A stretch of 29,968 bases of DNA from Aureispira sp. (GTDB lineage: Bacteria; Bacteroidota; Bacteroidia; Chitinophagales; Saprospiraceae), in contig JAAEPD010000521.1 of NCBI GenBank assembly GCA_024222455.1, positions 1 through 29,968 on the forward strand, given 5' to 3'. This document shows positions 1 through 29,968 of the stretch, piece by piece. The translations under genes were made by a program, and so were the position numbers. Position 1 is the stretch's first letter; every line of letters starts with the position of its first letter. The notes below the pieces were generated by a model. It saw nothing but the letters and a program-made list of their open reading frames with translations, did no database searches and was not told the origin of the DNA.

Positions 1-169
1 AAACCTTTCCTTATCTAAACCTAGTGCTGACCGCCATTTTCGATCCGTTGTTAAATCCGATATTGCTAACTTCATACTTCATTTTTTTTGCTAATTTAAC
101 ACTTTCTACTCGTCGCAACAACTCTATTTTCTTTGAGGGATTTTTTATGCTGTATAAAGTGCACTTTTT

Positions 170-889
170 CTAAAAAATTTGCTCAATAATCCAGTCTCTT
201 TTTCCTCTGCTTATAGGTAATCTTTCTTTGCCAATCTCTAGCATATTCCCATCCAAAGCACCTACCTTTTCTTTAGCTACAATATAGGATTTATGTACCC
301 TCAAAAACTTCCCCTCAGGTAATGAGTTTTCTAACTTTTTTAGGGATTCTAAGATCACAAACTTTTTTCCTCCTTCGCAGACAATCCGTACATATTCTCT
401 AAGTCCTTCTATATATATAATATCATTGAAATAAACCTTTTGTATCTTACCATCTACCTTAGCAGACATAAAATCCTTAGCCACATTTTTTATAGTCGGA
501 GTAACTTTTTCTACTAACTTAGGAGTCTTTTGAGCAATAATAGCCTTTGCCTTATTTACAGCTTGCAAAAAACGTTCAAAAGAAAAAGGTTTTAGCAAAT
601 AATCTATTGCATTTAGATCAAAGGCTTTAGTTGCATATTCAGCATAAGCTGTAGTAAATATAGTAACAGGAGGATTAGCCAAAGAGCCTAACAAGTTCAC
701 ACCACTGAGAGAAGGCATTTGTATGTCTAAAAACAATAAATCCACCTCTGTAGAATTCAATATTTCTAATGCCTTTATAGGCGATTTCACCTTATCTACT
801 ATTTCTAAATCAGGCAACCTTCCTACAAAATTTTCTAACAGGTTTAGTGCTAAAAACTCATCATCGACCAGAAGTACTTTTAGTTGCAT
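170..889 (-). CDS. LytTR-family two-component response regulator (REC + LytTR DNA-binding domain)
   Basis: N-terminal receiver motifs (LLVDDE...FLDIQMP...). C-terminal LytTR-type domain (VYFNDIIYIEG...KFLRVHKSYIV). No histidine kinase adjacent in the window. Confidence 0.88.
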   Translation of the reverse strand: MQLKVLLVDDEFLALNLLENFVGRLPDLEIVDKVKSPIKALEILNSTEVDLLFLDIQMPSLSGVNLLGSLANPPVTIFTTAYAEYATKAFDLNAIDYLLKPFSFERFLQAVNKAKAIIAQKTPKLVEKVTPTIKNVAKDFMSAKVDGKIQKVYFNDIIYIEGLREYVRIVCEGGKKFVILESLKKLENSLPEGKFLRVHKSYIVAKEKVGALDGNMLEIGKERLPISRGKRDWIIEQIF

Positions 890-910
890 ATCTTTTTATA
901 TTAATAGTCT

Positions 911-1639
911 CTATTTTTGACGACCAATAGTTTCTCCCATTTTTATGGCTGTTTCTACCCCATTTTTAGTATTCCGAATTAGATCTTCACTAAACTCTAC
1001 TTTACCTTTCTCCGTTAGTAAGACTGTTGTAGATCCACCAAAAGCAAAGTAGCCTTTTTCATCTCCTTTTTTAATTTCGCTATTGGGTTTGTATGTTTGA
1101 ATGATACTTCCCACCATAGTTGCCCCAACATCACAAAACAGTAAATCACCATAGTTTGGTGTTGATAAAATACTGTATTCACGTTTATTTTGGCAAAAGA
1201 TTTCTAAACTCTGTCTTAATGCTAATGGTGAGACCGAATAATAGTGCCCTTTGATCAAGGTAGAAGGACTTATAGTCCCTGATGCTGAAAAATGGAATCG
1301 GTGATAATCAATGGGTGCCAAACGAACAATAACCATTCCTCCACCTTTATATTTCTCAGCTAATTGCTTGTCTTGCAAAAAGGATTGAAGGTTAAATTCA
1401 GAGCCTTTTACAAAGAACTTACTGCTATCCTCTATCGAATCAAAAACAACTATTTTCCCATCTGCTGGAGACACTAAACCTTCTCCTATTGGCCTTGCTG
1501 TTGGTTTTATTTTTCGATAGAAAAAATCATTAAAAGATTTAAACCCACCCTCTGGAACTATATAATCTGTGAGATCAATATTGTTATTGGCAGCAAAACT
1601 CTCTACTCTTTTAGCAGAGCGTTGGTATTTAAATACCAT
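911..1639 (-). CDS. psd: phosphatidylserine decarboxylase, main body (clostridial/TIGR00163-like type); the N-terminal segment is in a different frame, see 1603-1797
   Basis: Strong family motifs: GGGMVIVRLAPIDYHRFHF, FCQNKREYSI, GATMVGSIIQTYKPN, KGDEKGYFAFGGSTTVL. Recalled Psd sequences are colinear with it. The M start at 1637-1639 is probably not the true start. Confidence 0.9.
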   Translation of the reverse strand: MVFKYQRSAKRVESFAANNNIDLTDYIVPEGGFKSFNDFFYRKIKPTARPIGEGLVSPADGKIVVFDSIEDSSKFFVKGSEFNLQSFLQDKQLAEKYKGGGMVIVRLAPIDYHRFHFSASGTISPSTLIKGHYYSVSPLALRQSLEIFCQNKREYSILSTPNYGDLLFCDVGATMVGSIIQTYKPNSEIKKGDEKGYFAFGGSTTVLLTEKGKVEFSEDLIRNTKNGVETAIKMGETIGRQK

Positions 1640-1797
1640 CCACCCAAGCTCGACACCAATTTTCTTTTCATTAGAATATGTAAAGAGGCTTTGCCCAATG
1701 GGTTATTTCCATAAAGGAATTTTAATACACCTTCTCCCGGTGGATTTTCTGCTATTTCTTTTCCTGTTGCTCTATCTATATAGCTAATTCTGCTCAT
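1603..1797 (-). pseudogene. psd: N-terminal segment of phosphatidylserine decarboxylase in a different reading frame; either a genuine frameshift or a sequencing indel
   Basis: 64 aa: MSRISYIDRATGKEIAENPPGEGVLKFLYGNNPLGKASLHILMKRKLVSSLGGWYLNT. This matches the conserved N-terminus of this Psd type (YxxRxTxxxxxExxxGExxLxxLY...KRKFxSxxYGxY). It ends 12 codons after overlapping the start region of the 911-1639 ORF. Reading ...GGWYLN then switching frame gives QRSAKRVESF..., which restores colinearity with homologs. The shift lies in the A/T-run tract around 1620-1632. Confidence 0.6.
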
Positions 1798-1937
1798 ATT
1801 ACGCCAAACGTTATTTAAAAATCATCTTAGTCAAAAACAAATATTATGATATTCAATTATATTTCCAATTAGGAGAAGTCTTATTTTTTATATAAATTTA
1901 GTTATAATCAATACACCCAAAACATTTAAACTAAGCA

Positions 1938-3062
1938 ATGGACGAACATAAACACGAATTTGCCCCTGACGAAAAGCTGATTGAAAAAGTACTAAAGCTC
2001 TCTTGTCCAGGTTGTGGTAGTCATTTAACCTACTCTGCCGAAAAACAAATGATTGCTTGCGACCATTGCGGTTTCTCTAAGGATTTTGATAAGGCTAACG
2101 ATATGGTTAGCGAAAACTCCCTTGCAGATGCTCAACAAATGATGGCACAATATACTCCTGCATCTATTTCTAAAAAAGTAGTAGAATGTGGAGGTTGTGG
2201 TTCTCAACTAATGATCGGGGAAGAAGAGGTAGCTGTTCGTTGCAATTTTTGTGGCTCAGAAAAGGTAAATGAAACTGCTTTTGATAAAAATTTGATTCAA
2301 CCACAAGGAATTATTCCTTTCAAGATACCTAAAAAAGAATCTAAAGATAAATTTCAAGTTTGGATAAAAAAAGGATGGTTTCATCCCAATAAACTAAAAA
2401 AACTTGCTGCATTAGGTGATGTACATGGCATTTATGTTCCTTTTTGGACTTATGACGCACATACACATAGTCAGTGGTCTGGCCAAGCTGGTTACTACTA
2501 CTACGAGACAGAGAGTTATACAGATTCTGAAGGAAATCGAAAAACACGTCAAGTTCGCAAAACTCGTTGGGTTTCGCGTAGTGGTTCATTTAGCCATTTT
2601 TTTGATGATGTGTTGGTTGTAGCTTCCAAAGGCCTTCCTCATAATATTATAACCAAGATATACCCTTTCCGATTAGAAGATGTAGTCAACTACGATCCTC
2701 AAGTTTTGGTAGGTTGGGAATCCGAAATTTATAGTGTAGATGTTAATGATGGTTATCGCATAGCTGATGGCATTATGGATGGCCGTCTTCGAGATATGGC
2801 TAGTAGAGATTTGGGTGGAGATACGCAACGCCATTTGAGTGTCAACTCTTCTAAATGGGACCAGACTTTCAAACATATTATTCTACCAGTATGGCTTTGT
2901 GCTTACCAATACAACGGTAAGACTTATCAGTTTGCTGTTAATGGTCAAACAGGTAAAATCAATGGAGAAAAACCATTATCTTGGGTCAAAATCACTTTGC
3001 TTATTTTAGTTATTGTAGCTATTGTAGCAACTATTGTGATACTCAACAATCAAAATTCATAA
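1938..3062 (+). CDS. hypothetical protein with two N-terminal zinc-ribbon pairs (CxxC-x17-CxxC twice) and a C-terminal transmembrane anchor
   Basis: CPGCGSH...CDHCGF and CGGCGSQ...CNFCGS motifs. The C-terminus is a hydrophobic helix (ITLLILVIVAIVATIVIL). The PAP2 gene follows 3 nt downstream on the same strand. Confidence 0.7.
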   Translation: MDEHKHEFAPDEKLIEKVLKLSCPGCGSHLTYSAEKQMIACDHCGFSKDFDKANDMVSENSLADAQQMMAQYTPASISKKVVECGGCGSQLMIGEEEVAVRCNFCGSEKVNETAFDKNLIQPQGIIPFKIPKKESKDKFQVWIKKGWFHPNKLKKLAALGDVHGIYVPFWTYDAHTHSQWSGQAGYYYYETESYTDSEGNRKTRQVRKTRWVSRSGSFSHFFDDVLVVASKGLPHNIITKIYPFRLEDVVNYDPQVLVGWESEIYSVDVNDGYRIADGIMDGRLRDMASRDLGGDTQRHLSVNSSKWDQTFKHIILPVWLCAYQYNGKTYQFAVNGQTGKINGEKPLSWVKITLLILVIVAIVATIVILNNQNS

Positions 3063-3065
3063 GTA

Positions 3066-3812
3066 ATGAAAGTGTTTTTATGCTGTTTATTCCTAATAGT
3101 AAATATATTAGGAACTCAAGCTCAGTATACCCCTGCATCCCCATCTCCTTACACCATGTCTTGGCAAGTAGATGCTCCTATAGGTGGTCTGAGTTTAGGT
3201 TTAGGTCTAACCTATATTCTCTTAGATCGTAAAACGAAACCTCTTACAGAAGAAAGCATAATGTTGCTTGATCGCAACAAGGTTTGGGGTATAGATAGAG
3301 GCGCCACAAAAAATTGGAGCCCAACTATGGCAAAAGTAAGTGATGGACTTATGTTTGGAAGCATGGCCCTCCCTGGCTTATTGTATATAGATCCAAAAGT
3401 CCGGAAAGACTACTGGAAAGTGGGTGTCATTTGGGCTGAAACCTTTGCATTGACTGCTGCTCTAACCAGTTTAACCAAAGTTTTGGTCAAACGTCCTAGA
3501 CCTTACACCTACAATCCGAATGCTCCAATGCACAAAAAACTAGAACGAGATGCCCAATATTCTTTTTTCTCTGGGCATACTTCCGTTACCGCCTCTATGT
3601 GTTTTATGACCGCCAAAGTCTTTACAGATTATAATCCCGGACACAAAGCAACACCTTGGGTTTGGGCCTCTGCAGCGGTAGTACCTGCAGTCACGGCTTA
3701 TTTACGTTATGGTGCAGGCAAACATTTTGTAACAGATGTTTTGATTGGTTACCTAATTGGTGCAGGAGTTGGTATATTGGTCCCTGAATTACATAAAATT
3801 AGAATCCGGTAA
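3066..3812 (+). CDS. PAP2-family (type 2 phosphatidic acid phosphatase-like) membrane phosphatase with a signal peptide
   Basis: All three PAP2 motifs are present: KVLVKRPRP (KxxxxxxRP), FFSGHTS (PSGH) and RYGAGKHFVTDV (SRxxxxxHxxxD). N-terminal signal peptide MKVFLCCLFLIVNILGTQAQ. Confidence 0.85.
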   Translation: MKVFLCCLFLIVNILGTQAQYTPASPSPYTMSWQVDAPIGGLSLGLGLTYILLDRKTKPLTEESIMLLDRNKVWGIDRGATKNWSPTMAKVSDGLMFGSMALPGLLYIDPKVRKDYWKVGVIWAETFALTAALTSLTKVLVKRPRPYTYNPNAPMHKKLERDAQYSFFSGHTSVTASMCFMTAKVFTDYNPGHKATPWVWASAAVVPAVTAYLRYGAGKHFVTDVLIGYLIGAGVGILVPELHKIRIR

Positions 3813-3885
3813 TATAGATTGTACTTGTTTCTTCGTTAATTAAGAAAACATACCATCTATTAAACAATATAAGTTAGAGATAATT

Positions 3886-4398
3886 ATGCGATACTTACAA
3901 TTTCTTGCCTTTCTTAGTTTAATCTTATTTAGTAGTTGTGGAGGTGGAAATAAAGACTGTCCTTATGGCGACCCTCAGGCTATTTTCAATGATAAAATAC
4001 CTGGAGGAACCAATCATAAATTTAGTGTCTCTAATGGCAGTTCTACAGAATCTATAGATTTTGCAGATATGGATTTTAGTATAGAAGTATTTCAATCTGG
4101 TTGTGAAGAAATTACACAAGAGTTTCGATTCCATTTAATTGGGGAATTAGACCCTAATATTCCTGCCCCAGAATGTGCTTTAATTATAGCTGGAATTTTC
4201 CAAGCTTTAGGACAACAGGACCCTTCTTTATTCCAATTGGGTAGTTGGGCTGATGCAATTGGACAAAGCTCACTAGATTTTCAATACAATGAGTCTACAA
4301 ATCTTACAGGGCACCCTTTCCATGCTCAGTTAGACAAGACACATGGCAGTAATTCTGCTATTGTCACCTTAGCTCTCAAAAGCTCCTCTGATGAATAA
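3886..4398 (+). CDS. hypothetical lipoprotein
   Basis: Signal peptide with a lipobox-like LFSSC. No recognisable domain. Followed by an overlapping downstream gene (ATGA-type overlap). Confidence 0.55.
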   Translation: MRYLQFLAFLSLILFSSCGGGNKDCPYGDPQAIFNDKIPGGTNHKFSVSNGSSTESIDFADMDFSIEVFQSGCEEITQEFRFHLIGELDPNIPAPECALIIAGIFQALGQQDPSLFQLGSWADAIGQSSLDFQYNESTNLTGHPFHAQLDKTHGSNSAIVTLALKSSSDE

Positions 4399-4966
4399 TT
4401 CAAATTTAGATAGTCATTTAACTACTGAATATACTAAATTAGCTCAAGCTTCTGGAACAGCACTTTTCCAAAAAGGTGATAGGATTTATGCTGCTAAACA
4501 ACCAAGCACTTGGGTTTTTACAACCTTATTTATAGTTGGTCTTCTTACTCTAATATTAGGAGGTAATGGTTTAGGCTTAACTATTGCAAAATTAATTGGG
4601 TCAGAAGGTTTACAGGATTCAAGCTGGCTATTTGGTCTAATTCCGCTTGCTCTTGGAATTCTTTCAGGAATTGGTGCTTGGAAATTGTACCAATATAAAA
4701 AGAGAGTTGCTAGCTTGCCTTTTGATCAATTAACTTGTATCTGCATTTTTAATCTAGAAGATAAGACATTGCTAAATGCAAAAGGAGACACTCTTGCTAG
4801 ATTAACAGATATAAGATGGGCAAAAAAAATGCAGCTAACATCTAGTTCACCAACATTAGTTCTTAGTTATCCTCCTTCTAAAGATAAAATCATCATAGTC
4901 AAAGGCAATCCTTTTGGAGGAGGTATCAAACCTATCCAAAACGAACTTAGAAGGCTTGGATTTTAA
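4391..4966 (+). CDS. hypothetical membrane protein with two or three predicted TM helices
   Basis: Hydrophobic helices (WVFTTLFIVGLLTLILGG, LFGLIPLALGILSGIGAW). The start overlaps the stop of the upstream lipoprotein gene by 8 nt, indicating an operon. Confidence 0.55.
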   Translation: MNNSNLDSHLTTEYTKLAQASGTALFQKGDRIYAAKQPSTWVFTTLFIVGLLTLILGGNGLGLTIAKLIGSEGLQDSSWLFGLIPLALGILSGIGAWKLYQYKKRVASLPFDQLTCICIFNLEDKTLLNAKGDTLARLTDIRWAKKMQLTSSSPTLVLSYPPSKDKIIIVKGNPFGGGIKPIQNELRRLGF

Positions 4967-5012
4967 TACAAAAAACGCCTAACAACATAGAGAAGTTGTT
5001 AGACGCTTTATA
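4966..5012. terminator. bidirectional rho-independent terminator between convergent genes, stronger for rtcB
   Basis: The imperfect hairpin aacgcctaacaac / gttgttagacgctt has an 8-bp perfect core and a 9-nt loop. An A-run lies to the left, giving a U-run on the minus strand. A T-rich stretch lies to the right. Confidence 0.55.
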
Positions 5013-5030
5013 TTCTACTTTTATACATTC

Positions 5031-6437
5031 TTAATCCTCTGACTCATCCATACGAACAATCTTAGGATGGAATGCTCCTACTATATCAACTAGATCTTGC
5101 TGAGCTGACATCACATCATGAATATTTTTGTAGGCAAATGGTGCTTCATCCAAACCACCTCCAATCAATTCAACTCCTTTTCTATTGAGCTCTTCACGCA
5201 ACATTTTATTCGTAAATTGATTTTTAGCCTTTCGACGAGAAAACAATCGTCCTGCTCCATGTGAAGCCGAATTGATAGCATTCTCAGCACCTAATCCACG
5301 TACAATATAAGCTGGTGACGCCATAGATCCTGGAATAACCCCCAACTCTCCTTTCTTAGCTGGTGTAGCTCCCTTACGGTGAACAAAAACATTACGACCA
5401 TCAGCCAACTGCTCTTTCCATGCAAAGTTATGGTGATTTTCGACCATTGCTAGCGATTTCATCCCTAGTGCATTGGATATTCGTTTGTGGATATGGTGAT
5501 GACAAGCAGATGCATAATCTCCAGCCATATTCATAGCCATCCAATATTCTTGACCTTCACTCTCGTTCATATACAACCAAGACAAATGAGCTACCTCTTT
5601 AGGTAGATTTCGTTTATCCTTAGCTATTCGAGTATAAGTGTTGGCTATTTTAGCTCCAAATCCTCTAGAACCAGAATGAGATAAGACTGCTAGATACTCA
5701 CCTAATGGGAGTCCAAATTCATTGTTTTCATTTGTGATAACTACCACTCCAAAATCAACGAAATGATTACCTCCACCAGAAGACCCAATTTGACGATAAG
5801 CTTTGTCTTTCAAGTGTTGTAGCAATGCTAAGTCTTTGAATTCATCTCGATCCAAAAAATCATCATCTCGCTTGTTGTCCTCAAAAGTAGAGCGTCCAAA
5901 TCGAGTATTATCTGTCAAGATAGTCTTTAGCAGATCAGTATTTTTAGTCAAAAAATCTTTTCTTGCTTCAAATATGCTCATACACATACGGCATCCAATA
6001 TCAACACCTACACCATAAGGTATAATAGCATCTTGTGTAGCCAAGACACCTCCAATAGGTAATCCATAACCTTGATGAGCATCAGGCATTAGGGCACCAT
6101 CCACAGTTATGGGCAAGCTCATGGCTTGACGCATTTGTTTTTTGGCACCATCCTCTATACCTTCTGCTCCATAGATTTGGAAAGGTTTGTCTTTGAATTC
6201 GTAAATTTCTCGCTTGGCTTTTTTATCTGCAATCTTGATAGCTATAGGAGCTAATGTTGGGTTACCAAGATAATCTTCTGGTTTCTCTATAATTTTCTGC
6301 AAGATATCCATTTTAGTCTCCTTGCTTTCATACTTATAGGCTCGTCCAACTATGATCATAGCCAAACTTCTGATTGCAGCATCTCGGTAGCCTAGTTGAG
6401 ATAAATCTTTCCCACGCAATTTTGCTTTTTTAGACAT
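5031..6437 (-). CDS. rtcB: RtcB family RNA-splicing/repair ligase
   Basis: 468 aa with the signature NSASHGAGR and GGGNHF motifs and a conserved metal-binding Cys/His pattern. No rtcA or rtcR nearby. Confidence 0.93.
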   Translation of the reverse strand: MSKKAKLRGKDLSQLGYRDAAIRSLAMIIVGRAYKYESKETKMDILQKIIEKPEDYLGNPTLAPIAIKIADKKAKREIYEFKDKPFQIYGAEGIEDGAKKQMRQAMSLPITVDGALMPDAHQGYGLPIGGVLATQDAIIPYGVGVDIGCRMCMSIFEARKDFLTKNTDLLKTILTDNTRFGRSTFEDNKRDDDFLDRDEFKDLALLQHLKDKAYRQIGSSGGGNHFVDFGVVVITNENNEFGLPLGEYLAVLSHSGSRGFGAKIANTYTRIAKDKRNLPKEVAHLSWLYMNESEGQEYWMAMNMAGDYASACHHHIHKRISNALGMKSLAMVENHHNFAWKEQLADGRNVFVHRKGATPAKKGELGVIPGSMASPAYIVRGLGAENAINSASHGAGRLFSRRKAKNQFTNKMLREELNRKGVELIGGGLDEAPFAYKNIHDVMSAQQDLVDIVGAFHPKIVRMDESED

Positions 6438-6632
6438 GGTAGTTCATTTTGTTTAATACTCTCCTAACTCCTATTCTATAATGAGAATAAGATTATTTTA
6501 ATAGTTAGTGAAGATAAAATAAGAAAATAGTTAACACTTGCCAAGGTGGGTCGCTACCGTACGAACAATGAAACTGCATCTAATTCAAAAAAATTCCATC
6601 AAAGGGCAATTTATTCATTTTTTTATACTCAC

Positions 6633-6965
6633 TTACAAGATGGAAGGGAATTGAGCCCAAGATTCACTTGCTTCTGGTATAAGGTTTATCCCAAAACCAC
6701 CATTCTCCCAAAGAGATTCATACTTCCCCCACATTGCCAAAACGTTTGGTGAGTTTTGGGCACGACTAAAGGCCTTATCATCTACCCACTCAAATATTTC
6801 AAGAATGATTTGAGGGTTTTTACGGCTAGACATTCTAAATATCGGATTTGGAGTTATTAGCTTCTCCCCTCTCATTATTTCTTCACATTCCTTGAGAAGA
6901 GCAATAAACGCTTCTTGGCTCGTTTCTTTGACTTTATATGTCGCAAATACAAATTGAGGCTTCAT
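6633..6965 (-). CDS. small ABM (antibiotic biosynthesis monooxygenase)-like / Dabb-fold protein
   Basis: 110 aa. The pattern FVFATYKVKETSQEAF...ILEIFEWVDDKAFSRAQNSPNVLAMWGK resembles ABM-domain proteins. The assignment rests on remembered family features only. Confidence 0.5.
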   Translation of the reverse strand: MKPQFVFATYKVKETSQEAFIALLKECEEIMRGEKLITPNPIFRMSSRKNPQIILEIFEWVDDKAFSRAQNSPNVLAMWGKYESLWENGGFGINLIPEASESWAQFPSIL

Positions 6966-7024
6966 TTTATTTTAAGTTTTGGATAAACAAGTCCATTAAA
7001 TCTCATATTCTTAAATATAATGCC

Positions 7025-7032
7025 TACTTTTG
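7025..7032 (+). promoter_or_regulatory. candidate Bacteroidota sigma-A -7 element (TAnnTTTG) upstream of the cold-shock gene
   Basis: TACTTTTG lies about 60 nt upstream of the csp ATG. No clear -33 TTG partner is seen, so the call is weak. Confidence 0.3.
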
Positions 7033-7092
7033 TGTTTTATAATATTTTTAAAGGTTGTTTTATACAACTTCTATTTCAAAATTTTGAATGTA

Positions 7093-7296
7093 ATGGATAA
7101 AAGTACAGGTACAGTAAAGTTCTTCAATGAGTCAAAAGGATTTGGATTTATCACACCAGATGCTGGTGGTAAAGATATTTTCGTTCATGTAAGCGGATTA
7201 GAAAACGATATCTACGAAGGAGACAAAGTAAGCTACGATGTTGAAGATGGTAGAAAAGGATTGAATGCAGTTAATGTTCAAGTTGAGCAGAACTAA
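7093..7296 (+). CDS. cspA: cold-shock protein, CspA family
   Basis: [36 protein letters not shown]... carries the canonical RNP1/RNP2 cold-shock-domain motifs. The upstream in-frame ATG at 7030 adds only a junk hydrophobic extension. Confidence 0.93.
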
Positions 7297-7321
7297 GATT
7301 CAATTTATAAATTATTTTTGG

Positions 7322-7351
7322 AAGCCCATCAGCAATGATGGGCTTTTTTTG
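7322..7351 (+). terminator. rho-independent terminator of the csp gene
   Basis: Perfect 10-bp stem aagcccatca / tgatgggctt with loop gcaa, followed by TTTTTTT. Confidence 0.9.
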
Positions 7352-7387
7352 TTCCTCTTTTTCTTGTCTAGAGATTAGACATTATTA

Positions 7388-8413
7388 CTACTCTTTAAGA
7401 ACTTTGATTGTAGTTTCTCCTTCCTCTGTTTGCACTTTTATAAAATAAATTCCCTTTGGGCCTTCTAGTTCTAAATTTATTTCTTGCATTGTATCATAAT
7501 TCTGATGATAAACAACTTTTCCCATGAGGTTAAATATATCTACATTAACATCAGTATACATTTTTTCAAGTCTTAGTCCTAAGGTTCTTTGAGTTGGATT
7601 TGGAAAAACATCTACATTTATTTGCTCTACAAAAACTTCAGAAATATCGGTGATGATAGGGTAACAGTTTGTGCTATATGATCCTGTCCATCCCGTAATA
7701 ATCCAATTGGTTGCTGCATAGGAGGTATCATCTACTTGGATACAGGTAAAATTAGAAGAATACGCATTAAACTCACTAGAGATAATGTTTGTATTGTTTC
7801 CATTTTTCAGGTTCACATTTATCAATTGAGGGCCTCCAAAATGAAGACGAAACAATAAACTATTCTTACTCAAATCTAATGTCGTCAACTGATTATTAGA
7901 ACAAATTATAGTTGATAGGCTTGGGTTAGAACTCAGATTCAATGATGTTAACTGATTCCCAAAACAATTAAAATAAAGTAAGTTTGCATTAGAACTTAGA
8001 TCTAAATTTGTTAATTGATTGTAATGACAATCTAAATACGTTAAAGCTGTGTTTGCACTCACATTTAGAAATACCAAAGGGTTCATGAAACATCTAACCT
8101 CGGTAAGTGCAATATTCATACTAAGATCTAAACTATCTATGCTATTCATAGTGCATGTGAGTTTATCCAGTGCGATAAATGTTTCTATTCCAGTTAAATC
8201 AGTTATTCCTTTATTACTAACATCCATTGTCCCTGAAAAAGCCTGCGCTTCAGAAATTTGGATAGCAGTATCACTATTGGTATTAATAGAAGTGTTAGCT
8301 AGCAGTGTAGCTTTAAAATTAGCGTCTGGAATTATTACTACTTGAGCACTACTTTTAGCGCCTAAGCCTATAAAAAAGAATAGAGTAATTGTTGAAAAAA
8401 ATAAGTTGTTCAT
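7388..8413 (-). CDS. leucine-rich-repeat surface protein with a signal peptide and a T9SS type A C-terminal sorting domain
   Basis: Tandem LRR units (LTNLDLSSNANL, LTSLNLSSNPSL, LTTLDLSKNSL). C-terminal Por-secretion sorting domain (VFPNPTQRTLGLRLE...IYFIKVQTEEGETTIKVLKE). N-terminal signal peptide. Confidence 0.85.
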   Translation of the reverse strand: MNNLFFSTITLFFFIGLGAKSSAQVVIIPDANFKATLLANTSINTNSDTAIQISEAQAFSGTMDVSNKGITDLTGIETFIALDKLTCTMNSIDSLDLSMNIALTEVRCFMNPLVFLNVSANTALTYLDCHYNQLTNLDLSSNANLLYFNCFGNQLTSLNLSSNPSLSTIICSNNQLTTLDLSKNSLLFRLHFGGPQLINVNLKNGNNTNIISSEFNAYSSNFTCIQVDDTSYAATNWIITGWTGSYSTNCYPIITDISEVFVEQINVDVFPNPTQRTLGLRLEKMYTDVNVDIFNLMGKVVYHQNYDTMQEINLELEGPKGIYFIKVQTEEGETTIKVLKE

Positions 8414-8730
8414 GGGTAAGTTTTTTTTATCTAAAATAGGTTGTTTAAGGTATTCTATTCGGGATAGATAAATTGAGCCGCAAGATATAACAAGTATTTA
8501 TATTTTTATACATTAAAGATATTCAGTATATATCATCACGAAAAAGCACATAAGACTATGTCTACAATGCAGTCTCCTTCCAATAGATTCAAGCATCCAT
8601 CATAAACACCTAATTAATTCCCCGCAACTAGCTCAGCTTAAACAACAATCCATAAACCACTATTAAACAAGAACTTAAAACACTTCCTTTGTTTTATTTA
8701 AAATAAATATTCTACAGTGGGAACTTATGC

Positions 8731-8796
8731 CCCCTTGACTTAGTTTAAGAAGTGTGCAAAGTAGTTAGTTTCAAATTTAAACTAAGTCAAAGCCCC
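8731..8796 (+). promoter_or_regulatory. 14-bp perfect inverted repeat (TTGACTTAGTTTAA / TTAAACTAAGTCAA) with a 28-nt spacer and flanking CCCC tracts; the TTAGTTT motif occurs three times
   Basis: Read directly from the sequence. Left arm 8735-8748, right arm 8777-8790. An additional direct TTAGTTT copy lies in the spacer at 8764-8770. The element sits about 80-140 nt upstream of the MVP start codon. Confidence 0.45.
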
Positions 8797-17395: not shown

Positions 17396-20300
17396 TTATC
17401 GAACAATTGTCACTGTTCCTTTATAAGGTACAGGATTATCAAAACCAGGGAATGTCACTAATATTACATAGTAATAAGTAGCATCAGCTACATTTTGGCC
17501 ATTGTTTGTTCCATCCCAAGTACCATCATAATTGGTAGCTTTAAATACCAATTGTCCCCATCTATTATAAACTTCTACTTCGTTGTCATATAAAGTCAAA
17601 CATGGGATTTCCCAGAAATCATTGACTCCATCTTTGTTTGGTGTGAAACCAGCATGTTGAGGTACACAACGTCCAACTGGAATTGGAACTGAAACAGTAT
17701 CACTACAACCATAATTATCAGTTACTTCTAACAAATAAGTAGTTGTCTCCAATGGTTGAGTTGTAGTACTTGCAGCAGTAGGATCAACAACCCAAGTTGT
17801 TGGAGTCCAAACATAAAATAAATTGTTACCAACACTTGCACTACCATCTAGTGTAGCAATCTGCCCTAAGAGCAATTCACTTGCAGCATCTGTAGTAGCA
17901 ACAGCATCTACAGTATTAAATGTAGCACCTAATGTAGCTGTATTACAAGTCAAAGCATCTGTAGCAGAAACAGACCAAACATCTCCATCTTCTAAATTGA
18001 TAGTATGCACTCCTGAAACATTATTAGCATCCACTAAATATGGTGCACTAGTTCCATTGATGGTTACCGTAATAATATAGTCAGCACTACCCGCAGTCAA
18101 CGCAGGTAAACCTCCAGTCAAGGTAATATCCAATTCTGCATTACCAACACTATCACAGTCATAAGTATAAGTCCCTGTTCCACCATTGATTGCTACATTG
18201 GTATATCCAGGATCATTACACAAGTTACCACAAGTAGAAGGTGTCCATGCAAAAGAACCAGCAGTACTGTCTTCACAGTTGCCATCAGAAACAACAACAA
18301 CCCAGCTGTCACCATCTGTTACTTGGAAAGTATAAGCTACTGTGTCATTTATTTGACCAGCTACAGGTATTTGATAACCACTGTTTCCAGTTGGGCCTAT
18401 AATTGTTACTAAGTAATTAGAAGCATCAAAGCTTGGCTGACCTCCAGACAAGGAAATAGTGATATCTGCTGTTTTGTCAATATTACAAGTATAATTTCCA
18501 GCTGTTACACCAATATTTGCTAAGGCACAAACATTAGGACAGTTGGCTGCATTAAACACATACGCCCCAGTTTCACTATCTGTACAGTTAGACTGATCTG
18601 ATACCGTTATAGTCCAATTATCTCCATCCTCTACTGTAAAGGTGTACTGTACACTGTTGCCAACTACTCCAGCAACCTGTGCATTCGATACATTACCCCC
18701 TGTACTTGCTGTAGATCCTGTAACAGTTACATCATAATTAGATGCATCGTAAGAAGGCTGTCCACCAGCAATAGTTACCGCCACAGAAGCAGAACCATCA
18801 CCATTACAGGTATAAGTATAAGGACCCACTACCAATGGATCTAATAAACAAATGTTACAGTTCGTTGCATTGTAATTGTATGTAGCAGAAGCCGTATCTA
18901 CACAGCCACTAGAGTCTGTTGCGACTACTTGCCATGTATCTCCATCATTAACAGAGAATTGGAAAGCTCCAGCTCCTTGTACATAAGAACCATTAGCTCC
19001 AGCAAAATTAGACCCCGAAACTACAATAGACTGATAGTTGCCTGTTGCAGCAGCCTGTCCACCTGATATATATAGTGTTACTAATGCTGTTCCATTAGCG
19101 CTACAAGTATAAACCGTGCTATCTATTGGATCTGGTAAGATTTGAACAGGATTAGGGCCACAAGGATCACAATCTTGCAAATAATTGAATGTTCCAGTTG
19201 CAGTATCAGCACAAGCATTAGAGTCTATGGCAACAACCTGCCAGTTATCTCCATCACCTACACTAAACTGGAAGGCACCTGTACCTTGTACATAAGTACC
19301 GTTGCCACCAACTGTAGAACCCGTAACTGTTATAGATTGGAAGTTTCCACCATTAGCTCCAGCTGCTCCACCTATTAAGTATAAAGTAACTGTTGCTGTA
19401 GTAGCTGGTGTATTACAAGTATAAACACTACTATTGACTGGATCAGGTAATATTTCTACTGGCATCATTGCACATGGATCACAATCCGTCAAGAAATCGT
19501 AAGCATCACTAAGTGTATCTGCACACATTGCAGTGTCAGTCACTATCATTTGCCAGTTATCTCCATCATTAACAATGAATGAGAAAGTAGATGTACCTCC
19601 TACAACTCCAGGAAGTGTTGCATTAGTATAATTTTGTCCAAATACAGTAGAACCCGCTACATTAACAGTATAGTTACTACCATCATTGGTAGGAGCACCT
19701 CCGCTTACAGTTACTTCCACTATAGAAATACCACTAGCCTGACAATTGTAACTATAGTTGGCAATTACAGGATTAACAGCACAGTAATCTGGACAGTTTG
19801 TTAAGTTATATGTAAATGTATGTGAAGCAGTATCAGCACAAGCATTAATATCGCCTGCTATAACTTGCCATGTATCTCCATCTCCTACAGTAAATGAGAA
19901 TGGGGTTGGAGCAGCACCGTTATTATCAGTTACATTGTATGTTGTATTTTGTCCAGGAATTGTAGAACCTGAAACATTTACAATATAATCACCACCTGTT
20001 GTACTTGGCTGACCTCCTGTCAAGAAGATAGTCACCAATGCAGAATCACCACCAGGCAAACAAGTATAAACACTGCTGTCTATTGGATCAGGAGTAATAA
20101 ATACAGGATTGTTTTTACAAGGATTCAAACAAGTTGCTGCATTGATCGATATAGTAACACCACAACCTGAATTATCGAAAATTTCTACAGTATATACATC
20201 AGCTGTTGGTACAGAAACAGACTGTACAACACCATTACCCATTGTTCCCATACTAATTGTATCACCGATAGTATTGGTTACTACCCATGTAAAGTCAGAA

Positions 20301-23092
20301 CCATTGTACGCAGGTTCTCCACCACTAGCAGAGAATCCAATCACACAATTGTTAGGATCATAAGTTTGTGTAGTTGTTATTTGTTGTAAGAATACAACTG
20401 GTGCACCATTTTCGATACTAGCACTTGGACAAATCAATTGTCCCCAATCGCTAGCTCTATCTGCCATCGCTGTTACGTGATAAACGGTATTAAATTGAGG
20501 ATTTCCGAAAGATCCACTACCATTACCATCGTTCACAAAATGGTGAGGTCCCAAAAATACAGAATCTAAATAACCAAAGTTACCATTGATAATAGAATCT
20601 GGTAATGGTGGAATGCTATCATGGATAACATATCCTAAACCCATACAATCAGGAATCTTACTAGTAGTTAATCCTAACCCGTCAAACATTACACTAGGAA
20701 GGATAGTATCATTATAACAAATGAATGCAGTATCCATGCTGTTGTAATTAATAGTATCTCCATGCTGAGTTGTATAGCGAGAATCACCTGCATAAACTTC
20801 TTCTTCGTTGATATACTCTATAATATACTGCCCTTGATCACCAGGCGAACCACCATCCAATTGGATAACATAAGTTTGTCCAGGATTCAAGCAACATAAA
20901 TCAACAGTAGAACCATTGAAACCAGTACTACCAAAAGCAATTGGTGTAACCTGCTGTGTACCCTGAGTACCATCTTCAGTATAAGTAGCACCTCCTATAG
21001 TTGTTGGACTCAATCCACCATAGCAAGTATCACCACCTAAAAGTTCATACACAGAATAGTTCAATGTATCTAATCCAATATAAGCACGCAAACGCATCTC
21101 AATAACACCAGAAGGTGGGGCTACAAAGTAATGCCAAACCGTTTGGTTAGCTCTATTACTATCTACAGTATGAGAGAATGGCTCACCTGCCAATGTCTCT
21201 ATACAAGCATTTTCGTTAGTACCTGCTACAGAACCAAAAGTTAATGGCGGTTGACCAATCAACTGTACAGGCACCTCATAGATAGAATCTGAATTTGTTA
21301 AACACAAAATATCATTACCTGGAGGGTTTTGAGTAGGATCAGCAATACTAGGATCATAAGCCCATACTTCAGCTTCATTAGCTAAAGAAACGCCTTGAGG
21401 ATCAACCATACCATAGTAAGTATAGCCTGGCTCCAAACAACGTCTCTCTATAATAGCTGTTTTATTAGAACTCAAAATACCAGTTCCACCTTCTACATCT
21501 TCCAGTTGTGTCAAGTTAGCACAAGACATATCTGCTGGAGTACCAGGAGCAAATCTAGCATCATAAGCATAAAAAGCTAAGTTTTCGGTCTCATTCAAAG
21601 GACCAGCATCTAAATCGCCTTCTAAATAGATACGTCCACTAGGCCCTGCTGTAAACTGAAACCACATACTACCATTCAACCCATTTCCATTAGGAGAGGT
21701 ATAAGTATAAGCTACATAGTCCTGAGCATTGTTTCCTGTAAATGGAGCATCAATTTCTTCATCACTAACTCTATCTGTAGTCAACTGTGTTGATTCTGGT
21801 AATCCATTAGCTTCTGTACGTACAGTAGTAGATTGTGCATCTGCTGTAATATCTGTACCTTGACAAGGTATGTCTACGCCATCAAATGGGCTACCACCAA
21901 TATCTTCTATTCTGATACCAATGTACCCTCTTTCGTTAGCATCATCTGTGGTCAACTGTATATAATAAGTTTCCCCTGCTATTAAGGCATGACCATCACG
22001 TATACTTGGTGCAACATTAAGTACATCACCAAAATGTGCTGTAGCCTCAGCACTTGGATTGATAACAGGAATATCATCATCGGCATGACCTTGGTAAGAA
22101 AGGTAATCGAATTTGTTTTTGATAGGTGTTGGCCCTACATATCCAATATAATTATTGAATCCTGCCAAACAACCTAATCCATCAGCTGCATGGTATAATG
22201 CTAGCTCTGTTCCAAACTCAGTAGTTGCTACATCTGTTTCAATGGTCACTTGACCACTGGCAGGCGCTACAAAATAGAACCAAGCAGAACCATGTCCACC
22301 ATTAGCTACACTATTAAATTCTGGCTCATCACCATTAGCATCCATAGTTAAAGGACCACACCAAGCAAAAGCTTGAGTAGTATTATTAACAGGTATCTGT
22401 ATAGCATTACAAATATCATCTTCGGCTACATTCACAGATAAAGCTAAACGAGTAACCTCAAATGTAATTTCATAATCTTGTGGACAACCACCATCTGTAC
22501 TACTCAACATTCTAGTGATAGGTCCACTAGTACCAGGTGCAGCAGGAACAGGAATATTGAAAGCTTCTATAATTGTTTCTCCATCCATACCTCCAATACC
22601 ACCATTGTAAGATTGTGTTAAATCATCATTATCATAAGCAATCCACCGCATATTCATGACCGTAGGTACATCTGAGGCACAAGGGTACTCATGATTAAAA
22701 AATAATCCATTCCCTGGAATATATTCAGCATCGCCTGAATTAAGAAAGCAAGTACCTCCAATATTAGGGCCTCCTGGAACTAATGTAAATGCTCCATTAT
22801 TATTATCAACATAGGCATGATTAAAATCACCACCTAATCGACCATTCACTAATCCAAAAAGATTAGCTGAAGAATTATTATTGGTTTTTCCAATAGTGTT
22901 ATCTGTTGCTTGAAACTCCCATGTAAAATCACTCTCACAGGTAGCAAACCCATCACAATCTTCATTTTTAGTAACTTCTACAGATGTTACTCTCACTTGG
23001 ACAATAGCTTGCCCATAGCTACTATTCAGTGCAAAAATCATTAATACACAGGCTAAACAGCCACGTGCTAATGTGTAAGTAGTTCTTAACAT
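17396..23092 (-). CDS. giant cell-surface adhesin-like protein (1898 aa) with ~7 tandem ~100-aa Cys-framed beta-rich repeats and a gliding-motility-associated (type B, CHU_C) T9SS C-terminal domain
   Basis: N-terminal signal peptide. The C-terminus carries the TIGR04131-type motif GFTPNKDGVNDFWEIP...YNRWGQLVF. Internal repeats are of the form C..NPV.ILPDP.DS.VYTC...V.GS...G.NG.YVQG.GAFQFSV.DGD.WQVVA.DS..CADT. The paired porP/sprF gene follows. Confidence 0.88.
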   Translation of the reverse strand: MLRTTYTLARGCLACVLMIFALNSSYGQAIVQVRVTSVEVTKNEDCDGFATCESDFTWEFQATDNTIGKTNNNSSANLFGLVNGRLGGDFNHAYVDNNNGAFTLVPGGPNIGGTCFLNSGDAEYIPGNGLFFNHEYPCASDVPTVMNMRWIAYDNDDLTQSYNGGIGGMDGETIIEAFNIPVPAAPGTSGPITRMLSSTDGGCPQDYEITFEVTRLALSVNVAEDDICNAIQIPVNNTTQAFAWCGPLTMDANGDEPEFNSVANGGHGSAWFYFVAPASGQVTIETDVATTEFGTELALYHAADGLGCLAGFNNYIGYVGPTPIKNKFDYLSYQGHADDDIPVINPSAEATAHFGDVLNVAPSIRDGHALIAGETYYIQLTTDDANERGYIGIRIEDIGGSPFDGVDIPCQGTDITADAQSTTVRTEANGLPESTQLTTDRVSDEEIDAPFTGNNAQDYVAYTYTSPNGNGLNGSMWFQFTAGPSGRIYLEGDLDAGPLNETENLAFYAYDARFAPGTPADMSCANLTQLEDVEGGTGILSSNKTAIIERRCLEPGYTYYGMVDPQGVSLANEAEVWAYDPSIADPTQNPPGNDILCLTNSDSIYEVPVQLIGQPPLTFGSVAGTNENACIETLAGEPFSHTVDSNRANQTVWHYFVAPPSGVIEMRLRAYIGLDTLNYSVYELLGGDTCYGGLSPTTIGGATYTEDGTQGTQQVTPIAFGSTGFNGSTVDLCCLNPGQTYVIQLDGGSPGDQGQYIIEYINEEEVYAGDSRYTTQHGDTINYNSMDTAFICYNDTILPSVMFDGLGLTTSKIPDCMGLGYVIHDSIPPLPDSIINGNFGYLDSVFLGPHHFVNDGNGSGSFGNPQFNTVYHVTAMADRASDWGQLICPSASIENGAPVVFLQQITTTQTYDPNNCVIGFSASGGEPAYNGSDFTWVVTNTIGDTISMGTMGNGVVQSVSVPTADVYTVEIFDNSGCGVTISINAATCLNPCKNNPVFITPDPIDSSVYTCLPGGDSALVTIFLTGGQPSTTGGDYIVNVSGSTIPGQNTTYNVTDNNGAAPTPFSFTVGDGDTWQVIAGDINACADTASHTFTYNLTNCPDYCAVNPVIANYSYNCQASGISIVEVTVSGGAPTNDGSNYTVNVAGSTVFGQNYTNATLPGVVGGTSTFSFIVNDGDNWQMIVTDTAMCADTLSDAYDFLTDCDPCAMMPVEILPDPVNSSVYTCNTPATTATVTLYLIGGAAGANGGNFQSITVTGSTVGGNGTYVQGTGAFQFSVGDGDNWQVVAIDSNACADTATGTFNYLQDCDPCGPNPVQILPDPIDSTVYTCSANGTALVTLYISGGQAAATGNYQSIVVSGSNFAGANGSYVQGAGAFQFSVNDGDTWQVVATDSSGCVDTASATYNYNATNCNICLLDPLVVGPYTYTCNGDGSASVAVTIAGGQPSYDASNYDVTVTGSTASTGGNVSNAQVAGVVGNSVQYTFTVEDGDNWTITVSDQSNCTDSETGAYVFNAANCPNVCALANIGVTAGNYTCNIDKTADITISLSGGQPSFDASNYLVTIIGPTGNSGYQIPVAGQINDTVAYTFQVTDGDSWVVVVSDGNCEDSTAGSFAWTPSTCGNLCNDPGYTNVAINGGTGTYTYDCDSVGNAELDITLTGGLPALTAGSADYIITVTINGTSAPYLVDANNVSGVHTINLEDGDVWSVSATDALTCNTATLGATFNTVDAVATTDAASELLLGQIATLDGSASVGNNLFYVWTPTTWVVDPTAASTTTQPLETTTYLLEVTDNYGCSDTVSVPIPVGRCVPQHAGFTPNKDGVNDFWEIPCLTLYDNEVEVYNRWGQLVFKATNYDGTWDGTNNGQNVADATYYYVILVTFPGFDNPVPYKGTVTIVR
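17930..20040 (-). repeat. intragenic tandem coding repeats, ~7 copies of ~300 nt, diverged
   Basis: The protein-level repeats of the adhesin are visible at the nucleotide level as diverged tandem copies, e.g. the ...ccttgtacataagtaccgtt / ...ccttgtacataagaaccatt blocks. Coordinates are approximate. Confidence 0.6.
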
Positions 23093-23319
23093 AAATTAGT
23101 AAGTTTTATAGATTTCTAGTATAAAGGTTTATAGTTCATTAAATTATCTACTTTTGGGCCTAAAAAAATAGGCCTTCATAGAACATTAATAGGCGAATTT
23201 AGGAAAAAATTAACATTAGTCCGTATGAATAAGGTCATTTTTAAATATAGTCCATGTATTCACTTTAGTTTTTATCTATTTTTATTACCTTTCATTTTCT
23301 ACAGAACTAAACTATTTAC

Positions 23320-23345
23320 TTGAATCAAGAATATTCTTGATTCAA
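23320..23345 (+). promoter_or_regulatory. perfect 26-bp palindrome TTGAATCAAGAAT|ATTCTTGATTCAA, 14 nt upstream of the SIR2-CHAT start codon
   Basis: Read directly from the sequence. The reverse complement equals the sequence itself over all 26 nt. The position overlaps the translation-initiation region of the 23359 gene and lies in the divergent intergenic region shared with the adhesin gene. Confidence 0.6.
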
Positions 23346-23358
23346 AACTTAATACTAT

Positions 23359-24876
23359 ATGAATCCATCTACTTGGCGTCACTTCTATAAGAGTTTACAC
23401 AAAAACTCTTGTATTTTAATCTTGGGGCCCCGCATCGCAACTTTCTTAGGAGAGTCAGGGGAAGAACAAATAGATCAAGCTTTTTCTAGACAACTCTCTA
23501 AAGAGATTGAAGATAAAAACAATGCAAGTACTACTGCAAACAAAATATCTTTTGATTCCTCCCAAAGAGATAACTTACCTTATGCCTCTATGCGCTGGAC
23601 CAAAGGGCTAAGAATGAAGGATACAATTCTTAGAGAAGAGTTGTGTAGTTTCTTTGATAACTCAGTGAGTAGGCCTCCTAAAATTTATAAAGATTTAGCC
23701 AAGCTCCCTTTCTCTCTAGTTATTAATACTAGCCCTGATGAGTATATGCATCAAGCATTTATGCGAGTAGGCAAAGAGGCAGAACAACTTCATTACAACT
23801 ATCAACGAAATCAAGCGTCTTTAACTCCTGAAATAAGCATTGATAAGCCTGTGGTTTACAACCTTTTTGGAACAATAGAAGAAACAGAATCCTTGGTTAT
23901 TACGAAAGAAGATCAGGTCAATTTCATCAATAATCTGCTTGGAAATACCTCTACCCTTCCAAATGAGATCTTGCAACATTTTGACGAACATAAAACTTAC
24001 TTATTCTTAGGTTTTGACAGTAATGATTGGCATCTTCCTCTCCTATTTAGGAGTTTGCGCTTGCACAAAGAAAAAGAAATGTCCTTTTATTTACATGACA
24101 GTCCTATAAAAGCAGCTACTAAAGATTTTTATATAGACTCCTTTGACTTTCAGTTTGTATCAAATGATGAAAATACATTTGTACATGATTTAGCTCAAGG
24201 ATATATTGAATGGGAAGAGAGCCAAAAAGGAAAATCTAGCAATACTAATGAAAGTTCAAAACCAAGCTATATCACTTCTCCACAACCAGGAGTAAAAGGA
24301 AAAGTAAATATATTAATGATGACAGCGAACCCTAAGGATACAGCTGCAATAGAACTCAATGACGAAATAGATGTCATTGAGGAAGTACATATGCGAGGCA
24401 CAGAACGTAGTAAGTTCTTTTTCAAGCCTATTCTAAATACTAAAAAAGCTCGTTTATTAGAATTACTTCTACGACACAATCCTCAAATCGTGCATTTTTC
24501 GGGGCATGGTACGGGTCGGGCTGGATTGGTTTTTTATGGAGAATCGGGCAGTGCAGATATGGTTCAAGGGCCAGAGTTAGCTAACCTATTCAAACAATTC
24601 AATACCCAAATTAGCTGTGTCATTCTCAATGCTTGTTACTCTGAAGAACAAGCCCAAGTTATGGCTCAATATATTCCTAATGTAATTGGAACCAATAACG
24701 CAATTGATGACCAAGTTGCCATCAAATTTACAGAAGGATTTTACACCGCAATTTTTGCAGGCAAAAATTATGAAGACTCCTTTAATTTGGGAATAGCTCA
24801 TGTAGGCTTGCACAGTTTTCCAGAAGGTGGTCGTCCTGTATTTTATAAAGATGGTAAAAAAATAGATGCAGCATAA
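23359..24876 (+). CDS. SIR2-like (SIR2_2/DHS-like NAD-binding fold) domain fused to a C-terminal CHAT caspase-like peptidase domain
   Basis: 505 aa. N-terminal half has SIR2_2-like blocks: ILILGPRIATFLG (Rossmann start), LVINTSPDEY (TTNYD-like), VVYNLFGTIEETESLVITKEDQV (KLHGS...lvlTeedY-like) and YLFLGFDSNDWHL (lFiGySl.D-like). C-terminal CHAT: PQIVHFSGHGTGRAGLVF (His) and CVILNACYSEEQAQ (Cys). The stop overlaps the start of the next gene (TAATG). Confidence 0.8.
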   Translation: MNPSTWRHFYKSLHKNSCILILGPRIATFLGESGEEQIDQAFSRQLSKEIEDKNNASTTANKISFDSSQRDNLPYASMRWTKGLRMKDTILREELCSFFDNSVSRPPKIYKDLAKLPFSLVINTSPDEYMHQAFMRVGKEAEQLHYNYQRNQASLTPEISIDKPVVYNLFGTIEETESLVITKEDQVNFINNLLGNTSTLPNEILQHFDEHKTYLFLGFDSNDWHLPLLFRSLRLHKEKEMSFYLHDSPIKAATKDFYIDSFDFQFVSNDENTFVHDLAQGYIEWEESQKGKSSNTNESSKPSYITSPQPGVKGKVNILMMTANPKDTAAIELNDEIDVIEEVHMRGTERSKFFFKPILNTKKARLLELLLRHNPQIVHFSGHGTGRAGLVFYGESGSADMVQGPELANLFKQFNTQISCVILNACYSEEQAQVMAQYIPNVIGTNNAIDDQVAIKFTEGFYTAIFAGKNYEDSFNLGIAHVGLHSFPEGGRPVFYKDGKKIDAA

Positions 24877-26633
24877 TGAGTCAACAACATAAACATAATC
24901 GTTATCCTGGTATTCGCTCTTTTGAGCAGTACGAAAGTGCCCTGTTTTTTGGAAGACGCCAAGAAACTCGCGAGCTTTATAGCCTCATAAAAGTAGAACA
25001 ATTTGTAGTTCTTTTTTCTAAATCAGGATTGGGAAAAACATCCTTGCTTAATGCAGGGGTTTTACCATTATTAGAACAAGAAGAATATAGTTCTGTTAAG
25101 GTGCGTTTTCAGAACAAAGGAGTCTCACCTTTAAATATGCTGTGGAATGCTGTCAAAAGCAGAATGGAAGAACTGCAGATAGACTCCATGGTAAACCAAC
25201 GAATAAAAGCTTGGTGTGGAAACCGCCCCCCTAGTCTTTGGGAATATTTCAAAGCTTGTTCTATGGTAATGAATTATTTGCCAGCTGTTCCTATTCTAAT
25301 TTTAGATCAATTTGAGGAGTTTTTTATACACTCAAAGAAAGATCAATCCATATTGATTCAGCTCTTAGCTGATATTATCTTTGGACGTGTACCCACAGAT
25401 GTTCAGAAAACCCTAAAAGAAAAAAAGGCTCCAAGCGCCCGAGATGAACAATGGACAGAACCGCTTAACTGGAAATTAGTATTTGCTATCCGATCTGACC
25501 GCTTGAGTATGTTGGATAATTTGAGTGCTCAGATACCTCCCATTCTGAGCAATCGCTATCAATTGCATCCGCTTAGCAAAAGAAAAGCTGAGGAAGCTAT
25601 TTTACTCCCTGCTCAATCTGGCGCTTATGATTTTGCATCTGATAAATTTAATTACTCTGATGATGCTTTAGATGATATTATTAATAATCTGAGTAACGAA
25701 AAAGGAGAAATTGAGTCTTTTCAACTACAAATCATCTGTGGGCATTTAGAGGATATTGTAATTCAAAAGCAGCTAAAAACGGTTGAAGTTCATCATATTG
25801 GTGGAGCTGATGGCATCAAACAAATTCTAAATAACTACTATCGAAATCGAATAGATTCTATAGGTACTGCCGAAGAGCAACAACTAGCTACCAAACTCAT
25901 TGAGGAAGGCTTAATTGTAGATGGTGCAAGAGTTAGTCTTGCTGAATCTATTGTAACAAGTCGATATAATATAACAGATTCTTTATTGAGTAAGTTACTA
26001 GCTACTCGTTTAATAAAACCAGAAAACACGCATTTAGGCAAGGCTTACGAGGTTTCACATGATACACTAGTTGCACCAATTCTCACCTCTTTTAAGCAAC
26101 GTAAACTAGAGGAAGAACGACTACAACGTGCCCAAGAAAAAAAGGAGCAAGAAGAAAAATTAGCAGCTCAACAAGCTGAATTAGAAGAAGAACAACGTCG
26201 TCGTCGTCAGGCCAACCGTAGAACAACCATAGCTGTAGGATTTGCAATACTTGCCTTGATTGCTTCTATTGCGGCATATATACTCTGGACAAAGGCCGAG
26301 ACTGCTACTGAAGCAGCTGTAAATGCAGTAAAAAATAGAGAGGCACAACTCAGGGTATCAGATAGTTTAAGAATAGTTTCAGATAACGCAAGAATAGAGG
26401 CTGAAAGAAGTCTTAAGGATTATCATTTAGCAGAGGTAAAGCGTCTTAACACTAAAATTAATATGATGAATAGTTCAAGTCAGTTTAAGGCAGAAAAAGA
26501 GTTGCATACGAAGCGTTTAGTCTTTATCGAAAAAGTGCTCAAAAACTCTACCACTACACCTGAAGAACAACAAGAAATGGAAGCCTTGCAAAAACAAGCA
26601 GTTGCTCGTCTTGAAGAACTTAAGGATTATTAA
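24876..26633 (+). CDS. STAND-class P-loop NTPase with a C-terminal coiled coil, one TM helix and a further coiled-coil tail
   Basis: 585 aa. FFGRRQETRELYSLI...VVLFSKSGLGKTSLLNAG is the Walker A element with the preceding FxGR motif typical of STAND/AAA_16-like NTPases. PILILDQFEEFF is Walker B (hhhhDQFEE). LVFAIRSDRL is a sensor-like motif. Then comes a K/E/Q-rich coiled coil, the TM helix TIAVGFAILALIASIAAYILW and a ~115-aa C-terminal coiled coil. Translationally coupled to the upstream SIR2-CHAT gene. Confidence 0.8.
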   Translation: MSQQHKHNRYPGIRSFEQYESALFFGRRQETRELYSLIKVEQFVVLFSKSGLGKTSLLNAGVLPLLEQEEYSSVKVRFQNKGVSPLNMLWNAVKSRMEELQIDSMVNQRIKAWCGNRPPSLWEYFKACSMVMNYLPAVPILILDQFEEFFIHSKKDQSILIQLLADIIFGRVPTDVQKTLKEKKAPSARDEQWTEPLNWKLVFAIRSDRLSMLDNLSAQIPPILSNRYQLHPLSKRKAEEAILLPAQSGAYDFASDKFNYSDDALDDIINNLSNEKGEIESFQLQIICGHLEDIVIQKQLKTVEVHHIGGADGIKQILNNYYRNRIDSIGTAEEQQLATKLIEEGLIVDGARVSLAESIVTSRYNITDSLLSKLLATRLIKPENTHLGKAYEVSHDTLVAPILTSFKQRKLEEERLQRAQEKKEQEEKLAAQQAELEEEQRRRRQANRRTTIAVGFAILALIASIAAYILWTKAETATEAAVNAVKNREAQLRVSDSLRIVSDNARIEAERSLKDYHLAEVKRLNTKINMMNSSSQFKAEKELHTKRLVFIEKVLKNSTTTPEEQQEMEALQKQAVARLEELKDY

Positions 26634-27214
26634 ACAATTGATTGCATTTTTTCCTTCATCTGCTTTGCAAAATAGAAATATAGGAGCAAATATAAAGGCA
26701 TGCCCAAAACCAAGTAAATCACAGCACCTTCTGGACCATAATTTTGGTTAATAGCTTTGTAAAATTGGTTCTGGGTTAAAAAGGATTGCAACAAAAGATA
26801 TAGAAAGCCTACAAAAAGGCCAATATTTAGAATCATTAGCACAGTTCCTAATGCACCAGTAGGCTGTATAAGTAACCCTCCTATATATACAATCCAAGAT
26901 AAAATATAAACCATCAAGGTCAGTTTAGAATAGGACCTGAAGTTTTCATAAATTGCCTCTGCTCTAGTATAGGAATGATTCTCAAGATTTCCTGTCAATT
27001 TCAGATGCTCCTCATCCAGACCTCTTTCTTTTAGGATTGAGATAGCTGCATCTCTCCATTCCAAAGCATAACCATATTGTCGATAGTTTTTGACAACATC
27101 CATTAGTTTTTCGGTATCCAAATTCTGCAATCGTTCTATTGGCTCATCCATTTTAGCTTCTAGTTTTGGGTATAATATACAAAGTACTACTTTGGGTGTA
27201 TAAATAAAAGCCAC
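26630..27214 (-). CDS. hypothetical polytopic membrane protein, 194 aa
   Basis: Three or four hydrophobic helices (LTLMVYILSWIVYIGGLLI, TVLMILNIGLFVGFLYLLL, VIYLVLGMPLYLLLYFYF). Its stop codon overlaps the stop codon of the convergent NTPase gene (tTAa). Confidence 0.55.
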   Translation of the reverse strand: MAFIYTPKVVLCILYPKLEAKMDEPIERLQNLDTEKLMDVVKNYRQYGYALEWRDAAISILKERGLDEEHLKLTGNLENHSYTRAEAIYENFRSYSKLTLMVYILSWIVYIGGLLIQPTGALGTVLMILNIGLFVGFLYLLLQSFLTQNQFYKAINQNYGPEGAVIYLVLGMPLYLLLYFYFAKQMKEKMQSIV

Positions 27215-27485
27215 TTTGCAATCATTTAGCCCTTTTTGTAATCACTCCTTACCATAAAAGATTATTGATCATAATAGTTTACAATAAAAAACAGAACTTT
27301 TTCAGCCTAGATAGTTAGATTCTAGATCTAGCTTCACAAAGAGATTACAGCCTCTGTTCCCTATTTGTACCCCTCCTGAAATTTATTTTAGAAGCTTATA
27401 TGAATACTTTTACATAAGCGAACAGCAGCACATTATTACTGAACATTAATTTCCTAACAATTTCATCAGATCTAAAACATTTTAT

Positions 27486-29705
27486 ATGAAAAATTACTTT
27501 TTTATTTTATGGTTTATTGCTAGTGGCAACATCCTATTGGGGCAAAATAATGCCTTAACTTTTGATGGTGTAGACGATTATGTAGAAATGGCTAACAACA
27601 CTATTGTTGGTTCTACAACAATGACAATAGAAGCTTGGGTTAATTCAAGCGCTATTGGCTCTGATGGAATATTTTCGATAGAAGGAGTAGTCAATTGTAT
27701 AGTCTCAAATAATGGAAATGTTCGATTCTTTTTTGATGGAAGCTCAAGCGGTTCTACAAATTTTGCTGCAGGCATAAACGATGGTGCTTGGCACCATGTA
27801 GCAGCAACTAATGATAATGGGACAACTAGAGTCTATGTTGATGGTGATTTATTAGGCACCCAATCCGAATTGGTAGATACTGCAACAATCAATTCGTTGA
27901 ATAGACCTGTTACGATTGGAGCTTTAAGTCCTGGTTCTGGACCAGGTAGCTTTTTTCAAGGAATGATTGATGAGGTTAGAGTATGGAATGTTGCTCGTAC
28001 AGAAACAGAAATTCAAAACAACATCTGTCAACTCTCAAATCCAGCTTCTGAACCCAATTTGGTGGCTTATTATGATTTTAATCAATCTACAGGAATGCTT
28101 TTATCTGATTTAGGACCATCTAGTTTTAATGGTGCGTTGATGAATATGATAGGAACAGAATGGTCTGCAAGTTCTTGTCCTTTAGCTAACATAGCATCTA
28201 TCTACCCAAAAGTTTCTTCTAAACTGACAGATGCATACCCTATAGAGATGCCTAACCTAAATGCTTATCCATTGTATGCACATGCTGAAGTAAAACCAGC
28301 ATGGGCTGTAAACTTGACTAATGTTGAGTTTTTGGTGAATGGAACTACACCAATCCCTACTACCCAAGAAGATGGCTATTATATGGCTTGGTGGACACCC
28401 ACATCTACAGGCAGCCATGACATCCATGTGAAAGCTACTGCTAGCAATGGAAATTCTACCACAGATACAATAACCGTAAATGTTGTCGATACTGCATCGA
28501 ATAGAAATGTACAAACATTTGATGGTGATTTAATTGATTTTGGTAGCGCTTCTAGATGGTTTTATGGCACTTACACCTTGCCTCAATCTATAGGCGCCTA
28601 TGATCAGATCATTGCTAATTTTTCAGTTACCTGCCCTTCTATTTCTGGAGGTTGCGATGACTGGGATCGATTAGCTTATGTAGAATACAAAGCACCAGAT
28701 GGTTCTTGGATGGAGTTATTCCGCTATATTACACCTTATGGAGTTGCTTGCAATCATAGTATAGATGTTACGGATTATGCATCTTTGCTGCATGGCAATA
28801 TCGAACTAAGAATGTTTATTGACACTTGGGGGTCTGGTGGCTGGGATATTCACTTAGATTTTGACTACATTGCAGGCACCCCCACTTATCTGTATTCCAG
28901 CATACAAGAAGTATGGCATGGTAGTTATAATTTCGGAAATCCAGCTGATTTACAGCCTTGTGATACTGTTTCTATAGATTTTCCAGCCAACTCTCAAAAA
29001 GCAACTTTTAGAGTTACGACTACGGGGCATGGTTGGGGAAGCAACAACACCTCAAATGCAGCTGAATTTTATAACGCTACACATCAGTTTCACATTAATT
29101 CTGCGCACATTTTTACGCAAAATCTGTGGAACACCTGCAACCCTAATCCAGATAACTGTACCAACCAAAATGGCACATGGTACCATAATAGAGCAGGTTG
29201 GTGTCCAGGCGCTATTGCACCTCCCAATACTTATGATTTAACACCCTATATTGGCTCAAGTCCATTTGATTTTGCATATGTATTCCAACAATCGTATCAA
29301 GATCTTTGTCACCCTAATAATCCATCTTGCGTTAGTGGAACAACTTGCTCTGATTGTAATGCTGGATATAATCCATTTTATAGAATTGGAGGTTATATGA
29401 TTAGCTTTAGCAATGCTCCTGTCATCACTAGCACTTTTGGATTAGAAGAACAAGAAGAATTTGACTTAATAGTCTACCCTAATCCTAATAATGGTATTTT
29501 CAATATGAATTTAGCTAACCCAACAACAGAAACTGTTGTAACGGTTAATGACATATCAGGAAAAACTCTAAAAACATATTACTTTGGCAATAATGAGGAG
29601 TTGAATAATTATCAATTTGATCTCTCCAACTTAAGCTCAGGAGTATATTTCATTAAGATTAATACAGAAAAACAAGAAACGGTTAGAAAATTAGTATTGC
29701 ATTAG
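27486..29705 (+). CDS. secreted multidomain protein: LamG/concanavalin-A-like lectin domain, then a PNGase F-like (peptide-N4-(N-acetyl-beta-glucosaminyl)asparagine amidase F) two-domain core, then a T9SS type A C-terminal sorting domain
   Basis: Signal peptide. The LamG_3-like block is LTFDGVDDYVEM...WHHVAAT...RVYVDG...IDEVRVWN. The core is colinear with recalled Elizabethkingia PNGase F: CDDWDRLAYVEYK matches CDEWDRYANVYVK; SIDVTDYASLLHGNIELRMFIDTW matches EIDVTDFKSLLSGNTELKIYTETW; DFDYIAGTPTYLYS matches DFDIVYGTPDYKYS; RAGWCPGAIAPP matches RAGWCPGMAVPT; FYRIGGYMISFSN matches FYAISSFVIAKSN. The C-terminus FDLIVYPNPNNGIFNMNL...VYFIKINTEKQETVRKLVLH is a T9SS CTD. Confidence 0.85.
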   Translation: MKNYFFILWFIASGNILLGQNNALTFDGVDDYVEMANNTIVGSTTMTIEAWVNSSAIGSDGIFSIEGVVNCIVSNNGNVRFFFDGSSSGSTNFAAGINDGAWHHVAATNDNGTTRVYVDGDLLGTQSELVDTATINSLNRPVTIGALSPGSGPGSFFQGMIDEVRVWNVARTETEIQNNICQLSNPASEPNLVAYYDFNQSTGMLLSDLGPSSFNGALMNMIGTEWSASSCPLANIASIYPKVSSKLTDAYPIEMPNLNAYPLYAHAEVKPAWAVNLTNVEFLVNGTTPIPTTQEDGYYMAWWTPTSTGSHDIHVKATASNGNSTTDTITVNVVDTASNRNVQTFDGDLIDFGSASRWFYGTYTLPQSIGAYDQIIANFSVTCPSISGGCDDWDRLAYVEYKAPDGSWMELFRYITPYGVACNHSIDVTDYASLLHGNIELRMFIDTWGSGGWDIHLDFDYIAGTPTYLYSSIQEVWHGSYNFGNPADLQPCDTVSIDFPANSQKATFRVTTTGHGWGSNNTSNAAEFYNATHQFHINSAHIFTQNLWNTCNPNPDNCTNQNGTWYHNRAGWCPGAIAPPNTYDLTPYIGSSPFDFAYVFQQSYQDLCHPNNPSCVSGTTCSDCNAGYNPFYRIGGYMISFSNAPVITSTFGLEEQEEFDLIVYPNPNNGIFNMNLANPTTETVVTVNDISGKTLKTYYFGNNEELNNYQFDLSNLSSGVYFIKINTEKQETVRKLVLH

Positions 29706-29732
29706 TAGGATAGGTTTTCGAGATATAGTCTA

Positions 29733-29770
29733 GGGGAATGCTGTTTGAGAGCATTTCCCCTTTTTATTTT
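29733..29770 (+). terminator. rho-independent terminator of the PNGase F-like gene
   Basis: ggggaatgct / agcatttcccc form a 10-bp stem with one bulged T and loop gtttgag, followed by TTTTTATTTT. Confidence 0.8.
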
Positions 29771-29968
29771 AAATAGAGAGGGATATCTATTTTTTTTAGG
29801 CCTTCTATTGGCTTATCCATCTTTGATATGTAATTTTGCATTATACAACCATATAGAAGTGATTTAAAAACTAAAAGTTAATGTGAGATATTTTTTAAGA
29901 AAAATCATAGCAAAAACTAAGTAGTGGGCTTGAATCCAGTTTTGAGCAGAAGTCTCAAATCGAATTAG

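Follow-up and report, generated by a model that had tools for sequence, protein, structure and literature searches.

A probable mosaic of independent modules, one of them a putative NLR-like conflict pair, around an MVP-like gene in Aureispira

Gene content of the window

The window, the whole stretch of DNA analysed here, is one complete contig of 29,968 bp from an Aureispira sp. MAG. In a 19-kb part of it, the original prediction named an MVP homolog, an LRR protein, two CHAT proteases, a SIR2-like domain and a STAND NTPase among T9SS adhesin genes, and Pfam and NCBIfam searches found every one of these families where it had been placed. The genes fall into at least six transcription units that alternate in strand and are set apart by terminator-like hairpins; these terminators and the nSTAND1 transmembrane helix described below are pattern-based predictions.

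The MVP-like gene (8874-11381, + strand) encodes 835 aa with an MVP_shoulder domain (PF11978, 4.2e-30), and its Vault_3 score of 27.9 bits is slightly below the 28.8-bit cut-off. Against the PDB, phmmer matched no chain even at E <= 10. In a fold search, the best 12 matches were without exception vault MVPs of eukaryotes (E 7e-12 to 1e-8, 625-806 aligned columns), which outranked every SPFH protein. The AF2 model, confident for residues 518-765 only, suggests a beta-rich N-terminal half, an SPFH-like shoulder (~518-629), a cap helix (630-765) and a helical C-terminal region; a search for hydrophobic segments found none. The shoulder domain and long cap helix are common to this protein and the eukaryotic MVP of the vault particle (PDB 4v60, 9bw5), and the fold aligns over most of the length, but identity is only 15-20% and the N-terminal repeat array has no confident model. 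No counterparts of vPARP, TEP1 or vault RNA were found in the window or in the flanks of related loci. Bacterial MVP homologs have already been published (Daly et al. 2013, PMC3762200; Sokolskyi 2019, bioRxiv 10.1101/872010), and our search returned more than 6,700 at E <= 0.001. The window protein belongs to the same family as those of Saprospira grandis (H6L4P8), Microscilla marina (A1ZGE7), Plesiocystis pacifica and others, with equal length, the same shoulder and coiled-coil layout and no substantive difference; it is 69-71% identical to proteins of Saprospira/Aureispira loci and 50-60% identical to those of other phyla. MVP-bearing taxa comprise Saprospiraceae, Cytophagales, Myxococcota, Sericytochromatia, filamentous Desulfobacterales and Caldilinea. 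The NCBI record of the window copy reads 'hypothetical protein'. The gene is alone on its own strand, and a terminator-like hairpin (11403-11433, + strand; 12-bp stem, 5 GC pairs) lies 22 nt past its stop codon.

Several genes encode T9SS surface proteins. The LRR protein (7388-8413, - strand; 341 aa) has a signal-peptide-like N-terminus, internalin-like LRRs (2.4e-24) and a T9SS type-A C-terminal domain (Por_Secre_tail 3.5e-11; TIGR04183 1.1e-11). The adhesin (17396-23092, - strand; 1,898 aa) carries a CHU_C/T9SS type-B C-terminal domain (PF13585 4.3e-22; TIGR04131 4.5e-15) and no other recognisable domain; its internal repeats of ~312 nt, at 18.6-20.1 kb, fall into repeat families D1-D5. It is followed on the same strand by a gene for a PorP/SprF-family T9SS outer-membrane protein (16213-17187, - strand; PF11751 8.9e-62, TIGR03519 5.2e-68), with a terminator-like hairpin between them. 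PorP/SprF proteins are the usual partners of type-B cargo, and the arrangement of a large CHU_C/TIGR04131 protein with a PorP/SprF gene directly after it is that of the SprB/SprF-type pairs of gliding Bacteroidota. Another terminator-like hairpin (16157-16188, - strand), with a 14-bp stem followed by a T-run, parts PorP/SprF from the TPR-CHAT gene. A further T9SS cargo gene, with LamG and PNGase-F domains, lies just beyond the 19-kb stretch (27486-29705).

The TPR-CHAT protein (12801-15962, - strand; 1,053 aa; CHAT 4e-56, TPR_12 9.5e-32) consists of a hydrophobic N-terminal segment, a TPR array, a CHAT domain (His878/Cys925) and a C-terminal transmembrane helix (1027-1051). A PDB sequence search returned TPR proteins only, with no Csx29-like match. 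Downstream lies the gene for a DUF6794 protein (12152-12709, - strand; 185 aa; PF20594 2.1e-28) with a signal-peptide-like N-terminus (hydrophobic residues 1-19). A CHAT protease is present as predicted, but the hydrophobic N-terminus, the C-terminal helix and the signal-peptide-bearing neighbour argue against a cytoplasmic cell-death caspase. A bidirectional terminator-like hairpin, a 17-bp palindrome flanked by an A-run and a T-run (12087-12126), separates the DUF6794 gene from an ORF of 204 aa (11461-12075, - strand) that has no match in Pfam, NCBIfam, PADLOC or PHROGs.

The SIR2-like-CHAT and nSTAND1 gene pair

At the right of the window, a SIR2-like-CHAT gene (23359-24876, + strand; 505 aa; SIR2_2 5.9e-11, CHAT 3.1e-08) is followed by an nSTAND1 NTPase gene (24876-26633, + strand; 585 aa; PF20703 1.6e-30, 107.5 bits), whose start overlaps the preceding stop by 1 nt (TAATG). 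The first protein comprises a SIR2-fold domain (residues 1-293; 23359-24237, + strand), a flexible linker (294-300) and a CHAT domain (residues 310-505; 24286-24873, + strand) whose His383/Cys426 dyad is invariant in an alignment of 25 homologs. Its AF2 model has a pLDDT of 88.6, and the top Foldseek matches are ThsA and SAVED-CHAT (8tl0). The second has Walker A (48-56, SKSGLGKTS) and Walker B (140-148, ILILDQFEE) motifs, a coiled coil with a basic patch, one predicted transmembrane helix (aa 450-471; nt 26223-26288) and a helical C-terminal domain of 110 aa that is predicted to lie outside the cytoplasm.

The pairing recurs in other genomes. A SIR2-like-CHAT or SIR2-like-TIR gene adjoins nSTAND1 in all 14 contexts checked, although their surroundings are unrelated, either gene may come first and identity is 28-67%; MVP occurs in none of the 13 outside the window. 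All 14 nSTAND1 partners have a single predicted transmembrane helix after the NTPase, and a single-helix nSTAND1-like ORF follows the CHAT match in 4 of 74 other metagenome loci of the CHAT clade. The variable C-terminal domains of these partners, in every case predicted to be located outside the cell, range from the 110-aa helical segment to LRR, WD40 and FGE. The effector is likewise swapped: among 103 representatives scanned with Pfam, drawn from the 150 best of the SIR2-like family, the partner domain is TIR_2 in 66, EAD11 in 10 and CHAT in 2, and one natural fusion joins nSTAND1, the SIR2-like domain and EAD11 (P0334). The distribution of the pair is patchy and reaches Methanosarcina, and other contigs of the same MAG hold at least two further SIR2-CHAT paralogues, one beside nSTAND1.

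From this arrangement, we infer how the pair might signal. The nSTAND1 protein would be held by its anchor in the inner membrane, the NTPase facing the cytoplasm and the variable C-terminal domain facing outwards. On a signal received by this domain or by the membrane, the NTPase would switch to an oligomeric, NTP-bound state, which would recruit and activate SIR2-like-CHAT, probably through the SIR2-like domain. This domain, without canonical catalytic residues, would act as a coupling scaffold, and the activated CHAT protease would cleave targets in the cell, which would then stop growing or die.

The predicted SIR2-like domain is indeed present, but its canonical catalytic residues are missing. 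In ThsA, N112 and H152 are both required for NADase activity. The N-terminal half matches Thoeris ThsA (PDB 6lhx, 8bto) best in fold (E 6e-14) and also aligns with it in sequence (E 5.9e-13), but in the alignment to 6lhx the equivalents of these residues are S125 and F170, and there is neither a SLOG domain nor a ThsB partner. The replacement extends throughout the clade: among the 150 best representatives of the family, no His occurs at the catalytic position, which is mostly hydrophobic (F 94, Y 28, L 16). In addition, 'LGP' replaces the glycine-rich 'GAG' loop. N123, D127, N168 and G171 are strongly conserved, and distant homologs (Methanosarcina, L059-L065) have fully canonical SIR2 motifs alongside CHAT. 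As the fold is clearly SIR2, the domain could have kept enzymatic activity as an NADase or ADP-ribosyltransferase, its active site remodelled, and would then be a second effector beside CHAT instead of a scaffold. The conservation of N123, D127 and N168 means that some non-canonical activity might exist, but the lost residues and loop, together with fusions to adaptor EAD domains and nSTAND1 that are the behaviour of a constant coupling module, make the enzymatic reading unlikely.

The pair resembles several known systems without coinciding with any. Avs5 is one soluble polypeptide whose SIR2 effector is catalytically active. Like this SIR2-STAND and other antiviral STANDs (PDB 9jap, 9nc9), the window pair combines a SIR2 fold with a STAND NTPase, and the SIR2 halves are similar in fold (E ~1e-8); unlike Avs5, it consists of two genes with a membrane anchor, no catalytic His and an extra CHAT protease, and the PADLOC Avs/NLR models did not match it. 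Among solved structures, SAVED-CHAT of type III CRISPR signalling (PDB 8tl0) comes closest to the CHAT half (E 5.6e-29), and it too has its regulatory domain at the N-terminus and CHAT at the C-terminus. However, the N-terminal domain is here SIR2-like instead of SAVED, the partner is a STAND NTPase, and no CRISPR or cyclic-oligonucleotide synthase was found near SIR2-like-CHAT. The nSTAND1 conflict NTPases (PMC8195603) belong to the same clade (PF20703), with links to caspase-like, TIR and EAD effectors and homologs that likewise carry variable C-terminal sensors (FGE, LRR, WD40); the window pair differs from them in that the effector is a separate polypeptide, invariably with a His-less SIR2-like domain, in its single transmembrane helix and in its sensor, merely a 110-aa helical segment. 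As the pair is not among the models of PADLOC, its putative defence role is deduced only from domain logic, and we found no description of the pairing in the searchable literature, which is weak evidence.

Another reading is that the pair, in a filamentous gliding bacterium, does not act against invaders but senses contact or the envelope, to serve development or self/non-self recognition; CHAT would then be a processing protease. The sensor is predicted outside the cytoplasm, its LRR, WD40 or FGE counterparts would suit extracellular ligands, the pair adjoins T9SS adhesin genes both in the window and at another locus (L058), and the CHAT half has weak similarity to HetF (NCBIfam, E 0.0024). 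Against this, the pair bears hallmarks of immunity and conflict: several diverged paralogues in one genome, swapping of CHAT, TIR and EAD11 effectors, hypervariable sensor domains and the patchy distribution into Methanosarcina. In addition, nSTAND1 has been predicted to act in counter-invader systems (Kaur, Iyer, Burroughs & Aravind 2021, PMC8195603). We consider a sensing module improbable and retain a conflict module as the reading of this pair.

MVP neighbourhoods and the probable mosaic structure of the region

To place the MVP-like gene in context, 42 loci with a complete MVP ORF, from 46 species-level genomes, were surveyed with 520 kb of flanks; these loci are often short contigs, and 20 of the 42 have 5 kb or more on each side. 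Profile searches of the flanks identified no SIR2-like or nSTAND1 gene and a single CHAT gene, in one Saprospiraceae locus (L001). None of the HMMs for the SIR2-like, CHAT and nSTAND1 domains had a match; the TPR-CHAT query alone matched, at that locus. With tblastn, all 19 window proteins yielded only one CHAT fragment at 46 MVP loci. Clustering of 544 MVP-flanking ORFs revealed no family in more than seven loci, and Pfam censuses of 89 and 95 such ORFs showed no recurrent partner; across phyla, no family recurrently adjoins MVP.

Three related loci (L053, L054 and L055) carry an MVP that is 92% identical to the window's, and their neighbourhoods differ by whole-gene insertions and deletions. 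By blastn, the common blocks are the cold-shock gene, MVP and, in L053/L054 only, DUF6794-TPR-CHAT, which is therefore retained in one relative lineage and missing from the other. In L055, MVP lies beside PAP2, methyltransferase and CoA-transferase genes instead. The window-specific segments are 7351-8649, 11382-12163 and everything right of 15879. The first, without blastn homology in any of the three relatives, contains the LRR gene between the common cold-shock gene and the MVP upstream region; the second contains the 204-aa ORF, which is absent from L053/L054, where DUF6794 directly follows MVP; and the adhesin and STAND modules are missing from both lineages. As judged from this comparison, the ancestral context is a cold-shock gene followed by MVP.

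A functional tie between Saprospiraceae MVP and the nearby TPR-CHAT, perhaps with DUF6794 and for example in processing or turnover of MVP assemblies, is very unlikely. The two genes do lie within 2 kb of each other in two arrangements, with TPR-CHAT downstream on the opposite strand in the window and L053/L054 and upstream on the same strand in L001. However, the L001 and window TPR-CHATs are distant relatives (35% identity over 97 aa), TPR-CHAT is absent beside MVP in L055, in the other eight Saprospiraceae loci and in all 31 loci of other phyla, and in the window the opposite strands and the hairpin behind MVP separate the genes. TPR-CHAT has a hydrophobic N-terminal segment and a C-terminal transmembrane helix, and DUF6794 a signal peptide; MVP lacks any such hydrophobic stretch, which makes different compartments likely. 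It is extremely unlikely that the whole stretch is one conflict or cell-death island in which MVP works with CHAT, SIR2 and STAND, for example as a container or scaffold: the genes co-localise in the window, MVP-DUF6794-TPR-CHAT adjacency is retained in L053/L054 and MVP-bearing taxa overlap lineages in which such conflict systems are reported to abound (PMC7159879), but MVP occurs without these genes at 41 of 42 species-level loci and in L055, the pair occurs without MVP in its 13 other contexts, the units are set apart by alternating strands and hairpins, and the genes between them are lineage-specific insertions.

The proposed functional link of MVP to its neighbours is not supported, as MVP is alone on its strand and has no recurrent partner across the 42 loci. 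The broader claim of an accessory region for cell-cell interaction, conflict and cell death is supported in part: the DNA right of MVP is variable and accessory, T9SS surface genes are present and one conflict or cell-death module is credible. By indirect evidence, the clustering of these families does not seem to exceed chance, as T9SS cargo genes adjoin 2 of 6 unrelated Bacteroidota nSTAND1 loci, SIR2-CHAT paralogues lie elsewhere in the MAG and the cluster is not conserved in related genomes. We conclude that the 19-kb stretch is probably a mosaic of independent modules, including one putative NLR-like conflict pair, and not one MVP-centred system. These modules lie next to one another in a hypervariable flank of a single Aureispira genome: a monocistronic MVP-like gene from a large, described bacterial family without a conserved gene partner; TPR-CHAT with DUF6794, a putative envelope-associated protease unit; the T9SS type-B adhesin with its PorP/SprF partner; the T9SS type-A LRR cargo and the orphan 204-aa ORF, each a presumed recent insertion; and the two-gene NLR-like conflict module, which may be translationally coupled. 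The modules near MVP would be separately acquired units, and the SIR2-like-CHAT and nSTAND1 genes are the sole co-inherited unit of the window.

Identity of the MVP-like protein

The window, a complete contig of 29,968 bp from an Aureispira sp. MAG, is tiled by 19 ORFs of at least 100 amino acids, and its proteins are recorded at NCBI as MCP4442173-MCP4442180 (locus tags GY810_24965-25000). The left flank is mostly housekeeping (a LytTR response regulator, phosphatidylserine decarboxylase, PAP2, RtcB and an ABM-domain protein) and holds three further ORFs without a confident family. The forward-strand gene at 1938-3062 encodes 374 amino acids, with zinc-ribbon motifs at the N-terminus and a transmembrane helix at the C-terminus; PAP2 and two small ORFs without annotation come after it. 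GC content ranges from 0.31 to 0.41, without any abrupt island edge. We found no tRNA, no Rfam family at the gathering score and no PHROGs match in the window, and neither these searches nor one for repeats pointed to a vault-like RNA, mobile element or prophage. A sigma-70 promoter scan was set aside, as it returned 64 matches versus 73.5 in shuffled sequence and is not suited to Bacteroidota.

The gene at 8874-11381 on the forward strand encodes an MVP-like protein of 835 amino acids (Pfam). Its MVP shoulder domain (PF11978, residues 518-629) scores 104.6 bits against a cut-off of 25; of the vault repeats only Vault_3 matches, at 27.9 bits, which is below the 28.8-bit cut-off. The AF2 model is poor, with an overall pLDDT of 51 and values below 50 in the N-terminal half, with confident prediction limited to the shoulder and a cap helix of 135 residues; these two parts alone were used, and TM-scores are not meaningful. 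In the model the cap helix is continuous at 630-765 (pLDDT of about 80-89) and is followed by helices to residue 832. In a Foldseek search of the PDB, vault MVPs of human, rabbit or rat take the first 12 places, with 15-20% identity over alignments of 625-806 columns; flotillin, HflK/C and stomatin rank well behind. A phmmer search against PDB sequences gave no match even at E <= 10, and exact-sequence look-ups of this protein and of P0014 returned no record.

At E <= 0.001 the protein has more than 6,700 bacterial homologs, and we collected 46 species-level MVP loci from Saprospiraceae, Cytophagales, Sericytochromatia, Myxococcota, Desulfobacterales, Caldilinea and others. A bacterial MVP family that includes a Saprospira grandis member has already been published (PMC3762200; bioRxiv 10.1101/872010). 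The shoulder score, the Foldseek matches and these earlier descriptions together show that the window gene is a genuine but remote MVP homolog of an already known family, whereas assembly into a vault particle is only putative. Unlike eukaryotic vaults, which have vPARP and TEP1 as partners, the window contains no PARP or TROVE/TEP1 domain, these families are not among the most frequent in MVP flanks, and the Rfam search at the gathering score returned no counterpart of vault RNA in the window.

An inverted repeat lies 75-150 nt upstream of the MVP start (8726-8799), with 23-nt arms that are 83% complementary and a 28-nt spacer. The two relatives whose MVP is 92% identical to that of the window keep its core, GACTTAGTTTAA ... 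AAACTAAGT, without change, whereas the DNA around it varies. The repeat may serve as an operator or form a hairpin in the 5' UTR.

Genomic context of MVP

The original prediction regarded 7388-26633 as a cluster of eukaryote-like, multicellularity-associated families in which MVP may be tied to the CHAT, SIR2-like and STAND genes. All of the families it listed are indeed present in the window (Pfam, NCBIfam). At the locus level there is no support for a functionally integrated multicellularity and conflict neighbourhood with MVP as a member, as MVP is found without the other families. The 42 loci with a complete MVP ORF provided 520 kb of flanking sequence, with at least 5 kb on both sides in 20 of them. 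When the 19 window proteins were searched by tblastn against all 46 MVP loci, with up to 10 kb on each side, only four kinds of match were obtained: MVP itself, a CHAT fragment in the Saprospiraceae locus L001, a weak response-regulator match (L041) and a CHU_C tail (L009). Our own HMMs for the SIR2-like, CHAT and nSTAND1 domains had no matches in the MVP flanks, and the TPR-CHAT query was the only profile that had one, in L001.

All-against-all clustering of 544 flanking ORFs produced no family in more than seven loci, and the recurrent families reflect close relatedness, for example within Sericytochromatia. The sole family to reach seven of the 46 loci, to which an ORF of about 557 amino acids directly downstream of MVP in two Myxococcota loci belongs (L014, 10582-12255; L016, 12499-14172), was considered as a possible MVP partner and set aside; it is confined to a few loci. 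Pfam censuses revealed no recurrent partner either among 89 flanking ORFs of nine Saprospiraceae loci, where VWA, Clp protease, helicases, Uma2 and thiolase were most frequent, or among 95 immediate neighbours in 31 loci of other phyla, where response regulators, histidine kinases and DUF1963 were. A residual signal is that TPR-CHAT lies within 2 kb of MVP in two arrangements in Saprospiraceae, one in the window and its close relative L053 and the other in L001.

Two relatives with an MVP 92% identical to that of the window, L053/L054 and L055, were compared with it by blastn. The shared blocks are 7039-7350, with a cold-shock (CSD) gene (7093-7296, forward strand, 66 amino acids, with a terminator-like hairpin at 7320-7347); 8650-11381, with MVP and 220 nt upstream of it; and 12164-15879, with DUF6794 and TPR-CHAT, which is common to L053/L054 only. 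Between these blocks are two window-specific insertions, 7351-8649 with an LRR gene and 11382-12163 with a 204-amino-acid orphan ORF (11461-12075, reverse strand) and its hairpin; the repeat search found no long flanking repeats around the inserted segments. The lowest-GC 1-kb windows (0.31-0.32 versus 0.33-0.41 elsewhere in the stretch examined), at 7001-9000 and 12001-13000, cover the LRR-gene insertion and adjoin that of the 204-amino-acid ORF. Right of 15879, blastn detected no homology to the relatives: beyond its shared block L053 continues with a 333-amino-acid ORF and then an amino-acid kinase, and in L055 MVP is directly followed by PAP2 (a family also present in the left flank of the window), a methyltransferase and a CoA-transferase. 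In the closest relatives the cold-shock gene is directly upstream of MVP on the same strand, whereas the LRR-gene insertion separates the two in the window. From these shared blocks and insertions, the ancestral arrangement is MVP preceded by a cold-shock gene, and the right flank is hypervariable. The cold-shock gene was rejected as a conserved RNA-binding partner of MVP, since the adjacency is restricted to the three closest loci. Terminator-like hairpins follow MVP, DUF6794 and PorP, and another lies between the adhesin gene and PorP, in agreement with at least six separate transcription units.

The TPR-CHAT gene (12801-15962, reverse strand; 1,053 amino acids) matches TPR_12 at 9.5e-32 and CHAT at 4e-56 (Pfam) and keeps the catalytic dyad, H878 (LAMHG) and C925 (LSACE). 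Its product has a hydrophobic segment at its start and a transmembrane helix at its end, and a gene for a signal-peptide protein with DUF6794 follows (12152-12709, reverse strand; Pfam); judged from these sequence features, TPR-CHAT looks envelope-associated. It shares the combination of TPR and CHAT with Csx29 of Craspase. However, unlike Csx29, which has a type III-E effector beside it, it is not accompanied by any cas gene or CRISPR array within the window, and phmmer against the PDB returned TPR proteins only, with no sequence relationship to solved Craspase components. A Craspase-like assignment thus fails on its defining features.

The LRR gene (7388-8413, reverse strand) ends in a T9SS type-A C-terminal domain (Pfam, NCBIfam), and its product is ordinary type-A T9SS cargo. 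The reverse strand also encodes a 1,898-amino-acid adhesin (17396-23092) with a CHU_C type-B C-terminal domain (TIGR04131, 4.5e-15) and, 208 nt downstream of it, PorP/SprF (16213-17187; TIGR03519, 5.2e-68), which is the standard arrangement for type-B cargo. Apart from the C-terminal CHU_C sorting domain no Pfam domain was found in the adhesin, and within its gene a unit of about 312 nt, or about 104 amino acids, occurs in at least four diverged tandem copies (18614-20124).

The reading of this region as a eukaryote-like island thus fails, which is a useful pointer for how to study bacterial MVP function. Bacterial MVP genes appear to be lone genes, and insight into their function must therefore come from biochemistry rather than from guilt-by-association with neighbours.

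The SIR2-like-CHAT and nSTAND1 pair

Two forward-strand genes at the right of the region, one encoding a 505-amino-acid protein with SIR2_2 and CHAT domains (23359-24876; Pfam) and the other a 585-amino-acid nSTAND1 protein (24876-26633; PF20703), overlap by 1 nt (TAATG). The SIR2-like gene adjoins an nSTAND1 gene in all 14 contexts checked, and no MVP is found in those outside the window. Bacterial homologs of SIR2-like-CHAT with 35-49% identity (L047, L049, L050 and L051) are each followed by nSTAND1 in unrelated surroundings. In L056 and L058, an nSTAND1 gene precedes a gene for a SIR2-like-TIR fusion. A metagenome scan by CHAT-domain peptide patterns recovered mainly CHAT-only relatives and only six full-length SIR2-CHAT loci; these and the Methanosarcina loci have a downstream protein of 583-1,311 amino acids. 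The downstream proteins of the Methanosarcina-type loci (1,245 and 1,311 amino acids), for which the Pfam precomputation was blank, match our own nSTAND1 HMM at 1e-34 to 1e-47. The window's MAG encodes a further adjacent pair, MCP4438575 with MCP4438576, and also a third SIR2-CHAT, all on other contigs. P0334 is a natural fusion of nSTAND1, SIR2-like and EAD11 with the same degenerate SIR2 motifs.

The Methanosarcina-type systems (L048, 9726-14412; L052, 7724-12593; L059/L060) consist of three genes, encoding a SIR2-CHAT with canonical motifs, a stand-alone SIR2_2 of about 315 amino acids and an nSTAND1-like NTPase of 1,245-1,311 amino acids with one transmembrane helix (E of about 1e-45 with our HMM). 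In L058 (7394-13302) the nSTAND1 and SIR2-like-TIR pair is directly beside PorP/SprF and giant CHU_C adhesin genes, the same neighbours as those of the pair in the window (16213-23092), and L050 has two T9SS type-A cargo genes upstream of its pair. This placement beside T9SS genes may simply reflect the abundance of T9SS cargo genes in Bacteroidota. On the reverse strand, an ORF of 194 amino acids with three to four predicted transmembrane helices and no family match (26630-27214) converges on the window nSTAND1 gene, with a 4-nt overlap at the 3' end of the latter; the other loci examined lack it downstream of their pairs.

The AF2 model of the SIR2-like-CHAT protein is confident (pLDDT 88.6) and shows two domains with a flexible linker (294-300) between them. 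For the CHAT half the nearest match is the SAVED-CHAT filament protein 8tl0 (E 5.6e-29), and the catalytic dyad of this half, H383 (HFSGHG) and C426 (LNAC), is invariant in 25 sequences. The N-terminal half has a SIR2 fold, with its top Foldseek matches to ThsA (6e-14) and to DSR2, KomC and Avs5 (about 1e-8). It shares the Rossmann-like fold of the SIR2-type NADase effectors ThsA, DSR2 and Avs5, but it lacks their catalytic Asn/His and GAG loop: S125 and F170 occupy the positions aligned to N112 and H152 of ThsA, and 'LGP' stands in place of the GAG NAD loop. As distant relatives (Methanosarcina, L059-L065) keep GAG, (T/S)NYD and xHG, the loss in the SIR2-like domain is derived. At E <= 1e-10, a search of the full library with this domain gave 846 representatives of clusters at 50% identity. 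His is missing from the catalytic position in all of the best 150 (F in 94, Y in 28, L in 16), and among 103 of these 150 that were scanned TIR_2 occurs in 66, EAD11 in 10, CHAT in two and nSTAND1 in one. A Thoeris-like assignment of SIR2-like-CHAT was rejected, as it fails on the defining features.

The nSTAND1 protein scores 107.5 bits against PF20703 (cut-off 27.1) and has Walker A (SKSGLGKTS, 48-56) and Walker B (ILILDQFEE, 140-148) motifs, followed by a coiled coil that ends in an Arg-rich patch. A single predicted transmembrane helix (450-471) and a helical tail of 110 amino acids complete the window protein, in which no C-terminal sensor domain (FGE, LRR, WD40 or TPR) was found. All 14 nSTAND1 partners of the SIR2-like gene have the same single predicted helix. 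Their C-terminal domains vary, with LRR in L056, about 900 amino acids in L050, and LRR, WD40 or FGE in database homologs. As the NTPase must be cytoplasmic, this variable domain is predicted to lie outside the cytoplasm. No solved-structure relative of nSTAND1 was detectable by sequence. In PADLOC no model covers the pair and no Avs or NLR sensor model matches nSTAND1, whose only match is a weak CorA-like one over the transmembrane region (E 2.4e-4).

A candidate transmembrane receptor system

nSTAND1 was named as a STAND clade that counters invaders and that bears caspase, TIR and EAD modules or recruits them (PMC8195603), and effectors that are gated by a protease and coupled to a STAND sensor have experimental support in other systems (bioRxiv 10.1101/2025.11.14.688446). 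The pair has the corresponding trait of this conflict class, an adjacent effector gene (SIR2-like-CHAT) that overlaps the nSTAND1 start codon. SIR2-like-CHAT (or TIR) with a transmembrane nSTAND1 is a new form of a predicted conflict-system class, and is the most interesting product of this follow-up. A literature search under the names SIR2-CHAT, CHAT-SIR2 and SIR2-caspase found nothing, which is weak evidence of novelty.

Beyond the observed gene pairing, predicted topology, residue status, effector swapping and fusion, we infer a putative interaction surface, trigger, substrates and outcome for the pair. By analogy, membrane-anchored nSTAND1 would oligomerise on sensing a signal, either at the membrane or at its outer domain; through the SIR2-like domain it would gather CHAT domains, and the CHAT domains activated in this way would cleave host targets. 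It is possible, and we propose it tentatively, that the pair represents an uncharacterised class of transmembrane NLR-like receptors, in which an extracytoplasmic sensor acts across the inner membrane on a cytoplasmic STAND NTPase, which in turn activates a caspase-like protease (TIR in sister systems), coupled by a non-catalytic SIR2 scaffold. The sensor would be the helical stub in the window and LRR, WD40 or FGE in relatives.

The follow-up isolates a clean, testable two-gene module, a membrane-anchored nSTAND1 with a protease or TIR effector on a SIR2-like domain. If the proposed mechanism is right, bacterial STAND/NLR-type immunity extends to sensing outside the cytoplasm, and a SIR2 domain without the canonical catalytic residues joins the known adaptor domains. 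The pair would then be a bacterial counterpart of receptor-to-apoptosome signalling, in which a SIR2 enzyme domain has been turned into a non-catalytic module.

Follow-up and report, generated by a model that had tools for sequence, protein, structure and literature searches.

An overlapping gene pair in Aureispira encodes a degenerate SIR2-like/CHAT protein and a membrane-spanning nSTAND1 NTPase: a candidate NLR-like conflict module

Two overlapping genes on a contig of an Aureispira sp. MAG, from a filamentous marine bacterium, raise the question of whether they form a conflict module and, if so, which of their domains would act as effector, as switch and as sensor. The window, that is, the whole stretch of DNA analysed here (29,968 nucleotides), was taken from this contig. 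An initial annotation had described the pair as a translationally coupled SIR2-like/CHAT protein and STAND NTPase. Both open reading frames lie where it had placed them, and the coupling is borne out by a TAATG in which the stop codon of the first gene overlaps the start codon of the second.

23359..24876, + strand: gene 1 (505 aa), encoding a degenerate SIR2-like domain, a flexible linker and a short CHAT (caspase-like) protease
24876..26633, + strand: gene 2 (585 aa), encoding an nSTAND1 NTPase, a stalk helix, a single TM helix and a variable tail
24874..24878, + strand: TAATG, overlap of gene 1 stop and gene 2 start, translational coupling
23320..23345, no strand assigned: perfect 26-bp palindrome, spacer-less, 14-39 nt before the ATG of gene 1

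Surroundings of the gene pair

The upstream neighbour of gene 1 is a divergent gene for a CHU_C protein of 1898 aa, and the genes of the neighbourhood are of the surface and secretion type rather than defence genes. No obvious defence island was found among the genes around the pair in the window, nor was there a tandem repeat array in the window, a secreted-partner gene near the pair, or a gasdermin or other obvious substrate gene at the locus. The same MAG carries at least two paralogous pairs.

The palindrome, which had been described as lying over the initiation region, is indeed a perfect 26-bp repeat, its arms (TTGAATCAAGAAT and ATTCTTGATTCAA) matching throughout with 0 spacer, but it ends 13 nt before the ATG and is therefore upstream of the initiation codon. 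When the window was shuffled 300 times with dinucleotides preserved, an arm of at least 13 nt arose once, and the corresponding RNA hairpin has a dG of -14.4 kcal/mol. The suggested tight repression is not sustained, as a comparable repeat is absent upstream of 8 homologous pairs and the locus encodes no regulator gene. The palindrome is a possible operator or 5'-UTR hairpin.

A CHAT protease behind a sirtuin fold without sirtuin signatures

The features of gene 1 are as follows.

23359..24228, + strand: SIR2-like (SIR2_2 fold) domain, aa 1-290, proposed adaptor/oligomerisation module coupling the effector to nSTAND1
23425..23433, + strand: GPR where sirtuins have the GAG nucleotide-binding loop, aa 23-25, Pro24 invariant in the family
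23725..23739, + strand: NTSPD in place of TTNYD, aa 123-127, canonical catalytic Asn position occupied by Ser125
23860..23871, + strand: NLFG in place of KLHG, aa 168-171, canonical catalytic His position occupied by Phe170
24229..24303, + strand: interdomain linker of low confidence, aa 291-315, pLDDT below 50 at 293-301
24304..24873, + strand: short CHAT/caspase-like protease domain, aa 316-505
24505-24507, + strand: catalytic His383, invariant
24634-24636, + strand: catalytic Cys426, invariant

The assignment of a SIR2_2 fold and of a CHAT domain with an intact His/Cys dyad is supported by Pfam matches to SIR2_2 (aa 120-239, E 5.9e-11) and CHAT (aa 334-470, E 3.1e-8), both above cut-off. 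The two dyad residues are unchanged among 23 family members and align with the dyad motifs of SAVED-CHAT (PDB 8tl0). A structure search clearly places the N-terminal domain in the sirtuin-like fold, with ThsA, KomC, DSR2 and Avs5 as its top matches.

The proposal that this domain depletes NAD+ fared less well. All three sirtuin signatures are lost in gene 1 (GAG to GPR, TTNYD to NTSPD, HG to FG), and alignment with SeThsA (7uxt) sets Ser125 against the catalytic Asn and Phe170 against the catalytic His, so that the SIR2 Asn earlier proposed for mutation is absent. The loss extends across the SIR2-like family, which we surveyed as 844 clusters at E<=1e-10: among the 146 best representative clusters, none has His at the catalytic position, and 128 carry Pro in the GAG loop. 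Archaeal relatives keep the sirtuin signatures, and SIR2-CHAT proteins of Methanosarcina have GAG, TTNYD and HLHG.

The association with an nSTAND1 gene is widely kept. An nSTAND1 gene lies directly downstream of the SIR2-like gene at 53 of the 57 distinct loci with enough downstream DNA, mostly at a spacing of -4 to +12 nt, and an adjacent SIR2_2 gene was present at all four loci sampled from the nSTAND1 side. The pair also occurs at loci L001, L002 and L004, in Methanosarcina (L003, L006) and on a plasmid in Haliscomenobacter. Around this association, the partner fused to or recruited by the SIR2-like domain varies, being CHAT, TIR, an N-terminal nucleotide cyclase, an EAD1-paired trypsin or none. 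At one locus (L168), an EAD1 plus SIR2-like protein adjoins an EAD1 plus trypsin protein and an nSTAND1-TM protein, and P0214 joins nSTAND1, a degenerate SIR2-like domain and EAD11 in a single chain. Given that the signatures are lost throughout the clade and that the partner is swapped around a constant domain, the SIR2-like domain is best read as a constant adaptor to nSTAND1 and not as an NADase; the docking between the two is inferred purely from gene linkage and fusions.

An NAD+-depleting effector in the manner of Thoeris ThsA, DSR or Avs5, working beside CHAT under STAND control, appears very improbable to us. Besides the fold itself and the intact Methanosarcina relatives, this reading can draw on Asp127 and on the invariant N123 and N168, which stand two residues ahead of the canonical catalytic positions. 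PaAvs5 is an active NADase despite NG in place of HG, so the loss of His alone is no proof of inactivity, yet the N110A and D112A substitutions in the TTNXD motif of Avs5 abolish function (PMC12931631). Some SIR2-like proteins (about 330-390 aa) stand alone beside nSTAND1-TM, no further effector being recognisable, which suggests that the degenerate domain may itself be active. What weighs against NAD+ depletion is the replacement of all three motifs here and clade-wide, together with the constancy of the domain amid the exchange of bona fide effectors (TIR, CHAT, cyclase, EAD-recruited trypsin).

An nSTAND1 NTPase with a membrane helix and a variable tail

The features of gene 2 are as follows.

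24903..26093, + strand: nSTAND1 NTPase module, aa 10-406, comprising P-loop, helical and winged-helix domains
25017..25040, + strand: Walker A SKSGLGKT, aa 48-55, with K49, S50, G51, G53 and K54 invariant
25293..25319, + strand: Walker B ILILDQFEE, aa 140-148
26061..26228, + strand: charged stalk helix, aa 396-451, running on into the TM helix in the AF2 model
26229..26285, + strand: single TM helix IAVGFAILALIASIAAYIL, aa 452-470, N-in/C-out, one hydrophobic segment
26286..26630, + strand: predicted extracytoplasmic helical tail, aa 471-585, 115 aa

Gene 2 was correctly recognised as a STAND NTPase. Pfam assigns it to nSTAND1 (PF20703; aa 10-406, E 1.6e-30, 107.5 bits, cut-off 27.1), FFGR is found at aa 24-27, and the GLGKT of Walker A and the DQFEE of Walker B are invariant or nearly so across 42 homologues. 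Its AF2 model matches Cdc6/ORC, MalT, CED-4, Dark and Avs-type NTPases.

Membrane anchoring had been regarded as unusual but is the norm in this nSTAND1 subfamily: a single TM helix closely follows the NTPase module in 102 of 120 homologues, and the source data of the 2021 study by Kaur et al. (PMC8195603) tabulate 'nSTAND1+TM' 412 times. In gene 2 the stalk helix ends in RRRRQANRR on the cytoplasmic face, just before the TM helix. The same bias pervades the family, with K+R averaging 6.1 over the 15 residues that precede the TM helix and 2.7 after it; K+R is in excess before the helix in 97 proteins and fewer before it in 2.

Beyond the membrane, relatives carry LRR, WD40 or FGE-sulfatase domains; alternatively, the same modules, WG+LRR or WD40, are found in a signal-peptide protein encoded by the gene that follows. 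This region also diverges far faster than the NTPase module, identities being 94% in the module versus 34% in the tail, 94% versus 35%, and 93% versus 49%. The TM rule, the charge bias and the variable, domain-bearing or secreted-partner-linked part beyond the membrane suggest extracytoplasmic sensing by the family. Low constraint, as opposed to diversifying selection, could also explain the fast divergence of the tail.

For the Aureispira tail in particular, the case for a sensor role is weak, since it consists of 115 aa of helices modelled with modest confidence (pLDDT about 60-78, AF2) and no secreted-partner gene lies nearby. A Pfam search returned no family match in the tail, and gene 2 has no C-terminal sensor module of the FGS lectin, beta-propeller, TPR or LRR kind. 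Homologues with 62-65% identity in the NTPase module have tails in which no similarity to this one could be detected.

This bears on a reading that accepts a conflict module but takes the tail as a mere anchor or oligomerisation element, with the membrane merely localising the complex and the trigger, for example a phage DNA entry site or membrane depolarisation, being perceived in the cytoplasm or on the inner membrane face. The short, purely helical, low-complexity tail of Aureispira would fit this reading, as would the missing partner gene, the reported activity of Avs5 at membrane-associated phage entry sites (PMC12931631) and the view of Kaur et al. that nSTAND1 FGS domains are intracellular sensors (PMC8195603). 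We nevertheless judge it quite unlikely: in relatives, whole LRR, WD40 and FGE domains follow a single TM helix with a strong positive-inside bias, neighbouring genes supply the same modules with a signal peptide, which is hard to explain without an extracytoplasmic function, and the tail outpaces the rest of the gene 2 protein in divergence.

A candidate conflict module and its relation to known systems

In gene 2, a long stalk helix links an nSTAND1 NTPase with intact Walker motifs to a single N-in/C-out TM helix, with a fast-diverging tail predicted to lie outside the cytoplasm; in gene 1, a CHAT protease with an intact dyad lies behind a sirtuin-fold domain lacking GAG, TTNYD and HG. The general logic earlier proposed for the pair, a STAND switch with a caspase-like effector, holds with these domain assignments and the conservation of the pair. 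We regard it as an even call that the two genes make up the central part of an NLR-like, membrane-anchored conflict module with a role in immunity or cell suicide. In the proposed mechanism, a cue in the envelope or periplasm, for example an attacking phage, would be detected by the tail, either by itself or together with an unlinked secreted partner, and this would drive the NTPase modules in the cytoplasm to oligomerise in an NTP-dependent manner. On this platform the degenerate SIR2-like domain would dock and cluster the effector, and the CHAT protease, activated by proximity like caspases on the apoptosome, would cleave cellular targets, leading to cell arrest or death. No NAD+ hydrolysis would be expected from the SIR2-like domain.

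The support for a conflict function is indirect and comes from the hallmarks of such systems, namely effector swapping, paralogous pairs, plasmid carriage, a hypervariable tail and a patchy distribution in unrelated genomic contexts; nSTAND1 was also originally defined in predicted counter-invader systems (PMC8195603). These hallmarks point to conflict systems rather than housekeeping development, and they are the main argument against a module that is not anti-phage but serves transmembrane signalling or PCD in a filamentous, social or predatory lifestyle, through kin or neighbour sensing, filament fragmentation, or differentiation like that involving cyanobacterial HetF-type CHAT proteases. 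The hosts do belong to filamentous or multicellular lineages (Saprospiraceae, Haliscomenobacter, Methanosarcina), Kaur et al. tie such systems to the multicellular habit, the neighbouring genes are as described above, and cues from other cells or the environment would be a natural input for an external sensor. The NCBIfam HetF match, however, reaches 16 bits, far under the cut-off of 1200, and a lifestyle role seems to us unlikely overall.

As the initial annotation had supposed, no named defence system fits the pair. PADLOC yields weak single-domain matches and no system model: its ThsA matches to gene 1 (1.5e-8) concern the SIR2 region alone, and its SAVED_CHAT match is limited to the CHAT region (aa 297-479). 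The nearest description is that of the nSTAND1 conflict systems (Kaur, Iyer, Burroughs & Aravind, eLife 2021, PMC8195603), which have the same NTPase family and a variable C-terminal region in common with gene 2. There, a caspase or TIR effector or an EAD is fused N-terminally or encoded next door, corresponding here to the overlapping upstream CHAT gene, and a repeat or lectin sensor takes the place of the short helical tail. The Figure 2 source data of that study already list 'CASPASE-> nSTAND1+TM' and 'TIR-> nSTAND1+TM...', as well as '?-> nSTAND1+TM+BetaPropeller' from Aureispira sp. CCB-QB1. The parts of its main text covered here discuss N-terminal EAD/effector fusions and intracellular FGS sensing, and the portion searched never uses 'transmembrane' of nSTAND1. 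Among the supplementary rows examined, upstream genes are given as '?', 'TIR' or 'CASPASE', and the strings 'SIR2+TIR', 'SIR2+CASPASE' and 'SIR2+nSTAND1' are absent from the supplementary files.

Avs5/SIR2-STAND, DSR2 and ThsA likewise couple a sirtuin fold to a STAND or other sensor, and they are the structural neighbours of the gene 1 N-terminal domain. Their SIR2 domains, however, keep GAGXS, TTNXD and HG (or NG) and are NADase effectors (PMC12931631), where gene 1 has GPRIA, NTSPD and FG; Thoeris ThsA retains both the catalytic Asn and the catalytic His. In these systems SIR2 is fused to the sensor, in Avs5 N-terminally to STAND within one polypeptide, whereas here it is part of a separate protein encoded by an overlapping gene, with CHAT as the likely effector, and P0214 fuses the domains in a different order. 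Thoeris further has a ligand-sensing SLOG or Macro domain on ThsA and, as a separate gene, the TIR protein ThsB. The pair also differs from these systems in having no SLOG, ThsB or cytoplasmic sensor repeats; Pfam gave no SLOG or Macro domain in either gene, and no TIR match was found in the two genes or in the other window ORFs scanned. The closest solved relative of the gene 1 CHAT domain is SAVED-CHAT (PDB 8tl0, E 2e-12), with the same His/Cys motifs. SAVED-CHAT and Craspase are type III CRISPR-associated caspase-like proteases activated by oligomerisation, through a cyclic oligoadenylate or an RNA-guided complex; here that part would fall to the STAND NTPase. Those systems carry a SAVED sensor or are tied to a CRISPR locus through gRAMP/TPR-CHAT, whereas gene 1 has no Pfam match to SAVED.

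The EACC1-caspase system (Kaur et al., eLife 2020, PMC7159879) is likewise a two-gene arrangement of a single-TM component and a caspase-fold protein, predicted to act as a membrane-associated sensor and a protease. In that system, however, the small EACC1 TM domain is encoded by the 5' gene, carries no NTPase and is found mainly in actinobacteria, whereas here the TM protein is the 3' STAND NTPase; no EACC1-type 5' gene was found upstream of gene 1, where the CHU_C gene lies. The apoptosome (Apaf-1/CED-4 with caspase-9/CED-3) and the bacterial gasdermin-associated NLR-like ATPase/protease pairs share the proposed working logic, in which a STAND NTPase platform activates a caspase-fold protease via an adaptor domain. 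The apoptosome adaptor is CARD, whereas here it would be a degenerate sirtuin fold, and the NTPase of this pair, unlike that of the apoptosome, spans the membrane with an external tail and has no gasdermin gene beside it. In relatives that combine an LRR ectodomain and a single TM helix with a TIR partner in the cytoplasm, the outside-in layout recalls that of Toll-like receptors. This is an analogy only: an NTPase switch is interposed, TIR or CHAT sits on a separate adaptor protein, and the Aureispira copy has neither LRR nor TIR.

Most informative across the family is the combination of a constant degenerate SIR2-like adaptor with swappable effectors and a hypervariable or modular extracytoplasmic C-terminus. 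We tentatively propose, as a joint claim that we hold to be somewhat doubtful as a whole, that this combination defines a widespread family of single-pass TM NLR-like receptors. In such receptors, a fast-evolving external sensor (a helical tail, LRR/WD40/FGE domains or a secreted neighbour) would act on an nSTAND1 switch, and a dead sirtuin would serve as the universal adaptor bringing CHAT, TIR, trypsin or cyclase to the platform. At the level of annotation, 'SIR2 family protein' labels within this clade should not imply an NADase. Most characterised bacterial STAND/NLR-like sensors, such as Avs and bNACHT, are described as detecting phage proteins in the cytoplasm. A membrane-threaded NTPase with an outer variable region would make it testable whether prokaryotic NLR-like proteins sense the envelope or periplasm and transmit the signal to caspase-like or TIR effectors; a related operon in the cultured Haliscomenobacter hydrossis DSM 1100 (plasmid pHALHY02, 732-7709) makes such experiments feasible. 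If the proposal is true, the external sensor would detect a threat before or during envelope crossing, an inactive, repurposed sirtuin fold would join Death-like domains, EADs and CARD among immune adaptors, and the family would represent a prokaryotic counterpart of TLR-plus-apoptosome signalling common to Bacteria and Archaea.

The gene pair, its conservation and its surroundings

The initial annotation described a coupled SIR2-like/CHAT protein and a membrane-bound STAND NTPase, and our analysis confirmed this observation as a whole. Its interpretation held in part: the domains, the coupling and the conservation of the pair stood, whereas NAD+ depletion, the "unusual" membrane anchoring and the "tight repression" did not. 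Both ORFs lie exactly where they had been placed, and the second gene does start on the stop codon of the first, the A of TAATG being common to both.

23359-24876 (+), gene 1, ORF of 505 aa, SIR2-like domain followed by CHAT
24876-26633 (+), gene 2, locus tag GY810_25000, ORF of 585 aa, nSTAND1 NTPase with a transmembrane helix (TM)

The pair is conserved in other genomes. We scanned metagenomes with the degenerate SIR2-like domain as seed (11-sequence alignment) and analysed the resulting 80 loci with HMMs built from the family; they hold 69 distinct SIR2-like proteins, 57 of them with enough downstream sequence. An nSTAND1 gene lies directly 3' of the SIR2-like gene in 53/57, usually with a junction of -4 to +12 nt; one of the remaining four has nSTAND1 upstream and three are without it. 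From the other side, we sampled four nSTAND1-TM homologues on long contigs and found a SIR2_2 gene next to each of them, and context look-up found the pair in three further loci (L001, L002 and L004). The homologous protein P0014 is a paralogue within the same MAG. When genome contigs were scanned with an alignment of the whole of gene 1, the scan keyed on CHAT motifs; what it returned was nearly exclusively cyanobacterial and CHAT-only (at least 598), with full-length relatives only at L004-L006, and it is unsuited to synteny.

A perfect 26-bp palindrome (23320-23345) had been placed over the initiation region. It is genuine and statistically unusual: no other spacer-less palindrome in the window has arms of at least 10, and an arm of at least 13 arose in 1/300 shuffles. 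The RNA hairpin predicted for it has -14.4 kcal/mol. The palindrome sits, however, 5' of the start codon. No comparable inverted repeat was found upstream of eight homologous pairs, the half-site does not recur in the window above chance, and no regulator gene accompanies it. Given its position, its confinement to this locus and the lack of a regulator, "tight repression" is unsupported speculation.

Neighbouring ORFs carry T9SS sorting domains, in agreement with the placement of Aureispira in Bacteroidota, Saprospiraceae. No Rfam match or tandem repeat array was found in the window. Several neighbours are recorded in their own right.

5031-6437 (-), RtcB RNA ligase, 17 kb from the pair
8874-11381 (+), 835-aa bacterial homologue of the major vault protein (Pfam MVP_shoulder 4e-30, Vault_3, Band_7)
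12801-15962 (-), a second, unrelated caspase-like protein of 1053 aa with TPR and full-length CHAT (E 4e-56), about 8 kb from the pair
16213-17187 (-), PorP/SprF
17396-23092 (-), CHU_C/T9SS-sorted repetitive surface protein (1898 aa), beside PorP/SprF (joint span 16213-23092) and divergent from gene 1
26630-27214 (-), 194-aa multi-TM ORF, convergent with gene 2, overlapping its stop by 4 nt, without any family match
27486-29705 (+), secreted LamG and PNGase-F-like protein with a T9SS sorting tail, 850 nt 3' of gene 2

Neither the 194-aa ORF nor the LamG/PNGase-F-like gene is associated with the pair at other loci. RtcB also occurs at L168 (87-1541), directly 5' of an EAD1-trypsin / EAD1-SIR2-like / nSTAND1-TM cluster; its proximity in both places may be a coincidence.

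A degenerate sirtuin-like domain beside an intact protease

The SIR2_2 and CHAT assignments of gene 1 hold, with Pfam matches at aa 120-239 and 334-470, both above curated cut-offs. A confident AF2 model built on the family alignment (mean pLDDT 88.1) shows two compact domains with a disordered linker (aa 293-301) between them. The structural neighbours of the N-terminal half are ThsA, KomC, DSR2 and Avs5, and that of the C-terminal half is the SAVED-CHAT filament 8tl0.

The SIR2 domain had been read as a candidate NAD+-depleting effector, and its motifs argue against this. Aligned to Streptococcus equi ThsA (PDB 7uxt), gene 1 has NTSPD for TTNYD, with Ser125 at the position of the catalytic Asn, and NLFG for KLHG, with Phe170 at that of the catalytic His, while the N-terminal GAG loop reads GPR. 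In PaAvs5, NG is able to stand in for HG (PMC12931631), so that loss of the His alone is no proof of inactivity; gene 1 deviates at all three motifs. The loss is common to all Bacteroidota-type SIR2-like+CHAT and SIR2-like+TIR homologues, and Methanosarcina SIR2+CHAT proteins retain GAG, TTNYD and HLHG. Searching exhaustively with HMMER for relatives of aa 1-290, we obtained 844 representative clusters at E<=1e-10; in the best 146 of these, the catalytic His is never present (F, Y, L, C or M stands there instead), Pro occupies the Gly loop in 128 and the Asn is kept in about 19. Judged from these sequences, the departure from the sirtuin motifs characterises the clade.

The His/Cys dyad of CHAT is intact, as had been claimed, with His383 and Cys426 invariant among 23 full-length relatives. 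This short CHAT shares 40-46% identity with at least 598 CHAT domains, mostly from filamentous cyanobacteria (loci L007-L083), where it is fused to many modules, including TIR, NB-ARC, AAA and pentapeptide. It looks like an effector cassette that many proteins share. The module likely acts through its protease and not through NAD+ depletion.

The partner of the SIR2-like domain is not constant. Most often it is TIR, less often CHAT; some proteins carry an N-terminal nucleotide cyclase, others an unassigned extension or no partner. At L168 the SIR2-like protein has an N-terminal EAD1 and the preceding gene encodes EAD1+trypsin; under the homotypic "EAD principle", as Kaur et al. outline it (PMC7159879), the SIR2-like protein would recruit the trypsin protease. 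P0214 combines nSTAND1 with a degenerate SIR2-like domain plus EAD11 in a single chain that has no TM. An archaeal three-gene version is found in M. barkeri, and L006 has a similar arrangement.

L003, CP008746.1, 6001-12412: SIR2-CHAT with canonical sirtuin motifs; stand-alone SIR2-like protein retaining GAG and TTNYD, with His replaced by Tyr; 1245-aa nSTAND1-like protein, TM at 449

From a constant SIR2-like domain with variable partners, we infer that the domain would act as an adaptor for nSTAND1, by docking or by oligomerising, which fits better than an effector role. Stand-alone versions leave room for some unrecognised activity that the domain may have.

The membrane NTPase and its predicted extracytoplasmic side

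Gene 2 matches Pfam nSTAND1 (aa 10-406) above the curated cut-off, in support of its STAND assignment, and the NTPase motifs are present and conserved (FFGR 24-27, Walker A 48-55, Walker B 140-148), as is an N-terminal peptide, RYPGIRSFE. In its AF2 model (family alignment, mean pLDDT 87.7), an ORC/Cdc6-like STAND module (aa 1-395) is followed by an unbroken helix (396-464), in which the hydrophobic segment (452-470) lies, and then by three more helices. The nSTAND1 gene is two ORFs at L086 (2735-4799), L098 (7233-9349), L135 (7064-9541) and L146 (6908-9424). All four break at one common profile position (about 296), where the P-loop core gives way to the helical/WH and TM part; the recurrence of this break in four independent loci suggests a natural split gene and not a sequencing error.

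Membrane anchoring, called unusual in the initial annotation, is the rule: 102/120 nSTAND1 homologues have a single strongly hydrophobic 19-mer that adjoins the end of the NTPase module (aa 424-543, with one outlier at 904). Lys+Arg average 6.1 in the 15 residues before this segment vs 2.7 after, with an excess before it in 97 proteins and fewer before it in two. This bias supports a predicted N-in/C-out orientation, the one to be expected of a cytoplasmic NTPase that lacks a signal peptide.

Beyond the TM, the tails fall into length groups of about 80-125, 150-225 and 420-540 residues; those that are long consist of WG-repeat+LRR, WD40 or FGE-sulfatase domains. At short-tail loci, the gene 3' of nSTAND1-TM often encodes a signal-peptide protein in which a common helical N-terminal module (about 100 aa) precedes WG+LRR or WD40 repeats like those of the long tails. 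Such a gene was seen at L001, L002, L004, L094, L139 and L140, with weaker cases at L107, L108 and L086. The following carry the signal peptide, the helical module and WG repeat + LRR.

L001, 8500-10611
L002, 9830-11722
L004, 6800-8236
L094, 3316-5247
L139, 4763-8479

In P0157, P0156, P0160 and P0161 this WG+LRR module follows the TM within one fused protein. A cultured strain, Haliscomenobacter hydrossis DSM 1100, holds a four-gene version on plasmid pHALHY02, and at L165 WD40 genes flank the pair.

L164, NC_015512.1, 732-7709: stand-alone degenerate SIR2-like protein (357 aa), nSTAND1-TM (551 aa, joined by an ATGA overlap), followed by two WD40 proteins with signal peptides

The fused and split occurrence of LRR/WD40 modules argues for a variable "business end" outside the cytoplasm. 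The tail changes much more quickly than the NTPase module: pairs with 90-94% identity in the latter share 34-52% in the former, and the window tail (aa 471-585) has no detectable similarity to tails of proteins with 62-65% module identity. Two nSTAND1-TM-FGE-sulfatase proteins, P0225 and P0234, are 94% identical in the module vs 34% over the 450-aa external part, a divergence that could reflect domain swapping or DGR-type hypermutation. Overall, the layout suggests outside-in sensing, as a prediction. Searches of the window with tblastn and an HMM of the partner's N-terminal module gave no secreted LRR/WD40 gene, which makes the sensing step the weakest link at this locus.

Relation to catalogued systems

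The name nSTAND1 comes from Kaur et al. (PMC8195603). There it belongs to predicted counter-invader systems whose N-terminal parts are EADs or effectors and whose C-terminal parts are FGS or other sensors; the abstract terms these sensors intracellular. Their Figure 2 source data list "nSTAND1+TM" 412 times, with examples such as "CASPASE-> nSTAND1+TM" and "TIR-> nSTAND1+TM...", and "?-> nSTAND1+TM+BetaPropeller" for Aureispira sp. CCB-QB1; the operon type is therefore already catalogued. The strings "SIR2+TIR", "SIR2+CASPASE" and "SIR2+nSTAND1" are absent from the supplementary data. A literature search of limited coverage found no paper on the SIR2-like/CHAT and nSTAND1-TM pair or a degenerate sirtuin adaptor, and the literature searched gave no description of the meaning of the TM, of the trans-encoded secreted partners or of such an adaptor.

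PADLOC (PADLOC-DB 2.0) called no defence system at the locus, giving weak single-domain matches and having no model for the pair, and NCBIfam gave no meaningful match. Measured against their defining features, the pair does not belong to Thoeris, DSR/Avs5, Craspase/SAVED-CHAT or EACC1. One nSTAND1 relative is plasmid-borne (Haliscomenobacter), and none was found in the phage collection.

In summary, the pair is, as predicted from its domains, a STAND-controlled caspase-like module of a catalogued kind. It provides a specific instance in which the idea of a transmembrane NLR-like receptor in prokaryotes can be tested, for which the H. hydrossis pHALHY02 operon offers a practical experimental entry point in a cultured strain.

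Follow-up and report, generated by a model that had tools for sequence, protein, structure and literature searches.

A modular PNGase F-family gene of Aureispira sp. predicted to encode a secreted N-glycan-releasing enzyme

The 29,968 nucleotide stretch of Aureispira sp. DNA analysed here, referred to as the window, contains a complete gene for a modular PNGase F-family protein (Table 1). Its position and strand are borne out by the open reading frame listing. An identical 739 aa protein is present in the NCBI database as 'MAG: T9SS type A sorting domain-containing protein [Aureispira sp.]'; the generic name arises because NCBIfam has no model for the core, a scan of which found none. The modules are arranged in the order putative signal peptide, LamG, disordered linker, Ig/FN3-like β-sandwich, PNGase F core and T9SS type A C-terminal domain (CTD). 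The Ig/FN3-like β-sandwich and a four-cysteine loop insertion at aa ~603–630 are both absent from the original prediction. Although other LamG forms are ~90 aa longer, a pseudogene or truncation was rejected, as P0002, the closest relative with the same architecture, is equally short and all of the domains are intact. Antisense ORFs of 65, 85, and 70 aa within the gene are without support and were disregarded.

The neighbours of the gene are a 194 aa membrane protein, an nSTAND1 NTPase, and the end of the contig. No SusC/SusD pair, glycosidase, or transporter neighbours it within the window. It is an orphan gene and its context therefore gives no independent support. The terminator-like hairpin has a 10 bp stem with 5 GC pairs, followed by CTTTTTATTT. 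A σ70-type promoter scan found 13 sites, where 10.8 are expected from shuffles, which is no better than the shuffled sequence, and no Bacteroidetes-type TAnnTTTG motif was seen by eye upstream of the gene. Nothing was found in an Rfam scan of positions 26500–29968. P0002 is on a 5.8 kb contig with an unrelated TPR/GerE neighbour and offers no informative synteny.

Table 1. Features of the Aureispira sp. PNGase F-family gene, with positions in the window
Feature	Residues (aa)	Position	Strand	Basis
Complete gene for modular PNGase F-family protein		27486..29705	+	ATG start, 739 codons and stop (ORF listing)
Putative Sec-type signal peptide, MKNYFFILWFIASGNILLGQ	1–20	27486..27545	+	Sequence inspection by eye
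LamG/concanavalin A-like jelly-roll, putative targeting/binding module	24–197	27555..28076	+	PF13385, PF02210
Low-confidence flexible linker	198–235	28077..28190	+	pLDDT <50 at aa 202–234
Ig/FN3-like beta-sandwich	236–338	28191..28499	+	Stand-alone AF2 model, Foldseek, BLAST
PNGase F-type double jelly-roll catalytic core (predicted)	339–645	28500..29420	+	phmmer, Foldseek, PF09113
W393-D394-R395 (PNGase F W59-D60-R61)	393–395	28662..28670	+	Residue mapping, codons checked; invariant in 120/120, also in A1
D446 (PNGase F E118, substrate-recognition acid); conservative Glu to Asp	446	28821..28823	+	Residue mapping, family alignment
H515-G-W517 (GHGWG loop); W517 is PNGase F W191	515–517	29028..29036	+	MAFFT family alignment; invariant in A1
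E527 (PNGase F E206, second catalytic acid)	527	29064..29066	+	Residue mapping; 119/120 relatives
R569-A-G-W572 (PNGase F R248...W251)	569–572	29190..29201	+	Residue mapping, family alignment, A1; invariant
T9SS type A C-terminal sorting domain	661–739	29466..29702	+	PF18962, TIGR04183; motifs YPNP..G, GVYF
Intrinsic-terminator-like hairpin, then T run		29733..29769	+	Starts 28 nt past stop codon

The N-terminus, read by eye, is hydrophobic and without a lipobox cysteine, and aa 2–14 form a helix at low pLDDT in the AlphaFold model. At the C-terminal end, PF18962 (Por_Secre_tail; 56.7 bits against a cut-off of 27, E 3.1e-15) and TIGR04183 (47.8 bits against a cut-off of 23, E 1e-12) span aa 663–738, and the PDB entry 8glk_D, deposited as Endonuclease I, aligns to aa 661–738. 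PorP/SprF is encoded on the same contig (E 8.9e-62), as are three further T9SS-tagged proteins, one a CHU_C type B cargo and two with other Por_Secre_tail or CHU_C tags. None of the core T9SS machinery genes PorK/L/M/N and Sov were found within the window.

The LamG domain matches PF13385 (Laminin_G_3) at aa 27–177 with 94.9 bits against a cut-off of 27.6 (E 6.8e-27), and PF02210 also matches the region (E 8.4e-9). Its sequence matches in the PDB are 4qvs and 4dqa, while Foldseek matches it to pentraxin and LamG domains and to AbnA carbohydrate-binding domain 4 (5hon). The LamG and the type A CTD of the original prediction are thus both real, having passed curated thresholds, and its conclusion that the enzyme would be secreted or surface-attached is therefore sound. 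A carbohydrate-binding role for the LamG is assumed from its superfamily and from the interchange of this module with discoidin modules in relatives. The LamG is 75% identical to that of P0002 and 25–33% identical to those of relatives, despite cores that are ~80% identical. A search with the LamG and linker alone returned four matches, all of ≤34% identity and uncharacterised, with P0001 and P0002 unlisted; the source of the module was not found. LamG-bearing relatives have in addition a ~90 aa Big-like domain that is missing from the Aureispira protein and from P0002. The linker stands in the place of this domain in relatives of 760–840 aa, as seen from alignments A1 and A2 consensus and from a comparison of lengths. 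The Ig/FN3-like domain that follows has a pLDDT of 94.3 in the stand-alone model, and Foldseek places it closest to the FN3-like module of CbhA, 3pdd (TMq 0.71), the B1 domain of CelAly, and the Ig-like domain of PPAD. By BLAST it is found in all 120 of the closest relatives, irrespective of the N-terminal module.

The core belongs to the PNGase F superfamily (EC 3.5.1.52; Pfam PF09112 and PF09113, clan CL0612). Against the PDB, phmmer matches it to 1pnf, 1pgs, and 3pms at E ~2e-37, with aa 340–602 colinear with residues 7–281 of the 314 residue PNGase F and 38% identity over 258 residues. This alignment covers both jelly rolls, therefore the predicted colinearity with the Elizabethkingia enzyme holds. 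Of the N- and C-domain models proposed as a check, PF09113 (N-glycanase_C) is over its cut-off of 25 at aa 493–587 with 48.7 bits, whereas PF09112 (N-glycanase_N), at 21.2 bits, is marginally under its gathering threshold of 22.4. The top Foldseek match of the AlphaFold model is 1pnf_A (E 1.2e-18, TM 0.80, rmsd 3.1 Å over 329 columns), ranking above the type II PNGases, zebrafish Ngly2, and the B. fragilis PNGase. The core, with pLDDT mostly >85 in the AF2 model, forms two eight-stranded jelly rolls side by side, as in the PNGase F superfamily.

Both catalytic acids of PNGase F are retained in the alignment, D60 as D394 and E206 as E527. Neither of the conditions set for refuting the original prediction therefore holds, as the PNGase F match is highly significant and the acidic residues have not been lost. 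The catalytic roles of Asp60 and Glu206 in PNGase F have been confirmed, Asp60 being flanked by the chitobiose-binding residues W59 and R61 (PMC12753239). Residue mapping shows that Y85 and W120 are likewise kept, as Y418 and W448. Nine residues (W393, D394, R395, Y418, W448, W517, E527, R569, and W572) are essentially invariant in a family alignment of the 120 closest relatives, made with MAFFT on fast settings, which indicates that the active site is under purifying selection. For Arg248, the equivalent of R569, a role at the active site of PNGase F was reportedly described by Kuhn et al. in 1995. PNGase F has three disulfides, of which two are kept here, and six further cysteines are invariant or nearly so, which fits an extracellular enzyme. 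There are differences near the catalytic residues. W207 is replaced by Phe (F528) and the C204–C208 disulfide beside E206 has been lost. The position equivalent to E118 is Asp in 62 of the 120 relatives and Glu in the other 58, with Asp in 15 of 16 LamG forms and Glu in 51 of 85 discoidin forms. The E118D and W207F substitutions and the lost disulfide could alter activity or specificity.

The original prediction described PNGase F family members as few and implied that this architecture is rare. The first is wrong and the second is not supported. The core search returned 1,419 clusters at 50% identity, the first database search gave at least 745 matches, and a tree of 1,897 superfamily sequences was presented by Bakshani et al. 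2025 (PMC12381499). T9SS signals and accessory beta-modules have already been described for PNGaseDo and PNGaseL, and proteins with the LamG, PNGase, and CTD combination recur in marine Flavobacteriales and Vicingaceae MAGs. The gene product is intact but ordinary, one of a large and already recognised group of modular proteins related to PNGase F in Bacteroidota. Of the 120 closest relatives, 16 have LamG as the N-terminal module, 85 have discoidin, and 19 have none. This swapping among close relatives shows that the module is accessory. In gut Bacteroidales MAGs there are relatives with 42–44% core identity that carry the CTD, and 24 of these loci are directly downstream of a SusC/SusD pair, which supports a role in glycan foraging.

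Judged from its sequence, the gene product very probably removes entire N-linked glycans from glycoproteins. The complete explanation, that it is a secreted PNGase F-type enzyme releasing intact N-glycans from eukaryotic glycoproteins for scavenging, is considered likely. The putative Sec signal peptide would direct the protein to the periplasm and the type A CTD would then direct its export via the type IX secretion system. In T9SS export the CTD is normally removed by cleavage, and the cargo either leaves the cell or becomes anchored to its surface. Outside the cell, the core would bind the GlcNAc-GlcNAc of the N-glycan via W393, R395, Y418, D446, W448, W517, and W572. D394 and E527, assisted by R569, would hydrolyse the GlcNAc-Asn amide, yielding the intact glycan and converting Asn to Asp. 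The Ig-like domain may serve as a rigid spacer fixed to the core, and the LamG on its flexible linker as an exchangeable targeting or binding module. The enzyme would thereby scavenge N-glycans and unmask the peptide backbone of eukaryotic glycoproteins present in seawater, whether of algal, animal, or detrital origin.

It is possible, on a tentative reading of the residue differences, that the enzyme is an active PNGase of shifted specificity, in line with the different substrate preference raised in the original prediction, and that it may tolerate or prefer core α-1,3-fucosylated or other non-mammalian (algal, invertebrate) N-glycans. The Asp at D446 is shorter than the Glu of E118, the W207F change and the lost C204–C208 disulfide flank the catalytic Glu, and the choice of Asp or Glu correlates with the type of N-terminal module. 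H515 matches the His that most superfamily members other than PNGase F are reported to have at this point of the loop (PNGaseL paper, PMC12381499). The six newly assayed enzymes all have a more open site, with activity on high-mannose and insect-type substrates the commonest among them, however the specificities observed are not explained by the published models (PMC12381499). Asp for Glu is also a conservative change, and such a shift, suggested by the sequence, would be a sub-case of the main explanation. An extension of this idea is that the marine clade aims a single deglycosylating core at different classes of glycoprotein by means of exchangeable lectin-type heads (LamG, discoidin, or no head), carried on an unchanging Ig-PNGase-CTD chassis, and that the D446/E switch, which co-varies with the type of head, tunes acceptance of non-mammalian core-modified N-glycans. 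This is speculative and on balance doubtful. If true, the PNGase of Aureispira could be adapted to seawater, active on native proteins, and of a specificity outside those of PNGases F, A, and L.

The same chemistry could be aimed at a different target, the PNGase-sensitive, GlcNAc-Asn-linked glycans on bacterial glycoproteins, whether of prey, of competitors, or of the T9SS cargo of Bacteroidota. Cytophaga hutchinsonii N-glycosylates T9SS CTDs at N-X-S/T in the periplasm and this glycan is PNGase F-sensitive, yet according to the same review CTD glycosylation has not been found in other Bacteroidetes (PMC11611037). Aureispira is reported to be a contact-dependent predator of bacteria (bioRxiv 10.1101/2024.01.29.577165), and the gene is an orphan outside any glycan-utilisation locus, however nothing ties it to predation. 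Eukaryotic N-glycans are the substrate of all characterised superfamily members. In addition, PUL linkage is seen in the relatives from herbivore gut Bacteroidales, for which N-glycans from the diet and the host are the evident substrate. A bacterial target is therefore unlikely.

Engineered inactive PNGase F variants bind glycans, and a surface-targeted protein with two putative binding modules might conceivably be a non-catalytic lectin or adhesin, using both the PNGase F-like fold and the LamG for glycan binding alone. The PNGase F jelly-roll domains are also structurally CBM-like (PMC8812541), but D394, E527, and R569 are essentially invariant across the 120 relatives and would not be needed by a pure lectin, making this most improbable.

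The preferred reading, a secreted N-glycan-releasing enzyme, has both applied and ecological implications. PNGases are the workhorse reagents of glycomics and only a handful of the superfamily members have been assayed. A disulfide-rich, secreted marine enzyme with a lectin module could be suited to glycoproteins in their native state or to unusual core structures. On the ecological side, the gene adds to the evidence for N-glycan stripping by marine Bacteroidota, from both dissolved and particulate glycoproteins, and for diversification of their PNGases by module swapping. Neither the ecological nor the reagent point is new in principle, as earlier publications cover the family, its modularity, and its T9SS export. 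In practice the value of the gene goes no further than an additional enzyme-screening candidate and an annotation that improves on the current one.

The closest proteins to that of Aureispira are themselves uncharacterised. P0002–P0120 are 'peptide-N-glycosidase F-related' or 'discoidin domain-containing' proteins from marine Flavobacteriales, Vicingaceae, and Saprospiraceae MAGs. They have the same Ig-core-CTD chassis, cores that are 58–85% identical, and all of the same active-site residues, differing in that the N-terminal module of most is either discoidin (F5/8 type C) or absent. The type I PNGase F of Elizabethkingia meningoseptica (1PNF/1PGS/3PMS) has in common with the Aureispira protein the double jelly-roll fold, the catalytic D/E/R set, most of the chitobiose-binding aromatics, and two of three disulfides. 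It is, however, a single module of 314 residues without LamG, Ig-like domain, or T9SS CTD. Compared with it, the Aureispira protein has E118D, W207F, a GHGWG loop instead of SGWGH, no C204–C208 disulfide, and the extra four-cysteine loop, ~18 residues long, close to the C-terminal end of the core.

PNGaseDo of Draconibacterium orientale and PNGaseL of Flavobacterium akiainvivens are PNGase F-superfamily enzymes from environmental Bacteroidota (PMC12381499). By their published description both share with the Aureispira protein accessory beta-sheet modules and C-terminal T9SS signals. In PNGaseL the extra module is C-terminal, however, and PNGaseDo has three beta-modules; no LamG module is mentioned in this study, in which most of the genes are orphans (PMC12381499). 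As a guess, PNGaseDo is placed in the ~850 aa Bacteroidales/Marinilabiliales group. Both enzymes were expressed and assayed on N-glycoproteins. PNGaseL was active on all substrates tested, whereas the other five assayed enzymes, including PNGaseDo, have a narrower specificity (PMC12381499). The catalytic fold and the Asp/Glu pair are also common to the type II PNGases (PNGase F-II, 4R4X; P. massiliensis, 7ZGN) and to Ngly2 (9LWG), the acid PNGase of zebrafish. These are far more distant, at 10–17% identity by structural alignment, and their additional domains are bowl-like and N-terminal, or else protease-associated and thioredoxin-like. Ngly2 has His at the W59 and R61 positions and is active at acid pH (PMC12753239). 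The Trp and Arg are kept in the Aureispira protein and this argues for an optimum pH that would be neutral or alkaline.

The open reading frame lies where the original prediction had placed it, with an ATG start and 739 codons. An intergenic region of 271 bp lies ahead of it, which suggests a single-gene unit, and a terminator of hairpin plus T-run begins 28 nt past its stop. An identical protein is held by NCBI as 'MAG: T9SS type A sorting domain-containing protein [Aureispira sp.]', an uninformative name explained by the NCBIfam scan of the core, which found no model for the PNGase core. The type A sorting domain does have one, TIGR04183, matched at 47.8 bits vs 23.

Features of the query protein (aa), their PNGase F equivalents, and other genes of the contig (nt)
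Feature	Position	Evidence or description
Query gene	27486..29705 (+)	
Terminator	29733-29769	hairpin + T-run
Signal helix	N-terminus	AlphaFold2
LamG jelly roll	aa 24-197	AlphaFold2, moderate confidence
Laminin_G_3	aa 27-177	Pfam, E 6.8e-27
Disordered linker	aa 202-234	AlphaFold2, pLDDT below 50
Beta-sandwich	aa 242-334	AlphaFold2, very confident
PNGase core	aa 340-642	AlphaFold2
N-glycanase_N	aa 409-460	Pfam, 21.2 vs 22.4, slightly below threshold
N-glycanase_C	aa 493-587	Pfam, 48.7 bits vs cut-off 25
CTD	aa 661-738	AlphaFold2
Por_Secre_tail	aa 663-737	Pfam, E 3.1e-15
PNGase F W59-D60-R61	W393-D394-R395	
PNGase F Y85	Y418	
PNGase F E118	D446	codon 28821..28823
PNGase F W120	W448	
PNGase F E206	E527	
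PNGase F W207	F528	
PNGase F R248	R569	
PNGase F W251	W572	
LRR protein	7388..8413 (-)	341 aa, type A T9SS tail
MVP homologue	8874..11381 (+)	835 aa, PF11978 E 4.2e-30
TPR-CHAT protein	12801..15962 (-)	1,053 aa, CHAT protease domain E 4e-56
PorP/SprF family protein	16213..17187 (-)	E 8.9e-62
CHU_C (type B) T9SS cargo	17396..23092 (-)	1,898 aa
SIR2_2-CHAT protein	23359..24876 (+)	505 aa
nSTAND1 NTPase	24876..26633 (+)	585 aa

The predicted fusion of a LamG domain, a core colinear with PNGase F and a T9SS type A C-terminal domain (CTD) is borne out. The top phmmer matches among all PDB sequences are PNGase F itself (3pms, 1pnf and 1pgs, E about 2e-37), with residues 7-281 (of 314) colinear with aa 340-602. 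In the profile search N-glycanase_C passes, but N-glycanase_N is marginally under its cut-off. The AlphaFold2 model, based on a 61-sequence alignment, has a mean pLDDT of 74.9. The core is type I-like, since Foldseek against the PDB ranks 1pnf_A first (E 1.2e-18, TM 0.80 on target, rmsd 3.1 A), above the type II PNGases 4r4x and 7zgn, zebrafish Ngly2 9lwg and B. fragilis 3ks7. Between LamG and core is a domain absent from the original prediction. Modelled alone it has a pLDDT of 94.3, and its nearest Foldseek structures are the C. thermocellum CbhA FN3-like module, CelAly B1 and the P. gingivalis PPAD Ig-like domain; it is a generic Ig/FN3-like sandwich. A nearly invariant four-cysteine loop in the core (C608, C615, C621, C624) replaces a shorter PNGase F loop and, with the conserved C422 and C558, fits a disulfide-stabilised extracellular protein. 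The PNGase F disulfides C51-C56 and C231-C252 are retained and C204-C208 is lost.

Active-site positions were transferred in 1PNF numbering through the phmmer alignment (38% identity, 258 aligned positions) and the codons checked. Realignment with the 120 closest database relatives (MAFFT) equates W517, in the GHGWG loop, with PNGase F W191. In this and the family sequence alignment the mapped positions are invariant except 446 and 527, with E527 retained in 119 of 120 relatives. Position 446 is Asp in 62 and Glu in 58, and the residue co-varies with the N-terminal module: Asp in 15/16 LamG and 13/19 headless forms, Glu in 51/85 discoidin forms. The pattern may be phylogenetic and not functional. 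In PNGase F, D60 and E206 are catalytic and W59, R61 and W191 capture chitobiose; mutation of the equivalent Asp and Glu in Ngly2 showed both to be essential (PMC12753239). Both catalytic acids, D394 and E527, are kept and the PNGase F match is significant; neither of the two outcomes named as refuting the original prediction was seen. The acid enzyme Ngly2 has His in place of W59 and R61 (PMC12753239), and since the query retains W and R, its optimum is inferred to be neutral to alkaline.

The protein is quite probably an active PNGase, which would be exported by Sec and then T9SS and would cut whole N-glycans off eukaryotic glycoproteins as a source of nutrients. In this reading the Ig domain would be a spacer, and LamG would be a flexibly tethered, exchangeable targeting module. 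As a sub-case, a specificity shifted from that of PNGase F is suggested by E118D, W207F, loss of the C204-C208 disulfide and H515, and by the more open sites of six newly assayed superfamily enzymes (PMC12381499). Bacterial glycoproteins are a possible but unsupported substrate: C. hutchinsonii T9SS CTDs bear PNGase F-sensitive N-glycans (PMC11611037), and bacteria are given as prey of Aureispira in bioRxiv 10.1101/2024.01.29.577165. A non-catalytic lectin is unlikely because the catalytic triad is invariant.

All 120 closest relatives share the Ig-core-CTD chassis, but their heads differ: 16 have LamG, 85 have discoidin (PF00754 plus PF22633) and 19 have no head. Compared with the query, median identity is 63% for the core (range 58-85%), 45% for the Ig-like domain (34-66%), 41% for the CTD (28-57%) and 29% for LamG (25-33%, save 75% in P0002, the nearest relative of the same architecture). 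The query is a mosaic, since P0002 is nearest in LamG yet its core (71% identical) is farther than Flavobacteriales and Vicingaceae cores (80-84%). A Big-like domain of about 90 aa, carried between head and Ig by other LamG and discoidin forms, is missing from both the query and P0002. A search with LamG alone gave no match closer than 34% identity. Identity above 80% between Aureispira and Flavobacteriales MAG cores suggests a possible lateral spread among marine Bacteroidota.

The genes around the query are unrelated to glycan use, and annotation of the neighbours found no SusC/D pair or glycosidase in the window. Adjacent are a 194-aa membrane protein on the opposite strand and the nSTAND1 NTPase, with the SIR2-CHAT protein before it; the TPR-CHAT protein and the CHU_C cargo with its PorP/SprF partner are also neighbours, and RtcB, the major-vault-protein homologue and others lie farther off. 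That the organism uses T9SS is shown by PorP/SprF and by several CTD proteins encoded on this contig. A scan of GTDB species genomes yielded 44 homologue loci. Nine are from marine Flavobacteriales, Vicingaceae, Saprospiraceae or Bacteroidia MAGs (core identity 66-83%) and, like the window gene, have varied neighbours. The other 35 are mainly from gut or rumen Bacteroidales MAGs (41-44%). When neighbours were clustered and annotated, 24 of these (L013, 1515..9188 (+), and 23 others among L014-L044) had the homologue, about 850 aa and T9SS-tagged, directly downstream of a SusC-like TonB-dependent transporter and a SusD-like protein. One locus, L031, has two tandem copies. Such an arrangement is a PUL and independently supports a role of the wider clade in glycan foraging. 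PUL surface enzymes are unusual as T9SS exports, the lipoprotein route being the norm.

Other genes of the contig are also of note. The MVP homologue has a strong match to the Major Vault Protein shoulder domain and weak Vault_3 repeat and Band_7 matches; such homologues are, to our knowledge, uncommon in bacteria. The SIR2_2-CHAT gene and the nSTAND1 gene, whose product has a charged coiled-coil and a TM-like C-terminus, probably form an operon, given that the stop codon of one gene overlaps the start codon of the next, and the pair resembles a conflict or defence-type system. The TPR-CHAT product is the second CHAT-containing protein on this 30-kb contig. The CHU_C gene is followed by the PorP/SprF gene, in the pairing that is usual for type B cargo and its PorP-like anchor. 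The LRR protein matches the EndoS LRR domain weakly (26.8 bits, slightly below the 27.9 cut-off).

The original prediction was largely right in its overall reading, apart from the overlooked Ig domain and the claim that family members are few. With the full-length sequence, at least 745 proteins were matched at E ≤ 1e-5. An exhaustive phmmer run with the core, over 1.84 billion representatives at 50% identity, yielded 1,419 clusters with E ≤ 1e-3, of which 881 reach ≤ 1e-10 and 158 reach ≤ 1e-30. Bakshani et al. 2025 (PMC12381499; bioRxiv 10.1101/2025.05.27.656428) present a tree of 1,897 superfamily sequences with six new enzymes assayed, and report variable accessory beta-sheet modules, T9SS signals on PNGaseL and PNGaseDo, and orphans as the majority of genes studied. 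This kind of protein is therefore already described. The query adds a new member to a kind that is known and was surveyed recently, and its value is chiefly as an extra candidate for enzyme screening and a correction to public annotation.
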